This document shows, in pieces, positions 1-58,378 of a stretch of DNA of 58,378 nt. Under the pieces are notes generated by a model that worked only from the letters and a program-made list of their open reading frames with translations, did no database searches and was not told where the DNA came from. The DNA is from a virus (taxonomy: Duplodnaviria > Caudoviricetes). The stretch lies in IMG/VR virus record IMGVR_UViG_3300032020_000004, positions 1 to 58,378 of that record; one strand, written 5' to 3'. The translations under genes and the position numbers were made by a program. Positions within the stretch are counted from its first letter, which is position 1. Every line of letters starts with the position of its first letter.

Positions 1-127
1 CCTGTACAATCGTCAGGGCACAGGAGGGAACGGCAGCGATTGCCCACTCAGCAGGAGTGAGGGTAGCCCTCGATGTTACAGCTAAACAAGTTACCGATTT
101 GAACAGTGCTGTAAATACACTTGAAGG
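1..127. repeat. 127-bp exact direct repeat, copy 1 (circularisation or assembly-graph junction)
   Basis: CCTGTACAATC...ACACTTGAAGG is identical to 57670-57796; the copies diverge immediately afterwards (TAAGATG vs GCTAAGT). Confidence 0.97.
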
Positions 128-674
128 TAAGATGCCCGATACCACCCATCCTGTAACTCAGGCGTTTTCTGATGCAGCGGATGAGGGAGTTGCTTCAACT
201 CTAGCTCGCATTGACCATAGGCATGGAATGCCTGCTGGTGGCGGTGCTACTATAGTCCTCAAGACTGCCGATGAAACAGTCAATAATTCCAGTGTCTTAC
301 AGAATGATGACCACCTCTTACTGGCTATGGCTGCTAATGAAGCCTGGGTTATAGACATAATTCTCTATTACCTAAGTGTTTCAGCTACCCCCGATATAAA
401 ATGTGATGCAGCCATTCCCAATGGTGCTTCAGGAGCGTATGTAGCTTGGGGCTTGGATTACGCTAATGCAGTTTATACTGCAGCTACTGCTATTGGGACT
501 ACCTGTGCCTTTGGTGCTACGGCTGGAGTACTAAGGGTTGCAAGGATAACTTATGTAGTGGTAAATGGTGCTACTGCGGGCAACTTTCAGTTTCAATGGG
601 CGCAAAGAACGGCTACGGCTGAGGATACTACAATGAAAACTAATTCATGTCTTATCGCCCACCAAGTTGCTTAG
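3..674 (+). CDS. Virion fibre-like protein, C-terminus variant A (frame open from the left edge; N-terminus at 57477 when circularised, ~288 aa)
   Basis: Frame continues TCTIVRAQEGTAAIAHSAG from the ORF starting at 57477; beta-rich C-terminal domain (KTADETVNNS...FQFQWAQ) typical of phage fibre tips. Confidence 0.75.
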   Translation, partial: CTIVRAQEGTAAIAHSAGVRVALDVTAKQVTDLNSAVNTLEGKMPDTTHPVTQAFSDAADEGVASTLARIDHRHGMPAGGGATIVLKTADETVNNSSVLQNDDHLLLAMAANEAWVIDIILYYLSVSATPDIKCDAAIPNGASGAYVAWGLDYANAVYTAATAIGTTCAFGATAGVLRVARITYVVVNGATAGNFQFQWAQRTATAEDTTMKTNSCLIAHQVA

Positions 675-682
675 GAGATAAA

Positions 683-778
683 ATGCCAGAAGTAAAACAG
701 CATTACGATAACCGAGAGGAAAGACAAGACCTGGTAACTATGTATGAAGCTCAAGGCTACAGGATGCTAAGACAATGA
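683..778 (+). pseudogene. Truncated N-terminal remnant of a homologue of the 1271-1684 gene
   Basis: AGGAG RBS; MPEVKQHYDNREERQDLVTMYEAQGYRMLRQ* resembles MEIKVKYNGLNDRQIKIMEQEANKLRML; its stop overlaps the endonuclease ATG (ATGA). Confidence 0.55.
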
Positions 779-1293
779 AAAGAACAGATTTAGCTTACTA
801 TGCAGGGTTATTTGATGGTGAAGGTTGTGTTCAATTACGCCCGCATAAACGTTCAGGGAAGACTTGGGCTCTATATGTATCAATAGCATCCACAAATGAA
901 TGGATTATTCAACAGCTTAAATTTAGCTTTGGTGGCTCACTCTCAAAAAAGAAATGGAAGAATCCGAATTGGAAACCTGCCTTCATTTGGGGTGTATCTT
1001 CAAAGGATGCACTTACTTTTCTTGAGGCTGTTTACCCCTATCTTAAACTTAAAAAACCACAAGCAGAAATAGCAATTCGGTTCCAGAAACATAAGATTAT
1101 TGGAGCAGAAATAGCAATTCGGTTCCAGAAACATAAGATTATTGGAGCAGAAATAGCAATTCGGTTCCAGAAACATAAGATTATTGGATGTGCTCACAAG
1201 CCAGAATACTTTGATATTGAGCGTGAATTGCGGGAAGCAGTTACGAGATTAAACCAAAGAGGAATGGCAAATGGAAATAAAAGTAAAATATAA
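775..1293 (+). CDS. LAGLIDADG homing endonuclease
   Basis: LAYYAGLFDGEG motif and PYLKLKKPQAE tail. Confidence 0.92.
   Translation: MKRTDLAYYAGLFDGEGCVQLRPHKRSGKTWALYVSIASTNEWIIQQLKFSFGGSLSKKKWKNPNWKPAFIWGVSSKDALTFLEAVYPYLKLKKPQAEIAIRFQKHKIIGAEIAIRFQKHKIIGAEIAIRFQKHKIIGCAHKPEYFDIERELREAVTRLNQRGMANGNKSKI
1063..1188 (+). repeat. 3 x 42-bp perfect in-frame tandem repeat
   Basis: GCAGAAATAGCAATTCGGTTCCAGAAACATAAGATTATTGGA x3, encoding AEIAIRFQKHKIIG x3. Confidence 0.97.
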
Positions 1294-1684
1294 TGGGTTG
1301 AACGATAGGCAAATCAAAATTATGGAACAAGAGGCTAACAAACTGAGAATGTTGCACGACGACTTTGACGCCGACTGGAAACGGGGTGATGAGCCTCACG
1401 GCACAATGACCTTTACTGATGAGCCCGAGCCAGCCCCGTTACCTATTGAACCATCGCTCTCAACTCATATTGCTACTCTAGTGGCTATAAATGCAACCAA
1501 AGCTAGACCAGCAAAAATTAAAAGAGTATGGGAAGGCAGAGATTATTTTTATGATTGCTTTGCTACTCAAACAGTAAAGGATGAGTTTATCGCTGGCAAG
1601 ATAGCAATCGGTGATTATGTTCTAGTTCACTTTGATGATATAGGAGAACAGATAGTAACGGCAAAGGTGTTTAAGTCTTGGTAG
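1271..1684 (+). CDS. Hypothetical fibre-associated protein
   Basis: 137-aa ORF with RBS, downstream of the fibre gene. Confidence 0.7.
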   Translation: MEIKVKYNGLNDRQIKIMEQEANKLRMLHDDFDADWKRGDEPHGTMTFTDEPEPAPLPIEPSLSTHIATLVAINATKARPAKIKRVWEGRDYFYDCFATQTVKDEFIAGKIAIGDYVLVHFDDIGEQIVTAKVFKSW

Positions 1685-1698
1685 GGGAGATAGAATAA

Positions 1699-3405
1699 GT
1701 GTCTGCTTTTGATGAGTTTTATTTTGATCAGCTTGCCTTTGGAGAGGGTGTCACTGCGCCAGTTCAGACAATATCTGATGCCGGAGCCATAGCATCCTTG
1801 GAAGCATTCGGTACACTCAAAGCTAATTTTGGGCTATCTCCTTCTGGGATTGCTTCGCTAGAGGCGATTGGAAGCCAGAAATTGAACTTTGCTTTGGCTG
1901 CTTCGGCAATAGTATCGCAGGAAGCAGTTGGCTCGCACCAGCTTAATTTTGCGATAGATGCCTCAGCTATTGCCTCTGAGGAGGCTTTTGGCACGTTAAA
2001 GCTGCTGGCTTATCTGCTACCGTCGGGTATTGCTAGTGCTGAAGCTCTCGGTACAGCGAGTGTCGTTTATATCATAAGCCCCAGTGGGATTAGCAGTCTT
2101 GAGACGCTGGGTAGCCCGAAGTTGAACTTTGTTGTTTTTCCCAGTGGGATAGTAAGCTCAGAAGCTCTTGGTAGTCCACAGCTGAATTTTATATTGCCGC
2201 TGACAGGCATTGCCAGTGGTGAAGCCTTTGGTGCAGCAAAGATGCTTTTGTATCTGTTGCCGAGTAGTATCACCAGTGGTGAAGTGATAGGTACAGCCAG
2301 TGTCATTCCGATTATAGCTCCGTTAGGTATATCGTCAGCCGAGGCATTAGGATCTCCGCAACTGAATCTGGCGCTTGCCTTGACTGGCATTGCTTCAGGA
2401 GAAGCCTTTGGTGCTGCTAAGCTGTTGCTGTACCTGTTGCCATCTGGTATTGAATCGGCTGAGGGTTTTGGGGCAGCTAAGCTGGTGCTGTATCTGCTAC
2501 CCAGTTCTATTGATAGCGCTGAGGCGCTTGGTAGTCCCCGGCTAAACTTTGTTTTACTTCCGTCTGGGATTAGTTCAGCAGAATCTCTAGGTAGGCCGCA
2601 AGTCAATTTCATTGTGATAGCATCTGGCATAAGTTCAGTGGAGGCATTTGGCACGGCTGAGCTGATACAGGAATTGTTTTTAAGTCCGGCTGGTATCGCT
2701 TCGACAGAGGCGTTTGGCACCGCTAAGTTATTGTTGTATCTGTTGCCGGGTGGCATAGGCAGCGCAGAGGCGTTTGGCACAGCTAGAATTAGCCTGTATA
2801 TTGTTCCATCGGGCATAGCCTCATTGGAAGCCCTAGGCAGCCCGCAATTTAATTTCAGCATATTAGCAGTCGGCATACCCAGTGAGGAGACATTCGGGGT
2901 GTCAAAGTTCATATTCTATTTGCTACCATCCGGCATTGGCACTGCTGAGGCCCTGGGGACTCCGTCGCTTTCAGTTATGATATTGCCAGTCGGCATAGCT
3001 TCTGAGGAGGCTTTGGGCACAGCCAAGATGGCACTTTATGTGCTGCCGGCTGGGATAGCCAGCCTGGAAGCCCTGAGCAGCCCATCGATAGTAACTCTGC
3101 AGTTTATAGTTCCGACTGGTATAGCCAGTGCTGAAGTATTTGGTGCGCTGGCGGTTTTACTTTCGATGCTGCAGACTATAGCTCCGGAGGGCATTGTTTC
3201 AGCAGAAGCCTTCGGCGCAGCAATTATAGAGGCTTGGGGTTCAGCAATAGTCTATGCTCTTAAAAACAGCTTCTTAGTATATCAGGACAAGAGGTTAGCT
3301 GAAGCCCTTATGCACAGTAGGTTACTGGATGTTTTCCAGCACGATAGACAGCTGAAAACATACCTGCATGACAGAACTAGAACTGTTTATGCGAGGCAGC
3401 CATGA
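1699..3405 (+). CDS. Repetitive virion fibre/solenoid protein, ~24 x 20-aa repeats PxGIxSxEAxG
   Basis: 60-nt periodicity is visible in the DNA; lies in the structural module. Confidence 0.75.
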   Translation: MSAFDEFYFDQLAFGEGVTAPVQTISDAGAIASLEAFGTLKANFGLSPSGIASLEAIGSQKLNFALAASAIVSQEAVGSHQLNFAIDASAIASEEAFGTLKLLAYLLPSGIASAEALGTASVVYIISPSGISSLETLGSPKLNFVVFPSGIVSSEALGSPQLNFILPLTGIASGEAFGAAKMLLYLLPSSITSGEVIGTASVIPIIAPLGISSAEALGSPQLNLALALTGIASGEAFGAAKLLLYLLPSGIESAEGFGAAKLVLYLLPSSIDSAEALGSPRLNFVLLPSGISSAESLGRPQVNFIVIASGISSVEAFGTAELIQELFLSPAGIASTEAFGTAKLLLYLLPGGIGSAEAFGTARISLYIVPSGIASLEALGSPQFNFSILAVGIPSEETFGVSKFIFYLLPSGIGTAEALGTPSLSVMILPVGIASEEALGTAKMALYVLPAGIASLEALSSPSIVTLQFIVPTGIASAEVFGALAVLLSMLQTIAPEGIVSAEAFGAAIIEAWGSAIVYALKNSFLVYQDKRLAEALMHSRLLDVFQHDRQLKTYLHDRTRTVYARQP

Positions 3406-3734
3406 AAGTTACAGAAGATGTCCGCGTAAAAGCCGGCCATTACGGCTATAATGAAACATTTTACTATAAGGATAGTGATGGAAATGTCGTCGAGTTGAAT
3501 GACTATACGGCAAAATTCAAAGTGTGGCCTGCTGGTGTTCCGGATGATCTTCTAGTCGAAGGCAGCTGTGATATTCCTGACCCTGACAATGGCGTTCTGC
3601 AGTATGCTGTCCAGGAAGGCGATTTTGAAGCAGATGATGTTGGCAAGGATTGGAAGTATGAGATAGAGATAAGCAAGGATGGGGTGGTCGACGGCTGTAT
3701 AACAGGCAATCTTTTTGTGGAGGAGAGCGGCTAA
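3402..3734 (+). CDS. BppU-like N-terminal-domain virion protein
   Basis: VELNDYTAKF...GVLQYAVQEGDF...YEIEI pattern; ATGA overlap with upstream gene. Confidence 0.55.
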   Translation: MKVTEDVRVKAGHYGYNETFYYKDSDGNVVELNDYTAKFKVWPAGVPDDLLVEGSCDIPDPDNGVLQYAVQEGDFEADDVGKDWKYEIEISKDGVVDGCITGNLFVEESG

Positions 3735-4282
3735 TGGCAGTAAGTGAGTATACGTACGGCACAGTAGCTCTAGTGGAAAGCCGTGTCGGGTGGGTGGTTT
3801 CAGGACGGACAGGTTTCAGTGGTGATACTGTCCCGACAATAACTGAGGTTGAGGCAGTGCTGGACCAGGTAGCTGCTGAGATTCATGCTGTCCTGCTGCA
3901 GAATGGTTATCCGGCGGATACGAAGGCGAATATTACGACTAATGCTCCGCGGGCAGTTGCCTGGCTTGAAAGGTTGAATGTAGCCGGTGCTTGTGCTGAT
4001 ATATTGCAGGGCTTTCCGGTTGCTGGTGATGAGGAGAGTGGCTACAGTCCTGAGAGGTTCTGGAGTAAAATCTATGAGAATGGTAAGAAGCTGATCGCAG
4101 GGTCGTTCCTAGAGCGCATGGGTTTGGCTAAGAGCTATGAGATAAGTGACATGCTGGTCAGCACCAGCTTGGAGGATGATGAGGGCAATAAGAAGGAGCC
4201 GTTGTTCAAGCGTGGCATGTGGGGGTATCCTGGCAATCAGGTTGGGATATTCCCGGATGAAGATATCAGTTATGGAGAGTGA
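3734..4282 (+). CDS. Head-tail adaptor protein
   Basis: YGTVALV N-terminus, helical AEIHAVL...GY segment; start of the neck gene cluster. Confidence 0.6.
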   Translation: MAVSEYTYGTVALVESRVGWVVSGRTGFSGDTVPTITEVEAVLDQVAAEIHAVLLQNGYPADTKANITTNAPRAVAWLERLNVAGACADILQGFPVAGDEESGYSPERFWSKIYENGKKLIAGSFLERMGLAKSYEISDMLVSTSLEDDEGNKKEPLFKRGMWGYPGNQVGIFPDEDISYGE

Positions 4283-4825
4283 TTGATGCCGAAGGCGGAA
4301 CCTTTTGTAGAAATTGAGCTGAAAAACTTTGATGAGTTCAGCAAGAACTTGGGCAAAGCCAAGGAGTATATGTTTGTTGCTCTCAATGAGGCGTTGAGAA
4401 AGGCCGGCGACCTGCTCACGCCCAAGATAAGGGAAGCCACACCGGTAGGAGCTACTCACAAGCTGCGTAATGTTACAGTCTATCAGATACTAGGTAAGAC
4501 TGAGGATATGAGGTGTGAGATCCGCCAATCAGCTTTTTCGTCAACCGGTTTCCCTTATGGTGTAGCTGTCCGGCATGGGACAAGGCCGCATTTCCCGCCG
4601 ATTGAGGCTCTGATACCGTGGGTGAGAGCAAAGCTGGCTGTATCTGAGGAGCGTGTCAGGAGTGTAGCGTTTCTCGTTGCTCGAAAGATAAGTCGTGTTG
4701 GCACGAAGCCGAATCCGTATCACGTGAGAGTGTTTGAGAGTAATGTTGGTGAGTTGAAGAGTATCATGGAAGAGGCCAATGTCAAGTTTGTGGTGCAGCT
4801 TGGTGATATACCGGAGGTGCATTAG
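4283..4825 (+). CDS. HK97 gp10-like tail-completion/neck protein
   Basis: ATPVGATHKLR, YGVAVRHGTRPHFPP and GTKPNPY motifs. Confidence 0.8.
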   Translation: MMPKAEPFVEIELKNFDEFSKNLGKAKEYMFVALNEALRKAGDLLTPKIREATPVGATHKLRNVTVYQILGKTEDMRCEIRQSAFSSTGFPYGVAVRHGTRPHFPPIEALIPWVRAKLAVSEERVRSVAFLVARKISRVGTKPNPYHVRVFESNVGELKSIMEEANVKFVVQLGDIPEVH

Positions 4826-5232
4826 TGGCATTAGTTCAGTATTCGGCAATCAGGACGGCAATCAAGGAAGCGTTGGATGACATCGATGGGCTGTCGAATC
4901 ATAAGGAGGAGCCGGATGCGATTCCGAAGGTGCCGTTTAGTATTCTGGGTAGCGGCACGATAGACTACAGCACTGATATGGGCGGTGGCCATGATATTAC
5001 TTTCAGGCTGTTTATGGCTGTCAGTGAGGCTACGTCAGAAGATTCGTTCGCGGCGCTGGACGATTATTTGGCATCGACCGGTGATAAGAGCATTAAGGCT
5101 GCTATTGAAGCAGCTACAATCGGCAATGGCTATGCAGCGGTCCGGCGTGTCGAAAATGTTGGCCATGTCAGATACCGAGAAAGAACATTTGTCGGCGCCG
5201 AGTTTATTATTGCTGTTGCGAGTGGAGGATAG
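4825..5232 (+). CDS. Tail terminator protein
   Basis: Position between the gp10-like and tube genes; LDDYLASTGDKSIKAAIE motif. Confidence 0.65.
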   Translation: MALVQYSAIRTAIKEALDDIDGLSNHKEEPDAIPKVPFSILGSGTIDYSTDMGGGHDITFRLFMAVSEATSEDSFAALDDYLASTGDKSIKAAIEAATIGNGYAAVRRVENVGHVRYRERTFVGAEFIIAVASGG

Positions 5233-5234
5233 GG

Positions 5235-5564
5235 ATGAGAAAGCGTAGGAGCCCAAACCAGGCAGTTAAAAGCATTAAGCCAATGGAAGATACCCTTGGC
5301 CCGGGTGAGGTAAAGGTTGTTGCAAAGGTTAAGATGCTGCTGAACTATGGTAGGTTAGCGGTGAAGCCTGGCACTGTAATCGTTCTTGGCCCCGAGGACA
5401 GAAAGCAGGGTATCAATATTGACCTGCTGCTCAGGAATAGAGCTGTCGTTCCTTTTGAGTCTGAGGAGCAGGCCGCTAAGATTGGTAGGGAAGGAGAGGA
5501 GGCTGGTAAGGAGCGTGAGACAGTTAAAATAATAAGCAGCAAAGTAAAGCGTGGAAGGAGGTGA
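5235..5564 (+). CDS. Hypothetical protein
   Basis: 109-aa ORF filling the operon, GGAGG RBS. Confidence 0.6.
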   Translation: MRKRRSPNQAVKSIKPMEDTLGPGEVKVVAKVKMLLNYGRLAVKPGTVIVLGPEDRKQGINIDLLLRNRAVVPFESEEQAAKIGREGEEAGKERETVKIISSKVKRGRR

Positions 5565-5570
5565 TCGTAA

Positions 5571-6314
5571 ATGGCTAGAGTTGCAGGCAAAAACACGAAG
5601 GTCTATGTGGATGAGTTCGACTTTTCAGGTAAGATATCGACCGGTGAGATGACAGTTGATGTTAATTTACCGGAGGTTACGTCATTCGATGATACTGGCA
5701 GCACGTTTGTCGAGGGATTGCCAACGGCTTCGATAACGCAGAATGGGTTTTTTGATGCAGAGGCTGGTGGCTTCGATGAAGAGATGTGGGCCGATATTGT
5801 CAGCGGCGTTCTGCATCTTGTCGGGCTGTACCCGGGCAACAGTGCAGCACAGGAAGGGAAAGGGTATGAGATTCAAGCGATGCCCAAAAGTAATGCCAGA
5901 CCGATTGAAATAGCCGGGGCTGTATTATTAAATGTAACCTGGCAGGGTTCAGGAGCTGTTGTAAGGTCTACTGTGCTGTGTAATGGTGCTGTGGTAGGCA
6001 CCGGTGCTGTGTCCGACAGTAACCAGAATGTTGGAGCGACAGTCGCTGGCGAGAGGTTTGTGGCGATATTAAGAGTGCTGGAGGTAGATGGCACAGGCTC
6101 GATAACAGTGCAGGTGCAGGAGAGTCAGAATGATGGCGACCCCGATACCTACGCCGAACTGCTCACGTTTACAGCAGCCACAGGTGTAACGTCAGAGAGA
6201 AAGACGACAATCCTTGCTACTGAGGCATGGAAAAGAGTTTATGTTACTGCCTTTTCAGGCTTTACCTCGGTGACAATCCTGGTCGTGGTGGGCAAGGAGC
6301 AGGGAGTGTCCTGA
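5571..6314 (+). CDS. Tail tube-like protein with extra C-terminal beta domain
   Basis: N-terminal ~130 aa is paralogous to 6360-6770 (EMTVDVNLxEVTxFxD..GxTFVEGLPT). Confidence 0.7.
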   Translation: MARVAGKNTKVYVDEFDFSGKISTGEMTVDVNLPEVTSFDDTGSTFVEGLPTASITQNGFFDAEAGGFDEEMWADIVSGVLHLVGLYPGNSAAQEGKGYEIQAMPKSNARPIEIAGAVLLNVTWQGSGAVVRSTVLCNGAVVGTGAVSDSNQNVGATVAGERFVAILRVLEVDGTGSITVQVQESQNDGDPDTYAELLTFTAATGVTSERKTTILATEAWKRVYVTAFSGFTSVTILVVVGKEQGVS

Positions 6315-6359
6315 TGAAGATATATTCTAGGTCAGTAAAAATTAGGAGGAGGTGTTAAG

Positions 6360-6770
6360 ATGGCGAGAATAGCAGGGAAGGATGCCAATTTTAGCTTCGG
6401 TGGACCCCAGATTGAGGATGAGCTGAACAGCATCGAGATGACAGTTGATGTCAACCTGGTTGAAGTAACGACGTTTGGTGATGCAGCCGGGACATTCGTA
6501 GAGGGTCTGCCTACTGGCTCATTCAGCGTCAGCGGTTTTGCTGATTTCGATGCCAGTCAGGGCGATGCAACAATCTTTGGGCAGATTGGTTCGGGTGACA
6601 CAGCCTTTGTTTTCCAGCCCACCGGTGCCAGTCCGAATACGAATGACCCGAACTACACTGGCCAAGCGTTTGTTAAGTCCTACCGCATCCGAGCTGAAGT
6701 TGGTGGTGCTGTGAGTTACACTGCAGACTTCCAGGTAACAGGCGAAATAACCAGAGGCACAACGCCGTAA
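6360..6770 (+). CDS. Major tail tube protein
   Basis: Siphovirus tube motifs (EVTTFGD, VSYTADFQVTG); strong AGGAGG RBS; precedes the chaperone and tape-measure genes. Confidence 0.85.
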   Translation: MARIAGKDANFSFGGPQIEDELNSIEMTVDVNLVEVTTFGDAAGTFVEGLPTGSFSVSGFADFDASQGDATIFGQIGSGDTAFVFQPTGASPNTNDPNYTGQAFVKSYRIRAEVGGAVSYTADFQVTGEITRGTTP

Positions 6771-6771
6771 A

Positions 6772-6794
6772 TAAGAGAGGCGAAGCCTCTCTTA
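6772..6794 (+). promoter_or_regulatory. Perfect hairpin between the tube and chaperone genes (attenuator or mRNA-stabilising stem)
   Basis: TAAGAGAGGC-GAA-GCCTCTCTTA. Confidence 0.6.
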
Positions 6795-6804
6795 GGAGGA
6801 TAGT

Positions 6805-7239
6805 ATGAAGCCTAAGATACCGCTAAAGCGGGTAGATTCCAGCAATTGCGTCGTTTATGTAGGACGCAGGATAGCCGGTGGAAAGGTGGTTGAGGCGGGA
6901 ACGCCATATAAAGTCCATGAAGGTGAGTGGGTGGATATTCTGCCTGTGACATCTGTCGGGGAGCTAATTGCGTTTGGCGAGATGGCAGCTAGCAGCTCAA
7001 AGGTGACCAAAGAGAAAAAGCTCTTGAGTCTCGGTAGCAAAATGGGCATGGCGTTTGAATCGGTGGTGCAGCGAGTAGCGCAACGGGTTTATGATTGGAA
7101 CTGGACAGATATAGAAGGCAAGCGGTTACCGAATCCACATAATAATCCGGATGTGATACGCTCTCTGTCAACCGATGAATTGGTGTGGCTTGCGAACCAG
7201 GCAGAATATGAGACTGAGATAGAAAGAAAAAACGCCTGA
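6805..7239 (+). CDS. Tail assembly chaperone (gpG-like)
   Basis: VYDWNWTDIEGKRLP motif; position before the tape-measure gene. Confidence 0.8.
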   Translation: MKPKIPLKRVDSSNCVVYVGRRIAGGKVVEAGTPYKVHEGEWVDILPVTSVGELIAFGEMAASSSKVTKEKKLLSLGSKMGMAFESVVQRVAQRVYDWNWTDIEGKRLPNPHNNPDVIRSLSTDELVWLANQAEYETEIERKNA

Positions 7240-7508
7240 AGGCCCTTGCTCTGCATGTGTTGAAGGGAGGGCCTGAGCCTGGTGAGGCGTTGATTGATGT
7301 GATATGCAGGAATTTTAACTGCACACCAGATGTAGCGCTGCAACAGGATATGAGGCTAGTTGTACCAGTGCTGGAGTATAGAATAGCTAAAGAAGCTCAA
7401 GCGATGATGAACGATACAGAGCATGGGATGACAGAGATGGCGAAGCATCCTGCACTGGTGGAGTTCTGGAAGCTATTGTGCGATTTGGGGGAGGAAGATG
7501 GCGACTGA
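7227..7508 (+). CDS. Tail assembly chaperone -1 frameshift extension (gpT-like)
   Basis: Slippery heptamer A AAA AAC at 7227-7233 just before the chaperone stop; the -1 frame is open to 7508. Confidence 0.8.
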   Translation, partial: KKRLKALALHVLKGGPEPGEALIDVICRNFNCTPDVALQQDMRLVVPVLEYRIAKEAQAMMNDTEHGMTEMAKHPALVEFWKLLCDLGEEDGD

Positions 7509-8769
7509 AGCAGAACTGGTTGCTGTAATCAAGGCTAGAGATGAAGCCTCGGCTAAGATACGAGACATAGGTGTATCTGTTGATGCTATGTCCAAAAAGT
7601 TCTTGCTGGCCGGGGGTATTATGGTTGGGTTCGCCGGTGCCTTGGCTGGTGGTATATTCAAGCTAACTCAGTCTTATGCTAAAGCCGGTGAGGCAGTGTT
7701 AAATATGGCCGCAAAGACAGGTTTCAGCACACAGATGCTGTCGAAACTTAAATATGCAGCTGAGCAGTCAGGTGCCAGTCTCGGGGTGATCCAGTCTGCG
7801 TATCGCACAATGGCCCGGCAATTAGATGATGCCAGAGCAGGCTCCGAAGGAGCGCTGAAAGAATTTGAGAGATTGGGTATCGTTCTCGAGGATTTAGAGG
7901 GCTTGTCTCCTGAGGAACAGTTTATGCGTATCGCGATGGCTGTGGCTGCCATTGAAGGCCCCCTTGAGAGAGCAGCAGCTGCCCAAGCATTGTTTGGGAT
8001 GTCAGGTATGGAGTTGCTGCCGTTGTTATCTTTAGGAAAACAAGGCATTGCTGACTTGATGAACCAAGCTTCGGAATTGGGTGTTGTCTTTGACCAACTA
8101 GCTGCTGAGAAGGCCGCGGCTCTCAATGCAAAGATGACGGAGATGCAGACTGCCTTCCAAGGTGCTTCAAATTCGCTGGCTGAACAGTTTTTACCTGTGA
8201 TCACGACGTTTATTGAAAAGGTTACCTTAGTTGTTAAGGGAGTCAAAGAATGGATAGATGTGCATCCTGAATTGGCTCAATGGCTTTTATGGCTTATAGG
8301 AATAATTGGAACAGGGGGGGCGCTTTTAATAGCGTTTAATATCATCACCAATGCTATAAAGATGGCGGCGGCTGCCGTAGCAGTTCTTAAAGCTCTCATA
8401 ATGGGGCCCTGGGCTGTATTGGATATAATTGTGGCTGCCGCTGCTGCTGCAGCAGCTGTTGCATTGATTTGGAAAGGTATGGAATCAGTTGCTGGCAAAG
8501 TTCCCGAAATGCCAGCGATTCCAGCACTGCCAGGAGCGGAAAAACTGCAAGGGGGTGGCATAGTCAGGCGCCCGACTTTTGCTATGCTCGGTGAAGCAGG
8601 ACCCGAGGCGATCGTCCCTCTTTCTCGCGGCGGTATGGGCAGTACATATAATATCACTGTCCAATCTGAGGTATTTATGGGCAATGAGTCGGAGGCCAGA
8701 GACTTTGCCCAGAAGATACTTGGTTATATCAGAGAGGACCAGCGTAGAACCGTAGGTAGGGTAGCATGA
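7498..8769 (+). CDS. Tape measure protein (short, 423 aa)
   Basis: IKARDEAS N-terminus, Ala-rich helical body, GGIV..PT.A..GEAGPEAIVPL C-terminal motif. Confidence 0.9.
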   Translation: MATEAELVAVIKARDEASAKIRDIGVSVDAMSKKFLLAGGIMVGFAGALAGGIFKLTQSYAKAGEAVLNMAAKTGFSTQMLSKLKYAAEQSGASLGVIQSAYRTMARQLDDARAGSEGALKEFERLGIVLEDLEGLSPEEQFMRIAMAVAAIEGPLERAAAAQALFGMSGMELLPLLSLGKQGIADLMNQASELGVVFDQLAAEKAAALNAKMTEMQTAFQGASNSLAEQFLPVITTFIEKVTLVVKGVKEWIDVHPELAQWLLWLIGIIGTGGALLIAFNIITNAIKMAAAAVAVLKALIMGPWAVLDIIVAAAAAAAAVALIWKGMESVAGKVPEMPAIPALPGAEKLQGGGIVRRPTFAMLGEAGPEAIVPLSRGGMGSTYNITVQSEVFMGNESEARDFAQKILGYIREDQRRTVGRVA

Positions 8770-9236
8770 GTAAGGCAGTATATGGTGTCTTTGTCGATTG
8801 GGATTTGGATGACTATGAGAGTGAATATGCTGATATTTCAGCTGATGTTATAGAAATCCCCAAGATTATGAGGGGCAAGGAAGACCAGCTAGGGCACGCC
8901 CCTGCCGGTATTTGCGAAGTCAGGCTTAAAGACATTGCCCATAAATACTCGCCGGAGAATGAGGATTCGCCTCTATATGGTTTGCTTTTGCCCTATCGTC
9001 CTATAAGAGTGGCAGCGACCTTTGCTAGTATAGAATACGATCTATTCAACGGTTTCATCTCCAAGATAGTCCCGCATCCGCATTGGGCGAAGCAGGACTG
9101 CTATATCTACGCCACGGATGGGTTGGAGAAACTGTCCAAGAATATAATTAGCACAGAAGTCTATACTGCATCTTTCCAACAGAATTTGGGGAATGTGACT
9201 GCTTATGATTATCCCTATCTGCGATGGGAAGTTTAG
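8766..9236 (+). CDS. Minor tail (hub-like) protein, N-terminal part
   Basis: VDWD...RG...AG.C.V.L...YSPEN..SPLYG...RPIRV...LFNGFI...ATDG pattern; follows the tape-measure gene. Confidence 0.7.
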   Translation: MSKAVYGVFVDWDLDDYESEYADISADVIEIPKIMRGKEDQLGHAPAGICEVRLKDIAHKYSPENEDSPLYGLLLPYRPIRVAATFASIEYDLFNGFISKIVPHPHWAKQDCYIYATDGLEKLSKNIISTEVYTASFQQNLGNVTAYDYPYLRWEV

Positions 9237-9256
9237 ATAATTGAGAGGAGTTTTAG

Positions 9257-10297
9257 ATGACAGGTAGCGGAACAGCCTTAGACCCATATATCATATCAGA
9301 TGTCAATGACCTCCAGGCTATGGAAGATGACCTAGATGCCTACTATGAGCTAGGTTGTGATATTAATGCCTCTGGAACTGCGACTTGGAATGGTGGTGCT
9401 GGATTTGTGCCTATTGGACAAAGTTCCCCTTACTTTACAGGACACTTTGACGGTAAGGACTACACTATCTCAGCTTTGACTATCAACCGCCCTGCTACTG
9501 ACTGTATAGGCTTGTTTGGGATAACTGATGGGGCAGACATCCAAAATGTTAGCCTTATCTCAGTGAGTATTCATGGTCATGATTTTACGGGAGCATTGGT
9601 AGGTCTTATTGTAGGCGATGATGTCATATTGGATTGCTCCGCTTCGGGTGCAGTAATAGGAAATGATGGCGTTGGTGGGTTGATAGGATATGCTGTCAGT
9701 TCTTCTATAACTATCGCCGACTCCTTTTCTAGCTGTAGTGTTACTAGCGATGCGGCGGCAGGATTTGCAGATGAGGTCGGTGGCTTTATTGGCTACGGGA
9801 CAGGTATTGATGTTGATAGATGTTATGCAACTGGCGATGTTACCGCTTCGGGTGACGACGTAGGAGGTTTCATAGGACATTGGGGATGGGGAACAATAAA
9901 CCAATGTTTTGCGACTAATAATGTGTCTGCTCCTGATTATAGTGAGAACTTCGCTATTGGGGGTTTTGTTGGCTGGGCAGACGGAATTGCCAAAGACTGC
10001 TATGCCAAGGGTTCAGTTACAACTTCGGGAGATTACGCTGGAGGATTTTCAGGAGTCAGTCCTGCTAGTATGGAAAATTGCTACTCTACTGGTGCTGTGA
10101 GTGGGGTGGGTTCTAATGTTGGTGGTCTTAACGGTAATGAGGGTGGAGATGTTATCAACTGCTTCTGGGATACTCAAACCTCAGGGCAAGCGACAAGTGA
10201 AGGAGGAACTGGCAAGACCACAGCGCAGATGAAAAGAAAGCAGACATTCGTTGGCTGGAATTTTAGTGACATTTGGGGGAGCGGAGAGAGGGAGTAA
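9257..10297 (+). CDS. GLUG-repeat beta-helical protein (putative adhesin or tail spike)
   Basis: GSGT..DPYII N-terminus, multiple VGGLIG/VGGFIG repeats, FWDTQTSGQ..S.GG.GKTTAQMK C-terminal motif. Confidence 0.85.
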   Translation: MTGSGTALDPYIISDVNDLQAMEDDLDAYYELGCDINASGTATWNGGAGFVPIGQSSPYFTGHFDGKDYTISALTINRPATDCIGLFGITDGADIQNVSLISVSIHGHDFTGALVGLIVGDDVILDCSASGAVIGNDGVGGLIGYAVSSSITIADSFSSCSVTSDAAAGFADEVGGFIGYGTGIDVDRCYATGDVTASGDDVGGFIGHWGWGTINQCFATNNVSAPDYSENFAIGGFVGWADGIAKDCYAKGSVTTSGDYAGGFSGVSPASMENCYSTGAVSGVGSNVGGLNGNEGGDVINCFWDTQTSGQATSEGGTGKTTAQMKRKQTFVGWNFSDIWGSGERE

Positions 10298-10299
10298 TA

Positions 10300-10794
10300 A
10301 TGATTAGTCCGACATTGGTTTATGATCCAGCAGAGGATTACTATGACGTTCATGCGCAGTATCAAGCCTGCCAATTCTGCTCTGCTCCGGTTGGAGCTCA
10401 CACGATTACTGGAGTTAGTCTTTGGTTGTATAGAACGGGAACGCTTGGAGCAGTAACAATAGGAGTTAAACTGTTTAAGGCTGGTAAACCTTATGGGGAT
10501 TATTTGACTTATACGATACTAACAGCAGATGAAGCGGATGCAAAAATCCCCTTATCGACTTCTGCTTGGGTACATACAAGTCTTCCCGCATATAGAATAG
10601 AATCAATCCTAACAAGATATTGCTTTGTGCTGACCGAGAGTGGTGGTAGTTCCTCGCATTTATATTGGGGATATAGCACTGAAGTGGGGGGAGCAACTGC
10701 TTACTATTCTGAGGATGGAGGTTCAACTTGGTCTCTCTTGCTATATGGAGGAGGACACTGCGACTTCTTGTTTAAGGAGCATGGGATAAAGTAG
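10300..10794 (+). CDS. Putative carbohydrate-binding virion domain protein
   Basis: ACQF..., ITGVSLWLYRTG and YYSEDGGSTW (BNR-like) motifs; ATG at 10300 preferred over the TTG at 10273. Confidence 0.55.
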   Translation: MISPTLVYDPAEDYYDVHAQYQACQFCSAPVGAHTITGVSLWLYRTGTLGAVTIGVKLFKAGKPYGDYLTYTILTADEADAKIPLSTSAWVHTSLPAYRIESILTRYCFVLTESGGSSSHLYWGYSTEVGGATAYYSEDGGSTWSLLLYGGGHCDFLFKEHGIK

Positions 10795-12408
10795 ATGGCT
10801 GAAGTATATTACACTGACGGCGCCATTGTGAATAATGTTCTGGACATGATTGGTTGGCCAGAAGATAAGAGGGTCATTGATGTCACTCTGGGAACTACAT
10901 ATCCCAAATGGTGGACAGACCAGAGCCCGTTACAGATCATACACGACCTAGAGTTGATATCTCTTGGTTTCTTTTACGTGGATAATTATGGTAACGCCGT
11001 CTGGGAAGGCAGGAATACCCGGTCCAATGACCACCCTGTGGCAGTGGCCAGCTTTGATGACACAATGGTTGACCTCGTTTATGAACTAGACGAAAAGGAC
11101 ATTTTCAACAAAATTATCATAACAGCGGAATATGAAGATACTGAAACCATCGCCACTCCTGTAGTAAGAGAAGCCGTAGGTAGCGTTATTTTCAAATTAT
11201 ATTGGGATACGGAGTATGGACCCGAGTATATATACAAAATTATCAACACCGATGCTGATGCCATATCTTGGGGGTCACCTTCTGTTTATTGGTATAGTGA
11301 AGATTCAAAGGAATGGAGATCTAGCGCTCTTTTGTCTGTCACAAAAGTAACAGAAACAGTCGGCTATTGTAAAGTGAAAGTCTATAATATAAGTCCGACG
11401 GGCGTTGCTAGTGGCAAATATAGAATTGATATCCTCTATCAATATGAAGATATAGAGTATTCTGAGAACGTGGAGACTATTCAGACGGAGCACTGGGCTG
11501 AAGACGAAGATTCTCAAAATGCCTATGGGGTGAGAGTAAAAAAGATTGCCTTGCCCTTCAGGATGGATGCTCAAGACCTAGCAGAGTCTCTAGTCAACTT
11601 TTATTTGGCTTATTACAAAGACCCGATCGCCAGAATCAATATAACCATAGTTGGCAAAACTGATGCTCTGCTTACCGAGATCTTAACTCGTCAAATATCA
11701 GACCGGATAACTGTAATGAGTTCTGACTTGGGGATGTCGGCGGATTTTTACATCAATAAAGTAACCCACAAGATAGACAAGGGTCGGTTGCACAAGGCGA
11801 CCTACGAGCTGATTAAGCTGGAGAATGTGGCCCACACGCCTAGCAGGAGTCTATGGGTTCTGGGCAGCAGGGCAGGAACCTTAACTCTGCGCCCTAATGG
11901 TGCCGGCGACTTGACCGAATTGAGTAAATACCCAAATACAGGCGAGGCGAACTGGCAGGATGTAGATGATGTCTCCGCAGATGAAGATTCCTCCTATGTT
12001 TTTTGTGTCGAGAATGAATGGGTGTGGGATTTATATGAATTTGAGGACCACACTACAGAGGATGAGGAAATAAACACTGTTAGGCTTTGGGTTAGAGCGA
12101 GATGCTACCCAGACCTTTCGGGACTAATCGGTCATCCTGTTATTAAAACGCACGGCACTGAATATTATGGAAAATCACGGAACTTAACCTCAGTCTATAC
12201 CAATCTCGGCTGGCGTTTTGACACTAATCCGTACACAGGCTTGCCCTGGACGTGGGATGAGATTGATGATATACAGGCGGGGGTCGCCATAGGAGGCATT
12301 ACTACTCAGTATGCTAGATATACTCAGATATGGCTAGAGGTAAACTACGGGGGCATTGTCGGCTCAGAATTGGGGTATGATACCATTCTGGACATGAGGA
12401 GGAGTTAA
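10795..12408 (+). CDS. Minor tail protein, C-terminal part, with terminal LRPNGAGD...NPYTG..WTW domain
   Basis: GFFYVDNYGNAVW, DIFNKI and SQNAYGVR...ISDRITV motifs of tail hub proteins. Confidence 0.7.
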   Translation: MAEVYYTDGAIVNNVLDMIGWPEDKRVIDVTLGTTYPKWWTDQSPLQIIHDLELISLGFFYVDNYGNAVWEGRNTRSNDHPVAVASFDDTMVDLVYELDEKDIFNKIIITAEYEDTETIATPVVREAVGSVIFKLYWDTEYGPEYIYKIINTDADAISWGSPSVYWYSEDSKEWRSSALLSVTKVTETVGYCKVKVYNISPTGVASGKYRIDILYQYEDIEYSENVETIQTEHWAEDEDSQNAYGVRVKKIALPFRMDAQDLAESLVNFYLAYYKDPIARINITIVGKTDALLTEILTRQISDRITVMSSDLGMSADFYINKVTHKIDKGRLHKATYELIKLENVAHTPSRSLWVLGSRAGTLTLRPNGAGDLTELSKYPNTGEANWQDVDDVSADEDSSYVFCVENEWVWDLYEFEDHTTEDEEINTVRLWVRARCYPDLSGLIGHPVIKTHGTEYYGKSRNLTSVYTNLGWRFDTNPYTGLPWTWDEIDDIQAGVAIGGITTQYARYTQIWLEVNYGGIVGSELGYDTILDMRRS

Positions 12409-12409
12409 G

Positions 12410-12586
12410 ATGGCTGATACATGGCATGAAGTGCTGGATTGGTTCGGGGGGCAGGTTGTCAACGAGGAGGACCTCGATGAGCAGATAAGCGACAATATGA
12501 CCTGGCTAAAGAATAGAATAGGTTTGCCATTTGCGGTGACCAATTATAGCTTTACTAACGTTTGCATGACGGCACCGGAGGATTAA
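12410..12586 (+). CDS. Short tail-fibre N-terminal-like peptide (58 aa, absent from the ORF track)
   Basis: AGGAGG RBS; MADTWHEVLDWFGGQVVNEEDLDEQISDNMTWLK resembles a fibre anchor segment. Confidence 0.55.
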   Translation: MADTWHEVLDWFGGQVVNEEDLDEQISDNMTWLKNRIGLPFAVTNYSFTNVCMTAPED

Positions 12587-12605
12587 ATAATAAAGGAGGT
12601 GATCT

Positions 12606-13043
12606 ATGCCCGGATATGCTTGGGATGAATCGGCTGACGCAGTAGAGAAGATAACTGCTGCACGGCTGAATGACCAGAACGTAAGAGTCGCTAGTGGGTC
12701 TCTAGTTGCTGGCATCCAGCATGCCAAGATTTTCTCGTGGCAGAACGATGTAGTGAGCGGTGACATTTTAGTGTGGCTAATCTTAATCAGTATCACCACT
12801 CCAGCGACGCCCGCTGCCAAGATCAACGCCGGTCAGGCGGCCACTGAGATTGAGTCGGACGACATGATAGACGGTGGTGCCATAAACGCCGCAGGAACTA
12901 TCAACAGCATCATAAATGCCGGCACTAACGGCAAAGGTGCTCAGTACGTCGCCGACGACGAGTGGGTCACTGGGTTCGAGGACAACAGCGCCGCCTCGAC
13001 TGATTTGGTCGGCAAGTATTATATTTTCTATACCAAAGTATAA
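12606..13043 (+). CDS. Minor virion protein
   Basis: EKITAARLN fibre-anchor motif; AGGAGG RBS. Confidence 0.65.
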   Translation: MPGYAWDESADAVEKITAARLNDQNVRVASGSLVAGIQHAKIFSWQNDVVSGDILVWLILISITTPATPAAKINAGQAATEIESDDMIDGGAINAAGTINSIINAGTNGKGAQYVADDEWVTGFEDNSAASTDLVGKYYIFYTKV

Positions 13044-13086
13044 AGAACTGAGAGTGGCTGAATGGGATTTGCATTAAAAGGAGGGT

Positions 13087-13257
13087 ATGATGGCTATACC
13101 ACAAATATTGCAGCGCTGCTATTTCTGTAAGCATTACTTTGAGAAGCTCAAGGTAGTGGCGATACGTGAGCGACCTGAGCAGGCAACTGTAGAGGTTTAT
13201 ATCTGCCAAGAATGTGAGGCACAGCTGGACAAGGGTGTGCGTACTGAAGAGCAGTAA
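13087..13257 (+). CDS. Small CxxC-CxxC Zn-finger protein (56 aa)
   Basis: AGGAGG RBS; CYFC...ICQEC. Confidence 0.6.
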   Translation: MMAIPQILQRCYFCKHYFEKLKVVAIRERPEQATVEVYICQECEAQLDKGVRTEEQ

Positions 13258-13265
13258 TTGAGGAG

Positions 13266-13583
13266 GTGGTTGCAGTGGAAAAAGATGGCCCAGAGTTTCT
13301 GTTTGGTCAGATTATGGCCCGGCTTACCGAAGGTGATAAGGTGATGGGTAACCTGACCGAGCAGGTCAAAGAGGTGACCAAGGCAGTGTATAGGTTGCCC
13401 TGTGCAGTACATGAGGAGAAGATCAAGGAGCTGCAGGTCCGGCAGTATAAGCGTAATAATAAGAGTGAAAAGCAGAGTGAGATATCGCTTAATCTGAAGC
13501 ATGGGTTGCTAATCGCGATTACTTCTATTATGCTGAGTGCCCTAGTTGGTTTTCTGATGAGCTTGATAGTAAGACCTATCTGA
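13266..13583 (+). CDS. Membrane protein with C-terminal TM helix (holin/hemolysin-like)
   Basis: LPCAVH coiled coil plus hydrophobic C-terminus; end of the late operon. Confidence 0.6.
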   Translation: MVAVEKDGPEFLFGQIMARLTEGDKVMGNLTEQVKEVTKAVYRLPCAVHEEKIKELQVRQYKRNNKSEKQSEISLNLKHGLLIAITSIMLSALVGFLMSLIVRPI

Positions 13584-13597
13584 AGGAGGAGGTTAAA

Positions 13598-13867
13598 ATG
13601 GTGGATTGGGACAAAGTGACAACCTTTATGCGTTCGGCTCAGAGGCCGTGGCTGGTCTTTCTGTTTCCATTGACAGCGGTTATCATTGCAATTTTGATAA
13701 CCTTTACTCTAATGCCGGCAGCGGTTAAGTTTGTTGACCGAGAAATTGCTCTCGTCATTATCGTGGCGCTGCTATTTCTTGTGACCAATGTTGCTACGGC
13801 TACAACGACTATCATGGCTTTTCTTTTCGGTGAGCGAGGGAGCAAGAAAAAAGAAGAGAAGCAATAA
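13598..13867 (+). CDS. Putative holin (2 TM helices)
   Basis: RP motif, two hydrophobic helices, FLFGERGSKKKEEK charged tail. Confidence 0.65.
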   Translation: MVDWDKVTTFMRSAQRPWLVFLFPLTAVIIAILITFTLMPAAVKFVDREIALVIIVALLFLVTNVATATTTIMAFLFGERGSKKKEEKQ

Positions 13868-13874
13868 TACTCTG

Positions 13875-13890
13875 GTTGTAGCGCTGCAAG
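13875..13890. promoter_or_regulatory. 16-bp palindromic site (GTTGTAGCGCTACAAC family)
   Basis: GTTGTAGCGCTGCAAG, 17 bp upstream of a -35 box. Confidence 0.7.
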
Positions 13891-13907
13891 ATGAATAAGT
13901 CCGGCTA

Positions 13908-13935
13908 TTGACTTTTGCCATCGGTGTGGTATAAT
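13908..13935 (+). promoter_or_regulatory. Sigma70 promoter of the early operon
   Basis: TTGACT-16 bp-TATAAT with extended TG. Confidence 0.85.
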
Positions 13936-13967
13936 CATAATAACGGAACAAAGAAGGGAGTGAGGGG

Positions 13968-14144
13968 TTGAGGTTTTTTTGCGGTTACTGCCCAGCTGTG
14001 TTTAAGCAGTTTAAGGAGATAGTGGACCACTTTGAGTCTAAACATAGAAAGGAATATGAAGAAAGGAGGGAGCCATGGAAATCACAGTTAAATCGGTCAA
14101 AGTCGTTAAGACAGGCACCAACAAGAGCGGAGCCTGGGAGCTAA
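13968..14144 (+). CDS. C2H2 zinc-finger protein (58 aa, absent from the ORF track)
   Basis: TTG start; FCGYCPAVFKQFKEIVDHFESKH matches C-x2-C-x3-F-x8-H-x4-H. Confidence 0.65.
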   Translation: MRFFCGYCPAVFKQFKEIVDHFESKHRKEYEERREPWKSQLNRSKSLRQAPTRAEPGS

Positions 14145-14716
14145 TCCGGGTAACTACCCTAGACGGCACGGAATATACTACCTTTGATAAGAAGGTGAAG
14201 CACATGGGCGAAGGTGCTGTTATTGATATCGGCGAGCCCGATATCAAAGAGGGTAAAATCAGCTTCAAGGAAATAGTCAAGGTGGTCAAAGAGGGTCAAG
14301 CGCCAGCCGTAACCAGTGGTAATGGCAAGAGCCCAGAACAGATTGCGATAGAGCGCTGTAGCATTGAGGGCCAGACTGCCTACAATGGTATCATCCAGCT
14401 GATTGACCGGGAAGCTGCAGAAAAGGTTGACATAGTTCCTGCTGACCTGAAGACACTGACATTTGATTATGCTCGGGTTAAGATGTCGAAATCTCTGGCT
14501 AAGCCTGTTGCTGTAGTGAAGAAGACAGAGGCACCGGCTGAGCCAAGCGGTAATGGTGGCTTCAAGAATGCCGGGCAGTTCCTGGCCAAGTGTCAAGAGG
14601 TGTTCAGCCTGAATAGGAGCCAAGTGCTTGAGAATAACGAAGTGAAAGCACTGTATGATGCAGGTGAGTTTGATAAGGCATATCTGAAGCTAGCCGAGTT
14701 AAAAGCCGGTAAATAG
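14075..14716 (+). CDS. Putative OB-fold ssDNA-binding/recombination protein
   Basis: KTGTNKSGAWEL...DGTEYTTFDK N-terminal beta domain. Confidence 0.5.
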   Translation: MEITVKSVKVVKTGTNKSGAWELIRVTTLDGTEYTTFDKKVKHMGEGAVIDIGEPDIKEGKISFKEIVKVVKEGQAPAVTSGNGKSPEQIAIERCSIEGQTAYNGIIQLIDREAAEKVDIVPADLKTLTFDYARVKMSKSLAKPVAVVKKTEAPAEPSGNGGFKNAGQFLAKCQEVFSLNRSQVLENNEVKALYDAGEFDKAYLKLAELKAGK

Positions 14717-14833
14717 CTTGCTGGTGTCCTACTACTTAAATTTGGACGAATGAAGAAGGAACGCTGTTCATAAGGGGTAGGGAGTGCCGAGCCAGCAAGC
14801 CTGCCAGCCTAATAAATTAAGGAGGGAAAGGAT

Positions 14834-15007
14834 ATGACAATCAGAATTGGAGACCGCTTAGTAATCAAGAGAGAGGGGAAAATTCTTACCCCAGATGCAG
14901 GAGAGGCATACCACGAGTTTGAAGTATTAAAACAACCCTCTCTTGTAACTTTGCCAGAAAAAGTGGATAAGATTCTTTATGAGTTAATCGTAGAGATGCT
15001 TAAATAG
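14834..15007 (+). CDS. Hypothetical protein (57 aa)
   Basis: AAGGAGG RBS; MTIRIGDRLVIKREG... Confidence 0.6.
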   Translation: MTIRIGDRLVIKREGKILTPDAGEAYHEFEVLKQPSLVTLPEKVDKILYELIVEMLK

Positions 15008-15129
15008 GTAAGCAAGCCTGAGCCGAGGTAGATGCTCAATGTAGCAAAAGGGCGGGTAAATGTTAAGCAACAATTGGCTTGATGCTGAAAGGATTTTCAC
15101 CTTGATTGGTGGAGAACCGACTAACTGGG

Positions 15130-15267
15130 ATGAGTAATACGGTTGCAAGTCTAATCTTATGGGTGGTTTTTAGCGGAATGGCTCTGACATTTTTAGTTGT
15201 CCATTTCTGCATTGGAAAACTTGTTGAGAAATTCTTTGGTAGGTGGAGTGATGGCAAGCCAAACTAG
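15130..15267 (+). CDS. Small single-TM protein (45 aa)
   Basis: MSNTVASLILWVVFSGMALTFLVVHFCIGK. Confidence 0.5.
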   Translation: MSNTVASLILWVVFSGMALTFLVVHFCIGKLVEKFFGRWSDGKPN

Positions 15268-15394
15268 AATAGAGAAAACTAGGCGCCAGAGGAGAAGCAG
15301 GAGAAATACTTTTGGTCTAAAGACAAATCCTGGGAGGCTGAAAAGACGGACTAAAGCAACAAAAATACTAATGGATGAGGTAAAGGAGGAGTAA
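15251..15394 (+). CDS. Small Arg-rich basic peptide
   Basis: MASQTRIEKTRRQRRSRR...; GGTGGAG RBS. Confidence 0.55.
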   Translation: MASQTRIEKTRRQRRSRRNTFGLKTNPGRLKRRTKATKILMDEVKEE

Positions 15395-15417
15395 AGGAGG
15401 AGAGAAAGGAGCAAACA

Positions 15418-15663
15418 ATGGACACTGACAAAACAACCTTGGCGTTGAAAAATGGAGATACTATATTGTTGAATCTTGAACATGGTGACCGTTTCACCTT
15501 TGAGACTGAGGAAGGCAATCTGCTAATCTATGCGCCTGAAATTTTAATTCTTACCCCAAAGGCTGTTAAGTGGTATAGAGTGTTCAAGTGGCTTACAGAT
15601 GTAATCACCTTTAGACCGACTATGGATTATAAGGAGGATAGAGATGAACCGTTACCGAATTGA
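15418..15663 (+). CDS. Hypothetical protein
   Basis: AAGGAG RBS, 81 aa. Confidence 0.65.
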   Translation: MDTDKTTLALKNGDTILLNLEHGDRFTFETEEGNLLIYAPEILILTPKAVKWYRVFKWLTDVITFRPTMDYKEDRDEPLPN

Positions 15664-16438
15664 AAACACAGAGACGGGGGAGGTGGTGGTAAAGGAGGCG
15701 GAGTATTTGCAAACAGCTATAGATTCAGCAGGATGGACGGGCATCCAATGTAAATGCGAGGTATTGCCAGAGCAGCTGCCTCAGAGGAAGGATAAAAGAA
15801 GCCGAGCTGAGAGGAAAAGGGATAAGCAGAAGCCCACTGCTGTGACTGTAGTGAAACCAGGGGAGAAAGTGGCAGATCATGTGCCTACAGCTGCCGCGCT
15901 TGCAACTGTAGTTGAGCAGGATAATGTCGTTGCGGAGTCGGTTGTCGGCGTTCCGACTGAGGCAGAGCAGGCAGCGTATGACCATAAGTGCCAGATTGAG
16001 GCGATGGTCTTGGAAGCCGAGGTCATGTTTATTAGGATAGGTCAGCTTCTGTATAATGCCCGGGAGAACGCTGAGTGGAGCATCTTGCATTACGAATCGT
16101 ATAAAGAATATGTAGAGAGCCTCAAGTTACCTGTTACTGCTTCGTATTCTTGGGCTACTCGGCTCAGCAATATTTATGAGTACCTAGTCATGAACATGGG
16201 ACTGGATGAGAAATTACTTGCTGAGATCGGTGTTGCTAAACTGACTCGGCTCTTGCCGTTAGCTAGGAAAGGTGGACTAACGCTAGAGGTTATTGAGGCT
16301 GCGCGTGTTTTAAGTGACCTAGATTTGAGGGAAGAATTGGGGCAAAACATAGGTGCTAGTGAAGGGGAACCAGACCTCATAATTTGTCCAAGATGCGGAG
16401 AGCAATTTAATGCGAGGACAGCGACGAGAGTGAAATAA
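15644..16438 (+). CDS. Hypothetical protein with helical DNA-binding-like domain and C-terminal Zn ribbon
   Basis: FIRIGQLLY...YESYKEYV segment; CPRCG. Confidence 0.6.
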   Translation: MNRYRIENTETGEVVVKEAEYLQTAIDSAGWTGIQCKCEVLPEQLPQRKDKRSRAERKRDKQKPTAVTVVKPGEKVADHVPTAAALATVVEQDNVVAESVVGVPTEAEQAAYDHKCQIEAMVLEAEVMFIRIGQLLYNARENAEWSILHYESYKEYVESLKLPVTASYSWATRLSNIYEYLVMNMGLDEKLLAEIGVAKLTRLLPLARKGGLTLEVIEAARVLSDLDLREELGQNIGASEGEPDLIICPRCGEQFNARTATRVK

Positions 16439-17019
16439 TGCCACAAATAGGTGAAGTCCGAAGCGCCAAAGATATTGGTCGTAGCTATACTGGTCTATAC
16501 AAATGGGTAGCTTGCCCGGATTGCGGCAAGGAACGTTGGGGCAGATTTCGTAATGGTCGGCTTGATTCCATCAGATGTCGTGCTTGCGCTGCTCGCATGC
16601 CTGACAGAAGATTAGCAGCTAGCACCTCGAGAAGAGGTGATAAGCATCCTCAATGGAAGGGTGGTAGAAGAAAGGTTAAAGGTGGTTATATTGAAGTCTT
16701 ATTGTCGCCTGATGATTTTTTCTGGCCTATGGCGAAGAAAGATGGGTATGTAGCAGAACACCGTTTGGTTGTAGCGGAGTCTTTTGGGCGCTGTTTGCTT
16801 CCGTGGGAGATTGTTCACCATAAAAAGGGCTGTGCTAAAGATGATAACAGATATCCTGAGACTCTGCAGCTCACTAGTGATGTTGGACATAATCAAATTA
16901 CATTGTGGGAACGGAAGTTGGATAAGTTACTGGAGCAGCAGCGAGAGCTAAAGGTAGAAGTCAGGCTGCTTAGATTTGAGAATAAGCTTTTGATGGAAAG
17001 ACTAAGAAATGGCATTTAG
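16438..17019 (+). CDS. HNH homing endonuclease with Zn-ribbon N-terminus
   Basis: WKGGR, YVAEHRLVVA and EIVHHK...KDDNR motifs. Confidence 0.9.
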   Translation: MPQIGEVRSAKDIGRSYTGLYKWVACPDCGKERWGRFRNGRLDSIRCRACAARMPDRRLAASTSRRGDKHPQWKGGRRKVKGGYIEVLLSPDDFFWPMAKKDGYVAEHRLVVAESFGRCLLPWEIVHHKKGCAKDDNRYPETLQLTSDVGHNQITLWERKLDKLLEQQRELKVEVRLLRFENKLLMERLRNGI

Positions 17020-17323
17020 CCGAGAAGTAAAAGAGGCTGTTTTAAGGCGGTCAAGTGGGTTATGCGAACGGAAATTACCGAATGGGCAACGCTGTTTAGC
17101 TCTCGGCGCTGAGTTTCATCATATAGTGCTACGGAGCCGTCACGGTAAAAGAATAAAGAAACTGGCGGACAGTGAGGAGAATTGTATGCTAATCTGTTTA
17201 ACCTGTCATCGAAATAGGCACGACGGCGTCGGCTGGAACGCCGATGCCGACAGTTTAGTACCCGGCGCTGATTTTAGGCTTGCTCTCAGAGAAGGAGGAC
17301 TAGATGGAACAAAGAACATTTAG
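17009..17323 (+). CDS. Small HNH endonuclease
   Basis: CE...C...EFHHIVLRS...NCMLICLTCH. Confidence 0.8.
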   Translation: MAFSREVKEAVLRRSSGLCERKLPNGQRCLALGAEFHHIVLRSRHGKRIKKLADSEENCMLICLTCHRNRHDGVGWNADADSLVPGADFRLALREGGLDGTKNI

Positions 17324-17648
17324 AAGGAATGAGATACGGACGCCGTTTGAGAAATGCCCGACCTGTGGTGCTGATGTCAGGCTGCGGCTGGAAGAAGTTA
17401 ATGGAGAAAAGCAGCTCAAGCTGTTTAATCCTGATGATAGCCAGCACGTTTGTCAGATTGAGCTCAGGAATGAGTTTGAGAAGCACCCGATCGGGCAGAC
17501 TGTAACCGGTAAGAGGGTGACTGATTTTCAGCTGCGGGGCCGGCGCCTGACTATAACGCTTGAAGATGGGCATGTGCTTACTATTTCTGCGGCTGGCCGC
17601 CCACTTACGATAAGACTGGAGGGGCCGAGCGGGCTATTACAAGAGTAA
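17304..17648 (+). CDS. Zn-ribbon hypothetical protein
   Basis: CPTCGA...FNPDDSQHVC. Confidence 0.65.
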   Translation: MEQRTFRRNEIRTPFEKCPTCGADVRLRLEEVNGEKQLKLFNPDDSQHVCQIELRNEFEKHPIGQTVTGKRVTDFQLRGRRLTITLEDGHVLTISAAGRPLTIRLEGPSGLLQE

Positions 17649-17657
17649 GGAGGGAAC

Positions 17658-18425
17658 ATGAAAGACCAGACTCTGCAGATCCGTGATAAGGTTCTGCGTC
17701 CTGGCTTTACCCAAATTCCGAATCAGGTTCTGAGGGATGGCAGACTGGCTCCCGGTGATAAGATTTTGTATGCTCTGTTACTGAGCTATGCTTGGCAACA
17801 GAGTTTTTGTTATCCGGGGCAGAAACGGCTGGCTGATGATATGAATTGTGATAGCAGGACAATCAGGCGCCATCTGGCCGCTCTCGAAGAGGTTGGCTTG
17901 GTATCCGAGATGCGCAGAGGGTTGTCTAAAACGAATGTTTATGTTCTTGAGCCCTTGCATTTAGCCTACCCTGAAGCTGATAGGACAGAATTGTCCGCTC
18001 AAGAAGGTACAATTTTGTCCGCTCCTGATGGGTCACCAGTGTCCGATAAAGAATACTCAGTAGAAGAAGATACAATTAAGAAGACTCAGGGGTTGTCACG
18101 CAATCCTAAAATAGCTGAGATGCAGAAGTTTCTTGGCTTCCCAGAGCCTAACGCCCCGTATCGACTTCATTGTAGAACAGACCCGATCCCTAATCCGGCG
18201 AAGGAAGCTGGGTTTGTAAAGAAGATGCTAAGCCGAGGTTTCAGCTGGGATGAGATTTTTGGTCTGTGGAAGGATAAGGTGATATACAGGGGTGGAGAGT
18301 TCGTCAGTATGCAGTGGGTGAATGAGGATATTGGAAAGGGAGAAAGGCATAGAAAGGATAGGGGAGATACTGAAGCGGCAGGGGCTGAAAGGCTCGTCGC
18401 CAGCGTCGGCAAGCCGCTTCGCTGA
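17658..18425 (+). CDS. Replication initiator (winged helix, HTH_36-like)
   Basis: GFTQIPN...KILYALL...CYPGQKRLA...RTIRRHL..LE; internal iterons; followed by a DnaC-like gene. Confidence 0.9.
   Translation: MKDQTLQIRDKVLRPGFTQIPNQVLRDGRLAPGDKILYALLLSYAWQQSFCYPGQKRLADDMNCDSRTIRRHLAALEEVGLVSEMRRGLSKTNVYVLEPLHLAYPEADRTELSAQEGTILSAPDGSPVSDKEYSVEEDTIKKTQGLSRNPKIAEMQKFLGFPEPNAPYRLHCRTDPIPNPAKEAGFVKKMLSRGFSWDEIFGLWKDKVIYRGGEFVSMQWVNEDIGKGERHRKDRGDTEAAGAERLVASVGKPLR
17983..18080. other. Putative replication origin: three iterons at 24-bp spacing plus an A-rich tract
   Basis: GGACAGAATTGTCC (17983), GTACAATTTTGTCC (18007), GGTCACCAGTGTCC (18031). Confidence 0.75.
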
Positions 18426-19101
18426 GGTGTATAACTGCAAAGTCTGCCTGGATTCTGGCTGGGTGTATCCGCTTGGTCAGGATGGCCGGCCTGACTACAG
18501 CCGAGTTATCCGCTGCCGGTGTATGAAGGACCAAGATGAGCAGGAAAGGAGAGAGGGATATCTCAGGCGTTGTGGCTTACCGGCTGGAACTGATAGCATG
18601 ACGTTTGAGAGATTCCAAAGGATAGCTGGGCTGGAGAAAGCCTATGATGCAGCGCTGCAACTGGCTGATGGAGCTGGGGGGGTGAAGTGGCTGACGCTGA
18701 TGGGTGGTGTAGACCTGGGTAAGACTCACCTGGCGATTGCTATTTGCCACAGGTGGCTGGCCCGGGGTATGCCAGCCAGGTATGCCTATGTGCCGTTACT
18801 GCTGGATGAGCTGAGGAGGGGATTTGAGCTCGAGGGTGAGAGGTCGTATGATAGCCAGTTCCAGTTTTTCTGTAGTGTGCCGCTGCTGGTCCTAGATGAT
18901 CTCGGGACCGAGTCGGCTACTAAGTGGGTCGAGGAGAAGCTAGACACCATCATAGATTATAGATGTGTCAATGGATTAGCGCTGGTGGTGACGACAAATC
19001 TGCCGCTTGATGCTCTGCCGGTGAGGATAGCCAGTAGGCTTCAGAGATCTGGCAGGGTGGTAGTGATAGATGCCCCGGAGTATAGGTTGAGGAGGAGTTG
19101 A
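18322..19101 (+). CDS. DnaC/IstB-like helicase loader ATPase
   Basis: CxxC...CRC Zn domain, Walker A GGVDLGKTHLA, Walker B LLVLDDLG, VTTN. Confidence 0.93.
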   Translation: MRILEREKGIERIGEILKRQGLKGSSPASASRFAEVYNCKVCLDSGWVYPLGQDGRPDYSRVIRCRCMKDQDEQERREGYLRRCGLPAGTDSMTFERFQRIAGLEKAYDAALQLADGAGGVKWLTLMGGVDLGKTHLAIAICHRWLARGMPARYAYVPLLLDELRRGFELEGERSYDSQFQFFCSVPLLVLDDLGTESATKWVEEKLDTIIDYRCVNGLALVVTTNLPLDALPVRIASRLQRSGRVVVIDAPEYRLRRS

Positions 19102-19524
19102 GTGCAACCAAAGATAGAAATTAACGTAACCGGTGTTGATGACCCCTTAATAAAGAGGAGACTCAAACGCATAGCGAAACCCGATTCGGGGGTAGGCAAT
19201 ATTAGACCGTGCCTGTTGTGTCAAAGCCAAACCTCATGGACGGTAAATGACCACCCTGTATGTCCTTCGTGCCAAGCCAGGTATGGCTTCTTCAAGAAAG
19301 ATTGGTTGCCTGATGCTTGTGAGGTTTGCGGCGCCCAGGGCGAATGGGTCTGTGGGAAAGATGACAAACACTCTCTATGCTATTGCCACCGGGATGCTTG
19401 GTTTGACTGGACTAGGGAGCCATTTCTCCCACGGGGTTATGATAAATTGCCAGAGAAGGAGAAAGATATTGCTTGGGAGAAGGCTTTTGCCGAGTTTATC
19501 CAAGAGATGAAGATAAAACAATAG
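19102..19524 (+). CDS. Cys-rich Zn-binding hypothetical protein
   Basis: Several CxxC pairs. Confidence 0.65.
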   Translation: MQPKIEINVTGVDDPLIKRRLKRIAKPDSGVGNIRPCLLCQSQTSWTVNDHPVCPSCQARYGFFKKDWLPDACEVCGAQGEWVCGKDDKHSLCYCHRDAWFDWTREPFLPRGYDKLPEKEKDIAWEKAFAEFIQEMKIKQ

Positions 19525-19542
19525 CCGATACTGTGAAAGGAG

Positions 19543-19743
19543 ATGAAGATGAAAAGCTATGATTGCCGAAACCCGGTTAAATGCCAGGTATTCCACGATG
19601 CTGAGTCTTATGAGGAATTACTGGTAGCGATAACTAAGTGGTGGAAAGGTGTGAAGGAGGAGGTCCCGACGCTTGAGGTTATTTTCTTTCATATAGATGA
19701 TAACCTGACGCATAACGCCGCTGTTTACTGGTGCCATGATTAA
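19543..19743 (+). CDS. Hypothetical protein
   Basis: AAGGAG RBS. Confidence 0.55.
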   Translation: MKMKSYDCRNPVKCQVFHDAESYEELLVAITKWWKGVKEEVPTLEVIFFHIDDNLTHNAAVYWCHD

Positions 19744-19819
19744 GGTGCGAAGATGACGCTAAGGCTTGACAGTGTGATGGGCTGTTCAGTCAGGACCAGG
19801 GGTGAAGGCGGGCCGCAGA

Positions 19820-19848
19820 TTGATTTTATTGTGCAAATCTGGTATAAT
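19820..19848 (+). promoter_or_regulatory. Sigma70 promoter giving a leaderless transcript of the 19857 nuclease
   Basis: TTGATT-17 bp-TATAAT with TG; ATG follows 8 nt later with no RBS. Confidence 0.65.
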
Positions 19849-19856
19849 AAATTCAA

Positions 19857-20741
19857 ATGGTTAGATTATCTGATGTTTGGATGCCTTGGCAGCTGGATTT
19901 CCTGCGCAATAATTTTTTAAACGTTAGCTATGCTGATATTGCTGGTGTCGTTGAGAAGAGTGAGAATGCCGTTAGAAATAAAGCCTGGGAATTAAGGCTT
20001 AGAAAGAAGGCGCTGCAGTATTCAGACGAAGAAAAGCAAAAGATAAAGCAGTTATATGAACAGGGAATATCCTTGCCAATGATAGCTGAGCAATTATGCA
20101 GACCGAAGACTGGTATATGTCATGAGGCTCGAAAGATGGGTTTGACTGATTTGCGCCGTCCTGCCGGCCTCGAAGAGCGAGCTAAAATAGCAAATATCAC
20201 TCGAGAGAGAATCCGGAGGGATGGTCACCCTAGAGGGTCAAGGGTGGTGATAACCTGCCCGGTGTGTGGCAAGTTTTTTGATGTAAAGCAGTCAGCAGGC
20301 CAGGTATTCTGTAGTATAAAATGTGCCAATAAAGTAAAAGTCCAAAATAAACTGACTTATTCTCGCGGTGCTGGCGGCAAACGAGAAGATTTGGGTGGTC
20401 AATACTTCAGAAGCTCCTATGAGGCTAATTATGCTCGGTATCTTAATTTTCTAATGGCGCATGGCGAACCGATAGTAGAATGGGAATTTGAAGCCGAGAC
20501 ATTTGAGTTCACGAAGATTAAGCGAGGAACGCGGTTTTATACGCCTGATTTTAGGCTGTTGTTCTCTGATGGACATGTAGAATATCATGAAGTTAAGGGA
20601 TGGGATTACGCAAGAGGCAAAACAGCGAGAAAGCGCATGGCAAAGTATTTTCCATATGTGAAGTTGGTGCTCATTGATGTTGATTTTTTCAAGGCGATAA
20701 AGCGTAAGGGGCATGATAAACTGATTCTAGGATGGGAATAG
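19857..20741 (+). CDS. PD-(D/E)XK endonuclease (DUF1064-like) with N-terminal HTH repeats
   Basis: FRSSYEANYARYL, YTPDF and EVKG motifs. Confidence 0.85.
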   Translation: MVRLSDVWMPWQLDFLRNNFLNVSYADIAGVVEKSENAVRNKAWELRLRKKALQYSDEEKQKIKQLYEQGISLPMIAEQLCRPKTGICHEARKMGLTDLRRPAGLEERAKIANITRERIRRDGHPRGSRVVITCPVCGKFFDVKQSAGQVFCSIKCANKVKVQNKLTYSRGAGGKREDLGGQYFRSSYEANYARYLNFLMAHGEPIVEWEFEAETFEFTKIKRGTRFYTPDFRLLFSDGHVEYHEVKGWDYARGKTARKRMAKYFPYVKLVLIDVDFFKAIKRKGHDKLILGWE

Positions 20742-20836
20742 TGGATTGTAGAGCTCCAAAGGCGGTCCCTGGCTGTGAGCCGAAGCTGATAATTACGATA
20801 GGAGAGGCGTTAAGTGTCTAGTGTAGAGAAGGCAAG

Positions 20837-20983
20837 ATGATTACTATAAGGCGAGTGAACTATGATGTTGGATGGTTACCACGTAAGTTCTGGCGGCATA
20901 TCTGGACACCGGTTTGGCACGATGGTCGGGGTAGATATATCTCTATCGGCTTATGGCTCTTTGCCTTCTATAGAGGTTATTGA
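20837..20983 (+). CDS. Small Trp-rich hypothetical protein (48 aa)
   Basis: MITIRR...WTPVWHDGRGRYISIGLW. Confidence 0.55.
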   Translation: MITIRRVNYDVGWLPRKFWRHIWTPVWHDGRGRYISIGLWLFAFYRGY

Positions 20984-20996
20984 GAGGAGGTAGGGA

Positions 20997-21398
20997 GTGT
21001 TGATTGTATCGTTCGCCTGGACCACCGCCGCGCTGCTGGCCGGAGCCAAAAGCTGCACCCGGCGCAGTTGGAATGATGATTATGCCAGGCGTTTTAAGGC
21101 TGGTGCCGTGGTTCAAGGTTGGGATAGGCTGCCCCGAGTTGGCGGCCAGCAGGTAGCGATTATTAGGCTGACTACTGACCCGTACCTGCAGCGGACAAGC
21201 CAGATGACTGAAATGGACTATCGAGCTGAAGGTCTTGAATGGATGGAGCAGAATGGAATCTTGATTCGTGGGAAGTACCCGAGGCAATTCTTTGACCAGT
21301 GGAAGGCCGCTGATGAGCTTGTCTATGTTGTCAGGTTTCAACTGATGAAGCGGCTGGTGCCGGCTGAGCTCTATCTAGTTGGTGGGAGCTCACTGTAA
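20997..21398 (+). CDS. ASCH-domain protein
   Basis: GAKSCTRR, EG and terminal VYVVRF motifs. Confidence 0.8.
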   Translation: MLIVSFAWTTAALLAGAKSCTRRSWNDDYARRFKAGAVVQGWDRLPRVGGQQVAIIRLTTDPYLQRTSQMTEMDYRAEGLEWMEQNGILIRGKYPRQFFDQWKAADELVYVVRFQLMKRLVPAELYLVGGSSL

Positions 21399-21811
21399 TG
21401 ACTTGCTGCCTGCCGTTTCATGGGAGTGCATAATAATCTCCTCGTTTAATGGTCAGCCCTTTGTCGTATCTTAAATTTCCGCAGTGTCATTCAATGAAGA
21501 GGGCTTTGTTGTTTAATTCAGCTCTGTGAGCTTTAGCGAGTCAAAGTTGTAATCTCATGCCAATACACTGATTGCTTCAAGGTATCTTTCCTCTCATACT
21601 GTCATTTAAGCCACTCATTAGCCTTCCTAGTTCGTCTTGTGGTATTTTGTCGCCCCTGCCATGTGGGTTATGGTGGAACCGGCGGTTGGGAACCGTGTGG
21701 GCAGTTCTGAAAAGCAGATTTGTAAACCTTGAAAGAGCATAGGTAATGACAGGAGTGGTTTGTTTTCTACCGACTGCTATCGTTGTATCGTAGCATTGGG
21801 CTGCTATTTAT

Positions 21812-21900
21812 GTTGTAGTGCTACAACCGCTGTAAATGTCTGTATCTGGACTTGACAAAAGCAAGTTGTAGTGTTACGCTTATAATAGGATAAAAAATAA
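21812..21900 (+). promoter_or_regulatory. Palindrome plus sigma70 promoter module
   Basis: GTTGTAGTGCTACAAC (21812), TTGACA (21852)-17 bp-TACGCT; the 3' 31 bp are identical to 30413-30443. Confidence 0.85.
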
Positions 21901-21920
21901 CCGAAAGGAATTGAAGGGAA

Positions 21921-22217
21921 ATGCCACACGTGTATCTACTGCACTTCGACAAGCCGCTCCATCATGCCCAGCATTATTGTGGTTGGACGTCTAATGGTGT
22001 GGAGCAAAGACTGGCGACGCATCTGGCTGGTAATGGTTCTAAGCTGGTCAAGGCGGTTGTGGCGAATGGTTCTGAGGTGGCCGTGGCCAGGGTGTGGGAT
22101 CATGATGGCTGGCAGACAGCACGGCAGCGAGAGCGCCGTATGAAGAATACTCACCACCTGCCGTCGTATTGCCCGGTGTGCCGTGAAGCTAGAAAGAATG
22201 GAAATGGAGGGCATTAG
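21921..22217 (+). CDS. GIY-YIG nuclease-like protein
   Basis: VYLLHF...HYCGWT...RL..H..G.G...ER..K pattern. Confidence 0.85.
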   Translation: MPHVYLLHFDKPLHHAQHYCGWTSNGVEQRLATHLAGNGSKLVKAVVANGSEVAVARVWDHDGWQTARQRERRMKNTHHLPSYCPVCREARKNGNGGH

Positions 22218-22386
22218 GATGGAGAGAAACATGGATGAACTTATCAGAGAGATGTACCAGAAAGGACTGATTGAGATTGTCAGGAAGCCGAGGTCTGAGG
22301 AGTTAGCTGAATTGATAAGAAGCACCAAGGCGATGCCTGGTGACTGGTTGCACTGGTTGGATTATGCAAAGGCGGTGAGGAACTGA
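22183..22386 (+). CDS. Hypothetical protein
   Basis: ORF within operon; start probably near 22218 after GGAGG. Confidence 0.5.
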   Translation: MKLERMEMEGIRMERNMDELIREMYQKGLIEIVRKPRSEELAELIRSTKAMPGDWLHWLDYAKAVRN

Positions 22387-22784
22387 TGAAGATAAGGAGA
22401 TGTAGCATGGCAGAGGAAAGGATTAGGTTGCCTGAAGAGGCGGAGATAATTCTCGGTAAGCTGATGGCTGAGTACCAGTATGCTCATGCTCCAGCAAAGA
22501 TGAAGTTCCCGGATGGGCTGAGGTATCGCTACTGGGGCAAGTTTGAGCTGTTTACTGGTATCTGGGCGTTCTGCTACAGCATGACCAGAAATGAGAATGG
22601 TAAGTTTATCAGCTGGGTATACATGCCTAATGTTGGCAAGAAGCAGTGGGTGAAGAGGAAAGTGTTGGAGAACAGGCTGATGAAGGATGCCAAGGCCCGG
22701 GCGCTGAGGATGTATAACCAGCATAAGCCGGTCCAAGATAAGTATGAGGCGCTGCTGAAAAAGAGGCAGCGGAAAAGGAGGTAA
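22386..22784 (+). CDS. Hypothetical protein
   Basis: ORF within operon, AAGGAG RBS. Confidence 0.65.
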   Translation: MKIRRCSMAEERIRLPEEAEIILGKLMAEYQYAHAPAKMKFPDGLRYRYWGKFELFTGIWAFCYSMTRNENGKFISWVYMPNVGKKQWVKRKVLENRLMKDAKARALRMYNQHKPVQDKYEALLKKRQRKRR

Positions 22785-22786
22785 AG

Positions 22787-23005
22787 GTGAAGATAGAGAA
22801 GCGCTTTAAGAGAGGTAAGCCTGAGCAGAAGTTCAGTGGACGCGTGGAGGTAGCAGTTACAGGGTTAGATACAGACGGGAACAGGATGCAGCTCCATCAA
22901 GGTCCCTGGCGGCGCAGCATCAGAGTTAGTGATACGACTGTTGATGAAGTATTTGATATTGTATATGCTGCGTTAGAAGGAAAAGAGAGTAAGAGTGATG
23001 CGTAG
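22787..23005 (+). CDS. Hypothetical protein
   Basis: AGGAGG RBS, GTG start. Confidence 0.6.
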   Translation: MKIEKRFKRGKPEQKFSGRVEVAVTGLDTDGNRMQLHQGPWRRSIRVSDTTVDEVFDIVYAALEGKESKSDA

Positions 23006-23267
23006 AAATCCGTATCAGCTGGAGTTTATGGAGAAAAGGAATCTGGCGCTAGAAATACCGGCGAAGTGCCTGTGTGGTGGTAAGCTAGTGTTAGGAGTAG
23101 GCCCGATTGGTTTATATGGCATCAAGGCGTATTATGAAGTCAGCTGCCAAGGCTGTGATGAGCATTATCACCTGTATTTCAACAAGATAGGTGTGCCGGA
23201 TATGCAGCTGAGAATCTGGAATCCGCCAGAGTTCTTTGGCCGTTTAGTCTGGCCAGTCAATAACTGA
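22995..23267 (+). CDS. Zn-binding hypothetical protein
   Basis: CLCGG...CQGC. Confidence 0.6.
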   Translation: MMRRNPYQLEFMEKRNLALEIPAKCLCGGKLVLGVGPIGLYGIKAYYEVSCQGCDEHYHLYFNKIGVPDMQLRIWNPPEFFGRLVWPVNN

Positions 23268-23277
23268 GGAGGGAATC

Positions 23278-23532
23278 GTGGCAAAACTGGTTATGCTGGA
23301 AGGGAAAGAGGAGCTGGCAAAGCTCGAACAGCAGGGAGTCAAGGTTAGATTTAAGGTGCTGGTCCGGCAGTGTAGAGTGGTTAAGAATGGCTGGTTGATG
23401 ATTCGGTCGGATGAGCCAAAGAATGGAGCAGCGATAGTGCTGGGCACGCCTGATTTTGTGGCGGTGTGTAAGATTGGCTGGGAGGATGATGAAGCCAAAA
23501 CGCTGCCGGTGGTCAAGTCGCTAGATTTGTAA
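23278..23532 (+). CDS. Hypothetical protein
   Basis: GAGGAGG RBS. Confidence 0.6.
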   Translation: MAKLVMLEGKEELAKLEQQGVKVRFKVLVRQCRVVKNGWLMIRSDEPKNGAAIVLGTPDFVAVCKIGWEDDEAKTLPVVKSLDL

Positions 23533-23544
23533 ATAAAGAATGAC

Positions 23545-23573
23545 TTGACTAACAGAAGTAGTTTTGCTAGAAT
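23545..23573 (+). promoter_or_regulatory. Sigma70 promoter (leaderless transcript)
   Basis: TTGACT-17 bp-TAGAAT with TG; ATG at 23580. Confidence 0.75.
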
Positions 23574-23579
23574 GCAAGT

Positions 23580-23954
23580 ATGGAGAATAAGGTTGCCCAT
23601 AGGAAGATTGCGTTAGAATCCTATTATAGAATGAAGCAGGACCCGGAAAGATATGAGCGTTATAAAGAGAGAAGACGGCGGTGGCTGCGACAGAACAGGG
23701 AGGGAATAAGAGAATACAGAAGAAGGCACATTGTGTGCACGAAAGATGGTCAGTTAACAGGTGCTAAAAGAGAAAGGCCAGATGATATTTGTGAGATTTG
23801 TGGGCGGCTAAAGAAAAAATTGGATTATCATCATTGGGACGCAGATATTAGGAAGGGAGTATGGGTTTGCGGAAGCTGCCATCATTTAGCCGAGGGAATA
23901 GATAAGGGGTTAGGCGATATATACCTGAAGTTAAAGGCGGCGGTGGACTTGTAG
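23580..23954 (+). CDS. HNH-like endonuclease
   Basis: CEICG...LDYHHW...WVCGSCH. Confidence 0.75.
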   Translation: MENKVAHRKIALESYYRMKQDPERYERYKERRRRWLRQNREGIREYRRRHIVCTKDGQLTGAKRERPDDICEICGRLKKKLDYHHWDADIRKGVWVCGSCHHLAEGIDKGLGDIYLKLKAAVDL

Positions 23955-23961
23955 AGGAAAT

Positions 23962-23989
23962 TTGACACATGCCGTATGAGTGTTACGAT
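23962..23989 (+). promoter_or_regulatory. Sigma70 promoter with conserved spacer CATGCCGTATGAGTGT
   Basis: TTGACA-16 bp-TACGAT; the spacer is shared with the promoters at 30396 and 30681. Confidence 0.8.
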
Positions 23990-24016
23990 ATAAATAGGAA
24001 AGGAGAATAAGAAGGG

Positions 24017-24415
24017 ATGCAGTGGGTTGTTTTTGCTGGGTTATCTGCTTTGGCGTATGCTCTCTGGGCGTTTTTCTGGCGTGTTGGCACTGTTTATTAC
24101 AGCTGGCGTGAGATATTGTTCTTCGCTGCACTCAGTGAGATGGCAGTAGCCCTGGGAGTAGCCTGGCCAGCAAAGTTGCCACCGCTACCGGCGATTGGAT
24201 TTGGGGTGGTAGCTGGTCTAGCAGCTGCGGTTGGGTATATCCTGTTTACATGGAGTATGGCTGGTGCCAGGAGTTCGCTGCCGATAGTGGTAATGTCGAT
24301 GTATCCGGTGCTGGCGCTGGTCTTGGCTAGGCTGATTCTTTTGGAAGCAATCAGCTGGGACCGCTGGCTCGGGGTCGGGCTGGCGATGGTGGCTGTTTAT
24401 TTGGTAGTAAGGTAG
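24017..24415 (+). CDS. EamA/DMT-family small membrane transporter
   Basis: 4-5 TM helices; MSMYPVLALVLARLILLEAISWDRWLGV signature. Confidence 0.85.
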   Translation: MQWVVFAGLSALAYALWAFFWRVGTVYYSWREILFFAALSEMAVALGVAWPAKLPPLPAIGFGVVAGLAAAVGYILFTWSMAGARSSLPIVVMSMYPVLALVLARLILLEAISWDRWLGVGLAMVAVYLVVR

Positions 24416-24429
24416 GAAGGAGAAGGAAA

Positions 24430-25497
24430 ATGAAGTTAAAATGTCTTGGTGACCGGCTTGCTGGAGCAAGCTCTATAGCGAGGATGGTCGTTCCCAGGAG
24501 CCCGGCGTTGCCTGTGCTGACTTATGTGGAGATTGAGGCCAAGGATGGGCGGGCATATCTGAGGGCGACTGACCTGGAGAAGATGGTGGTGGTTGACCTC
24601 TTTGCTGCTGTAGAGGAGGAGGGGAAAGTCTTGATACCGCTGAAGAAGCTGAGGAAGTTTGTGAAACATGAGAAAGGAACAGTAGTAATCGAGAGCAAGG
24701 ACTGCGGTGTATGGTTAAGCGATGCTGATGGTCAGGTTAAGGTTTATATTGAGACCTTGCCGCCAACTGATGAGCTCCCACGCATTGAGTGTGGTGAAAC
24801 TGAATACGATGTCGGTGAGGAGTTTGTGCTGAACCTGAAGCGAGCGTGGCCGTTCTCGGCTGAGGAGGAGCCCCGGCCTGTATTGGGAGCGGTGCTGGTA
24901 GAGTCTCTCGGAGAAGGTAAAGTATTCTTTGCCGCAGCTGATGGGTTTAGGCTGTTTACCTCATCGATGAATCTGAGCTTGCCTGCTGGCTCTTGGCTGT
25001 TGCCCCGGTCAACGTGTGCTATTCTTGCTGGAATTATGAAGAAGAAACAGGCAGTCAAGATGGGGTGCGATAGTGGCAAGATGTGGTTTGAGGTGGAGCC
25101 TGATGTGAAGTTTGTAAGTCAGCTGATTCAGGGCAATTTCCCTGTGTACAGGATGCTGATACCGACGGCTCCACCGGTGTGGACGTTTACTGTTTCTGGT
25201 CCCTTGCTGCAGAGCAGGGTCTTGCAGTTTCAGAGTACTATCGTGCGCCTGACTAAGACTGAGGATGGCTTTCTGAAACTGGCCATGGCTGATGATGACG
25301 ATAGCTTCGAGGCGCAGCTACCGGCTGAGATGACTGGTGATGGCAAGATAGCGTTGAATCCAATGTATCTGGCTGATGTAGCCAAGCTGTTTGCCGAGTT
25401 GACTGTTGAGGTTACGGCCTTCTCAGCTCCTGTAAGAATACATGGTGACTTGGCAGGCGTTGTGATTGTGGTTATGCCGATGTTTGTCCAGTGGTAA
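24430..25497 (+). CDS. dnaN: DNA polymerase III beta sliding clamp
   Basis: LPVL, ATDLE, RPVL, AADGFRL, GNFPVY and C-terminal VVMPM motifs; 355 aa. Confidence 0.93.
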   Translation: MKLKCLGDRLAGASSIARMVVPRSPALPVLTYVEIEAKDGRAYLRATDLEKMVVVDLFAAVEEEGKVLIPLKKLRKFVKHEKGTVVIESKDCGVWLSDADGQVKVYIETLPPTDELPRIECGETEYDVGEEFVLNLKRAWPFSAEEEPRPVLGAVLVESLGEGKVFFAAADGFRLFTSSMNLSLPAGSWLLPRSTCAILAGIMKKKQAVKMGCDSGKMWFEVEPDVKFVSQLIQGNFPVYRMLIPTAPPVWTFTVSGPLLQSRVLQFQSTIVRLTKTEDGFLKLAMADDDDSFEAQLPAEMTGDGKIALNPMYLADVAKLFAELTVEVTAFSAPVRIHGDLAGVVIVVMPMFVQW

Positions 25498-25502
25498 TGG
25501 AC

Positions 25503-25531
25503 TTGACAGGTGTTATAGTAAATGCTACAAT
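25503..25531 (+). promoter_or_regulatory. Sigma70 promoter (leaderless endonuclease transcript)
   Basis: TTGACA-17 bp-TACAAT with TG; ATG at 25540. Confidence 0.75.
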
Positions 25532-25539
25532 TACAATAT

Positions 25540-25986
25540 ATGATTACTGAGGTTGAAAAGGCATATTTCGCTGGTATATTTGATGGCGAGGGTACTATAG
25601 GGATATGCCGTAGCAATAAGCATAGGAAGTCACGGCAACTGCAAATAGCCGTCGGGCAAACAATAAAAGGTTATCCTGTATTGCGGAGGTTGGAAGAGAA
25701 ATTTGGTGGTGGCATATATCCGGGTGTTAGGTGTAAGCGTTGGTGCATAAATGGTAAGAGGGCTGGTGATTTTCTAGCTCTAATTTTACCGTATATGCTT
25801 ATTAAAAGAGATGAGGCAGAGTTAGCCTTAGAGTTTGAGAGGGAGCGATTAACGAGAGGATATAGGCGGTTAGGTCCGGCTGATATTCGTATGCAAGAGA
25901 GATATGAGGTAATGATGAAACATTTGAAACTGAAGGGAGTGAAGAATGGAAGCAGGGATACAGCGGGTAAAGGTGGAGCTGATTGA
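25540..25986 (+). CDS. LAGLIDADG homing endonuclease
   Basis: KAYFAGIFDGEG and LPYMLIKR; start placed at 25540 because the ATG at 25522 overlaps the -10 region. Confidence 0.9.
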   Translation: MITEVEKAYFAGIFDGEGTIGICRSNKHRKSRQLQIAVGQTIKGYPVLRRLEEKFGGGIYPGVRCKRWCINGKRAGDFLALILPYMLIKRDEAELALEFERERLTRGYRRLGPADIRMQERYEVMMKHLKLKGVKNGSRDTAGKGGAD

Positions 25987-26242
25987 TAGGGATGAGACGC
26001 AGCCTCGGCAAGATTTTGATGATGTAGCGCTGCAAGAATTAGCCCGGTCAATTGAGAGCAATGGGCTTCTGCAGCCAGTGAACCTCCGCAAGAGTGATGG
26101 TAGGTTTATCATTATCGCTGGTGAGAGGCGCTTCAGGGCAGTCCAGCAACTGGGTTGGAAAGAGGTCCCGGCGATTGTCCACGATGTTGATATGAATGGT
26201 CACAGGAAGCTGGAGAGTTTGTATCAGATAAAGCTGTTGTAG
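25946..26242 (+). CDS. ParB N-terminal (CTPase) domain-only protein
   Basis: QPRQDF..LQELARSI..GLLQPV...IIAGERRFRA; lacks the HTH and dimerisation domains. Confidence 0.88.
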   Translation: MEAGIQRVKVELIDRDETQPRQDFDDVALQELARSIESNGLLQPVNLRKSDGRFIIIAGERRFRAVQQLGWKEVPAIVHDVDMNGHRKLESLYQIKLL

Positions 26243-26281
26243 CGCTACACACTTGACAAAAGCAAGTTGTAGTGTTACGCT
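26236..26281 (+). promoter_or_regulatory. Palindrome plus sigma70 promoter, a duplicate of the 21852 promoter
   Basis: GTTGTAGCGCTACACA, then CTTGACAAAAGCAAGTTGTAGTGTTACGCTT identical to 21851-21881. Confidence 0.85.
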
Positions 26282-26289
26282 TTTATCAA

Positions 26290-26523
26290 ATGGACAATAT
26301 GATGAATGGAACGAAGATAGAGGATCAGGTTTATATCTGCTTTGATGGGCCTGACGGCTTGGTGATTCAGACTGACCGCCGGAGCTTTGAGACTTATTTC
26401 CGGCTGCTGGGTTGGGAGCTTCTGGGCCCGGCTGAGCCGTTGCCGCTTTTCAGGCAGAGGCAGGGACTACCGGTAGCTGCCGAGAGAAGGAAGAGGTTAG
26501 GGACAGGATATGCAGGTCGTTGA
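26290..26523 (+). CDS. Hypothetical protein
   Basis: First ATG after the promoter. Confidence 0.5.
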   Translation: MDNMMNGTKIEDQVYICFDGPDGLVIQTDRRSFETYFRLLGWELLGPAEPLPLFRQRQGLPVAAERRKRLGTGYAGR

Positions 26524-27193
26524 GGTCAACGGCAAGCGCTATTATTTGATTGATGGCCGCAAGTATCCGAGTGTGACTACTGTGCTGTCAATTATCAGGT
26601 CCCCGGCGCTGGAGCTGTGGCGGGGTGAGCTTGGTAATGTAGAGGCTGACCGTATCCGGGATGAAGCGGCCGAGATAGGTATTCAGCTGCATAGGGCGTG
26701 CTATCTGTTCAATAAGCTGCAGGTTCCTAACGCTACTGTTGATGAGCTTCCGCCGAATAGTATGTTTTTTGCTTGGCCGAGTGTGCAGGTAGAACAGATG
26801 TTTGCGGCTTATCGGCGCTGGTTTGATACCTGTGTTGAAGCTGTTGTAGCTACCGAGGTACAGGTGTTTAACAGGCAGTATGGCTATGCCGGCACTGTTG
26901 ATTTATTGGCCATCCTGAAGGGGGATGAGGTGCCGTCGGTGATTGACTTGAAAACGACCAGTGGCTTCTGGCCTGACCAACCGCTGCAGCTGGCAGCCTA
27001 CAGGGAAGCGTGGATACAGAATGAACTCCAGAGAGGAGCACTGGTTATGTCCAAGAATGCGTGCCGGCGGCTGGTGGTGAGGATAGACAAGGTTGAGCAT
27101 GACTCAGTAGTTGTCAAAGAGCATACAGAGCATCAGCGTGATTTTAATGGCTTTCTGGCCGCGCTGAGCCTGTTTCGTTATTTCAATAGGTAG
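26510..27193 (+). CDS. PD-(D/E)XK (RecB/Cas4-like) exonuclease
   Basis: YPSVTTVL, G..H, GYAGTVDL, IDLKT and QLAAY motifs. Confidence 0.9.
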   Translation: MQVVEVNGKRYYLIDGRKYPSVTTVLSIIRSPALELWRGELGNVEADRIRDEAAEIGIQLHRACYLFNKLQVPNATVDELPPNSMFFAWPSVQVEQMFAAYRRWFDTCVEAVVATEVQVFNRQYGYAGTVDLLAILKGDEVPSVIDLKTTSGFWPDQPLQLAAYREAWIQNELQRGALVMSKNACRRLVVRIDKVEHDSVVVKEHTEHQRDFNGFLAALSLFRYFNR

Positions 27194-27202
27194 GAGGTGG
27201 GT

Positions 27203-27310
27203 ATGGTGGATGTGTCGAAAATGCCTCAGTGGGTTTGTGCTCATTGTGGTGGGAAAAACCCGATTGATAGTGTAAGGTGCATCCACTGTTTGGTGATGCG
27301 CAGGAAATAA
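27203..27310 (+). CDS. RanBP2-type Zn-finger microprotein (35 aa, absent from the ORF track)
   Basis: AGGAGG RBS; WVCAHCGGKNPIDSVRCIHC matches W-x-C-x2-C-x3-N-x6-C-x2-C. Confidence 0.7.
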   Translation: MVDVSKMPQWVCAHCGGKNPIDSVRCIHCLVMRRK

Positions 27311-27326
27311 ATAGGGAGGGAATAGA

Positions 27327-27923
27327 ATGGAGTTTCAGCTGACAACACAGCAGCAGGCTCTGGTTGATAGAGCCAGGGCGATCAGGGAAGAAGCGGTGGG
27401 AATGGAGGTCTTTGATGACCAGACTAGGGACTATGGGGTGAGTTTTCTTGGTAAGATTGCTACTGCCAAGAAGGAGCTGGAGGCTCAGAGAACATGGTTT
27501 GTGAAGCCTCTGAATGACCAGGTGAAGGTGATCAATGACCGGTTCAAGGAGTTCACTGGCCCAGTGCTCGAGGCGGACCGAATTGTCCGAGACAAGGTAT
27601 CCGGCTACCAGGTAGAGCAGCAAAGGCTTGCTACTGAGGCACAGAAGAAGGCGCTCGAGGAGGCACGGCAAAAGACTGAGGAAACTGGCGAAGTGGTGCC
27701 GGTTGTCATGCCGCAGGAGCCGGAGAGGGTGGTCCGCACCGAAAGTGGCAAGGCGTTTACCCGGATGGTGTGGGACTTCAAGGTGGTTGATGAGAGCAAG
27801 GTGCCGGAGCAGTACAAGATTGTTGACGAGCGCCGCATTAGGGCGGCGGTCCAGAGCGGTATCAGGCAGATCCCGGGGTGCGAAATTTATCAGCGTGCAG
27901 AGCTGACAGTTAGTGGCAGGTGA
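27327..27923 (+). CDS. Coiled-coil phage protein of recombination modules
   Basis: FVKPLN...IN..F and WDFKVVDESKVP..Y..VDE...G...IPG motifs. Confidence 0.75.
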   Translation: MEFQLTTQQQALVDRARAIREEAVGMEVFDDQTRDYGVSFLGKIATAKKELEAQRTWFVKPLNDQVKVINDRFKEFTGPVLEADRIVRDKVSGYQVEQQRLATEAQKKALEEARQKTEETGEVVPVVMPQEPERVVRTESGKAFTRMVWDFKVVDESKVPEQYKIVDERRIRAAVQSGIRQIPGCEIYQRAELTVSGR

Positions 27924-27926
27924 ATA

Positions 27927-28388
27927 ATGGAGATAGTAACCGATAAGAGGCGGTTGAGAGCTAAGTGCCATGAGGTGACTGATTTCACCGAAGTAGAACA
28001 GGTGGCCAAGGTGCTTTTTGATGTTCTGCAGAACTATAATGGCCCTGCGGGGAAGGCGGTTGGCTTGGCAGCTAATCAGGTGGGCTATAGGGAGAGAATG
28101 TTTGTGATGAGGATAGACCGGGTGCCGCCAATATGCGTTGTCAACCCTGTGTTGACAAAACAGAGAGGTAGTCAGCTGGGTCCTGAGAGTTGTCTGTCGC
28201 TCCCTGGGGTCAAGGTGCTGGTGAAAAGGCCGATGAGTATTGTGATGAAGGGAGTAAACCAGTATGGCAAGTTAGTGAAGTATAAGCTGAGCGGGATTCA
28301 GGCTCGGGTTGCTTGTCATGAGATAGACCACCTGGATGGGAAGCTGATTACTGATTATGGGGTGAAACATGAAAGCACCAAGGCTTAG
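27927..28388 (+). CDS. def: Peptide deformylase
   Basis: VGLAANQVG, ESCLS and HEIDHLDG motifs. Confidence 0.95.
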   Translation: MEIVTDKRRLRAKCHEVTDFTEVEQVAKVLFDVLQNYNGPAGKAVGLAANQVGYRERMFVMRIDRVPPICVVNPVLTKQRGSQLGPESCLSLPGVKVLVKRPMSIVMKGVNQYGKLVKYKLSGIQARVACHEIDHLDGKLITDYGVKHESTKA

Positions 28389-29205
28389 TCACAGTGGGAT
28401 AGAATATCTTGACCTTGCCTGGGGAATTTACTCCGGCTGCGATAACTGGAGAAATGGTATCTGCGGCGGGGGTGGAAAGGATTTTAACTGCTGGGCTATG
28501 CCGATTGTAAAGCGGTTTAAGAGCCACTACCCGAATGGCTTTGACCCGACCTGGTATCCCGAGGCGATGCTGTCTTCGCTGTCTGTAAAGAAGCCCAGCA
28601 TCATTGGCGTTGGCTGGGTAGGTGATATGTTTGGAGATTGGGTTGATCCGGGGCAGAGAATGTCACTGCCCTTGCCTGATGAAATATGGAGGTATGGCAG
28701 TTTTACACTGCAAGGGACACTGAGGCAGGTTTTATTTGGCGTGCTGAATAATTGTCCGCAGCACAGGTTTGTTTTCTTGACGAAGTGCTACTGGAACTTG
28801 AAGAGGTGGTCGCCGTTTCCAAAGAATGCGTGGGTCGGTGTGACGATCACTGATGGCAGTAAGCTGCGTGAGGTGCTGTATGCTTTGGCTGAAATTGAGG
28901 CTGGGCTGATATGGCTGAGCGTGGAGCCAATGCTAGGCCCGGTCGTGCCCCCGGTATGGAGGGCTGAGTGGGATATGGTTGGCTGGGTTACAGTTGGTGC
29001 TGCTACCAGACCGTACCGCCCACCGCAGGTTGATTGGGTAGAGCAGCTAGTCTATGAATGCGTTGCGGCTCGAAAGCCTGTTTTTTTGAAAGATAATCTG
29101 GTTAAGTCCCTGCCGCCCACAGTCCCGTTTTATGTTCCGCCGAAGGAGATACCGGCGAAGGGTAAGATTGAAATGGTTTACCGGCAGGAAATGCCTGACT
29201 GGTAG
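28369..29205 (+). CDS. DUF5131 (phage gp37/gp68-like, radical-SAM-related) protein
   Basis: GC...C...CWA, GDMFG, HRFVFLTK, NAWVGVT, SVEP and PVFLK motifs. Confidence 0.88.
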   Translation: MKAPRLSHSGIEYLDLAWGIYSGCDNWRNGICGGGGKDFNCWAMPIVKRFKSHYPNGFDPTWYPEAMLSSLSVKKPSIIGVGWVGDMFGDWVDPGQRMSLPLPDEIWRYGSFTLQGTLRQVLFGVLNNCPQHRFVFLTKCYWNLKRWSPFPKNAWVGVTITDGSKLREVLYALAEIEAGLIWLSVEPMLGPVVPPVWRAEWDMVGWVTVGAATRPYRPPQVDWVEQLVYECVAARKPVFLKDNLVKSLPPTVPFYVPPKEIPAKGKIEMVYRQEMPDW

Positions 29206-29216
29206 AAAGGAGAGAA

Positions 29217-29474
29217 ATGGAGAACAAACTGGAGCAACAGGTATTGAGTGAGGTGGTGTTGATGGACATACTTGGGCTGACGAAGAAACAGCTAGATCAT
29301 CTGCGCTGGGGTAAGGGTTTGCCTTATGTGAGCCTTCAAAGGAAAGCCCGGGTCTATATTGCTGATGATGTGCTGGAGTTTATTGAAAGGCAGGCCCGGC
29401 AGGAGCTTTACGACCGAGAATTTAAGGCGGCCTTGAGAGAAAAGAAACGTGGAGAAGCCAGCACTGGCCAATAA
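29217..29474 (+). CDS. Excisionase/MerR-like winged-helix DNA-binding protein
   Basis: EVVLMDILGLTKKQLDHLR..GLPYVSL..KARVY. Confidence 0.7.
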   Translation: MENKLEQQVLSEVVLMDILGLTKKQLDHLRWGKGLPYVSLQRKARVYIADDVLEFIERQARQELYDREFKAALREKKRGEASTGQ

Positions 29475-29910
29475 GAATGAAATACCGAGGATAGATGGCT
29501 GGCCGGTTCTCGGCACCGGCTACCAGTCTGGCTGGATACACCGCTGTTATTATGCTCATGCAGAGGAGGCGCTTATCGATGCTCGGCTGGCTTCCAGTTT
29601 GGTCCCGAGTAAGAGACTGTATGTGTACCCCTTTGGGCCGGTGAATCGGAGTATTGACCTGAATTTGTGGCCCGAAGGCCGGTACTGGGCGATATTTGAA
29701 AGCCCGCCGTTTCATGGCGTCTGCGGAGCATATTATTATCCGTTGCCCGATTATTACATTGTTCTTGGTGGTGATGAGTTCTTGCAGGAAGGAGATAGTC
29801 CAGAATGGGCGGAGAAAAAGAAGCAGAGAACCAGGGAGCAGTGGGAAAGCCAGCGGCACCGTGTAGAAACTGCGGTTCAAATGACTGGTGGCTCAGGGAT
29901 AATGGAATAG
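29449..29910 (+). CDS. Hypothetical protein
   Basis: 153-aa ORF overlapping its neighbours. Confidence 0.55.
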   Translation: MEKPALANKNEIPRIDGWPVLGTGYQSGWIHRCYYAHAEEALIDARLASSLVPSKRLYVYPFGPVNRSIDLNLWPEGRYWAIFESPPFHGVCGAYYYPLPDYYIVLGGDEFLQEGDSPEWAEKKKQRTREQWESQRHRVETAVQMTGGSGIME

Positions 29911-30047
29911 GTCCAGCGGAGTGGCTGTGTGGTAGATGCCATCCGCGACCGGAGGGTTCGACTGATGAGGTCATGCAAAAGATGCGGGAGTCGAGAAGGG
30001 AAGCTGGTCAAGGGGCTCTGTTTACATTGCCGCCTGGGACTGGATAG
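29805..30047 (+). CDS. Small Zn-finger protein
   Basis: PCRNCGSNDWW...WLCGRCHP; AAGGAG RBS. Confidence 0.6.
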   Translation: MGGEKEAENQGAVGKPAAPCRNCGSNDWWLRDNGIGPAEWLCGRCHPRPEGSTDEVMQKMRESRREAGQGALFTLPPGTG

Positions 30048-30276
30048 CGGCCTGATAGATTCCAAGACAAACTTGCCCAGGCAAGGCGTCGCCGAAGATA
30101 GAGTTCCTCTGGCCCGGCAGGCGAAGTTCAGGGATGATGGTAGCCTGACTGATGCGCCGGCTCGGAATAGCGAACAGCCCCAGCGGGAGAAGCAAGCCGA
30201 CCTGTTTCAGTATGAACGTGACCAGAAAAATCTCAGGCGCCTCCGGCGAGCTCAGAGGAAGCGGCGAAGCAGTTGA
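29965..30276 (+). CDS. Small Zn-finger basic protein
   Basis: MRSCKRCG...LCLHC; GGAGG RBS upstream. Confidence 0.5.
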   Translation: MRSCKRCGSREGKLVKGLCLHCRLGLDSGLIDSKTNLPRQGVAEDRVPLARQAKFRDDGSLTDAPARNSEQPQREKQADLFQYERDQKNLRRLRRAQRKRRSS

Positions 30277-30331
30277 GATAGTATTGTTAAGCATAGGAGT
30301 GTACGGATAAAGATGCACTGATATAGCAGAG

Positions 30332-30354
30332 GGTCAGCTGGGGCTGACTTTCTT
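30332..30354 (+). terminator. Intrinsic terminator
   Basis: GGTCAGC-TGGG-GCTGACT followed by TTCTT. Confidence 0.6.
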
Positions 30355-30355
30355 G

Positions 30356-30443
30356 GTTGTAGTGCTGCAACTGGTGTAAATGCTCCGATACAGGTTTGCA
30401 TCATGCCGTATGAGTGTTACGCTTATAATAGGATAAAAAATAA
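30356..30443 (+). promoter_or_regulatory. Palindrome plus promoter module
   Basis: GTTGTAGTGCTGCAAC, TTGCAT-16 bp-TACGCT/TATAAT; homologous to 21812-21900. Confidence 0.8.
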
Positions 30444-30677
30444 ATGGAAGGAGAAAGAGAGATGGAGGGCTTCTGGGAATTAGCAAAGGAACTGGAGAAA
30501 GAAGCGAATGATGCGCTGAAGTATACTTGGTTGATAAGAGGTATAACAGATGGTCGGGGTGAGGAAATCCGCGCAGAGACAGCCGAAGAAGCCAAGAGGT
30601 TATTTGCTGAGAAGTATCCTGAGAGGACTCGAGGTGGCAATCCGAAGATGACTAGCAACCCGATAAAGGTGAGGTAG
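30444..30677 (+). CDS. Hypothetical protein
   Basis: ORF directly after the promoter; start probably at MEGFWEL. Confidence 0.6.
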   Translation: MEGEREMEGFWELAKELEKEANDALKYTWLIRGITDGRGEEIRAETAEEAKRLFAEKYPERTRGGNPKMTSNPIKVR

Positions 30678-30680
30678 GAC

Positions 30681-30713
30681 TTGACTTATGTCGTATGAGT
30701 GTTTCAATATAAT
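30681..30713 (+). promoter_or_regulatory. Sigma70 promoter with the conserved spacer
   Basis: TTGACT TATGTCGTATGAGTGT TTCAATATAAT. Confidence 0.7.
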
Positions 30714-30739
30714 TAAAAGGAAAGGATAGGTGAAAGGAA

Positions 30740-31609
30740 ATGGCAGGGAAAAAGGTAGAGGTTGAAAAAATCCAGGTCATCCCGGTGAGTGAAGGCCGAT
30801 GGGCAGTGCCCTCCACTTCTCAGCCAGGGGTGAGCTATGAGGTGGTAGAGGAAGGTGGCCAGCTGGTCTGCAACTGCATGGCTGGTCTAAATGGAAGGGA
30901 CTGCAAGCACCGGAAGGCGGTGAGGATTGCGATGGAACAGCAAAAGATAAATGGTGAAAGGAGACTGGCAGGCGAGATGGTTCAACCAAAACAGGAAGGC
31001 AAGGCAAAACTGACGAAGCATGGGATTGAGTTTGGGCTGGCAACCTCAGCTCTCCAAAAGCTGATCCGGAGAGGCGATGAGGAGAATGCAATTGGAATGG
31101 CGCTGGAGCTGTATGAGGTTGCCCCTCATTATCTGGCGAAAAGGCTGCTGGTGATAGCATCAGAAGATGTAGGGTTGGCTGATCCACAGACAGTTGGGCT
31201 GGTCAATCAACTGGTGATGGGCTGGACTGAAGGAAAGAGGTTCAGCTGGTATATGTCGCCTCACCAACTAATTCAGGCAGTGATGTTGCTGTGCAGAGCG
31301 CAAAAGTCGACAGAGGTAGAGGATGCCATTACTCTCACAAAAGAGAAGCTGGAGAGGGGCTGGAAGCCGGTAATTCCTCCAGAGGCTGTTGATATGCACA
31401 CTCAACAGGGCAAGGAAATGGCGAAGAAGATGGGGATGAGCTATGATGAGCAGTGCAGGCAGTGGTATGAAGGCAGGCAGAGAGCAGGCATCTTCAGCAA
31501 CAAATATCAGGATGAGCTGAGGAAGCTGAAGCCGGAGTGGTTTCCACAACCGGTTGACGAGAGGAAGGTACGCGAGGACATCGACACGCTGTGGCCGAAG
31601 GAGAAGTAG
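30740..31609 (+). CDS. SWIM Zn finger fused to a RarA/MgsA C-terminal helical domain
   Basis: CNC...CKH SWIM motif; SALQKLIRRGD and RLLVIASEDVGLADP; no Walker motifs. Confidence 0.85.
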   Translation: MAGKKVEVEKIQVIPVSEGRWAVPSTSQPGVSYEVVEEGGQLVCNCMAGLNGRDCKHRKAVRIAMEQQKINGERRLAGEMVQPKQEGKAKLTKHGIEFGLATSALQKLIRRGDEENAIGMALELYEVAPHYLAKRLLVIASEDVGLADPQTVGLVNQLVMGWTEGKRFSWYMSPHQLIQAVMLLCRAQKSTEVEDAITLTKEKLERGWKPVIPPEAVDMHTQQGKEMAKKMGMSYDEQCRQWYEGRQRAGIFSNKYQDELRKLKPEWFPQPVDERKVREDIDTLWPKEK

Positions 31610-31819
31610 ATGAGGCAATTAACAGCGAAGGAAATTGAGCAACTGGCCAATCAGCCTGAAGTCAAACGAATAGCAGTAGAGAACTTTTTGATGAGCATGG
31701 GTGATAACGCAGAAGATGCCAGAGCTAACCTTCGGTTTGATAATAGACTGTATCGTTGGAATCATCAGACGTTTAATGCTATCCTTGATGGGATTAGATT
31801 GGCAGAGGAGAGGAGGTGA
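31610..31819 (+). CDS. Hypothetical protein
   Basis: AAGGAG RBS; VKRIAVENFL. Confidence 0.65.
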   Translation: MRQLTAKEIEQLANQPEVKRIAVENFLMSMGDNAEDARANLRFDNRLYRWNHQTFNAILDGIRLAEERR

Positions 31820-31837
31820 AAGATGAGGAACTGATAT

Positions 31838-32029
31838 TTGTTTTTGGCCGTAACCAGTACCTTGGTCGCTGTAGGCTTTATGCTAGTGGTGCTGTTTCTG
31901 ACCATGGCCCTGGGAGCTGAGTGGTATGAGCCCAATTTAGCAGTAGCACTTGTTGAGACTGCTTTGTCGGTCGGAGTAATTGGGCTGGGTTTGGCTGGAT
32001 GGGTTGTTCTGATTAAGGGAAGGAGGTGA
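31838..32029 (+). CDS. Small 2-TM membrane protein
   Basis: Two hydrophobic helices flanking YEPN. Confidence 0.55.
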   Translation: MFLAVTSTLVAVGFMLVVLFLTMALGAEWYEPNLAVALVETALSVGVIGLGLAGWVVLIKGRR

Positions 32030-32239
32030 ATGGTGAAAGAGAAGCCTGCGGATAGGCTGAAAAGACTGAGAGCTAGCAAATCGGATGTGCTTGGGAGGAT
32101 GAAAGCTATTCGCCAGTCAAAAGAAGGTGTTGGTCCTGTAGTCAGGAACGCAGACCACAAGCTGAGTATGCTGAATGATGAAGTCAACAGGATTGGCGCG
32201 AGAATAGTCAAGATAACAGATGCAATAGGAGCTGCGTGA
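32030..32239 (+). CDS. Hypothetical coiled-coil protein
   Basis: AGGAGG RBS. Confidence 0.6.
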   Translation: MVKEKPADRLKRLRASKSDVLGRMKAIRQSKEGVGPVVRNADHKLSMLNDEVNRIGARIVKITDAIGAA

Positions 32240-32240
32240 T

Positions 32241-32462
32241 ATGAGGCAGCAGGATGTGTATATTCGAGAGGGGCGGTTTGGACAGAGTAGGGTGCGTGAG
32301 TTCTCTGGCGATGTGCCTTATAATTATTGTGAGTATGCCAGTGACAAGAGATGTATTGTCAATGGCCGGAGTCACTGCCTACTGCCAAAGTGTTACCACG
32401 ATATGACGCAGGCTGAGCTGAATCACCTGAGGAAAGAATGGAAGTCGAGTGTTGACAAATGA
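32241..32462 (+). CDS. Cys-rich hypothetical protein
   Basis: AGGAG RBS. Confidence 0.55.
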   Translation: MRQQDVYIREGRFGQSRVREFSGDVPYNYCEYASDKRCIVNGRSHCLLPKCYHDMTQAELNHLRKEWKSSVDK

Positions 32463-32479
32463 AGAAATAGTGATATAAT
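32452..32479 (+). promoter_or_regulatory. Consensus sigma70 promoter
   Basis: TTGACA-16 bp-TATAAT with TG. Confidence 0.9.
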
Positions 32480-32484
32480 AATGG

Positions 32485-32568
32485 CAATGAGAGTGCCTAG
32501 AGCACCTTGAGCCGATAGAAGCCTGAAGAGCTCGACAGCGGCATTAGTTGTTTATCGGGCTCTTTTTT
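32485..32568 (+). ncRNA. Leader/attenuator RNA, copy 1, ending in an intrinsic terminator
   Basis: GTGC-CTAGA-GCAC hairpin, GAGCCGATAGA core shared with 47868, terminator AAGAGCTCGA...TCGGGCTCTTTTTT. Confidence 0.7.
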
Positions 32569-32606
32569 ATACCTTTGTTGGTTGTAGCATTACCACTGGA
32601 GATAAA

Positions 32607-32930
32607 ATGAAGGCGTGGGATAAGGCGTATTTAGCTGGGCTATTGGATGGGGAGGGACATGTACGGTTGTATGGGAATAGGTTATGGGTTCAAATTGGCC
32701 TGAAGAATTGCGATGATGTTTTGAATTATTTGAAGGCTAATTTTGGCGGCAATGTATATGATGGAGGTGCTTGCCGCAGGTGGATAGTTACAGGCAGAGA
32801 AGCTCATCTCTTCTTTAGAGATGTTGAACCATACTTGAGGATTAAGAAGGATAAAGTAGCGGCGTGTTTTCTGCAAATAGGCAGGAGATTGAGATTAAAA
32901 GGCACAATAAGGAGGCGAAGAAAATTATGA
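32607..32930 (+). CDS. LAGLIDADG homing endonuclease
   Basis: KAYLAGLLDGEG and PYLRIKK motifs. Confidence 0.88.
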   Translation: MKAWDKAYLAGLLDGEGHVRLYGNRLWVQIGLKNCDDVLNYLKANFGGNVYDGGACRRWIVTGREAHLFFRDVEPYLRIKKDKVAACFLQIGRRLRLKGTIRRRRKL

Positions 32931-34033
32931 TTCGTGGAACCGATGTCAAGTTTACAGCAGAAGAGCAAGGGGCGATGATGGCTCGGCTACGTGATGTGGT
33001 CGAGTCAAATTTTTTTATGTGGGGTGACCAGCAGGAGGAGTTCCAGATCCACATGGCTGGGATGACCGGTCGTAAGTACGCCATGACCTACAGCCATGTG
33101 ACGCAGGCGACTGAGGCGATATTTGATATACTGTTCAACTGGAAGACGGCGAAGTGTATTGTTGCCTTTCAGGGTAACCAGTTTCCGTCAGTAATGTTTG
33201 CTGCTCAGAGGCAGGCGTACGATATTGAGTGGGTTGATGTCCAGCCTGAGTCGATGGCACCGGCGCTGGTTGATGTGGAGCGGATGTATAGACAGAGGAA
33301 ATTTGATGTTCTGGTCCTGCAGCATACTGGCGGATTTATTACTGATGAGGTAGAGAGCATAGCTGCCTGGTGCAAAGCCAACAAGGTGTTTTTCCTTGAG
33401 GATGCGTCACAGGCGATGGGGACTTTCAAAGAAGGCTGGGCAGCTGGGCATTGGGGCGATATTTCGGTGATCAGTCTGTCAGCCACGAAATTCCTGACTA
33501 CCGGTGGCCAGGGTGGTATTGTGCTGTTTGACGATAAAAGTCTTTGGGATCCACTGTTCCAACGCAAGGTGTATGGGCGTAGCGAGATGTTTCAGAAGGG
33601 TGACTGGGTAACCAAAGGCTGGAACTGCCAGATGACTGAGATGCAGGCAGCGGTTGGTAATGCGCTGTTTCCGTTTCTGGACGGCTGGATTGCTCATCGC
33701 AGAAAGATTGCTGATGTGTATGAGCAGCTGTTTGATGATACGTCTCTGCGACCATGTGGGCACCGCAGCGACCGGCCGAACTGGTATAAGTATCCTGTGA
33801 TGCTGCCGCCTGATGTAGATAGACAGCAGTTCAAGGAGTATTTACTGGCCCAGGGTGTGCAGTGCTCCAGCGAGATCTATTCTCAGCCAACTTACTCGAT
33901 GGGTTCGTTCGGTGGTGAGTTCAGCGATGTAAGTTTGCCTGGCTCAGAGAAGTTCTCCCGGCATCATGTTTGCCTGCCGATGCACAATGCTATGTCTATG
34001 AAAGATGCTGAGCCTGTTGGTAAAGCACTGTAA
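32927..34033 (+). CDS. DegT/DnrJ/EryC1/StrS-family PLP-dependent sugar aminotransferase
   Basis: EDASQAMG, SLSATK, GGQGG, GWNCQMTEMQAAVG and LPMH motifs; ATG at 32927 with AAGGAGG RBS. Confidence 0.9.
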   Translation: MIRGTDVKFTAEEQGAMMARLRDVVESNFFMWGDQQEEFQIHMAGMTGRKYAMTYSHVTQATEAIFDILFNWKTAKCIVAFQGNQFPSVMFAAQRQAYDIEWVDVQPESMAPALVDVERMYRQRKFDVLVLQHTGGFITDEVESIAAWCKANKVFFLEDASQAMGTFKEGWAAGHWGDISVISLSATKFLTTGGQGGIVLFDDKSLWDPLFQRKVYGRSEMFQKGDWVTKGWNCQMTEMQAAVGNALFPFLDGWIAHRRKIADVYEQLFDDTSLRPCGHRSDRPNWYKYPVMLPPDVDRQQFKEYLLAQGVQCSSEIYSQPTYSMGSFGGEFSDVSLPGSEKFSRHHVCLPMHNAMSMKDAEPVGKAL

Positions 34034-34060
34034 TGCACCGGTGAGGGGATAAAAAGGGAA

Positions 34061-34348
34061 GTGAATATTAAATCACATGGTAGTGGGGAGGTGGTTGATG
34101 TGGTGGAGGAGAAGGAAGGAAGGCATCCTGGTGATAAGGGTTGCGAGTTCTCTGACAGCTGTTTAATGTGCCCTTTCCCAGTGTGTAAAGATGATGTTGG
34201 TATAGGTGAGTTTATGCGGTTTCTCAAAGGTCAGGAGGTTCGCGAGTTATGGGAACAAGGAAAGGCAGTAAGAGAGATAGCAAAAATATTGCAGGTAAGC
34301 GAGAGAACAGTCCAGCGGCGATTGCACCGATCAGGGTTGTCCCGATAG
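34061..34348 (+). CDS. Cys-cluster plus HTH transcriptional regulator
   Basis: GCEFSDSCLMCPFPVC and GKAVREIAKILQVSERTVQR. Confidence 0.8.
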   Translation: MNIKSHGSGEVVDVVEEKEGRHPGDKGCEFSDSCLMCPFPVCKDDVGIGEFMRFLKGQEVRELWEQGKAVREIAKILQVSERTVQRRLHRSGLSR

Positions 34349-35025
34349 ACAGCGTGCAACCTAATATTTATAATCCAAATGTTGAGGACCCGGACACGTT
34401 CAATGTGCTGGTTGAGAACATCAAGCAGTATGGCTTTACCGGTGCCATTGAGGTAGCTCCAAATGAGGATGGGCAGACGTTCATTATTGTTGGCGGCGAG
34501 CATCGGTGGAAGGCGGCAAAGCTAGCCGGGCTGAAGGAAGTGCCAGTGTCTATAGTTCCCTGGGATGAAGATATGCAGAAGATCCAGAGCATCAAGCTGA
34601 ATGTTATCCGTGGGAAGCTGGACCCGCACAAGTTTACCAAGCTGTTTATGGAGCTGGAGAAGAAGTATGGCCGCGACCCACTCCGCAAGCTGATGGGTAT
34701 GGGGGCGAAGGATGCCATGTTCCGCCAGCTGATGAAGGATGTCAAGAAGAGCCTGCCTCAGAGTGTGCAGGATGAGATAGAGAAGCGGGCAGATAAGATT
34801 CGGAATGTGGAGGACCTAGCGGCCGTAGTCCAGAGCCTGTATGCTCAGTATGGCAACACGCTGCAATATGGATTTGTGTTTTTCCGATTTGCAGGGAAAG
34901 AGCATCTGATGGTAAAATTAACTGAAGATGGACTGAAGCGTTTGCGAAAAATAACTCAGCAATGCTCTGAGACTGGTCAAAACATAAATGAGAGGATTGA
35001 AGAGGTGATAGTTGCCACGCGGTAA
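34249..35025 (+). CDS. ParB-like N-terminal-domain protein
   Basis: VQPNIYNPN...IKQYGF...IVGGEHRWKAA...LNVIRG. Confidence 0.85.
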   Translation: MGTRKGSKRDSKNIAGKRENSPAAIAPIRVVPIDSVQPNIYNPNVEDPDTFNVLVENIKQYGFTGAIEVAPNEDGQTFIIVGGEHRWKAAKLAGLKEVPVSIVPWDEDMQKIQSIKLNVIRGKLDPHKFTKLFMELEKKYGRDPLRKLMGMGAKDAMFRQLMKDVKKSLPQSVQDEIEKRADKIRNVEDLAAVVQSLYAQYGNTLQYGFVFFRFAGKEHLMVKLTEDGLKRLRKITQQCSETGQNINERIEEVIVATR

Positions 35026-35599
35026 GAAGATAATAGATAAACTGCCAGTAGAGGAGATAAGAGCTTTATATTGGCAGGAGCAGAAGTCTACTTATGAGAT
35101 ATCACTAATCTTTGGCTGTTGCTATAGTACGATTCGTGATTTGCTGTTCAAAAATGGCGGCTTGCGTAGGAAGACAGACGCAGCCCGGTTGGCGATAGCA
35201 CAGGGTAGACGAAAGCAGAAGAATCTTCTCAAAGGGTCGGATTCGCCAAGTTGGAAAGGTGGCCGTTATGAAAGTAAAGAAGGCTATGTATTCATATATC
35301 TTCCAAATTATCATAGGGCTATGTCCAATGGTTATGTTCGGGAACATATCTTAGTTTGGGAAGAGGCGCATGGGGAAATATTGCCAAAGGGATGGGAAGT
35401 CCATCATCTCAATGGGATTAAAAATGATAATGCCCCAGACAATCTATGTGCTCTTAGGAAAAAGAAGCATCAGCTATGGATACCGGCTTTGCAAGAGCGT
35501 ATCCGCACATTAGAAAGAGCTCTAAAGGATATAGCTGCTCACTGTGCTGAAGAGGGTAAGGATATAAATGCCGAGATGGTTAAGAGACTTGTTGGCTAG
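35012..35599 (+). CDS. HNH homing endonuclease with N-terminal HTH
   Basis: WKGGR, YVREHILVWE and VHHLNGIKNDN motifs. Confidence 0.92.
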   Translation: MPRGKKIIDKLPVEEIRALYWQEQKSTYEISLIFGCCYSTIRDLLFKNGGLRRKTDAARLAIAQGRRKQKNLLKGSDSPSWKGGRYESKEGYVFIYLPNYHRAMSNGYVREHILVWEEAHGEILPKGWEVHHLNGIKNDNAPDNLCALRKKKHQLWIPALQERIRTLERALKDIAAHCAEEGKDINAEMVKRLVG

Positions 35600-35716
35600 G
35601 TTTTTTCAGAAGCGGAGGCAGTTTGTTAGTTACGGCGGCTTCCCGAGGAACAGTAGAGACATAAGGTTACATAGACGGAAGAGATGGATATTTTTCGGAA
35701 AGGAGAGTGTAGATAG

Positions 35717-36241
35717 ATGACTGTAACGATTGCTGCATTGCAAGAGGCGGTAGCAAAAGAACTGGGGGTGGAGAAGGTAGGCTTTGATGCTAAGTCAGGC
35801 AAGTTCATGTGCCGGTGTGGGCGGTGTGGCCAGATGGAAGTATCAGGTGGTACAGTGCAGGGGTTATATGAACAGCACCAGCTAGAGAGGTTGAAGAAAG
35901 TGCATGATAACAAAGTTTTGAAGAGAGAAGGAGTGATTGCCCGAGGTACGAATTTCAAGCAGCCACCGGAAGAAGTGCTGAAGTGGCTGTTTGAGGCGAA
36001 GGTAGATATCAGCGATGTGTACCGGCTCAGGGTGCTGAAGAGAAATGGTGGTGACAGTGCTGAGGTAGGGTTGTGGTTGTTCTGCCGTAACGATAAGGGT
36101 TACAGGTATGTAGGTCCTGATGGCAAGCCTGCTCGCAAGTCAGTGAAGATGATTTGCAAAGAACTGCCCAAGTTCATTGAGGATGAATATGGGTATCCCA
36201 TGGAGCAATATGGTGATGAAACGGAGCTACCAGGGGAGTAA
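35717..36241 (+). CDS. Hypothetical protein
   Basis: AAGGAG RBS, 174 aa. Confidence 0.65.
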   Translation: MTVTIAALQEAVAKELGVEKVGFDAKSGKFMCRCGRCGQMEVSGGTVQGLYEQHQLERLKKVHDNKVLKREGVIARGTNFKQPPEEVLKWLFEAKVDISDVYRLRVLKRNGGDSAEVGLWLFCRNDKGYRYVGPDGKPARKSVKMICKELPKFIEDEYGYPMEQYGDETELPGE

Positions 36242-36252
36242 AGGGGGGTAAT

Positions 36253-36744
36253 ATGCTGATAAACTGGTTTCTGAATAGCAAGACTGGTATGGCCGAGTGG
36301 AGGATTACCACTGCTGAATGCAATTTTTACTTTCAGCAGCCGCTTGACAGCTTTTTTAAGCTGGTAGATGGGCTGCACGAAGCGTGCTGCAGTGTAAAGG
36401 CTATGATGCAGGATGGGCTTGACTCAAAAGCAGCTATTGCGGAGTGGCAGAGGATGATTCGAGAGGAACAGGAGAGTGAAGCTAAAGAGAAGTCGCAGCT
36501 TAGCTGTGTACTGAAGGACGATAAAGGTAATGTTGTTGGTGAGACTGACAGGCTGTATGAAGTATCCGGCGATGAGGTTATGTTTGATGAGGTGTTGGTG
36601 AAAGGCAGTATCGGTGATAAGGTCTGGTATAATGGCCAGTCTTTGGCTGTGGTAAGCATTGCCAGCCAAATTGGTTTGCTGGTTGATGGTAGAGGCGCTC
36701 GGGGACCGGTGATGCACGGTGTTCGATGTAAGGTGGTGAAATGA
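36253..36744 (+). CDS. Hypothetical protein
   Basis: 163-aa ORF within operon. Confidence 0.6.
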   Translation: MLINWFLNSKTGMAEWRITTAECNFYFQQPLDSFFKLVDGLHEACCSVKAMMQDGLDSKAAIAEWQRMIREEQESEAKEKSQLSCVLKDDKGNVVGETDRLYEVSGDEVMFDEVLVKGSIGDKVWYNGQSLAVVSIASQIGLLVDGRGARGPVMHGVRCKVVK

Positions 36745-37106
36745 TGGAACAGACATGGGCTGACAAGTTGTCATTTTGGTTTGAAAGGTCGCATTACTGG
36801 CGGGGGCAGCAGGTGAATCCGTATTACTGGTACTGGCATGATTATCGGTGCCGGCTAGAGCCCTGGACTTACGAATGGCGAAGACATGTGAAGAAGTGGT
36901 GGTGGGTTGTTCTATTGAAATTAGTGCTAGGCGGAGGTGCTCTTATCTGGTTGTTGCTATTCCCATGCAGCCATGCCGCGACCTGGGTAAAGGTTATTGT
37001 CATGGTGGCAGCCATAATCCTTGTGGGTTTCTATGCCTGGCTGCTTTTGCATCTGGGGTGCTTTGCCCTGCGGTTCTATAATAAAATTAAGGGAAGGAGA
37101 AGTTAA
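36741..37106 (+). CDS. Trp-rich 2-TM membrane protein
   Basis: Two hydrophobic helices; aromatic N-terminus. Confidence 0.65.
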   Translation: MMEQTWADKLSFWFERSHYWRGQQVNPYYWYWHDYRCRLEPWTYEWRRHVKKWWWVVLLKLVLGGGALIWLLLFPCSHAATWVKVIVMVAAIILVGFYAWLLLHLGCFALRFYNKIKGRRS

Positions 37107-37553
37107 ATGGCCTTGAAAAAGAGATTAGATGCAATAACATTAGCTTATGTGGCAGGCATTGTTGATGGAGAAGGCTGTATCAGGATTGATAAAGCTAAGG
37201 GGCGTACAAGTAAAAGAGGATATTGTTATGTTCTTGTACTAACAGTCAGCAACACCAACGAATGGCTTTGTCAACATCTGAAAAATTTATTTGGCGGATG
37301 CACTTTTGCCTGTTACCATCAGAAACCGCGAAAAGTCTGTTGGGAATGGAGGGTTGCTGCATTAAAAGCTAGGGCAGTATTAGAACAGATTGCTCCTTAT
37401 CTAACCATTAAGAAGCCACAGGCTGAATTAGCACTTCAATTTCAGAAACGCCGAAGGCATAGGGGTGGGAGGATTGGAATGACTGAAGCAGAATTAGCAG
37501 TAGATGAAGCTGAATTTATTATTATGAAAGCTCTCAAAACAGGAGGTGGATGA
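37107..37553 (+). CDS. LAGLIDADG homing endonuclease
   Basis: LAYVAGIVDGEG and PYLTIKKPQAE motifs. Confidence 0.92.
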   Translation: MALKKRLDAITLAYVAGIVDGEGCIRIDKAKGRTSKRGYCYVLVLTVSNTNEWLCQHLKNLFGGCTFACYHQKPRKVCWEWRVAALKARAVLEQIAPYLTIKKPQAELALQFQKRRRHRGGRIGMTEAELAVDEAEFIIMKALKTGGG

Positions 37554-38416
37554 TGAATCAATTTATTGGGGGATGGTTAAAAGATAAGTATGACCGAAGA
37601 GATTTTTTACGTAAGGCGACTTTCAAGGAGATTCCGCCAGTTGTTGTACTCGAGGAGTATCTGCCGGAGGTCAGGGTTCAGGGAAATGTTGGCTCCTGTG
37701 TCGGGTTTGGTATAGGCGCTAACCTAGTAGCCAGGGCGAAAAGGTTTGGTGCTTATACTGAATGGTTCAGCCCGACCTGGATTTACAACGGCGCCAGGTA
37801 TCTTGAGGGCACGCTGACGCAAGATAATGGCTGCTACCCCAGAGATGCTCTGCACTGGCTATATCAGAAGGGGTGTCTTTTGGAGCAGTTCTGGCTGTAT
37901 GACCCGGAGGAACTGGATCTCATGGCACCGCCTTCGCATTTGGAACCAGAGGCGGCTAAGTATCCTTTACTGTCCTACTATCGTGTCGTGGATGGAGTCA
38001 CTGGTATATGTGAGGCACTGGCTGATGGGCATTATGTCTCTATCGGCACGCCGTGGTTTGATAAGTGGATAAGCCCTAAAGATGACAGACTGGCCGAGGT
38101 GAGTATCCGTGATTCGGTAGCTGGCGGACATGAGACTTGTCTTTGGGGCTATGATAAACAGGCACAAGTATTCTTTGGCGTAAATAGTTGGGGCACTGAG
38201 TGGGGTGATAGAGGATTGTTTACGATGCCTTTCTCTGCCTTTGATGTGTTCAAGCAGAAGGGTGGGTATGATGCTCACTATATTGGCTTGGAGGCAGCTC
38301 CGGAGGAGACTGAGGAAAAGGATAGCTCTTGTCCATTTGCCAAAGGATATGCTGGGCTGGGCAATCTAATTGCTAGGCTCCTTGGGAGTCATTCGAGGGT
38401 AAAGGCAGTAGGATGA
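37550..38416 (+). CDS. Papain-like C1 cysteine peptidase
   Basis: QGNVGSCVGF (Gln/Cys), GGHETCLWGY (His), NSWGTEWG (Asn). Confidence 0.93.
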   Translation: MMNQFIGGWLKDKYDRRDFLRKATFKEIPPVVVLEEYLPEVRVQGNVGSCVGFGIGANLVARAKRFGAYTEWFSPTWIYNGARYLEGTLTQDNGCYPRDALHWLYQKGCLLEQFWLYDPEELDLMAPPSHLEPEAAKYPLLSYYRVVDGVTGICEALADGHYVSIGTPWFDKWISPKDDRLAEVSIRDSVAGGHETCLWGYDKQAQVFFGVNSWGTEWGDRGLFTMPFSAFDVFKQKGGYDAHYIGLEAAPEETEEKDSSCPFAKGYAGLGNLIARLLGSHSRVKAVG

Positions 38417-38450
38417 CCTTTGAGGAGATTGTGGGGAGACTACCAAAGCT

Positions 38451-39215
38451 ATGAACTTATTAAGAGAAGTTGCAGAAAAAGTAAATAGACCATTCTCAGT
38501 TAAGTTGGCTGAGACTAGGGAAGTTATTAAACACCACTTTGAGGAGTTTGGCAATAAGGTGGCAGTTGCTTTTTCTGGCGGTAAGGATAGCGAGGTTGTT
38601 CTTTGGCTATGTCTCCAAATCAATCCGAATGTGCCAGTAGTATTTAATAATACGGGCGTTGAATATCCTGAGACAGTTAATTTTGTGGCGAAGTTAGCTG
38701 AGGAGTGGAACTTAAATCTAATCGTTACTCATCCCGAAAAAAGTTTCTGGGAATGTATTGAACAATATGGATTTGCCAAGGGTAAGACAATGAAAGGAAA
38801 GGGCAATGCCCGATGTTGTTATTGGCTTAAAGAAAAGCCGATGCTTTTGGCGATACGCCAGAATGATTGGCTTGGTTATTTTACGGGAGAAACAGCAAGT
38901 GAAAACCGCAATCGGATGTTTTGGGCTAAAGAGAAGGGTATGTGCTCACACCTTAAAAATGAGGATGTGTGTAAAATAAAACCGATATTGTGGTGGACTG
39001 AAGCGGAAGTTTGGGACTTTATTCACAAAGAGGGCTTACCACTCAATGAGGCTTACATCAAGGGAGCAAAAAGGGTTGGCTGTTTGCCTTGCACAGCTTA
39101 TAGCAAGTGGGAACAAGAGATGCAGAGACTTAACCCAAAGCTCTATGAAATTATTAAGTTGAGAAAGGATAATCAATATGTCATGCGACTTCCAATGGCT
39201 GTTCCCAATCCGTAA
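38451..39215 (+). CDS. PAPS reductase-family (CysH/DndC-like) protein
   Basis: AFSGGKDS PP-loop, CCYWLKEKP, PILWWT and RVGCLPC motifs. Confidence 0.92.
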   Translation: MNLLREVAEKVNRPFSVKLAETREVIKHHFEEFGNKVAVAFSGGKDSEVVLWLCLQINPNVPVVFNNTGVEYPETVNFVAKLAEEWNLNLIVTHPEKSFWECIEQYGFAKGKTMKGKGNARCCYWLKEKPMLLAIRQNDWLGYFTGETASENRNRMFWAKEKGMCSHLKNEDVCKIKPILWWTEAEVWDFIHKEGLPLNEAYIKGAKRVGCLPCTAYSKWEQEMQRLNPKLYEIIKLRKDNQYVMRLPMAVPNP

Positions 39216-39274
39216 TGAGACTGTAGGATGACCCTTGAGGAGATTATAGGGAGACTAAATGAAAGGAGGAGAAG

Positions 39275-39448
39275 ATGGAGATACCACTTGAGGTGATTAA
39301 ATGGCTAAAAAACAATGCCTATGCTGTAAAGGAGAAAGACTACTGGTTTTTATCTGACTTCCCGCCTGATATGGTTCCCGAAAAACTTGAAATTCCAATG
39401 AGAAGCAGGATGTGGAAGTTAATAGTTAAGATAACTACCCTGGAATAA
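39275..39448 (+). CDS. Small hypothetical protein (57 aa, absent from the ORF track)
   Basis: AAGGAGG RBS; lies between repeat copies 2 and 3. Confidence 0.6.
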   Translation: MEIPLEVIKWLKNNAYAVKEKDYWFLSDFPPDMVPEKLEIPMRSRMWKLIVKITTLE

Positions 39449-39520
39449 GGCAGGAGATGCCCAATCCGTAATGAGACTGTAGGATGACCCTTGAGGAGAT
39501 TGTGGGGAAAGGAGAAGACA

Positions 39521-39694
39521 ATGATATGCACTAGATGCGGAAGGGAATTAGCCGAATGGCACTTTGGGGAAGAGCATTATTGTCAAATGTGTTGGGAGGC
39601 TCATTGCAGCGAAGAGTGGTGGCGATTAAATGTTTGGCAGAATGGAATCTTCCCAATCCGTAATGAGAGTATAGAATATGAACCCATATTTTGA
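39521..39694 (+). CDS. Small Zn-finger protein
   Basis: MICTRCG...YCQMCWEAHC; AAGGAG RBS; lies between repeat copies 3 and 4. Confidence 0.65.
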   Translation: MICTRCGRELAEWHFGEEHYCQMCWEAHCSEEWWRLNVWQNGIFPIRNESIEYEPIF

Positions 39695-40757
39695 AGATAA
39701 TCTGGTAAAAATCTATAACGGCGATGCACGCAATATGAGCAAATTGCTAGATAATTCCGTTCAATGCGTGGTGACTTCTCCACCATACTGGGGTTTAAGA
39801 AAGTATTCTGGCTTACCTGATTTGATATGGGGGAATAAGGATTGTGAGCATAGGTGGGGGAATATAATCCCCAATCCGATGTGTAAATCAGGTAAGCACA
39901 GTTCAAAAAGCATTGTCGCCGAAGGCACTAAAATAGCTGAGCACGAGATTAGGATAAATAGCAATCAAGGCTCGTTCTGTTCTCTCTGCGGTGCGTGGAA
40001 AGGTCAGTTAGGGCTTGAACCTACACCCGAACTCTATCTTGACCATCTTGTTGAGATATGCCGTGAGATAAAAAGAGTAATGAGAAAGGACGGCGTATTT
40101 TTCCTTAATTGCGGGGATAGCTATATGAGCCACGGTGGGGACAGGTCTAAAATTGGTGGTTTTCAAGCTAATCCTAATCAAGACAGATTGGAAGCAGAAA
40201 ACTCTATGTCTATGAAGAAGAAAACAAATGATATTCTAAAAGATAAAGACCTTTGCTTAATACCGTTCCGTCTAGCTATTGCCCTACAGAGTGATGGCTG
40301 GTGGGTAAGGTCGATTATTATCTGGTCAAAGCCCAATCCTATGCCAGAGAGCGTTACCGATAGACCCACAGAGAGCCACGAATATATCTTACTTTTAACA
40401 AAATCGGCTCGCTATTACTGGGATGCGGAGGCGGTGCGAGAACCCTATACCGAACCACTGAATCGCTGGGGTGGCCCCGAATTCCGAGATAGTAGCCATA
40501 ATATTAGAAGTGTCTGGGAATTTCCCACACAACCTTACCCCGAAGCCCACTTTGCCGTATTCCCAGAGAAGTTACCAGAGATATGTATTAAGGCAGCCAG
40601 TAAAGTAGGTGACCTAATCCTTGACCCCTTTGTAGGGAGTGGGACTACTCTATGGGTAGCAAAGAAATTGGGTAGGCGGGCTGTGGGGTATGAGTTATCA
40701 GAAGAATACTGTCAGCTTGCCCTTGAAAGAAATAGGCAGATGGCTATGGAAGTATAA
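39678..40757 (+). CDS. Beta-class N4-cytosine/N6-adenine DNA methyltransferase
   Basis: VTSPPY motif IV precedes LDPFVGSGTT motif I. Confidence 0.95.
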   Translation: MNPYFEDNLVKIYNGDARNMSKLLDNSVQCVVTSPPYWGLRKYSGLPDLIWGNKDCEHRWGNIIPNPMCKSGKHSSKSIVAEGTKIAEHEIRINSNQGSFCSLCGAWKGQLGLEPTPELYLDHLVEICREIKRVMRKDGVFFLNCGDSYMSHGGDRSKIGGFQANPNQDRLEAENSMSMKKKTNDILKDKDLCLIPFRLAIALQSDGWWVRSIIIWSKPNPMPESVTDRPTESHEYILLLTKSARYYWDAEAVREPYTEPLNRWGGPEFRDSSHNIRSVWEFPTQPYPEAHFAVFPEKLPEICIKAASKVGDLILDPFVGSGTTLWVAKKLGRRAVGYELSEEYCQLALERNRQMAMEV

Positions 40758-40760
40758 AAT

Positions 40761-40913
40761 ATGATATGTCCCTATTTTACAAAAACTAAAATTAAGTTAC
40801 GCAAGAAACACACTATTGCGGATGAGTGCCAAGTCTGCCCATTAAGGGACGAAACAGGAGACTGTATAAAAGACATACACGAAGATGCTAGTGAAATGGC
40901 TTTGAAATGCTAG
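40761..40913 (+). CDS. Small Cys-rich protein (50 aa)
   Basis: MICPY...CQVCP...C. Confidence 0.45.
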   Translation: MICPYFTKTKIKLRKKHTIADECQVCPLRDETGDCIKDIHEDASEMALKC

Positions 40914-40938
40914 ATTAGGGTTGTAATTCGACAGCGAA

Positions 40939-41493
40939 ATGAAAAAATCGAGTAAAGCTAAAACAGATAAAAGCACAGTGCGAAAGTACCGACACTTCGA
41001 TGAATTGCGGGATTGTCTGGCAAGTGGATGGTCTGTGCCGGCAGTGCATGAATATTTGATTAAGCGCTATGGTCCGGATGGGATACCAACTGCTACAGCT
41101 ATAATGAGATGGCGAGATAAACACTTGGAGCCAGCGGCCCGTGTGATACCGCACCAGGTCATACAGAGCAAGCTCAAAGGAGTGGCGTTCAGAGTTGATG
41201 TCATTGGGCACCTGAGCCGGCTGATTGCTCTGTGTGAGGACAGGGTAGCTCGAGGCATTGCTAAGGAGGATGAGTTTATGGGGATGCCGCTGGCAGTCAA
41301 CGATGGTGTGATACAAGTGTACCTGCAGGCGATAATGGATTATTTGAAGGTAGCACAGGACTTAAACTTGCTGCCAAGCCCGCCACCGCCGCTGTTTGAT
41401 TTCAGGTCGCAGACCCTGGTGGTTTCTCCGGAGACTTTAATCAGGCTGAAGGAGACAGTGAGGGAGATTAAGGCGATGGAAATTGCAAACTAG
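40939..41493 (+). CDS. Putative terminase small subunit
   Basis: N-terminal HTH-like segment and helical C-terminus; upstream of the large terminase. Confidence 0.55.
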   Translation: MKKSSKAKTDKSTVRKYRHFDELRDCLASGWSVPAVHEYLIKRYGPDGIPTATAIMRWRDKHLEPAARVIPHQVIQSKLKGVAFRVDVIGHLSRLIALCEDRVARGIAKEDEFMGMPLAVNDGVIQVYLQAIMDYLKVAQDLNLLPSPPPPLFDFRSQTLVVSPETLIRLKETVREIKAMEIAN

Positions 41494-41671
41494 CATAAGG
41501 TGGCAAATGGCTAATACAGTGTGTTGGTGTGTTAAATGCAAAAAGGAGGTAGTCCCAGTGCGGGGTGAGTTCCAGCATCCTCATTTGGGGAGTCAGAGTT
41601 GCTTGATTTGCCCGGATTGTCACAGCATGGTGATACCGAAGGATGAAACCAGACCGAAGGAGCCTGCATGA
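41483..41671 (+). CDS. Small Zn-ribbon protein
   Basis: WCVKCKK...ICPDC. Confidence 0.6.
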   Translation: MQTSIRWQMANTVCWCVKCKKEVVPVRGEFQHPHLGSQSCLICPDCHSMVIPKDETRPKEPA

Positions 41672-41812
41672 AGCCGCCACTGACCGCTAGTAAGTATGAT
41701 GACTACCAGACGCCGCCGAAGGCGTTAAAGGTTATACCAGAATGATTACAAACCCGGATGGGACAAAGATGATGTGGTTGTGGTTTGATGATTCCCGAGG
41801 AGAGGCCAGCCG

Positions 41813-44209
41813 ATGACGACTGAAGTAATTGCAGCGCTGCCACCTGAAATAGAAGAGTACCGGCAGCTGATTAAGAGCCGGCTGAGGTGGCATACTCGCT
41901 TTGTTCATGGGTATAGTATGCCTTGGCATCAGCTGGTCTGGACTGAGGCACTCGAGGATTTTTCCATCAAGCGTCTGCTGATTGTTGCACCGCCTAAGTA
42001 TGGTAAGGCTTTAGCTTTAGATACACCAATACCAGTCCCGACAGGCTGGAAGACTATGGGAGAATTAAAAGTTGGCGACGCTGTATTCGCTGGTGATGGT
42101 ACGGTCACGAATGTGGTTGGCGTGTCACCGATTTGGAGAGGCCGTCGCGTGTTTCGCGTCGAGGATAAACTAGGTCATTATGTAATCGCTGATGCTGCAC
42201 ACGAATGGATAGTGCGATTGAACCGTGAACGGCCCACGGTGTATACAAGGCATGAGACGGAATGGCTTTATAGGCGCCAGCACGGATTATCTGGCGCTCG
42301 AGCATTTTATCTGGGGGTGCATGGTGGATTAAAACTCCCTGACGTTCCGTTGCCGATACCACCATATACATTAGGTGTCTGGCTAGGAGATGGAGACTCA
42401 GACGCTGGTAGATTCACCTGCGGCGATGCGGACCGGGCCTTCATTTCATCTGAGATAAGAAAAGATGGATTCCAAGTAAAAGACCGCACTAGGTTAAGAG
42501 CCACTATTTACGGGCTGTCTCGCTTATTAAGGATAAATGGACTATTGCAGCACAAGAAAATCCCTGCGGAGTATCTGAGGGCATCGCCGAATCAGAGATT
42601 GTCTCTGTTACAAGGTTTAATGGATACCGACGGGTATGTTGCTAAAGACGGTGATGGCGGTGAGTTTTGCAATATGAATGAGGGGTTGGCTGAACAGGTT
42701 GCCGAACTGGTGGTATCGCTCGGTATGAAGTGCTCTTTGGTTTCTGGTAACGCCATCTGTCAAGGGAAGGACTGTGGTAAAAAATACCGTGTTCTGTTAC
42801 GTGGCGAGAGTGTCTTTCGCTTGCCCCGCAAACTGGCGAGATGCCATAAATCATCAAGGTCTGGTCATTATATCACCATATTGCCTGCGGGGGTGGCTGA
42901 TACTAAATGTATAGAGGTTGAGCATAATTCCCATACTTTCCTGGCGGGAAAGGGTATGTTTCCAACCTGTAATTCTCCGGCGGTCGGTGTTGACTACTTG
43001 GGCTGGCGCATTGGCAATAACCCAGAGGGGTATCATTGTATCTACGTGTCGAACACAGTGTTACAGGCTAATAGGTTCAGCGTAGCCCTGCGTGACACGA
43101 TTGCCTACAATGAGAACTACCGCTTTCTGTATGGCTTGGAGCCTGATGTTAATAAGGGATGGGCGGAAAGGGAGTGGTTTGTCAAAAGAACTAATGAGGC
43201 AGATAAGGACCCGACGCTGCAGGCCTGTGGTGTAGGTGGGCCGCTTCTTGGCGCTACTGTAGAGGAGGTCATATTTGATGATATAGCTGACCAGGAGAAT
43301 ATGGCGACTGAGTATCAGAGGCAGAAGCTAATGGAGTGGGTTAGAGGAACGCCTATGAGCCGTCTGGTCCCTGGGGCGACTAGAGTGATTATGATTTGCA
43401 CTCGGTGGCATGAGAACGATCCGGCTGGCGAGTTTGAGAAAGAAGGCTGGGTAGTTATACAGCAGCAGGCGATTGATGAGGATGGGAAGCTGACCTATCC
43501 AGGCTATTGGACGTGGGAAGATTTAGAGGACCGGCGCCGAGACCTTGGCAACAGACTGTTTGAGATGATGTTTCAGGGCAGGGTAATGCCGGCTGAAGGT
43601 GGTATTATCAGGAAGGAGTGGTGGAGGTACTGGAAGCAGGGCATGGCTCCTTGGCAATTGCCTATCGACAGCTCAGATTTTAAGCCAATCAGGGGGATAG
43701 TTCAGAGCTGGGATACAGCATTCAAGGAGAAGCAGGCTAATGATTTCAGTGCCTGTTCTACTTGGGCTGTATTAGATACTGGCTATTATTTGCTGGATGT
43801 CTGGCGAGGCAAGGTGGAGTTCCCGAGGCTGAAGCAGGTGGCTGTGAGCCTGCATGACCAGTGGAAGCCGATAGCGGTATTGATTGAGGATGCCGCTTCC
43901 GGCCAGTCGCTGATTCAGGAGTTAAAATCTAATACCAGAATACCGGTGATTGCCATTAAGGTTGACAAAGACAAGGTGTCCAGAGCTCATGCGGTGACCC
44001 CGATGTTTGAAGCTGGTAAGGTGTTCTTGCCCGAAGAAGCACCCTGGAGGCCGCAGTTTGAGTATGAGCATGAGATATTCCCCGGTGGTATCAATGATGA
44101 CCAGGTGGACACGACCACGCAGTTTCTGAACTGGGCGAGGAGATATGTGGTAACTGGCCCACAGAAGGCAACAGGGCTGGAGAAGAAATCGATGTGGAAG
44201 GTGGTATAA
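41813..44209 (+). CDS. terL: Terminase large subunit containing an intein
   Basis: Walker A PPKYGK|S, IFDD, TRWHEND; nuclease motifs SWDTA, IEDAASG and DDQVD. Confidence 0.97.
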   Translation: MTTEVIAALPPEIEEYRQLIKSRLRWHTRFVHGYSMPWHQLVWTEALEDFSIKRLLIVAPPKYGKALALDTPIPVPTGWKTMGELKVGDAVFAGDGTVTNVVGVSPIWRGRRVFRVEDKLGHYVIADAAHEWIVRLNRERPTVYTRHETEWLYRRQHGLSGARAFYLGVHGGLKLPDVPLPIPPYTLGVWLGDGDSDAGRFTCGDADRAFISSEIRKDGFQVKDRTRLRATIYGLSRLLRINGLLQHKKIPAEYLRASPNQRLSLLQGLMDTDGYVAKDGDGGEFCNMNEGLAEQVAELVVSLGMKCSLVSGNAICQGKDCGKKYRVLLRGESVFRLPRKLARCHKSSRSGHYITILPAGVADTKCIEVEHNSHTFLAGKGMFPTCNSPAVGVDYLGWRIGNNPEGYHCIYVSNTVLQANRFSVALRDTIAYNENYRFLYGLEPDVNKGWAEREWFVKRTNEADKDPTLQACGVGGPLLGATVEEVIFDDIADQENMATEYQRQKLMEWVRGTPMSRLVPGATRVIMICTRWHENDPAGEFEKEGWVVIQQQAIDEDGKLTYPGYWTWEDLEDRRRDLGNRLFEMMFQGRVMPAEGGIIRKEWWRYWKQGMAPWQLPIDSSDFKPIRGIVQSWDTAFKEKQANDFSACSTWAVLDTGYYLLDVWRGKVEFPRLKQVAVSLHDQWKPIAVLIEDAASGQSLIQELKSNTRIPVIAIKVDKDKVSRAHAVTPMFEAGKVFLPEEAPWRPQFEYEHEIFPGGINDDQVDTTTQFLNWARRYVVTGPQKATGLEKKSMWKVV
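42008..42973 (+). mobile_element. Class 3 intein with LAGLIDADG endonuclease (322 aa)
   Basis: Starts ALALDTPIP (Ala1); W in ADAAHEW, C in TKCIEV, T in PTCN|S; endonuclease motifs LGVWLGDG and LQGLMDTDG. Confidence 0.92.
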
Positions 44210-44269
44210 TGGACAAAGGGGCATTGACGCAAAGTAGTTTGCAGGTGAAAATGAATAAAGAGGAGGTGG

Positions 44270-46678
44270 GTGATGGCTATTAAAGGCAAGAAGGGGGATG
44301 TCAGCCAGGTTATAGGTGTAACCGGCCTGAGAATATGGGGTGGTGTTCTCGGCGAAGAATATTTGGCGGTGCTGAAGGGAACTAGGAAGGTAAAGGTCTT
44401 CCGAGAGATGCAGGATGATGCCGTTATCGGCTGTCTGCTGGATGCTATCATAATGCCACTGATGGCTGCAGAATTTGAGACAGTGCCGGCAGGTGACGCT
44501 GAGAAGGATAAGCAGAATGCCGAGTTTCTCTGGCAGTGCATGAACGATATGACCAAGTATAGCTGGCGGCAGCATGTGCTAGATATGCTGGGCATGCTTG
44601 CCTGGGGCTGGGCGGCCTCAGAGATGGTGTTTAAGAAGAGGTTGGGTCAGGATTCTGATAGACCGTCTCAGTATAATGATGGTAAGCTGGGCTTCCATAT
44701 TCTTGACCCGCGTGGGCAGGAGACGCTGGACAAGTGGAAGATGGATGATGAGTTTAATGTTGAGCTCATGGTGCAGAAAGACCCGAACAGCAGTCAGCTG
44801 ATTGAGATAGAAAGCTGGAAGTTGCTTCATGCCACATTCCGGTCTAGGAAGAGGTCGCCAGAAGGTTTAAGCCCGTTAAGGTCGCTGTATCGTGAGTGGT
44901 ATACCAGAAAGAACTTGGAGGTCATAGAGGCCATCGGCGCTGAGCGTGACCTATGTGGCTTGCCGGTGTTCCGTCTGCCGTATGGTGCTTCTGATGCTGA
45001 CAAGGTGGCAGCGGAGTTATTGATCCGTAATCTCCGTCAGGATGAGGAAGCAGGTCTGGTTTTACCTCCACCCCCAAGTCCGGATGCCAATGTTTCGAAG
45101 TGGGAGTTTGAGCTGATTAGTTCGCCAGGGCAGAAGCAATTTAATGTGCGTGAGATAATCAGAGACTTGAACAAGGTGATCCTGATGAGATTTTTTGCCC
45201 AGTTCTTATTGCTGGGTATGGAGAAAGTAGGCACGCAGGCACTGGTTGAAGGCTCTCAGGACTTTTTCAGCTTGGCGTTGACGTCTGTCCAGCAAGAGCT
45301 TCTGGAGACTTGGAATCAGCAGTTAGTGCCGTTACTGTTTGCTATGAATCCGCAGATGCTCTCCGGCGCTTCAGGGATGCCGACGATAGATTGGGCTGGT
45401 CCTGGTAGCAAGGATGTACAGAGGGTTGTGACCATGGCTAAGGATATGGTGGCGGCTCAGCTTCTGACTCCGGAAGAGAAGCTGGAGGATTATTTGAGGA
45501 CGATCACAGGACTCCCAGACAGGCCCGAAGGTATTGGTCAAGGTCCCCGGTCGCCAGTGGCACCGCCAATGCCAGGCTTGCTGTCCTATGAGTGGTATGA
45601 GTTGCCTGATGGTAGCTGGCTGGCCAGACCGAAGAAGGAGAAGATTCAGCTACATGCTCAGCCTGATGTTGGCGATGTGCATATTCCAACAGCAATAAAG
45701 AGGAAGAGGCGTGACCACTGTATGCTCTGTGAGGAGCCGCCGATTGTTGAGGTGCTCTGGGCTGAAGGTATGGCGCGGGCTTGGTTCTGTGCTGCCTGCT
45801 ATAAGGAGTGGAAGGCTGAATCGGAGACACATGAGGTTGTCGAAGAGCGAAAGGTTGAAGGCGGGACTGTGCCTCAGCGGTGGGCAGGCTATGAACAGGA
45901 GGTTGATGAGGTTGCCAGCTTTGTTGATGTGGCCGGCATAAAGGGAAGGCGTGGCAGTTCGAAGATTGGCAAAGCGACGAATGAGTATCAGGGGCTGCTG
46001 ACCAATATCTATGACCGGTGGGCTAAGACAGCCCAAAAAGCTATTCTGGTGGCTGATGAGGCTGGTGCAAAAGGCAAGGAGCTGACGAAGGTGATTGATA
46101 AGCAGCTGCTGGCGTTAGCCAAGGGGCTGAAGGCTGCAGCTCAGAAGCATATTGGTGAGGCGTTCCGTCTTGGTATGAAAGGTCAGCTTGACCGGCAGGC
46201 AGAGAAGCTGTTGGAGAAGCAGGTAGAGCAGAATAGTAAGTTTGTTGATGAGAGTCTGATCCCGAGAATCAGAGAAAAGATTGTAGCGCACTTGGATGAG
46301 CTCAAGGAAAAGCATCAGTACCAGCTTGATGCAGTTGGTTTGCTCGGGTTGCTGGTGTCGATGAGAAGTGAGCCGGTAGGCTTTGCTGGCGCTTTCTGGA
46401 GTGGTATTTTTATAGGTGCAGGCTTGAATAGGCAGCGAGAAGATAAGAAGAGAATAGAGGAGGGCATGAAGCCGCGGCGTGTAAGGTGGGTTCTTGACCC
46501 TGCGGCTGAGCACTGCCAAAAGTCGGCTCATGGTCATGGTTGTCCGGACCTGGCTGGTGAGTATGAGAGCTGGGAAGATATGCCAACAGTGCCAGCGGGA
46601 AGCGTGACCTGCTTGGGAAATTGCCGTTGTAGAATCATGATAGAAAATGATTCAGGAGAGTGGGAATATGCTGCTTAA
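44270..46678 (+). CDS. Portal protein (Mu gp29/DUF935-like) fused to a MuF-like minor head domain
   Basis: Follows terL; PEGLSPLRSLY and IGAERDLCGLP portal motifs; C-terminal RWVLDP.AEHC...C.GNCRC. Confidence 0.88.
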   Translation: MMAIKGKKGDVSQVIGVTGLRIWGGVLGEEYLAVLKGTRKVKVFREMQDDAVIGCLLDAIIMPLMAAEFETVPAGDAEKDKQNAEFLWQCMNDMTKYSWRQHVLDMLGMLAWGWAASEMVFKKRLGQDSDRPSQYNDGKLGFHILDPRGQETLDKWKMDDEFNVELMVQKDPNSSQLIEIESWKLLHATFRSRKRSPEGLSPLRSLYREWYTRKNLEVIEAIGAERDLCGLPVFRLPYGASDADKVAAELLIRNLRQDEEAGLVLPPPPSPDANVSKWEFELISSPGQKQFNVREIIRDLNKVILMRFFAQFLLLGMEKVGTQALVEGSQDFFSLALTSVQQELLETWNQQLVPLLFAMNPQMLSGASGMPTIDWAGPGSKDVQRVVTMAKDMVAAQLLTPEEKLEDYLRTITGLPDRPEGIGQGPRSPVAPPMPGLLSYEWYELPDGSWLARPKKEKIQLHAQPDVGDVHIPTAIKRKRRDHCMLCEEPPIVEVLWAEGMARAWFCAACYKEWKAESETHEVVEERKVEGGTVPQRWAGYEQEVDEVASFVDVAGIKGRRGSSKIGKATNEYQGLLTNIYDRWAKTAQKAILVADEAGAKGKELTKVIDKQLLALAKGLKAAAQKHIGEAFRLGMKGQLDRQAEKLLEKQVEQNSKFVDESLIPRIREKIVAHLDELKEKHQYQLDAVGLLGLLVSMRSEPVGFAGAFWSGIFIGAGLNRQREDKKRIEEGMKPRRVRWVLDPAAEHCQKSAHGHGCPDLAGEYESWEDMPTVPAGSVTCLGNCRCRIMIENDSGEWEYAA

Positions 46679-47396
46679 AAGAGGTCGTGAAATTGGGATT
46701 AAGTCTGGCGATTTATATGTTAAGGCATCCTGTATCAATTGTGGCCTAGAGAGATGGGTTAAGAAGGCGGATTTCGATGCTGGCAAACAGCAGTATTGCA
46801 AAAAGTGCTATCTAGCCCCGAAGATAGAAGGTGACCGCAAACGGATATTGGCTGAGCATCCTGATATAAAGGATGTTAAGCATAGTTCTGAATTGGGTAA
46901 ATCTGGGGATTGTTTATATGTTTTGGTCGAATGTCCTGAGTGCGGTAAACCAAAATGGATGAGGAAATCTGCTTATGAACGTGGTATAAACCTGTTATGT
47001 CGCTCTTGTGGTGGCCGTCAGGGTATGAATAAACGAGGCAGATACGGCTGTAAAAAGCATCAAGGCTATGTGATGGTTACTGTGCATCCAAATGACCCGA
47101 TGCGAGTTATGGCTCATAAGAGTGGCTGGGTGTTGGAGCACCGATTGATCATGGCTCGACATCTTGGCAGGCCTTTGCTGAAAGGTGAGCAAGTGCACCA
47201 TAGACCGGATGTAGCCAAAGACGACAACCGAATAGAAGGACTTTACCTAATGCCTGACCTTGCCGCCCATGCTAGGCTACTTCCTTGTGCAAATTGTGAG
47301 CTGAAAAAAGAGATCCGTTTACTGCGCTGGCAGATTAAGGAACAGAATGAGCAAATTAAGAATTTGACTTCTCTTTTGATGCTGAGGGAGGAATAA
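46647..47396 (+). CDS. HNH homing endonuclease with duplicated Zn-ribbon N-terminus
   Basis: WVLEHRLIMA and QVHHR...KDDNRIE motifs; paralogue of 16438-17019. Confidence 0.9.
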   Translation: MIQESGNMLLKRGREIGIKSGDLYVKASCINCGLERWVKKADFDAGKQQYCKKCYLAPKIEGDRKRILAEHPDIKDVKHSSELGKSGDCLYVLVECPECGKPKWMRKSAYERGINLLCRSCGGRQGMNKRGRYGCKKHQGYVMVTVHPNDPMRVMAHKSGWVLEHRLIMARHLGRPLLKGEQVHHRPDVAKDDNRIEGLYLMPDLAAHARLLPCANCELKKEIRLLRWQIKEQNEQIKNLTSLLMLREE

Positions 47397-47399
47397 GAT

Positions 47400-47588
47400 A
47401 TGGCAGATGCTGAAATTCGTTGTAGGAAATGCGGCAAGCTCCTAGCTAAGGATGTTGAAGGCGTACTGGAAGTGATGAATGGCAATAAGGCTATCAGGGT
47501 GTATGGGGCTGTAGCGGTGGCTATTGATTGCCCACGTTGCGGAGCCACTGTTGATTTGCCCCGTAAATTGCCACTGAGGAGTAAGTAA
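47400..47588 (+). CDS. Mu Com-like Zn-ribbon regulator
   Basis: EIRCRKCGKLLAK...IDCPRCG matches the Com pattern IRCxxCxKLL...CPRC. Confidence 0.75.
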   Translation: MADAEIRCRKCGKLLAKDVEGVLEVMNGNKAIRVYGAVAVAIDCPRCGATVDLPRKLPLRSK

Positions 47589-47589
47589 G

Positions 47590-47811
47590 TTGCCGAGCAG
47601 GAAGTGGCGGTTAGGTATATTGATACTGTGCCGGAAGTGTGGCCAGCCTGGAGGCACGTTAAAGAGGATTGATAAAGGCGTTTATGAGCATGAGCAGTGT
47701 CCGGTTGTTAAACCGAAGGCGAGGAAAAGTAGTCTTGTAGTTGCTAGTAGCCCACTGGTGACAGCGCGGCGCAAACTGCCACCCGGGCTGTTGCGGACAG
47801 GTCATTCTTGA
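47590..47811 (+). CDS. Small Zn-binding protein
   Basis: CRKCGQPGGTL...YEHEQCP. Confidence 0.5.
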   Translation: MPSRKWRLGILILCRKCGQPGGTLKRIDKGVYEHEQCPVVKPKARKSSLVVASSPLVTARRKLPPGLLRTGHS

Positions 47812-47836
47812 CAAGAAATCACGGAGGTGTTATAGT
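47808..47836 (+). promoter_or_regulatory. Sigma70 promoter of the head operon
   Basis: TTGACA-17 bp-TATAGT with TG. Confidence 0.88.
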
Positions 47837-47842
47837 AGTACT

Positions 47843-47923
47843 AATTTAATAAGAGGCTAGAAGCCCGGAGCCGATAGAGGCTGGAAGCCCGACTTGCGGT
47901 ATTGTGAGTCGGGCTTTTGTTTT
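47843..47923 (+). ncRNA. Leader/attenuator RNA, copy 2, ending in an intrinsic terminator
   Basis: AGAGGCT(A/G)GAAGCCCG x2 flanking GAGCCGAT; terminator AAGCCCGAC...GTCGGGCTTTTGTTTT. Confidence 0.75.
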
Positions 47924-48022
47924 GCTCACTGAAGATGGTGGAAGGCCAGGCTTGAAGGTGTAGGCGGGAGCCAGTTTCTAGGGCTGGCAGTAAGTGGGCA
48001 TAGTGGCAGTAGGAGGTGATCG

Positions 48023-49894
48023 ATGCCGTTCGCAGGCTATCCTAATTTTGCTGCTTGTGTAGCTGATAAGCAGGGTAAGGCTGATGACCCTGCAGCGCTG
48101 TGTGCTTGGTTAGAACATGAGACGACAGGCAAGTGGCCAGGTGAGATGACGCAGGGTCTGCCGGCTGGTATCAAGGATAAGTTCTGGCAAGCCTTTGGTG
48201 GATACATGGATAATGAGAAGAATGAGGCAAAGGCTATGGAGTTTGCGGTAAAAGCAGTTGCTGATGCTGGCTGGGTCTGGCAGAAGCATGGCTGGGCTCG
48301 TAAGGCTGAGCACAAGATGCAGATGCAGGCAGTGTTAGGCGTCCCGATATTTGCTACGGGCACGCATAATGACGAGAAGTATACGGCTGCCGACCTGAAG
48401 GAGATGGTCACAGCTTTTAAGGAACTCAAGGGAATACTGGACCCACCGGTGAAGATTGGGCATACCAGCGATGAATTTAACCGAGCTCTTGCCGAAAAGA
48501 TGGGCATAGAGCCAGAGCTTATAAAAGGCGAAAATGGCAATGGCGTGATGGCGTTTGGCTGGATAGATGACCTGCGTGTGTCCGGTAATGTTTTGTATGC
48601 TGACCTGGCTGATGTTCCGCAGCCAGTTGCCGAACTGATTGAGAGTAAGAGCTACAATAAGGTCAGTGCTGAGGTGATGTTTGATTTTAAGCACAAGGAT
48701 AAGACGTATCCCAAAGTGTTGTGCGGACTGGCGTTGCTTGGAGCTGAGTTGCCGGCTGTTCGTGAAAGTGGTTTAGAGACAGCGGCTGTTTATATGGTGA
48801 CCCGAGAGCCTGATTCGGTGATTGAGTTTGCCCTGGACTTGGATGCCGATGTTACGTTCGAGATGCTGCAGCCAGCAATGACTGATATTGAGGAGGCGAT
48901 TGAGAGGCAGATGAAGGGCAAGGCAGGCGTCAGTATAATCCGAGCTATGTGGAAGGAGGTGAAAGGTAAGGTAAAACACATGCTGGAGGCAAAGAAGCAC
49001 AGCATGGGTGACATTCCGCCTGAGATTCAGGCGTATGCAGATGCAAATTTCCAAGGCAATGTCGAAGGCCTGATTAGATGGGCTGGTGAGGTGGGCTTCA
49101 ATGGTTGCGTGAGTGCGGTTTCAGGTAAAGAGGGTATTACTGACCCTGAACGCTTATGCGGATGGCTGAAGGCGCAAGCACGTGAACGTGGATGGCTTTC
49201 ACCGGCACACCAGTCATTAGAAAAAGGAGAGGAGGTCCAGAACATGAACAAGGAATTTTTGAAGGCTTTGGGGCTGGCCGAGTCTGCTAAGGATGAGGAT
49301 GTTATGGCAGCACTGAAGAAGCTCCAGGACGGAAAGGTCGATTTGACAGCATTGTTTACCGCTCTTGGCTTGCCACCCGAGGCAACTCTTGAGGATGCGG
49401 TCAAGGCAATCGGTGCTCTAAAGGAGCAGGCTGCTGCCGCTGTTAGTGGTGCGACAAAGCAGTTCAGCGATAGAGTTACCCAGCTCGAGAAGGATAACAA
49501 GGCGCTGAAGCGCGAGAACCGCAAGGCTTATTTTAAGGAGATTGCTGCTGGGCTGAAGGCAATCAGCGGCACTCCGGATGAGCTCGCCGAAGAGCTTGTC
49601 AGCCTTGAGGAGTCTGCTGGTGAGGAGACAGTCAAGAAAATCCTGGCACGGTATCAGGACCAGAATAAGCGTTTGATTGCCGCCGGCGTGTTCAAGGCCA
49701 AGGGCACTTCTGCAGCGGGTGGTGAAGAGGAAGACCATGAGTTCCTCAAGAAGGTGAAAGCGCATATGCAGGAGAAGCATGTAGACGAGGCAACAGCGCA
49801 GGCTGTAATCCGCAAGGCTGAGCCTGTTCTGTTCAAGGACTACATGGCCACGAGAAAAATCGTTACCCGAGCTGTCGAAGGCAGCGAGGACTAA
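48023..49894 (+). CDS. Prohead protease/scaffold (Mu gpI-like) with extra N-terminal domains
   Basis: PVKIGH, AFGWI, YNKVSAE and LALLGAELPAV motifs; coiled-coil C-terminal scaffold. Confidence 0.88.
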   Translation: MPFAGYPNFAACVADKQGKADDPAALCAWLEHETTGKWPGEMTQGLPAGIKDKFWQAFGGYMDNEKNEAKAMEFAVKAVADAGWVWQKHGWARKAEHKMQMQAVLGVPIFATGTHNDEKYTAADLKEMVTAFKELKGILDPPVKIGHTSDEFNRALAEKMGIEPELIKGENGNGVMAFGWIDDLRVSGNVLYADLADVPQPVAELIESKSYNKVSAEVMFDFKHKDKTYPKVLCGLALLGAELPAVRESGLETAAVYMVTREPDSVIEFALDLDADVTFEMLQPAMTDIEEAIERQMKGKAGVSIIRAMWKEVKGKVKHMLEAKKHSMGDIPPEIQAYADANFQGNVEGLIRWAGEVGFNGCVSAVSGKEGITDPERLCGWLKAQARERGWLSPAHQSLEKGEEVQNMNKEFLKALGLAESAKDEDVMAALKKLQDGKVDLTALFTALGLPPEATLEDAVKAIGALKEQAAAAVSGATKQFSDRVTQLEKDNKALKRENRKAYFKEIAAGLKAISGTPDELAEELVSLEESAGEETVKKILARYQDQNKRLIAAGVFKAKGTSAAGGEEEDHEFLKKVKAHMQEKHVDEATAQAVIRKAEPVLFKDYMATRKIVTRAVEGSED

Positions 49895-49912
49895 CAGGAA
49901 GAGGTGAAATAG

Positions 49913-50299
49913 ATGGCAAACAATATTGATGGACCTGAGATCACCCTGAAGGCATACGGCGACCTGTCCGCTTACCAGTTCCATATTATGAAGGTCGGCA
50001 CGGATGGCAAGGCTAATCTGGCAACTGACCCAGATGACCATACGGCCTGCATGATTGGGATACTCCAAAACAAGCCCGATGCTGCAGATGAACCGGCAGT
50101 GGTTAGAATTGAGGGAGTTGCTAAAGTAGTGGGTGGGGCTACAATTGCTGCCGGCACAAAGGTGACATGCGATGGTGACGGCCACCTGGCCGCGGCAGTT
50201 TCTGGCGATAATGTCATTGGCATTGCGCTTGAAACTGCTGGTAGCACTAAAATCACCCAAATCTTGCTGTGCCATGGCTCGACTATAAGCGACGCCTAA
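49913..50299 (+). CDS. Capsid decoration/cement protein (DUF2190-like)
   Basis: IGILQNKP, G..KV..G..IAAG and IGIALE motifs. Confidence 0.85.
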   Translation: MANNIDGPEITLKAYGDLSAYQFHIMKVGTDGKANLATDPDDHTACMIGILQNKPDAADEPAVVRIEGVAKVVGGATIAAGTKVTCDGDGHLAAAVSGDNVIGIALETAGSTKITQILLCHGSTISDA

Positions 50300-50328
50300 G
50301 TTTAAGAGAGAGGAGGAGGTGAAATAAA

Positions 50329-51270
50329 ATGGCACAACCAACACCGAGTGATGTCCATATTGATGCTGCGTTAAGCAACATCTCGATAGCCTACCGGAAT
50401 GACAGCTACGTGGCTCAAAAGGTATTCCCGATTGTCCAGGTAGACAAGCAGTCAGACAAGTACTTCATATTTAGCAAGGCGTTCTGGTTCCGCAACAGTG
50501 TGGAGCGCAGAGGCCCCGGCTCTCGGTATGCGGAAGGTGGACTTGAGTTGAGCAGCACCAATTACGAGTGTATCAACAAGGGTCTGAGCTTCCCGCTGCC
50601 CTGGGAATCGATTGAGAACCAGGATGCAGCGATTGACCTTGAGTCTGACGGCGCTGAGTGGCTGGCTGACCAGTTCCAGCTGGACCGGGAGATAGCCCTG
50701 GCTGCCAAGATCTTCAATGCTTCTGCTTGGGGCACGACAGCTGGGCTGTCAGGAACCAGTATGTGGAGCGACTATGCCAACAGTGACCCGATTAGCAACA
50801 TCGAGACAGCGAGGGAGACGGTTAAGAAAGCAATTGGCCGTTACCCCAATGTCATGCTGATGGGCGCTGAGGTATGGGATAAGCTCAAGTTCCATCCTGA
50901 CCTGCTTGATATCTACAAGCACACGTCGGTTGCTGTTCTGACCCCTGACCTGGTGGCTAAGGTCTTCGATGGCATTGAGCAGCTGCTAATCGGCAATGCG
51001 ATTTACAACAGCACTGCTGAAGGCGTTGCTTTCAGTGGTGGCTATATCTGGCCGAAGAATGTGTTGCTGCTCTATGTGCCGAAGAGCCCGAGCATCCGAA
51101 CACCGGCAGCTGGCTACACCTTTGTCTGGAAGCAGAATGGCTATGCCATCGCTATCGAGCGTGTGGAAGAGCGTCTGCGAAAGAGGGATGTGTTGCTGGC
51201 TGACCATGCCTTTGACCAGAAGGTGGTCGGCAGCGACTGCGGCTATGAGATCACAACTGCAGTAGCATAA
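50329..51270 (+). CDS. Major capsid protein (lambda gpE-like)
   Basis: DVHIDAALSNISIAY, FPIVQVDKQSDKY and WSDYANSDPI motifs. Confidence 0.93.
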   Translation: MAQPTPSDVHIDAALSNISIAYRNDSYVAQKVFPIVQVDKQSDKYFIFSKAFWFRNSVERRGPGSRYAEGGLELSSTNYECINKGLSFPLPWESIENQDAAIDLESDGAEWLADQFQLDREIALAAKIFNASAWGTTAGLSGTSMWSDYANSDPISNIETARETVKKAIGRYPNVMLMGAEVWDKLKFHPDLLDIYKHTSVAVLTPDLVAKVFDGIEQLLIGNAIYNSTAEGVAFSGGYIWPKNVLLLYVPKSPSIRTPAAGYTFVWKQNGYAIAIERVEERLRKRDVLLADHAFDQKVVGSDCGYEITTAVA

Positions 51271-51292
51271 CCGAAAACAGAATAGATGCAGT

Positions 51293-51308
51293 GTTGTAGC
51301 GCTGCAAA
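51293..51308. promoter_or_regulatory. 16-bp palindromic site after the major capsid gene
   Basis: GTTGTAGCGCTGCAAA, intergenic. Confidence 0.65.
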
Positions 51309-51326
51309 CGGAAGGAGGTTTCCGAT

Positions 51327-51617
51327 ATGAAGTTCGAGGTGCTAAAGCCGTTTACTTGGGCAGGGCAAGACCTGAAGGTGGGTGAGACTTTGGAGATTCC
51401 AGATGAGTCTCCGAAGATTGGCTCGCTTGCTAGGTCAAAGTTTATTCGTGTTGCAAGCGCCCTGCCCAAGTTTGTTTCCAAAGAGCTACCAAAGGTCGAA
51501 GAGGTAGTTCAGGAGATGGGATCCGAGGAGAAGGGCCGGTCTGTTGAGGTGGCTGCTACTCGGGACCCGAAAGAGATAATTCGCCAGGCGAAAGCCAAAG
51601 CCGCTGCTAAAAAGTAG
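51327..51617 (+). CDS. Small head-associated protein
   Basis: VLKPF...LKVGETLE pattern; follows the capsid gene. Confidence 0.65.
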   Translation: MKFEVLKPFTWAGQDLKVGETLEIPDESPKIGSLARSKFIRVASALPKFVSKELPKVEEVVQEMGSEEKGRSVEVAATRDPKEIIRQAKAKAAAKK

Positions 51618-51651
51618 CGGCAATCTGAGGTGAGGAGGAGGAAAAAATAAA

Positions 51652-53010
51652 ATGCAGAGATGGCGAGGGACTCATGTTTTTGACCAGGTGAGGCTGTCTG
51701 ATGACAAGTATCTGAAATTTGGAGACAGCCAGGATTTCACCATTCGCTGGGATGGCACGAATAACCGGTTGGAGTTGTCCAGAGCGGCTAATACGCTGAC
51801 TGACCCGGGCCGGCAGATTTATGCCAGCTTCACAGCGACTGGTGCAGTGGCTTCAGGGAAGTCGCTAACTGGCATCCAGATTAGTGCCACGTTCAATGGT
51901 ACTGGCAATAATGGCAGTGTGACGGCGGCTGAGTTCAAGGCTCGGCATACGACAGGCAACGCAGCGACGGTAGTCCAGCTGAGGGGCGTAGTCGGCAACG
52001 CCGATGCCAAGAACGGCATTGTGACGACAGCCTATGCCGTTGAGGGGTCGATTGATGTCAGTGCCGGCGGCTCGGTTGGCACCAGTGCTTGTTTCCATGG
52101 CAACCTGAACAACAGCGGTACGGTGACCACCAGCTACGGCGTGTTCGTGGAGGGTGTCTCAGGCAACAACTTGACCAAAGGTATCTTCATGCAGTACGTC
52201 ACCACAGGCGTTGGTATCAGCGCTGCGACAACTGGTATCGACATCGGTAATGTCACGACCGGTATCACGTTCACAGGGACGATAGGTGTAGCGATTACAT
52301 TTGCCAGCACCACCCTGACGCCTGATTCTACTAGGAGTAACTGTGCTCTCGGCATAGGTACTCGGGCAACTGAAAAAGATATCACAATGGCTGCTGCTGC
52401 TACTCAACATCTTGACCCGATTCAAATGAACCTCAATATCATCGGAGCTAATCCTACTGGGTCAAGCACAGTCAATGGTATTTATCAGTTGATCACTCAC
52501 GATACCACTGATATGACTAACCTGAGACTAAAGTGTGCTGACTGGAATGTAGTTATTAAAAAGGATGTCTTAGATGCCTATGTTTTTCAAGGCGAAATAG
52601 ACTTCAATGCTTCGGGTATTGCCGTAGGCAATGAGGCTTGTGTTGTAGGCTTGGTGCTAGATGCTGGGGCAAATGCTGTTACCGCCTCCGAGGGATGGAG
52701 AGGTCTAAGTATAACCCTGCGTGGTGCTGGAACTCCTGCCAATTCACAGGCAATACTCATAGATGGCGCAAGTGATATCACTGTAAGAGAGGGAATATGG
52801 ATAATGGGTGGGGGCATAACTGCTGCCATTCGGCTTGCAAGAGTAGATAATTATGCAAACAGTCCCATCAACCTTTTAGCCCTCCCTCCAGCAGGATATA
52901 CTCCAGTATCAAGTCATGGTGGCATTGCCAATGGTGGCACAGTTGTTAAGATAGCTTGCTTGGTGGGGACTACTCCCTACTACCTTCTAGCAAGCACCGC
53001 ACCTGCATAA
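51652..53010 (+). CDS. Beta-rich Gly/Thr/Ala virion protein (head fibre-like)
   Basis: DDKYLKFGDSQDFTIRWDG N-terminus and TTGIxI repeats. Confidence 0.7.
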   Translation: MQRWRGTHVFDQVRLSDDKYLKFGDSQDFTIRWDGTNNRLELSRAANTLTDPGRQIYASFTATGAVASGKSLTGIQISATFNGTGNNGSVTAAEFKARHTTGNAATVVQLRGVVGNADAKNGIVTTAYAVEGSIDVSAGGSVGTSACFHGNLNNSGTVTTSYGVFVEGVSGNNLTKGIFMQYVTTGVGISAATTGIDIGNVTTGITFTGTIGVAITFASTTLTPDSTRSNCALGIGTRATEKDITMAAAATQHLDPIQMNLNIIGANPTGSSTVNGIYQLITHDTTDMTNLRLKCADWNVVIKKDVLDAYVFQGEIDFNASGIAVGNEACVVGLVLDAGANAVTASEGWRGLSITLRGAGTPANSQAILIDGASDITVREGIWIMGGGITAAIRLARVDNYANSPINLLALPPAGYTPVSSHGGIANGGTVVKIACLVGTTPYYLLASTAPA

Positions 53011-53059
53011 ACTTCAAGGGCTTTGGGGGTGAGCCTTAATCACCCCAAAGGAGGCTGAG

Positions 53060-53188
53060 ATGGCGGAGAAGAAGTATAAAGTCTGTCCGAAGTGTGGCGA
53101 CAAGATTCTGGCTGAAAGCCCGAAGACCGTCTGTGACGTCTGTGATGTAGAGTACGTCCCCGAGGTCAAGAAGAAAAAGAAGAGGTAG
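53060..53188 (+). CDS. Small Zn-ribbon protein (42 aa)
   Basis: CPKCG...CDVC; AAGGAGG RBS. Confidence 0.65.
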   Translation: MAEKKYKVCPKCGDKILAESPKTVCDVCDVEYVPEVKKKKKR

Positions 53189-53278
53189 GCAGCTGACTGC
53201 CTAAGAAAATCTTAGATTGGGGCGGTGGTTGCTGTTGGGTGGTCACCGCCCCAAGTGCTATCAGCAAAGGAGGCTGAA

Positions 53279-53719
53279 ATGGGCAAACAGGCAAAGCTCA
53301 AAGCAGATAGGCGTGCAGTGCGGGATGCGGAGAAGCTGAAAGGCTGGAAGATAGATATAAGGCCGTATGAGGTCAGAGTTATGGATGTTGACGAGAAGGG
53401 TCAGGTTAGAATGAAAGGCGGTAAGCCTGTCTGGACAACTGATGAGTTTGATGTCCAGGGGTCGCTGGCCGATATTATTTTCAACCGAGACCTGAACCTG
53501 AAACCGGCTGAGGCATTTGAGGCCTACGACCTATCAAAGAAAATAAAGTCAGCCAAGATGCATGTTGTACTGGACAGCAAGGAAATGGCTATGGTTAGAA
53601 GAGCATACGATTCTCTCAAAGGTATTGGTGAGAATATGGTGCCGTTCCTTATGCGAATCCGGGATGCCGAGGAAATCCAGCTGGCGGAGGTGAAAGGTGA
53701 GACTGATAATAAAGCCTAG
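53279..53719 (+). CDS. Hypothetical protein
   Basis: AAGGAGG RBS before the ATG at 53279. Confidence 0.7.
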   Translation: MGKQAKLKADRRAVRDAEKLKGWKIDIRPYEVRVMDVDEKGQVRMKGGKPVWTTDEFDVQGSLADIIFNRDLNLKPAEAFEAYDLSKKIKSAKMHVVLDSKEMAMVRRAYDSLKGIGENMVPFLMRIRDAEEIQLAEVKGETDNKA

Positions 53720-53897
53720 CCGGAAAAGTGGTGAAAGGGATACTGTTTTTACGACTGAATATGGCGGCGTGAAGTATTCTGTTGGTCCACAGCCGGCGCA
53801 GGTCCCGGATGATGTCGGGCGCTATCTGTTGACTTCGTTCTCGGCACTTATTGAGTTGGCGGAGGAGCCGGCTAAGAAGTCCAAGAAAGATAAGTAG
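53697..53897 (+). CDS. Small hypothetical protein
   Basis: QVPDDVGRYLL motif. Confidence 0.6.
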   Translation: MRLIIKPSRKSGERDTVFTTEYGGVKYSVGPQPAQVPDDVGRYLLTSFSALIELAEEPAKKSKKDK

Positions 53898-53913
53898 GTG
53901 GAGGAGGTGTAGC

Positions 53914-54270
53914 ATGAAACAAGTCAGACGGGAAATGTCTGCCGTCAGCGTAATCTCAGCGCTGATAGATTTTTCTGAAGAAGATGACCTTTCAGCCGCT
54001 GTTGATATTGGCAGCTTTATGGTCGTTGGTTTACTGATACCCACGATTGATAGTGGCAATGTAACGTTTCTGGTGTGTGATACTCTCGCTGGGACGTACC
54101 AAGACCTGAAGAAAAGCGATGCCTCTGCAGTTAGCATTACCGCTGGCACAGGTAATTTCGCAGTCAGTGCTGATGACCTGACGCCCTTGGCAGCGTTTCG
54201 ATTTATAAAAGTAAAGACGGCAGTCGCTCAAACAGAGGACCGCACTTTCAAGTTTATTGTGAAGATGTGA
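53914..54270 (+). CDS. Putative virion beta-sandwich protein
   Basis: LSAAVDI...GLLIP...VTF...RFIKV...Q..DRTF. Confidence 0.65.
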   Translation: MKQVRREMSAVSVISALIDFSEEDDLSAAVDIGSFMVVGLLIPTIDSGNVTFLVCDTLAGTYQDLKKSDASAVSITAGTGNFAVSADDLTPLAAFRFIKVKTAVAQTEDRTFKFIVKM

Positions 54271-54278
54271 GGAGTAAC

Positions 54279-54470
54279 ATGAAAAGCTGGTTCAAGTGTC
54301 CTAAGTGTGGGATGGAGTGGGGCTTCCCTGACTTGACAGTAGAGCAGGCTTGTCTTGAACGTAGAGACAGGTGCCCAAGGTGCGGAACGGTTGCTGCTCC
54401 TGTTGGTGAAGTTACAGCTCCTCCTGTTAAAAAATCATTGGTTGGGAGGTTGATACATGGCAGGAAGTAA
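54279..54470 (+). CDS. Small Zn-ribbon protein
   Basis: CPKCG...CPRCG. Confidence 0.6.
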   Translation: MKSWFKCPKCGMEWGFPDLTVEQACLERRDRCPRCGTVAAPVGEVTAPPVKKSLVGRLIHGRK

Positions 54471-54861
54471 ATCAGATTATTTAGAGAATGAATTACTTGA
54501 CCACGTGCTAGGAGGTGCCGATTGGGCAAGGCCCGCTACGGTTTATATTGCCCTTTATACTGTAGCACCAACTGACGCTGGTGGTGGTACAGAGGTATCT
54601 GGCGGTGCTTATGAAAGAAAAGCCGTCACCAATAATGCTACTAACTTTCCAGCAGCATCCGGTGGAGCAAAGTCCAATGGCGCTGAGATTGTCTTCATAG
54701 AGGCAACGGCGTCTTGGGGAACTGTAGTAGCTTTTGGTATCTTTGATGCTATTACTGGTGGTAACCTGCTCTACTGGGCAGATTTGACCACTCCCAAGGC
54801 AATAGGTAGTGGCGATACACCCAAGTTTGCAGTTGGTGATTTAGACTTAACTGAGGATTAG
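54457..54861 (+). CDS. Conserved small tail-fibre-associated virion protein
   Basis: SDYLENELLDH, YIALYT..P.DAGGGTEVSGGAY.R and FDA.TGGNLL motifs. Confidence 0.85.
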   Translation: MAGSKSDYLENELLDHVLGGADWARPATVYIALYTVAPTDAGGGTEVSGGAYERKAVTNNATNFPAASGGAKSNGAEIVFIEATASWGTVVAFGIFDAITGGNLLYWADLTTPKAIGSGDTPKFAVGDLDLTED

Positions 54862-54870
54862 GAGTAACTA

Positions 54871-56394
54871 GTGGCTACAACCTGGTATTTCCGTAATACT
54901 AGTGCCTCTGGCAATATGCCAACTGGGGAATTAAGCACAGATACTGACAATGTTCCCACACTCCCTGCTGATAAGAACACAGTGCTGAATATGTTGGCAA
55001 CTAAGGGAGCATCACAGTTTACAAAGCTCCAAGCTCTGTCATATTCTGTTGCCTACTATACTATGATTAGGCTGTTTATCAGTCCTCCTTTAGCTGCTCA
55101 GACACTGGCAGGTGGACAAGCAGGTTTCAAAGTTGGTATAGGCACTAAGGAAAGTTCTGTTAGTATGAACCAGTTCCGCAGAACTTTTGTCTACATCTGG
55201 AGGCAGGGTTCTGGGAATGTCAAAACTATCTTAGTTCCAACTCAGTGCGGCACAGAACATACTACTGCAGAAAGGGGTTGTGTTATTACTGCCGCTGGAG
55301 CCGCAGGGGATTTCTCCATCCTGAATGGAGATAGGATAGTTGTTGAAATCTGGGTATATTGTAATTCAACTACTAGTTATAGCTCTTCAACCTACTACGA
55401 TGGCACAACTGATGTAGTAGAGGCAAGCACAACTTCAGATGCCTGCGGATTCTTCTATTCTCCTCAGACACTAACATTATACCAAGTGCCTCTGGCAGGT
55501 GTAGTCAACGGTATTACTAGTGTAGCAGGAATGATTAAGCCTTCCAGACGAGTGGTAGGAGTTGCAGTTGGTGTATCAGCCGTATCTGGAGTAGCGAAGG
55601 CTTCCAGAAAACTTGCCGGAGTCGTAACTTGTTTAGGAACTGCCGCTGGTCTAGCGAAGACCACCCGGCGAATAGCAGGCTTAGCTTCTGGTGAAGCCAC
55701 TGCTATAGGTTCGCTTACTGTAACTCTGCCTGAGATTCTCCTAGCTGGAGTAGTCAGTGGAGTTGCTTCGGCTGTAGGAACAATCAGATGTCTCAGACCC
55801 GTTGCTGGATTGAGCATGGGATTAGCTAATGTATCTGGTGGAGTCAAGATGGCAAGGAAGGTTTCAGGTACGGTAGCTGGCACTGGACAGGTTTCAGGAC
55901 TGGTCAGAGTTAGTCAAAGGTTGGTGGGTGCTATATCAGGTATGGCTAGTGTATCTGGAATTGTAAAGGCTTCCCGAAAGTTAGCAGGTGCTATAGCCGG
56001 CATGGCAAGCACCACAGGACTAGCAAAGGTCAGCAGGAACCTGTCCGGTTTAAGTGCTGGCTTAGCTGCCGTATCTGGGGTGGCAAAGGTAAACCGCGGG
56101 GTAGCCGGGGCCGTAGTTGGCGTTGCTAGTGTTTCAGGTTTAGCAAAGGTCAATCGTGCCCTGGCGGGTGCTGTTGCTGGCGCCGCTGCCGTCTTCGGTG
56201 AGGCAAAAGTGGTGAGTAGACTAGCTGGTTTTGTTTCCGGCGTAGTTTCAGTATCCGGACAGTTGAGGACAGGTGTTTTTGAATACCTGGCTGGAATCGT
56301 TAGCGGTGAGAGCTCAATTACAGGTAATTTGACTGTTGAGCAGATCGTGAGTGGTTCTGCTAGGAAGCTCAGATGGATACTTCTAAGGGGATGA
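54871..56394 (+). CDS. Virion protein: globular N-domain plus ~14 x 20-aa Gly/Ala/Arg repeats
   Basis: Repeat RxLAGxxxGxAxVSGxxKxS. Confidence 0.75.
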   Translation: MATTWYFRNTSASGNMPTGELSTDTDNVPTLPADKNTVLNMLATKGASQFTKLQALSYSVAYYTMIRLFISPPLAAQTLAGGQAGFKVGIGTKESSVSMNQFRRTFVYIWRQGSGNVKTILVPTQCGTEHTTAERGCVITAAGAAGDFSILNGDRIVVEIWVYCNSTTSYSSSTYYDGTTDVVEASTTSDACGFFYSPQTLTLYQVPLAGVVNGITSVAGMIKPSRRVVGVAVGVSAVSGVAKASRKLAGVVTCLGTAAGLAKTTRRIAGLASGEATAIGSLTVTLPEILLAGVVSGVASAVGTIRCLRPVAGLSMGLANVSGGVKMARKVSGTVAGTGQVSGLVRVSQRLVGAISGMASVSGIVKASRKLAGAIAGMASTTGLAKVSRNLSGLSAGLAAVSGVAKVNRGVAGAVVGVASVSGLAKVNRALAGAVAGAAAVFGEAKVVSRLAGFVSGVVSVSGQLRTGVFEYLAGIVSGESSITGNLTVEQIVSGSARKLRWILLRG

Positions 56395-56425
56395 GAAATG
56401 GCAGTTAGTACAAAGGAGGAGGATT

Positions 56426-56830
56426 ATGGCGAATGCACTTTACGACCATGGTAGAGAGGGATTTCTTGATGGCAGTATCGATTGGGACACGGACGATATT
56501 AAGTTCGTGTTTACAGACCACACCGATGATACGCCGAACCCAGCGACTGATGATATGCTGAACGATATTTCGGCTGGCACCGTAGCGACCAGCGGCAATC
56601 TCGCCAGCAAGACTGTCACCCTTGGCGTGGCAGATGCTGCTAATACGACAGTCAGCACAGTGACTGGAGATGCGTTTGATAGCATCAGCTTATACAAGGA
56701 CACTACTGACCCTGCAACGTCCCGGCTGATTGCCTATATTGATGATGCTACTGGTCTGCCCTGCACGCCGAACGGCGGCGATATCACTGTCCAGTGGGAC
56801 GACGGTGCCAATAAAATCTTCAAGCTGTAG
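56426..56830 (+). CDS. Conserved small virion protein
   Basis: MANALYD.GRE.FL.G.IDW..D.IK and TPNGGDITVQWD.GANKIFKL motifs. Confidence 0.85.
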   Translation: MANALYDHGREGFLDGSIDWDTDDIKFVFTDHTDDTPNPATDDMLNDISAGTVATSGNLASKTVTLGVADAANTTVSTVTGDAFDSISLYKDTTDPATSRLIAYIDDATGLPCTPNGGDITVQWDDGANKIFKL

Positions 56831-56839
56831 AGGAGTCTT

Positions 56840-57244
56840 ATGGTTAGTGTATTTGTGCCGAAGATAAAACAGGTTACTGTGTCCCGGGACGGCTCTGATG
56901 TTGTGCTTGTAGTAAATGGGCAAAGGGTTACTGAGTTGCCCTGGGATGCAGCCTTGCTGGTGGCTAAAGCAATCATAATTCAGGCTAGGCGGATAGAGGA
57001 GCAGGTGAAGGCTCCGCAGACAGTGATAGACCAAGCAATCCTGATGAGGAAGGGTATTCCTTTGGGCCTGACCAGTAACCCGAAAATCATAGATGAAGCC
57101 AAGAAGGAAGCCGGTTTCAATAGCAAGTTAAGGAGATATATTCCGGGCACGATAGAATCGAGGGAAATCTTTGGTAAGCCAGTATTGATTAAGCATAAAC
57201 CAAAACAGGAGGAAGCAGATGGATTACGAGAAAATGACCGCTGA
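56840..57244 (+). CDS. Hypothetical protein ending in one PxxIxSxExFG repeat
   Basis: AGGAG RBS; IPGTIESREIFGKP. Confidence 0.7.
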   Translation: MVSVFVPKIKQVTVSRDGSDVVLVVNGQRVTELPWDAALLVAKAIIIQARRIEEQVKAPQTVIDQAILMRKGIPLGLTSNPKIIDEAKKEAGFNSKLRRYIPGTIESREIFGKPVLIKHKPKQEEADGLRENDR

Positions 57245-57452
57245 ACAGCTGGAGAAAGAGAATAAGAAGCTGATGACCCTGATAGCTGGAATCAGGGCGA
57301 AGAAGAAGCAGATAGCTGATATTTTGAACCAGCGAGCTGCCGAGGCTAAGGTAGCCGGTATGTCCGACAGCGAGAGGGCAGCATTGGCCCGCGTGCTCCA
57401 GCCGAAAGGCATAGGGTCGGCTGAAGCGGTAGGTAAACCGGGCACTTCATAG
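57219..57452 (+). CDS. Coiled-coil protein ending in one PxGIxSxEAxG repeat
   Basis: AGGAGG RBS; QPKGIGSAEAVGKP. Confidence 0.7.
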   Translation: MDYEKMTAEQLEKENKKLMTLIAGIRAKKKQIADILNQRAAEAKVAGMSDSERAALARVLQPKGIGSAEAVGKPGTS

Positions 57453-57476
57453 AGTTAGGGGAGAGAAGGGGCGCCA

Positions 57477-58378
57477 ATGGCTACTACTTTTAATGTAGTT
57501 GTAAACCTTGCCAAATCTACTTTGGCTTCTGGCATAGATGATGATGACTTAGCTTTAGACGTTGCTGCTGGAGAAGGAGCTAAGTTTCCATCTACCTACC
57601 CTTTCAATCTTAGTCTCGATACTGAAGCTCTGAGGGAGATTGTTAAGGTTACTAATCGTAGCACTGATACCTGTACAATCGTCAGGGCACAGGAGGGAAC
57701 GGCAGCGATTGCCCACTCAGCAGGAGTGAGGGTAGCCCTCGATGTTACAGCTAAACAAGTTACCGATTTGAACAGTGCTGTAAATACACTTGAAGGGCTA
57801 AGTTGGGGGCTGGCTATCTTTGGTGATGGCAGCGATGGCGATGTAACTATCTCTGCTGATACTCCCCTCACTAAAGATATGTTCTACAATGACCTCACGG
57901 TAAATGCTACCAAGATTTTAGATACTGCTGGCTATAGGATATTCGTCAAGGGAACATTAACCAATAACGGGACTATTAGTCGTAAGGGAAATGATGCTGT
58001 TTCTTATACTGCGGGAGCAGCCTTAAGTGCTGGTACCTTAGGTGGTAGCACCGCTGGTGGAGGTGGCGGTACTTCCAGAGGCGCTGGTGGAGGTGGGGCA
58101 GGAGTCTTATTTATTGCTGCCAAGGTAATAGTCAACAATGGCACGATAACTTGCGCTGGAGGCAACGGTGGTAATGCTCCAGGACCAGGAGGAAGTGCCG
58201 TTGCGGGAACTAGTGGCACTAACGCAATTATTTCCATAGGTGCTGCTGGTGGTGCTGGTGGTGCAAGCGAAGGAACAGCTGGTGGTGCTGGTGGCACTGT
58301 AACCGCTCCAGGGACAACACAACTTGGCGGCTGGAGAGCTCTTCCTTCTTTAGCCTCACTCAGGAGTGAAATTGCCAC
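57477..58378 (+). CDS. Virion fibre-like protein, C-terminus variant B (Gly-rich; runs off the window; absent from the ORF track)
   Basis: MATTFNVVVNLAKSTLASGI...EIVKVT...IVRAQEGT, then FGDGSDGDVTI...GYRIFVKGTL...GGGGAG with no stop. Confidence 0.85.
   Translation, partial: MATTFNVVVNLAKSTLASGIDDDDLALDVAAGEGAKFPSTYPFNLSLDTEALREIVKVTNRSTDTCTIVRAQEGTAAIAHSAGVRVALDVTAKQVTDLNSAVNTLEGLSWGLAIFGDGSDGDVTISADTPLTKDMFYNDLTVNATKILDTAGYRIFVKGTLTNNGTISRKGNDAVSYTAGAALSAGTLGGSTAGGGGGTSRGAGGGGAGVLFIAAKVIVNNGTITCAGGNGGNAPGPGGSAVAGTSGTNAIISIGAAGGAGGASEGTAGGAGGTVTAPGTTQLGGWRALPSLASLRSEIA
57670..57796. repeat. 127-bp exact direct repeat, copy 2
   Basis: Identical to 1-127. Confidence 0.97.

Follow-up and report, generated by a model that had tools for sequence, protein, structure and literature searches.

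Conserved tandem-hairpin leaders ahead of the late operons of a tailed phage: candidates for protein-stabilised antitermination, possibly by a Com-like protein

Why a phage should place a strong promoter and an intrinsic terminator side by side, immediately ahead of its late genes, is the question raised by the locus at 32452-32568 (leader 1) of the 58,378-nucleotide record analysed here, which is referred to below as the window. All genes of the window lie on the + strand, and the record, as read from the gene layout, represents a single circularly permuted phage whose tail genes are found at 1-13 kb and whose early and replication genes occupy 13.9-32.4 kb. The early region is followed by leader 1, the modification and packaging genes, a second leader (leader 2, 47808-47923) and the head genes. 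It follows from this order of promoters, terminators and genes that both late blocks are located behind a terminator which itself follows its own promoter. Leader 1 heads a group of DNA-modification genes (encoding an aminotransferase, a ParB-like nuclease, a PAPS-reductase-like protein and a methyltransferase) and would control the operon of DNA-modification, terminase and portal genes. Leader 2 would control the head operon and probably also the tail genes; a promoter scan revealed no other strong promoter downstream of it. The first start codon after the T tract is 39 nt on in leader 1 and 100 nt on in leader 2. A nucleotide search of named phages with two 4-kb pieces of the window returned no match, and Rfam release 15 gave none at gathering score over the whole window and none at E <= 5 in two 3-kb stretches around the leaders.

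The promoter of leader 1 (32452..32479, + strand) consists of TTGACA at 32452-32457, a 16-nt spacer with TG and TATAAT at 32474-32479; it agrees with the consensus at 12 of 12 positions and was the top promoter-like site across 30-50 kb in the promoter scan. It is followed by a small hairpin (hairpin 1, 32491..32506, +) in which GTGC (32493-96) and GCAC (32502-05) enclose the loop CTAGA, with GAG and CC on the flanks. The 11-nt core GAGCCGATAGA (32509..32519, +), common to leader 2, supplies the linker together with the TAGA that borders, on its 5' side, hairpin 2 (AGC-CTGAAGA-GCT, 32520..32532, +). Since its 3' arm is at the same time the start of the terminator 5' arm, hairpin 2 is a candidate antiterminator, with a predicted energy by itself of only -0.7 kcal/mol. 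The intrinsic terminator, GAAGAGCTCGA ... TCGGGCTCTTT with a T6 tract (32525..32568, +), is indicated by folds and by covariation in the family; its 5' arm lies at about 32525-32535, its 3' arm at about 32555-32565, and the T6 tract ends at 32568. The MFE of the leader is -26.5 kcal/mol. A simple terminator scan with a loop limit of 8 nt did not list this terminator, which is attributed to a loop longer than that limit.

Leader 2 repeats the arrangement. Its promoter (47808..47836, +; TTGACA at 47808, 17 nt with TG, TATAGT) matches the consensus at 11 of 12 positions, and its hairpin 1 (47855..47865, +) can be folded as GGCT-AGA-AGCC or as GGC-TAGAA-GCC. The core is repeated exactly at 47868..47878 (+), followed by hairpin 2 (GGCT-GGA-AGCC, 47879..47889, +; -3.9 kcal/mol by itself), of which AGCC forms the base of the terminator 5' arm. 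The terminator, a 17-pair stem TTTTGTTTT (47882..47923, +), is indicated by fold and covariation and was listed by the terminator scan at 47882-47919. The first-pass annotation had listed a TTGACA/TATAAT promoter, a small hairpin, GAGCCGATAGA and a terminator for this architecture, and all of these features are present, the promoters being near-consensus sigma-70 sites and the terminators intrinsic. The record contains exactly two copies of the shared 11-mer, each on the + strand, and across the wider family only its TAGA part is kept. A scan of viral contigs for CTAGA N4-12 GAGCCGATAGA gave 71 loci, by rough estimate about the number expected by chance, and none of them read as a promoter-terminator context. 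Two other readings of the leader were set aside: a leader peptide, the short ATG frame being present in leader 1 only, and sequestration of a host CsrA-type protein, a loop GGA being found only in hairpin 2 of leader 2.

That the two copies are members of a real, conserved family of promoter-hairpins-terminator leaders, as had been argued from the two copies alone, was borne out by homologues in related contigs and by covarying stems. With filters off, a covariance model run on the whole window scored 77.2 and 49.8 bits at the two leaders, both of which were in its training set, and 10.6 bits at the next best site. Homologous leaders that were not used for training scored 25.1 (L240), 28.6 (L176), 32.0 (L192) and 42.7 bits (L246), and these homologues in other phage contigs provide independent support beyond chance. 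In each of 13 related contigs a leader precedes the gene for a head protease of the Mu gpI-like kind; a locus search with the single protease protein gave nothing, and an alignment-based search found the relatives. In one related phage (G001) homologous leaders occupy the same two syntenic positions, 15.2 kb apart compared with 15.4 kb in the window. Leader 1 of G001 was first located by a promoter-plus-terminator scan; model R1 missed it at E <= 1 in whole records, and a smaller search later recovered it. It has a promoter comparable to that of the window (TTGACA, 17-nt spacer, TG, TATAAT) and the same hairpin 1 stem, and it is followed by a ParB-methyltransferase gene.

Each leader contains two similar stem-loops in tandem, and the second takes the first 3-4 nt of the terminator 5' arm, so that hairpin 2 and the terminator exclude one another. 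The repeated unit comprises (A/U)AGA, a stem of 3-5 bp, a loop mostly of 5-7 nt, the 3' arm and CG. In alignment A6, which was made against model R1 and thus against a model with no hairpin 2 pairs, hairpin 2 (columns 50-52 with 60-62) was paired in 94.3% of 53 cells, and all three of its pairs showed changes on both sides (closing pair UA 7, CG 6, UG 3). None of 500 shuffles equalled either its paired percentage or its covariation score, and slid controls reached at most 61.5%. Column 60 also covaries with its partner in the terminator (GC 9, AU 7), indicating one base with two alternative partners. The terminator helix, a G+C-rich stem that runs directly into a T tract, is 92% paired across the family, with double changes in seven of its eight pairs, and none of 500 shuffles was as good as hairpin 1 and the terminator taken jointly. 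Hairpin 1 was paired in only 76% in A6, probably an underestimate, given that the MAFFT alignment underlying R1 misregisters this hairpin and that several rows of A6, on reading, are out of register. Hairpin 2 has no more than two pairs in leader 1 of G001, and in L192 it is poor. The two units within a leader are somewhat more alike than units of different leaders (similarity 6.39 vs 5.57; 198 of 5000 permutations), a weak effect. The distance from the -10 box to hairpin 1, judged by eye, ranges from about 10 to about 39 nt. The same RNA architecture, accompanied by a different small zinc-ribbon gene, recurs in a more distant clade, and in 7 of its 23 distinct sequences a tRNA-Met gene is nested within the first hairpin. 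At the level of sequence comparison, the promoter, both hairpins, the terminator and the overlap of hairpin 2 with the terminator are real conserved features.

The conserved competitor of the terminator is hairpin 2, which did not form part of the first-pass description. There, an attenuator was envisaged in which GAGCCGATA pairs with TATCGGGCTC in the terminator 3' arm as the antiterminator, some signal choosing between two mutually exclusive folds. Such a fold is energetically possible in leader 1, where enforcing the helix gives a suboptimal structure of -24.4 kcal/mol, 2.1 kcal/mol above the MFE and about 6% of the ensemble, and where the duplex alone is worth -10.0 kcal/mol. The terminator 5' arm, however, is nearer to the 3' arm and pairs with it more strongly (-15.6 kcal/mol), and the helix is not conserved: over 18 aligned leaders 68.9% of its cells are paired while shuffled partners average 70.4%, 433 of 500 shuffles equal or exceed it, and there is no covariation, the score being equal to the shuffle mean. 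This form of attenuation appears very improbable.

If hairpin 2 competes with the terminator, what would favour it? The 5' hairpin had been likened to the Com target of Mu mom; the sequence given for that target is indeed found in the Mu record, where it lies within com, shortly before the start of mom, and it is also quoted in the literature (PMC6483171). The Com consensus obtained by SELEX is NGAGNNCC(N)2-3GAGNNCCNN, and a Com site has a 3-4 bp stem, a loop-closing pair that is invariably C-G, a loop CC(N)2-3GAG and an accessible GA (PMC6483171). The likeness holds for hairpin 1 of leader 1, GAG-TG-CC-TA-GAG-CA-CC, which fits GAGNNCC(N)2-3GAGNNCC exactly on a 4-bp stem with a C-G closing pair and carries the loop motif CCTAGAG at 32496-32502. 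It fails for leader 2, where hairpin 1, folded as GGC-TAGAA-GCC, has the C-G closing pair without the Com loop motif. Hairpin 1 of leader 1 is the sole exact bipartite match in the window (shuffle mean 0.095, with at least one match in 19 of 200 shuffles), and G001 leader 1 and L183/L184 likewise fit the bipartite consensus exactly. Seven of 15 leaders have the loop motif in hairpin 1 and six have no copy; in leader 2 of the window and in L081 it is restricted to the linker, outside the hairpin loop. Taken together, the 15 leaders contain 15 occurrences of CC(N)2-3GAG compared with 6.3 +/- 2.65 in dinucleotide shuffles (as many in 3 of 500) and nine of GAGNNCC compared with 3.2 (2 of 500).

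Hairpins that combine the loop motif with a stem of at least 4 bp number seven on the + strand of the window, and such a hairpin is by itself not a specific mark. Com sites also adjoin a stem that hides a start codon, whereas the stem adjoining the hairpins here belongs to a terminator and leads into a T tract. Loosely defined hairpins (stem of 4 bp or more, GA at the end of the loop) were not enriched downstream of distant Com-like genes (22 in 3600 nt vs 333 in 44,941 nt, or 0.0061 vs 0.0074 per nt). A stricter Com-type detector, which recovers the site of Mu itself near the 3' end of com, gave four matches in three of nine other Com-like loci where roughly one was expected from background; this is suggestive at most of Com-type hairpins near the 3' ends of other Com-like genes.

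A candidate trans-acting factor is encoded at 47400..47588 (+) by a gene for a Com-like zinc-ribbon protein of 62 aa, recognized through PF10122, phrog_6417 and hhalign. The protein scores 23.2 bits against PF10122 (Zn_ribbon_Com; cut-off 22.9) and matches phrog_6417, 'translational regulator', at E 9.3e-6. Its family aligns with Mu Com by hhalign (94.1%, E 1.2e-7) over 33 columns that include both CxxC knuckles, between which the Com-like protein has a 17-residue insertion, and BLASTP of the single sequence against Mu Com aligned 12 residues, 8 of them identical (E 4e-4). C8, C11, C44 and C47 are invariant across 34 family members, as in an N-terminal four-cysteine zinc ribbon. Among eight A5-type relatives, three reach 18-19 bits with PF10122 and the others have no match, the window protein alone passing the cut-off. 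At E <= 0.01 PF10122 matches 20 of the 34 members and the generic Zn_ribbon_3 matches 26, and generic zinc-ribbon models score much like PF10122 on the family. The assignment of the single sequence to Com is accordingly weak; one family member carries the name 'phage FluMu protein Com' in its source. The predicted structure is all-beta (mean pLDDT 70.1). Foldseek against the PDB gave no match at E <= 0.001 (best 0.67, to generic zinc-ribbon ribosomal/polymerase subunits), and a sequence search of PDB chains found generic zinc fingers only. In 12 of 13 contigs leader 2 is preceded by the Com-like gene, a neighbourhood that may be plain synteny among related phages.

With these elements in view, we propose, with moderate confidence, that the late operons are under protein-stabilised antitermination, probably by the Com-like protein. 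Each leader would be a promoter-proximal attenuator that keeps its late operon off until a phage RNA-binding protein blocks the terminator. Host sigma-70 RNA polymerase would start at the promoter and by default stop about 80 nt later at the terminator, which would also stop transcripts arriving from the upstream operon. Hairpin 2 alone is far weaker than the terminator. A protein bound to both hairpins would hold hairpin 2 closed and leave the base of the terminator stem unformed, and the polymerase would read on. The Com-like protein of 47400-47588 would be the most likely factor, melting a terminator instead of the translation-inhibiting stem of Mu. Protein binding, the Com-like identity of the factor and read-through upon binding are what we infer from the conserved overlap and the Com-type motif. 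The Com-like gene is located downstream of terminator 1 and 15 kb from leader 1, and its product could therefore act on leader 1 only given leaky read-through, feedback or an internal promoter. More tentatively, and with less confidence than in the mechanism itself, Com-family zinc-ribbon proteins might also serve as antiterminators in widespread environmental tailed phages, binding tandem C..GA-loop hairpins that overlap promoter-proximal terminators; the modification-and-packaging and head operons would then be timed, possibly as a self-reinforcing late switch.

A close parallel is Com/mom of Mu. In both, a short C-G-closed hairpin with CC(N)2-3GAG adjoins an inhibitory RNA stem, a small four-cysteine zinc-ribbon Com relative is encoded in the phage, and the controlled operon here starts with DNA-modification genes; according to PMC6483171 and PMC3299994, Com controls mom or methyltransferases, which parallels the modification genes behind leader 1. 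Several differences are nevertheless evident. The inhibitory stem here is a terminator about 80 nt past the promoter, whereas that of Mu hides the start codon; there are two tandem hairpins, the second overlapping the inhibitory stem; each genome has two leaders, the second before head genes; and the protein has its 17-residue insertion and is encoded 15 kb from leader 1. In the openly available literature searched, PMC13551039 included, nothing was found on Com-like proteins in antitermination.

The layout also resembles systems in which transcription itself is controlled, and a search for their proteins was made. No ANTAR, Q, N, CAT_RBD or NusG-like family was found in 43 early-region ORFs (39 in a Pfam scan at E <= 1e-4 and four scanned separately) or in PHROG scans. 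At lambda PR'/tR', a strong constitutive promoter with a close terminator yields a short RNA until the antiterminator Q appears, and the order of promoter and terminator, with a candidate regulator gene directly upstream of the promoter, is alike here. Lambda Q, however, binds promoter DNA and acts at a sigma-dependent pause at a fixed distance, whereas the conserved covarying element here is RNA at a variable distance from the promoter, which argues against a Q-type promoter-proximal DNA/pause mechanism; the scans also found no protein of the Q family. In ANTAR dual-hairpin and BglG/SacY RAT systems a bound protein favours a small hairpin over an intrinsic terminator, and the tandem small stem-loops of the leaders, the second overlapping the terminator 5' arm, are similar. 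ANTAR targets follow a rule of two hexaloops in which the first position is A and the fourth is G; the loops here are mostly of 5-7 nt, start with C and end in GA, and so depart from that rule, and Pfam scans of the early region and small ORFs contained no ANTAR or CAT_RBD protein.

The same competition between hairpin 2 and the terminator could be driven by another small phage or host protein, which we regard as unlikely, though the least unlikely of the alternatives. An early-encoded factor would fit the timing of leader 1 better, the Com-like gene being behind terminator 1; membership of the Com family is borderline, and the Com loop motif is missing from six of the 15 leaders. Candidates include an Arg-rich zinc protein (29929-30276, +) that has a pair of CxxC motifs and ends in a RRLRRAQRKRRSS tail, the ORF immediately before leader 1 (32241-32462, +) and a second small Cys-rich ORF of 73 aa (47590..47811, +) that ends inside the leader 2 promoter. 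Against them, BLASTP showed no match between the ORF that directly precedes leader 1 in the window and the one that does so in G001, and the second Cys-rich ORF, with relatives in G001, L075, L155 and L246, is missing from the leader-bearing contigs L076, L159, L161 and L183. Among the candidates examined, the Com-like gene is alone in being seen in 12 of 13 contigs and alone in having relatives that are known to bind hairpins of this kind.

Were the overlap incidental, the leaders could instead direct processive antitermination as at lambda N/nut or HK022 put, with hairpins that serve as boxB-like or put-like elements and alter RNA polymerase in such a way that this terminator and later ones are ignored. 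This mode would be useful in operons of 15 kb or more, the small promoter-adjacent hairpins with 5-nt loops look boxB-like and sit early in the transcript as in antitermination by lambda N, and a promoter followed by two stem-loops is the put layout too. Yet inspection of the linker by eye showed no boxA-like element, the loops, with C first and GA last, are not GNRA-like, N-like, Q and NusG-like families were not found in the scans, and a put-like RNA that needed no factor would give no regulation beside a terminator. Moreover, the hairpin here overlaps the terminator, and the three-way covariation of the hairpin 2 5' arm with the terminator 5' and 3' arms points to direct structural competition, which makes the processive mode rather improbable. 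Less probable again is that there is no switch, the terminators insulating the operons, with a short stable RNA and some constitutive read-through, and the hairpins protecting that RNA or giving it a function of its own. The default product must indeed be a short hairpin-bearing RNA of about 80 nt, and lambda makes such a short stable RNA, 6S. Packaging and head genes, however, lie behind these terminators only; stability does not need an overlap between hairpin 2 and the terminator, which nonetheless covaries; and the tandem units vary between phages, with the weak sign of greater likeness within a leader described above.

To our knowledge, the late-gene switches of tailed phages are understood for few models, namely lambda Q/N, Mu C, P2 Ogr and the T4 sigma factors. 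The leaders described here add a compact putative regulatory unit, about 120 nt long, which Rfam lacks and which is present in many uncultured phages, with a default-off logic and a small candidate protein partner. Given the same RNA architecture in a more distant clade, the design may be general for phages with Mu gpI-type head modules. With the leaders as a guide, annotators could also mark where early operons give way to late ones in metagenomic phage genomes of this kind. Should the Com-like protein be the factor, a family that is known for translational activation only would gain a second mode of action, and the pair would constitute a simple orthogonal RNA-protein switch.

Every leader feature listed in the first-pass annotation, which had proposed two homologous attenuators, was found in both copies, all on the + strand. 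Leader 1 (32452-32568) comprises a promoter at 32452-32479 (12/12 sigma-70 match with a TG extension), a first hairpin (hp1) GTGC-CTAGA-GCAC at 32493-32505, the 11-mer GAGCCGATAGA at 32509-32519 and a terminator with its T6 end at 32568, the leader MFE being -26.5 kcal/mol. Leader 2 (47808-47923) has its promoter at 47808-47836 (11/12 match), hp1 GGCT-AGA-AGCC at 47855-47865, the same 11-mer at 47868-47878 and a terminator with a 17-pair stem at 47882-47919. There are exactly two copies of the 11-mer in the record. A covariance model (R1) run over the whole window with filters off recovered leaders 1 and 2 only (77.2 and 49.8 bits; next best 10.6), both copies having belonged to its training set, and Rfam gave no match for the leaders at the gathering score or at E ≤ 5.

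When hairpins were enumerated in twelve leaders, all proved to consist of two similar units in tandem, laid out as (A/U)AGA, a 3-5 bp stem, a loop (mostly 5-7 nt, usually with C first and GA last), the 3' arm and then CG. The units are GAGTGC-CTAGA-GCACC and GAAGC-CTGAAGA-GCTCGA in leader 1, and AGAGGCT-AGA-AGCCCGG and AGAGGCT-GGA-AGCCCGA in leader 2. The second hairpin (hp2) takes as its 3' arm the first 3-4 nt of the terminator 5' arm; hp2 and the complete terminator stem are therefore mutually exclusive. In an alignment of 18 related rows (A6), which was aligned to R1 (a model with no hp2 pairs) and in which two rows are near-duplicates, one is partial and another is probably a false match, 94.3% of 53 hp2 cells were paired and all three pairs were changed on both sides. 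None of 500 shuffles was as high in paired percentage or covariation score, and pairing fell to at most 61.5% with slid partners. One column is doubly partnered, covarying in hp2 (UA 7, CG 6, UG 3) and in the terminator (GC 9, AU 7). The terminator helix was 92% paired, with seven of its eight pairs doubly changed, and hp1 76% paired, a figure that may in part reflect hp1 lying out of register in several rows, as read by eye. hp2 is short (2 bp) in leader 1 of the relative G001 and poor in locus L192.

Another competitor of the terminator had been suggested from the sequence, a helix between GAGCCGATA and TATCGGGCTC. It is thermodynamically reasonable in leader 1 (-24.4 kcal/mol when enforced vs the MFE of -26.5; about 6% of the ensemble), but it is not conserved across the family, where 68.9% pairing was seen vs 70.4% for shuffled partners (433/500 shuffles as high) with no covariation. 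We conclude that the recurrence of RCCCG motifs gives rise to this helix as a by-product; the competitor of the terminator that is conserved across the family is hp2.

Nucleotide searches of named phages with two 4-kb pieces of the window found no match, and an exact-motif scan of viral contigs was rejected, its 71 matches being chance-like. Relatives were reached via a protease protein search, and the same unit (TTGACA promoter, small hairpin, TAGAGG-like element and GAACCCGA-type terminator) was found 5' of the protease gene in related contigs (L074, L075, L076, L077, L081, L155/L156, L159, L161, L183/L184, L176, L192 and L246). On leaders outside its training set R1 scored 32.0 (L192), 28.6 (L176), 42.7 (L246) and 25.1 bits (L240; E 7.6e-4). 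L240 is the second leader of G001, a 43.7-kb relative syntenic with the window; it lies 15.2 kb upstream of the G001 protease leader, heads a ParB-methyltransferase gene, and its hp1 has a stem identical to that of leader 1 with the loop CAAGA. Thus the layout with two leaders is conserved. The leader is a real feature, and its RNA structure is well supported by the comparative evidence.

Contigs with a protease about 30-35% identical carry a related leader design 5' of the protease match (among them L079, L082, L083, L088, L091-L093, L097, L100, L105, L114, L162, L186, L194, L196 and L205). It consists of a TTGACA promoter, a hairpin GGCGG-C(N)2-3GA-CCGCC and a second hairpin GTTGG-CCCGA-CC(G/A)AC overlapping the terminator 5' arm, the stems being nearly invariant. 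Between terminator and protease gene is a different small zinc-ribbon ORF (MECPNC...), which overlaps the protease start and has no Com Pfam match. In 7 of 23 distinct sequences of this clade a tRNA-Met (CAT) gene is enclosed by the first-hairpin arms (GGCGG ... CCGCC; L078:2667-2740, L084:2823-2896, L086:2671-2744, L087:2663-2736, L089:2642-2714, L095:2663-2736 and L170:404-477), so that tRNA processing would cut the leader RNA.

The window (58,378 bases, an IMG/VR type record about 70% complete) has a G+C content of 48.6% and all long ORFs on the + strand. In PHROG and Pfam scans the tail genes come first (about 1-13 kb). An early and replication region, which starts at a promoter near 13.9 kb and runs to 32.4 kb, encodes a DnaC-like loader, a sliding clamp, exonucleases and a peptide deformylase. 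It is followed by a modification/packaging block with an aminotransferase (32864-34033), ParB-like nuclease (34249-35025), PAPS-reductase-like protein (38451-39215), DNA methyltransferase (39678-40757), large terminase (41813) and portal (44270), and a head block with a Mu gpI-like protease (48023, PF10123), scaffold protein and major head protein. By this order the record is a circularly permuted siphovirus-like genome. The leaders occupy both internal boundaries, leader 1 early/packaging and leader 2 packaging/head.

Homing-endonuclease-like genes are unusually numerous (775-1293, 16438-17019, 17009-17323, 21921-22217, 25522-25986, 32607-32930, 35012-35599, 37107-37553 and 46647-47396), with HNH-type PHROG matches, one GIY-YIG and one weak LAGLIDADG-like match; the last lies directly 3' of leader 1, where G001 has no counterpart. 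Auxiliary genes in the early region encode an EamA-like transporter fragment (132 aa) and the peptide deformylase (24017-24415 and 27927-28388). The large terminase ORF (41813-44209, 798 aa) has PHROG matches split between residues 43-286 and 395-787, and its G001 counterpart (28773-32432, reverse orientation) has 1219 aa, which together suggest that the gene carries an insertion, possibly an intein or endonuclease.

The 5' hairpin had also been likened to the Com-binding site of Mu mom, and the Mu sequence quoted for that comparison does occur in the Mu record, where it lies within com, 5' of the mom start. According to one study, the Com target is CC(N)2-3GAG in a hairpin loop on a 3-4 bp stem, with an invariably C-G loop-closing pair and a crucial GA dinucleotide, and SELEX with a Com zinc finger gave the consensus NGAGNNCC(N)2-3GAGNNCCNN; the Mu site abuts a translation-inhibition stem, which is melted by Com binding (PMC6483171). 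The analogy is substantiated by hp1 of leader 1 (GAG-TG-CC-TA-GAG-CA-CC), an exact match to the bipartite consensus and the sole one in the window (shuffle mean 0.095; 19 of 200 shuffles with one); exact matches also occur in G001 leader 1 and L183/L184. In a set of 15 distinct leaders there are 15 copies of CC(N)2-3GAG vs 6.3 ± 2.65 expected (3/500 shuffles as high) and nine of GAGNNCC vs 3.2 (2/500 shuffles). Counting against the Com reading, seven hairpins with stems of at least 4 bp obey the loop rule on the + strand of the window; the loop motif is lacking in 6 of the 15 leaders and, in leader 2 of the window, is confined to the linker. The operon behind leader 1 (32864-40757) begins with a probable DNA-modification set, paralleling the control of mom or methyltransferases by Com. 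By eye, a canonical-size Com-like gene that lacks the insertion is followed in L254 by a row of three small hairpins (2642-2760; loops AGAGAA or ACAGAA), which lie immediately 5' of the ribosome-binding site of the next gene.

A Com-like ORF of 62 aa (47400-47588, + strand) lies 5' of the leader 2 promoter, with 220 nt between its end and that promoter. It matches phrog_6417 'translational regulator' (E 9.3e-6) and, barely above the cut-off, PF10122 Zn_ribbon_Com (23.2 vs 22.9 bits). Its family of 34 clusters, metagenomic throughout and with one source-named 'phage FluMu protein Com', has four invariant cysteines and aligns with Mu Com (hhalign probability 94.1%, E 1.2e-7) over both knuckles, between which it has an insertion of 17 residues; PF10122 is matched by 20 of the 34 members at E ≤ 0.01 and the generic Zn_ribbon_3 by 26. 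Each phage has one copy. In 12 of 13 contigs it precedes the protease leader; for L077, the sequence reaches only about 190 nt upstream of the promoter, and in the related phage contig G004 the gene is about 1.9 kb from the leader. This adjacency may be plain synteny. Known antiterminator families were absent among the early ORFs (Pfam) and from PHROG scans of the window. An early ORF at 29929-30276 (115 aa), with two CxxC motifs, an arginine-rich C-terminal tail (RRLRRAQRKRRSS) and no family match in PHROG and Pfam scans, is an alternative candidate RNA-binding factor.

Since the packaging and head genes lie solely behind terminators following their own promoters, some form of antitermination is required. 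Among cis elements the tandem hairpin unit has the best support, with hp2 as putative antiterminator. hp2 alone has -0.7 to -3.9 kcal/mol vs -15.6 kcal/mol for the outer helix of the leader 1 terminator; being far weaker, hp2 would need a factor bound to it. For this predicted role the Com-like protein is the leading candidate, by analogy to Mu, in which Com binding melts the adjacent stem. Its gene is located behind terminator 1, and its first synthesis might come from leak past terminator 1 with feedback, or from a promoter-like site at 34346-34374 (TAGACA, 17 nt, TATAAT; 11/12). This site, inside the ParB-like gene and downstream of terminator 1, could drive the remaining operon genes, that for the Com-like protein among them, in the absence of leader 1 read-through. 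One factor may serve both leaders, or separate ones may, acting locally or processively.

Follow-up and report, generated by a model that had tools for sequence, protein, structure and literature searches.

In textbook accounts, late-gene switching in phages relies on the lambda N and Q proteins, put RNA, sigma factors and activators. Lambda Q is a processive factor that is loaded onto DNA at a sigma-dependent pause. Attenuator hairpins that are locked by a protein are known chiefly from bacterial metabolic operons. The binding consensus of the Com protein of phage Mu is NGAGNNCC(N)2-3GAGNNCCNN, in which the GA dinucleotide is protected by Com (accessible text of PMC6483171), and ANTAR proteins act as dimers that bind both hairpins of their target (accessible text of PMC3369931). 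A literature search, with most subscription journals outside its coverage, returned no report of a Com-type antiterminator, and the words "phage" and "zinc" are absent from the accessible text of a 2025 review of RNA-binding antiterminators (PMC12591593).

We analyzed a stretch of 58,378 nucleotides from a Caudoviricetes virus (IMG/VR record IMGVR_UViG_3300032020_000004; hereafter, the window). It contains two paralogous leaders, W1 at 32.5 kb and W2 at 47.8 kb, and a gene for a small zinc ribbon next to W2. W2 and its Com-like neighbour suggest a new route for phages to turn on late genes.

Results

The features of both leaders and of the neighbouring genes are collected in Table 1. A preliminary description of this DNA had proposed a near-consensus promoter, a leader and a strong terminator before the head operon, and all three are present as sequence features. 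The W2 promoter is the only site scoring >9/12 within 40001-58378, and the terminator, called at 47882-47919 plus the T tract, ranks first among 12 terminator-like sites in the same interval. The predicted folding energy is -24.0 kcal/mol for the terminator segment and -34.3 kcal/mol (z = -3.6) for the 84-nt leader. The leader RNA would be ~75 nt long, and the terminator ends 100 nt upstream of the head protease gene, which is followed by the decoration and major capsid genes. For W2, the start of transcription, its termination and any read-through are predictions. The loop of the terminator contains the 3' strand of the outer helix defined below, and the outer helix may form, as a pseudoknot, at the same time as the terminator. 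A paralogous leader near 32485-32568, also part of the earlier account, indeed exists and has its own promoter. A terminator-like site at 32979-33007 was taken as chance; it lies inside an aminotransferase gene.

Table 1. Positions of leader features and adjacent genes in the window
Feature	Position	Strand	Basis
W1 predicted promoter with TG	32452..32479	+	12/12 consensus matches
Paralogous leader W1	32486..32570	+	folding, covariance model (49.9 bits)
GAGTGCC-TA-GAGCACC, bipartite motif of Mu Com SELEX type, forming W1 P1	32491..32506	+	motif scan, both strands
W1 P1	32493-32496 with 32502-32505	+	folding
W1 outer helix	32511-32514 with 32539-32542	+	folding
W1 P2	32520-32522 with 32530-32532	+	folding
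W1 terminator arms, then U tract	32526-32535 and 32555-32564	+	folding
62-aa Com-family zinc ribbon, long spacer between two CxxC knuckles; candidate RNA-binding antiterminator	47400..47588	+	ORF, Pfam/PHROG
73-aa basic CCHC ORF, Arg-rich N-terminus; second candidate factor	47590..47811	+	ORF
W2 predicted promoter, sigma-70-type, extended -10 (TTGACA-17-TG-TATAGT)	47808..47836	+	11/12 consensus matches
W2 unit 1: AGAG flank, hairpin P1 (47855-47858 with 47862-47865, loop AGA), CCG	47852..47867	+	repeat search, folding
W2 antiterminator hairpin, outer helix 5' strand (GCCG)	47870..47873	+	partner 47897-47900; covariation
W2 unit 2: AUAGAG flank, hairpin P2 (47879-47882 with 47886-47889, loop GGA)	47876..47891	+	covariation, nascent-RNA fold
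W2 predicted intrinsic terminator	47884..47923	+	5' arm 47884-47894, loop 47895-47906, 3' arm 47907-47917, U tract 47915-47923
Head maturation protease/scaffold fusion, first gene of operon behind W2	48023..49894	+	Pfam/PHROG scans

Some ten metagenomic phages related to this one have homologous leaders. The preliminary description had suggested a covariance model; one seeded with nine leaders retrieves non-seed leaders (L037, 49.9 bits, E 1.8e-12; G001, 37.8 bits, E 1.4e-9), a recovery beyond chance, and, with all filters off, finds W1 and W2 as the sole copies in the window. The Rfam comparison proposed alongside gave no match to the window at the gathering score, and the leaders match no Rfam family; no riboswitch matches them at E <= 10, and the best weak match, the rnk leader (16.7 bits), arises via the terminator alone. 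TTGACA and an extended -10 precede 11 of 13 leaders (judged by eye). The head protease is preceded by a leader that has its own promoter in W2, L015, L016/L042, L038, L040, L043, L048, L037/L036 and G001, and in G001 a W1-type leader lies 15.2 kb further upstream, compared to 15.4 kb in the window. The -10 element and unit 1 are separated by about 8 to 40 nt, depending on the leader. Hairpin loops have 3-7 nt, and what is conserved is AGAG in the 5' flank and, within the loop, a 3' GA; judged by eye, the leaders contain no conserved leader peptide. Megablast of 17 kb against cultured-phage records gave no match, and the window capsid protein is <36% identical to that of any cultured phage.

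Pattern scans were also performed. The first exact-motif scan of viral contigs returned 12 loci, all chance, and a two-unit pattern returned 17, two of which were real, both on contigs of known leaders. A pattern scan of genome contigs yielded 35 loci, all of them pattern-selected terminators (<=30 bits), and unit 1 was absent in the four alignments inspected.

The W2 leader contains direct repeats AGAGGCT(A/G)GAAGCCCG at 47852-47867 and 47876-47891, which are 24 nt apart and have 0 mismatches; as described earlier, the second copy provides the 5' arm of the terminator. The further suggestion that the first repeat might pair with the 3' arm is possible in terms of pairing, as it carries the same GAAGCCCG; however, the real competitor of the terminator is a ~30-nt antiterminator hairpin, both helices of which covary. 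This hairpin consists of the outer helix and P2, with P1, the twin of P2, on the 5' side; in W2, the terminator 5' arm starts with the 3' strand of P2.

Among 12 leaders, the outer helix is 85-93% paired and P2 is 94-97% paired, compared to 20-42% in slid controls; P1 is 84% paired across 11 leaders. The central pair of the outer helix is CG in 6 of the 12, UA in 5 and UG in 1, and two of the three pairs of P2 are altered on both sides across leaders. The covariation score for the outer helix and P2, with CG -> UA double changes, is 0.466, compared to 0.268 +/- 0.041 in shuffled alignments, and none of 500 shuffles scored as high. The terminator stem is likewise 93% paired, with four pairs altered on both sides. 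It should be noted that the leader helices contain G-U wobble pairs, which argue for pairing in RNA rather than symmetry in DNA. Nascent-RNA folding yields P1, the outer helix and P2 in 9 of 11 leaders. In the 11 leaders in which the antiterminator segment folds as modelled, the antiterminator hairpin has -4.9 to -10.5 kcal/mol and the terminator -14.6 to -31 kcal/mol; because the terminator is far more stable, termination is the expected default state. The comparative evidence supports the view that the leader is a conserved two-state RNA, in which a terminator and an antiterminator hairpin compete and both folds are under selection.

The gene just upstream of W2 had been described as Mu Com-like, and profile searches support this family membership. 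The whole 62-aa protein matches PF10122 with 23.2 bits (cut-off 22.9; no single stretch exceeds the cut-off) and phrog_6417, "translational regulator", with E 9e-6. In its close family, PF10122 is detected at E <= 0.01 in 9 of 12 proteins, and the generic Zn_ribbon_3 also in 10 of 12. PF10122 is the top family in the wider set, where 20 of 64 relatives match at E <= 1e-3 (best E 2.3e-9), and a short relative reached via the family profile scores 38.5 bits. All four cysteines (C8, C11, C44 and C47) are invariant across 12 sequences; in 64 sequences, C8, C11 and C44 are invariant and C47 is nearly so (90% or more). Similar to other proteins of ~40-65 residues with four cysteines in two CxxC knuckles, the 62-aa protein has this arrangement; its inter-knuckle spacer is long, exceeding that of the short forms L123, L124 and L125 by about 18 residues, and these residues are modelled as additional beta strands (AF2, pLDDT 73). 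Taken together, the comparisons support placing the protein in a long-spacer branch of the Com zinc-ribbon family. A Foldseek search of the PDB with the AF2 model gave no match below E = 1, and PDB sequence searches gave generic zinc ribbons alone. Complex prediction with two copies of the zinc ribbon scored 0.35, below the mark of 0.42. The protein atlas places the 62-aa and 73-aa proteins in unnamed clusters alone, and no cultured phage matched the Com-like protein or the scaffold protein of the short-Com loci.

The association of leaders with Com genes, on which the earlier proposal was to be judged, is borne out for eight leaders with an orthologue upstream (W2, L015, L016, L037, L038, L040, L043 and G001) and is not seen in the available flank of L048 (1.6 kb upstream), L083 (0.7 kb) and L046. 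Small Cys-rich ORFs beside L046, L048 and W1 were considered as homologues of the zinc ribbon and rejected, showing no homology. Because the portal gene, the small ORFs and the protease gene move as a block, synteny within this lineage discriminates poorly. PHROG/Pfam scans, which covered ~50 window proteins, recovered replication, DNA-modification, homing-endonuclease and structural functions, with no regulator among them. No ANTAR (PF03861), Q (PF06530, PF03589, PF06323; E <= 1), CAT_RBD, HutP, NusG or sigma-70 region 2 was detected in the window, and these absences apply to a record that is about 70% complete.

Using the three short forms as queries, we also searched for loci related to Com genes. 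In viral contigs, 303 Com-like relatives were reported; the counts of hairpins and terminators refer to 65 distinct short Com-like genes. A hairpin with a T run lies within -25 to +130 of the stop codon in 28 of these 65, compared to 95 of 475 other ORF ends (20%); three examples had been seen before the terminator caller and the motif patterns were written, and the 65 loci lack phylogenetic independence. The loosened bipartite motif GAGNNCC...GA(G/A)NNCC is present in 24 of the 65 loci and the strict form in 15 (background, 0.013 and 0.004 per 170 nt, respectively). In 19 of the 24 motif-bearing loci, the called terminator coincides with the hairpin, and in the printed loci inspected, the second half-site starts the terminator 5' arm. 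The NN positions covary while the hairpin is kept (e.g., GAAC/GUUC, GCAC/GUGC, GCUU/AAGC). This bipartite hairpin motif is the Mu Com consensus. Most of the downstream genes encode head scaffold proteins, head proteases or DNA methyltransferases: among 21 such genes, head scaffolding proteins are represented by phrog_172 in 4 and phrog_2932 in 3, and the head protease phrog_80 in 2. Types of short-Com loci include GAGCGCC-AAA-GAGCGCC before a scaffold gene, and a Clostridia MAG/L124 type before a portal gene. A classical mom-like layout, with the methyltransferase gene downstream, is present at other Com-like loci, and the isolate genomes with such loci (Pueribacillus sp. YX66, Vreelandella maris QX-1) have a translational or methyltransferase layout.

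In the window, the strict motif has a single match over both strands, inside P1 of W1, and three of the four loosened matches are within the W1 and W2 leaders. P1 of W2 matches the loosened form at 47853; the W2 hairpins, with 3-nt loops, match this form alone, and L016, L038, L040, L048 and L083 contain neither form. The half-motif CC(N)2-3GAG is weakly enriched in the leaders (13 versus 6.8 +/- 2.7 in shuffled sequences; 50 of 2000 shuffles reach 13). Comparative evidence supports a resemblance of the leader hairpins to the published Mu Com consensus and makes them candidate Com sites.

Discussion

The reading that we favour, at somewhat better than even confidence, is a Com-type, protein-dependent transcription attenuation of late operons; its binding and read-through steps are what we infer from the comparisons above. 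W2 would keep the head/tail morphogenesis operon off by default, and W1 the DNA-modification/packaging operon. Host RNA polymerase would initiate at a constitutive sigma-70-type promoter, transcribe two hairpins of the form "AGAG-stem-loop(..GA)-stem-CCG" and then reach the intrinsic terminator. P2, closed by the 4-5-bp outer helix, would become the antiterminator hairpin, which would exclude the terminator because it sequesters the terminator 5' arm. Since this hairpin is much weaker than the terminator, a locking factor would be needed, and the likeliest one is the adjacent Com-family zinc ribbon, which would bind the Com-type hairpins. Such binding is modelled on Mu Com at the hairpin beside the translation-inhibition stem of mom mRNA; as the stem blocked here is a terminator, the outcome would be read-through. 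Activity of the promoters, termination, protein-RNA binding and the direction of its effect are all predicted from sequence. The zinc-ribbon gene lies downstream of W1, inside the W1 operon, so that its product would act back on the operon that encodes it. The stretch from 32.6 to 47.4 kb yielded no strong promoter, and leaky read-through would be required to start.

The recurrence of a Com-like gene, a hairpin and a terminator in other contigs suggests a wider generalization, which we regard as tentative and put at somewhat below even: Com zinc ribbons may be a widespread and hitherto unrecognised class of phage RNA-binding antiterminators, acting on head operons in many unrelated phages. They would clamp a GAGNNCC-N-GA(G/A)NNCC hairpin in which the second half-site serves as the terminator 5' arm. 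If so, the window would represent a more elaborate version, which has a dedicated promoter, a pair of hairpin units and two controlled operons.

The same RNA switch may be locked by another factor, be it the CCHC protein, a different early protein of the phage or one from the host, with the Com-like gene a mere neighbour. The basic CCHC ORF is adjacent and is an equally well placed candidate. The two-state RNA is well supported whatever the factor is, the early region holds many small Cys-rich ORFs of unassigned function, and L048, L083 and L046 have no nearby Com-like orthologue. The CCHC ORF has tblastn matches in L015, L016, L037 and L038, and a similar ORF is present in G001 (by eye); conversely, tblastn found nothing like it in L040 or L043, and it belongs to no family in Pfam, PHROG or the protein atlas. 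A different factor would also leave unexplained the Com genes with Com-consensus hairpins overlapping terminators in unrelated contigs, and we consider this explanation unlikely.

The next alternative, which appears improbable, is a constitutive attenuator or small-RNA gene, with fixed low read-through, insulation or an abundant ~75-nt trans-acting RNA, and no switch. A strong promoter together with a strong terminator would fit this explanation, as would the homing-endonuclease genes inserted directly after W1 and L037, because the site tolerates insertion like ordinary intergenic DNA. The covariation of P2 and the outer helix is difficult to reconcile with it, since this covariation indicates selection on a fold that competes with the terminator; a plain terminator needs neither such a fold nor a unit motif that is repeated and conserved.

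A put-like, factor-independent RNA, which would bind RNA polymerase in cis and make it termination-resistant as HK022 putL/putR do, is slightly more improbable still. The layout of two paralogous ~70-80-nt RNAs per genome, each behind a strong promoter and with two stem-loops, is shared (accessible text of PMC9378689), and the window encodes no known antiterminator family. However, a built-in terminator overlapping the second hairpin is the mark of a regulated attenuator and not of a constitutive polymerase modifier, and the terminator is favoured over the antiterminator fold by 10-20 kcal/mol. Moreover, the number of terminator-like sites in the window does not clearly exceed the shuffled expectation, no strong intrinsic terminator was seen within the downstream operons that would demand processivity, and the link to the Com motif would be unexplained.

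Control by a Q-like, DNA-loaded polymerase modifier at a promoter-proximal pause, or by a small-molecule ligand, is very improbable: the order of regulator gene, late promoter, short terminated RNA and late genes mirrors lambda Q-PR'-tR', several leaders have AT-rich -10-like words in the initially transcribed region (by eye), and a pseudoknot is conceivable, but Q, NusG and sigma region 2 families were not found, the spacing upstream of unit 1 is variable, Rfam gave no riboswitch even at E <= 10, and the few conserved unpaired bases, duplicated in both units, suit a protein better than a ligand pocket. The preliminary description went too far in suggesting that the system functionally replaces lambda Q, as the design is that of local attenuation, similar to RAT and ANTAR leaders, and not of Q-type promoter loading.

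If Com-type attenuation is correct, a tiny (40-65 aa) and easily missed zinc-ribbon family, annotated at present as "translational regulator" at best, would control head-gene transcription in many uncultivated phages. The Com family would gain a second mode of action, and many small "hypothetical" genes just upstream of scaffold, protease or portal genes would be accounted for. The leader would be a new RNA family for the catalogue, and the pair a compact protein-RNA switch usable for engineering.

Comparison with known systems

Similar to lambda Q, the locus has the layout of a late switch with a constitutive promoter, a promoter-proximal terminator and the regulator gene just upstream; it differs in that the leaders conserve a terminator-competing hairpin, and no Q family was found in the about 70% complete record. 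In HK022, the put RNAs likewise occur as a paralogous pair of ~70-nt leaders per genome, each directly behind a promoter (accessible text of PMC9378689). The put RNAs are protein-independent and have no built-in terminator, whereas every leader of the present family contains an integral, covarying one.

The RAT elements of BglG, SacY and LicT resemble the antiterminator hairpin in architecture: each is an imperfect ~30-nt hairpin, interrupted by internal loops, that overlaps the 5' arm of a terminator and is held in place by a protein. As proposed for the zinc-ribbon gene, bglG lies downstream of a regulated terminator and feeds back on its own expression (accessible text of PMC12591593). They differ in sugar/PTS control, in the CAT RNA-binding domain, which was not found in the window, and in sequence, where there is no likeness. 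The targets of ANTAR proteins (EutV, NasR, AmiR) consist of two tandem small hairpins with 3-4-bp stems, the second of which is exclusive with a terminator (accessible text of PMC3369931), and the window leaders have this layout. The loops differ, as they are hexaloops with A1 and G4 in ANTAR targets and have 3-7 nt, an AGAG flank and a loop GA here; in addition, no ANTAR domain (PF03861) was detected in the record, which is about 70% complete.

Mu Com is a small Cys4 zinc ribbon of the same Pfam family, PF10122, and its gene also lies just upstream of its target. As described in the accessible text of PMC6483171, that target is a short hairpin with GAG...CC words and a GA in the loop, and it directly adjoins an inhibitory stem-loop. 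The differences are as follows: (i) the inhibitory stem in Mu hides the mom start codon and the control is translational, whereas the stem in the window is a terminator and the control would be transcriptional; (ii) the target in Mu is DNA modification, whereas head morphogenesis genes are the target in the window; (iii) the window protein carries the extra inter-knuckle residues; and (iv) the window leader comes with a promoter of its own and carries two hairpin units. The com-mom layout does not hold at W2, where the downstream gene encodes the head protease and the stem with its U tract ends 100 nt before the start codon. If Com zinc ribbons do form a class of antiterminators, Mu com-mom would be a special case, in which Com opens a neighbouring inhibitory stem.

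Leader RNAs in the window and their relatives

All sequence features noted in the preliminary description were borne out at their positions (Table). The leader before the head protease gene (W2) follows the promoter TTGACA-17-TATAGT with a TG (11 of 12 matches), carries two direct repeats AGAGGCT(A/G)GAAGCCCG, and ends in the terminator-like site that ranks highest on 40-58 kb, a segment that folds at -24.0 kcal/mol. The CxxC...CxxC ORF of 62 aa, referred to below as the Zn ribbon, and the paralogous leader W1, with a 12/12 promoter, are also present. The proposed check against Rfam found the leader absent: the window gave nothing at gathering scores and no meaningful match at E <= 10, and this putative RNA family is uncatalogued. 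It should be noted that the W2 terminator and the protease start codon are separated by ~100 nt, compared to roughly 10-25 nt in relatives, and that the extra stretch contains a GCCAG...CTGGC hairpin.

Each leader consists of two similar units, in which (U)AGAG flanks the 5' side of a stem of 3-4 bp (GGC/GCC type) with a loop mostly ending in GA, and CCG(A/G) follows. Unit 1 forms the hairpin P1; unit 2 forms P2, the 3' strand of which is the first bases of the terminator 5' arm. An outer helix of 4-5 bp connects bases immediately 5' of unit 2 with the terminator loop and, together with P2, makes an imperfect hairpin of ~30 nt that encloses the entire terminator 5' arm (the antiterminator hairpin). 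On tool-made alignments, pairing was 85-93% for the outer helix and 94-97% for P2, and 20-42% in slid controls; on the 3' side, the short alignments were ended at the proposed partner, which biases them toward the outer helix. For the terminator stem, pairing was 93%, and four of its pairs had changed on both sides. Among 12 leaders, CG, UA and UG occur 6, 5 and 1 times at the central outer-helix pair and 5, 5 and 2 times at the third P2 pair; the presence of G-U pairs favours pairing at the RNA level over DNA symmetry. The covariation score was 0.466, compared to 0.268 +/- 0.041 in shuffles, none of which (0/500) reached the observed value. Independently, nascent-RNA folding yielded P1, the outer helix and P2 in 9 of 11 leaders. 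The antiterminator hairpin has -4.9 to -10.5 kcal/mol versus -14.6 to -31 kcal/mol for the terminator, based on the 11 leaders with an antiterminator segment that folds as modelled, suggesting that termination is the default and that the weaker fold needs to be locked by something.

Exact-motif scans for the leader returned chance matches only. Two viral contigs (L015, L016) were found with the Zn ribbon as a query, and 49 metagenome loci with the protease N-terminus alignment. The covariance model R1 identified true leaders in L015/L044, L016/L041, L042, L038/L039, L040, L043, L048, L037 and L083/L084, as well as in the 43.7-kb record G001; it also scored L036, where the leader is cut at the 5' end, and, weakly, L046. 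TTGACA with an extended -10 was seen by eye in 11 of 13 leaders. More distant protease loci, e.g., L045 and L056, have a promoter and no leader. With filters off, R1 found exactly two copies in the window. G001 carries one leader of each type: the W1-type copy directly precedes a ParB-like gene and lies 15.2 kb upstream of the W2-type copy, compared to 15.4 kb between the two leaders of the window. This match indicates that the two-operon arrangement is conserved. No Zn-ribbon orthologue was found in the available flank of three leaders. Two tandem TTGACA promoters lie upstream of the W2-type leader of G001, and a 35-aa ORF lies between that leader and the protease gene; its first residues are common to an ORF inserted after the L037 leader, of which it may be a remnant.

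Gene content of the window

The IMG/VR virus record is linear (58,378 bases, completeness estimate ~70%), and its plus strand holds nearly all long ORFs and every annotated gene. Megablast of 17 kb of the window returned no cultured relatives; the capsid protein has <36% identity to any phage record, with no close cultured relative. The auxiliary genes code for a peptide deformylase, a DegT-type aminotransferase, a PAPS-reductase-like protein and a DNA methyltransferase; as a set, they suggest that a module for modifying DNA or sugars sits under the W1 leader. The window is rich in free-standing homing endonucleases: two match phrog_5046 and have a motif of LAGLIDADG type, and three or four are of HNH type. 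Such genes directly follow a leader in two cases: the gene at 32607-32930, between W1 and the aminotransferase gene, and one in L037, where an HNH-type ORF (by-eye reading) separates the leader from the protease gene, the near-identical L036 being without it. Several further small Cys-rich ORFs have no family assignment, one of them ending within the W1 promoter, and none shows homology to the Com-like family.

Coordinates of features in the window, unless another record is named
Feature	Positions	Remark
Early and replication region	~13.9-32.4 kb	several extended -10 promoters
Homing endonuclease sites	16438-17323, 25522-25986, 32607-32930, 35012-35599, 37107-37553, 46647-47396; L037 ~2686-3300	25522-25986 called LAGLIDADG-like by eye only
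Peptide deformylase	27927-28388
Small Cys-rich ORFs	29805-30047, 29929-30276, 32241-32462
W1 promoter	32452-32479
W1 leader	32486-32570
Strict Com motif	32491-32506	P1 of W1
Generalised Com motif	32491, 41660, 47853, 47877	plus strand
Operon	from 32.6 kb	homing endonucleases, DegT aminotransferase, ParB-like nuclease, PAPS-reductase-like gene, DNA methyltransferase, intein-bearing large terminase, portal
DegT-type aminotransferase	32928-34033
PAPS-reductase-like protein	38451-39215
DNA methyltransferase	39678-40757
Large terminase subunit	41813-44209	intein-like insert, LAGLIDADG_3 and Hom_end at residues ~250-334, between ATPase and nuclease parts
Portal	44270-46678	802 aa; Mu-type domain, long C-terminal extension with Cys-rich segments (separate gene in relatives such as L046)
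Zn ribbon	47400-47588
W2 promoter	47808-47836
W2 direct repeats	47852-47867, 47876-47891
Outer helix of W2	47870-47873 with 47897-47900
Proposed W2 termination	47915-47923
Terminator to protease start	47924-48022
Operon	from 48,023	protease/scaffold, decoration, major capsid, tail genes
G001 tandem promoters	L120 10380-10470
L212 Com-like gene and motif	1183-1400	Pueribacillus sp. YX66

The Com-like protein and its motif

The Zn ribbon scores 23.2 bits against Pfam Com (threshold 22.9), although no single stretch passes, and it matches phrog_6417, "translational regulator". Its close family comprises 6 clusters among 5.8 billion proteins. A profile search gave 66 representatives; PF10122 is the top family of the profile relatives (20 of 64 match, best E 2.3e-9). 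Alignment with short relatives places ~18 extra residues between the two knuckles in the window branch, and these are beta strands in the predicted model. The 40-aa relative from L123 is an unambiguous Com-family member (38.5 bits). Structure and complex predictions for the Zn ribbon yielded nothing informative.

According to PMC6483171, the SELEX consensus for Mu Com is NGAGNNCC(N)2-3GAGNNCCNN, the hairpin form is preferred, and the GA dinucleotide is protected. The strict motif occurs once over both strands of the window, in P1 of W1, and three of the four generalised sites are leader hairpins. W2 has shortened variants of these hairpins, with loops of 3 nt, and the leaders of some relatives match neither pattern; what is matched is a class of motif, not one fixed sequence. 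On its own, the half-motif CC(N)2-3GAG is only weakly enriched (13 matches versus 6.8 +/- 2.7 in shuffles).

In three loci with distant short Com-like genes (L123, L124, L125), a small hairpin lies directly 3' of the gene, its 3' strand starts an intrinsic terminator, and the next gene encodes a prohead protease, portal or scaffold-capsid protein. The outer helix and a P2-like hairpin fold again in the nascent RNA of L123. We scanned the best 80 of 303 relatives (67 distinct, 65 with at least 200 nt downstream). A hairpin with a T run was found within -25 to +130 of the stop in 28 of 65 Com-like genes; for other ORF ends of these loci, the count was 95 of 475. The loosened motif GAGNNNC-N1-5-GA(G/A)NNCC was found near the stop in 24 of 65 (background 0.013 per 170 nt, ~0.9 expected), and the strict motif GAGNNCC-N2-4-GAGNNCC in 15 of 65 (0.004 per 170 nt); the terminator and motif rules behind these counts were written after examples had been seen, and the loci are not independent. 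The bipartite word equals the SELEX consensus for Mu Com (PMC6483171). The called terminator coincides with the loosened motif in 19 of 24 cases, and in the printed cases inspected the second half-site opens the terminator 5' arm. The NN positions covary and the half-sites still pair (e.g., GAAC/GUUC, GCAC/GUGC, GCUU/AAGC, GCGU/ACGC).

The most frequently matched families of the 21 distinct downstream genes are those of head scaffolding (4 genes with phrog_172, 3 with phrog_2932), DNA methyltransferase (3 each with phrog_56, phrog_116 and phrog_1996) and head maturation protease (2 with phrog_80), along with one tape-measure protein. Motif loci before a methyltransferase-like ORF mostly have no called terminator at the hairpin (L171, L204) or one called elsewhere (L187, L188, L202); in L183, the motif at a called terminator is followed by such an ORF. 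The methyltransferase loci fit the classical Mu-type translational layout, and the head-gene loci are a new, terminator-linked class. In L212, GAGAGCC-TTT-GAGCCCC comes after a Com-like gene of 41 aa, together with a second hairpin in which the GGGGG ribosome-binding site of a tape-measure-like gene (by-eye reading) is paired; a U tract is absent. The arrangement resembles a translational (Mu-type) version of the switch before a tail gene.

Proposed switch

Polymerase would initiate constitutively and produce P1, then the antiterminator hairpin, then the terminator 3' arm. If the factor is absent, this arm would displace P2 and transcription would end at the terminator; a Com-type protein bound to the AGAG/GA hairpins would keep the 5' arm sequestered, and polymerase would read into the operon. 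The two units may correspond to two protomers. The earlier interpretation, a Com homologue acting as transcription antiterminator, is partly supported, and after the wider survey its Com-like protein part is somewhat more probable than not. An alternative is that the adjacent CCHC protein, which is 73 aa long and basic (47590-47811), serves as the factor in place of the Zn ribbon; synteny within the lineage gives weak evidence on the factor. The Zn ribbon remains the probable factor; its gene sits at the W1 operon's end, just ahead of the W2 promoter, which would make the circuit a cascade with positive feedback that starts from leak, as for bglG.

The preliminary description knew of no such system, and no description of Com-type transcription attenuation was found in the literature searched. 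What is putatively new here, judging from sequence, is a known RNA-binding family used for transcription attenuation. The proposed switch resembles ANTAR (PMC3369931) and RAT (PMC12591593) attenuators in its working; unlike those, the protein and the RNA in the window are of the Mu Com kind.
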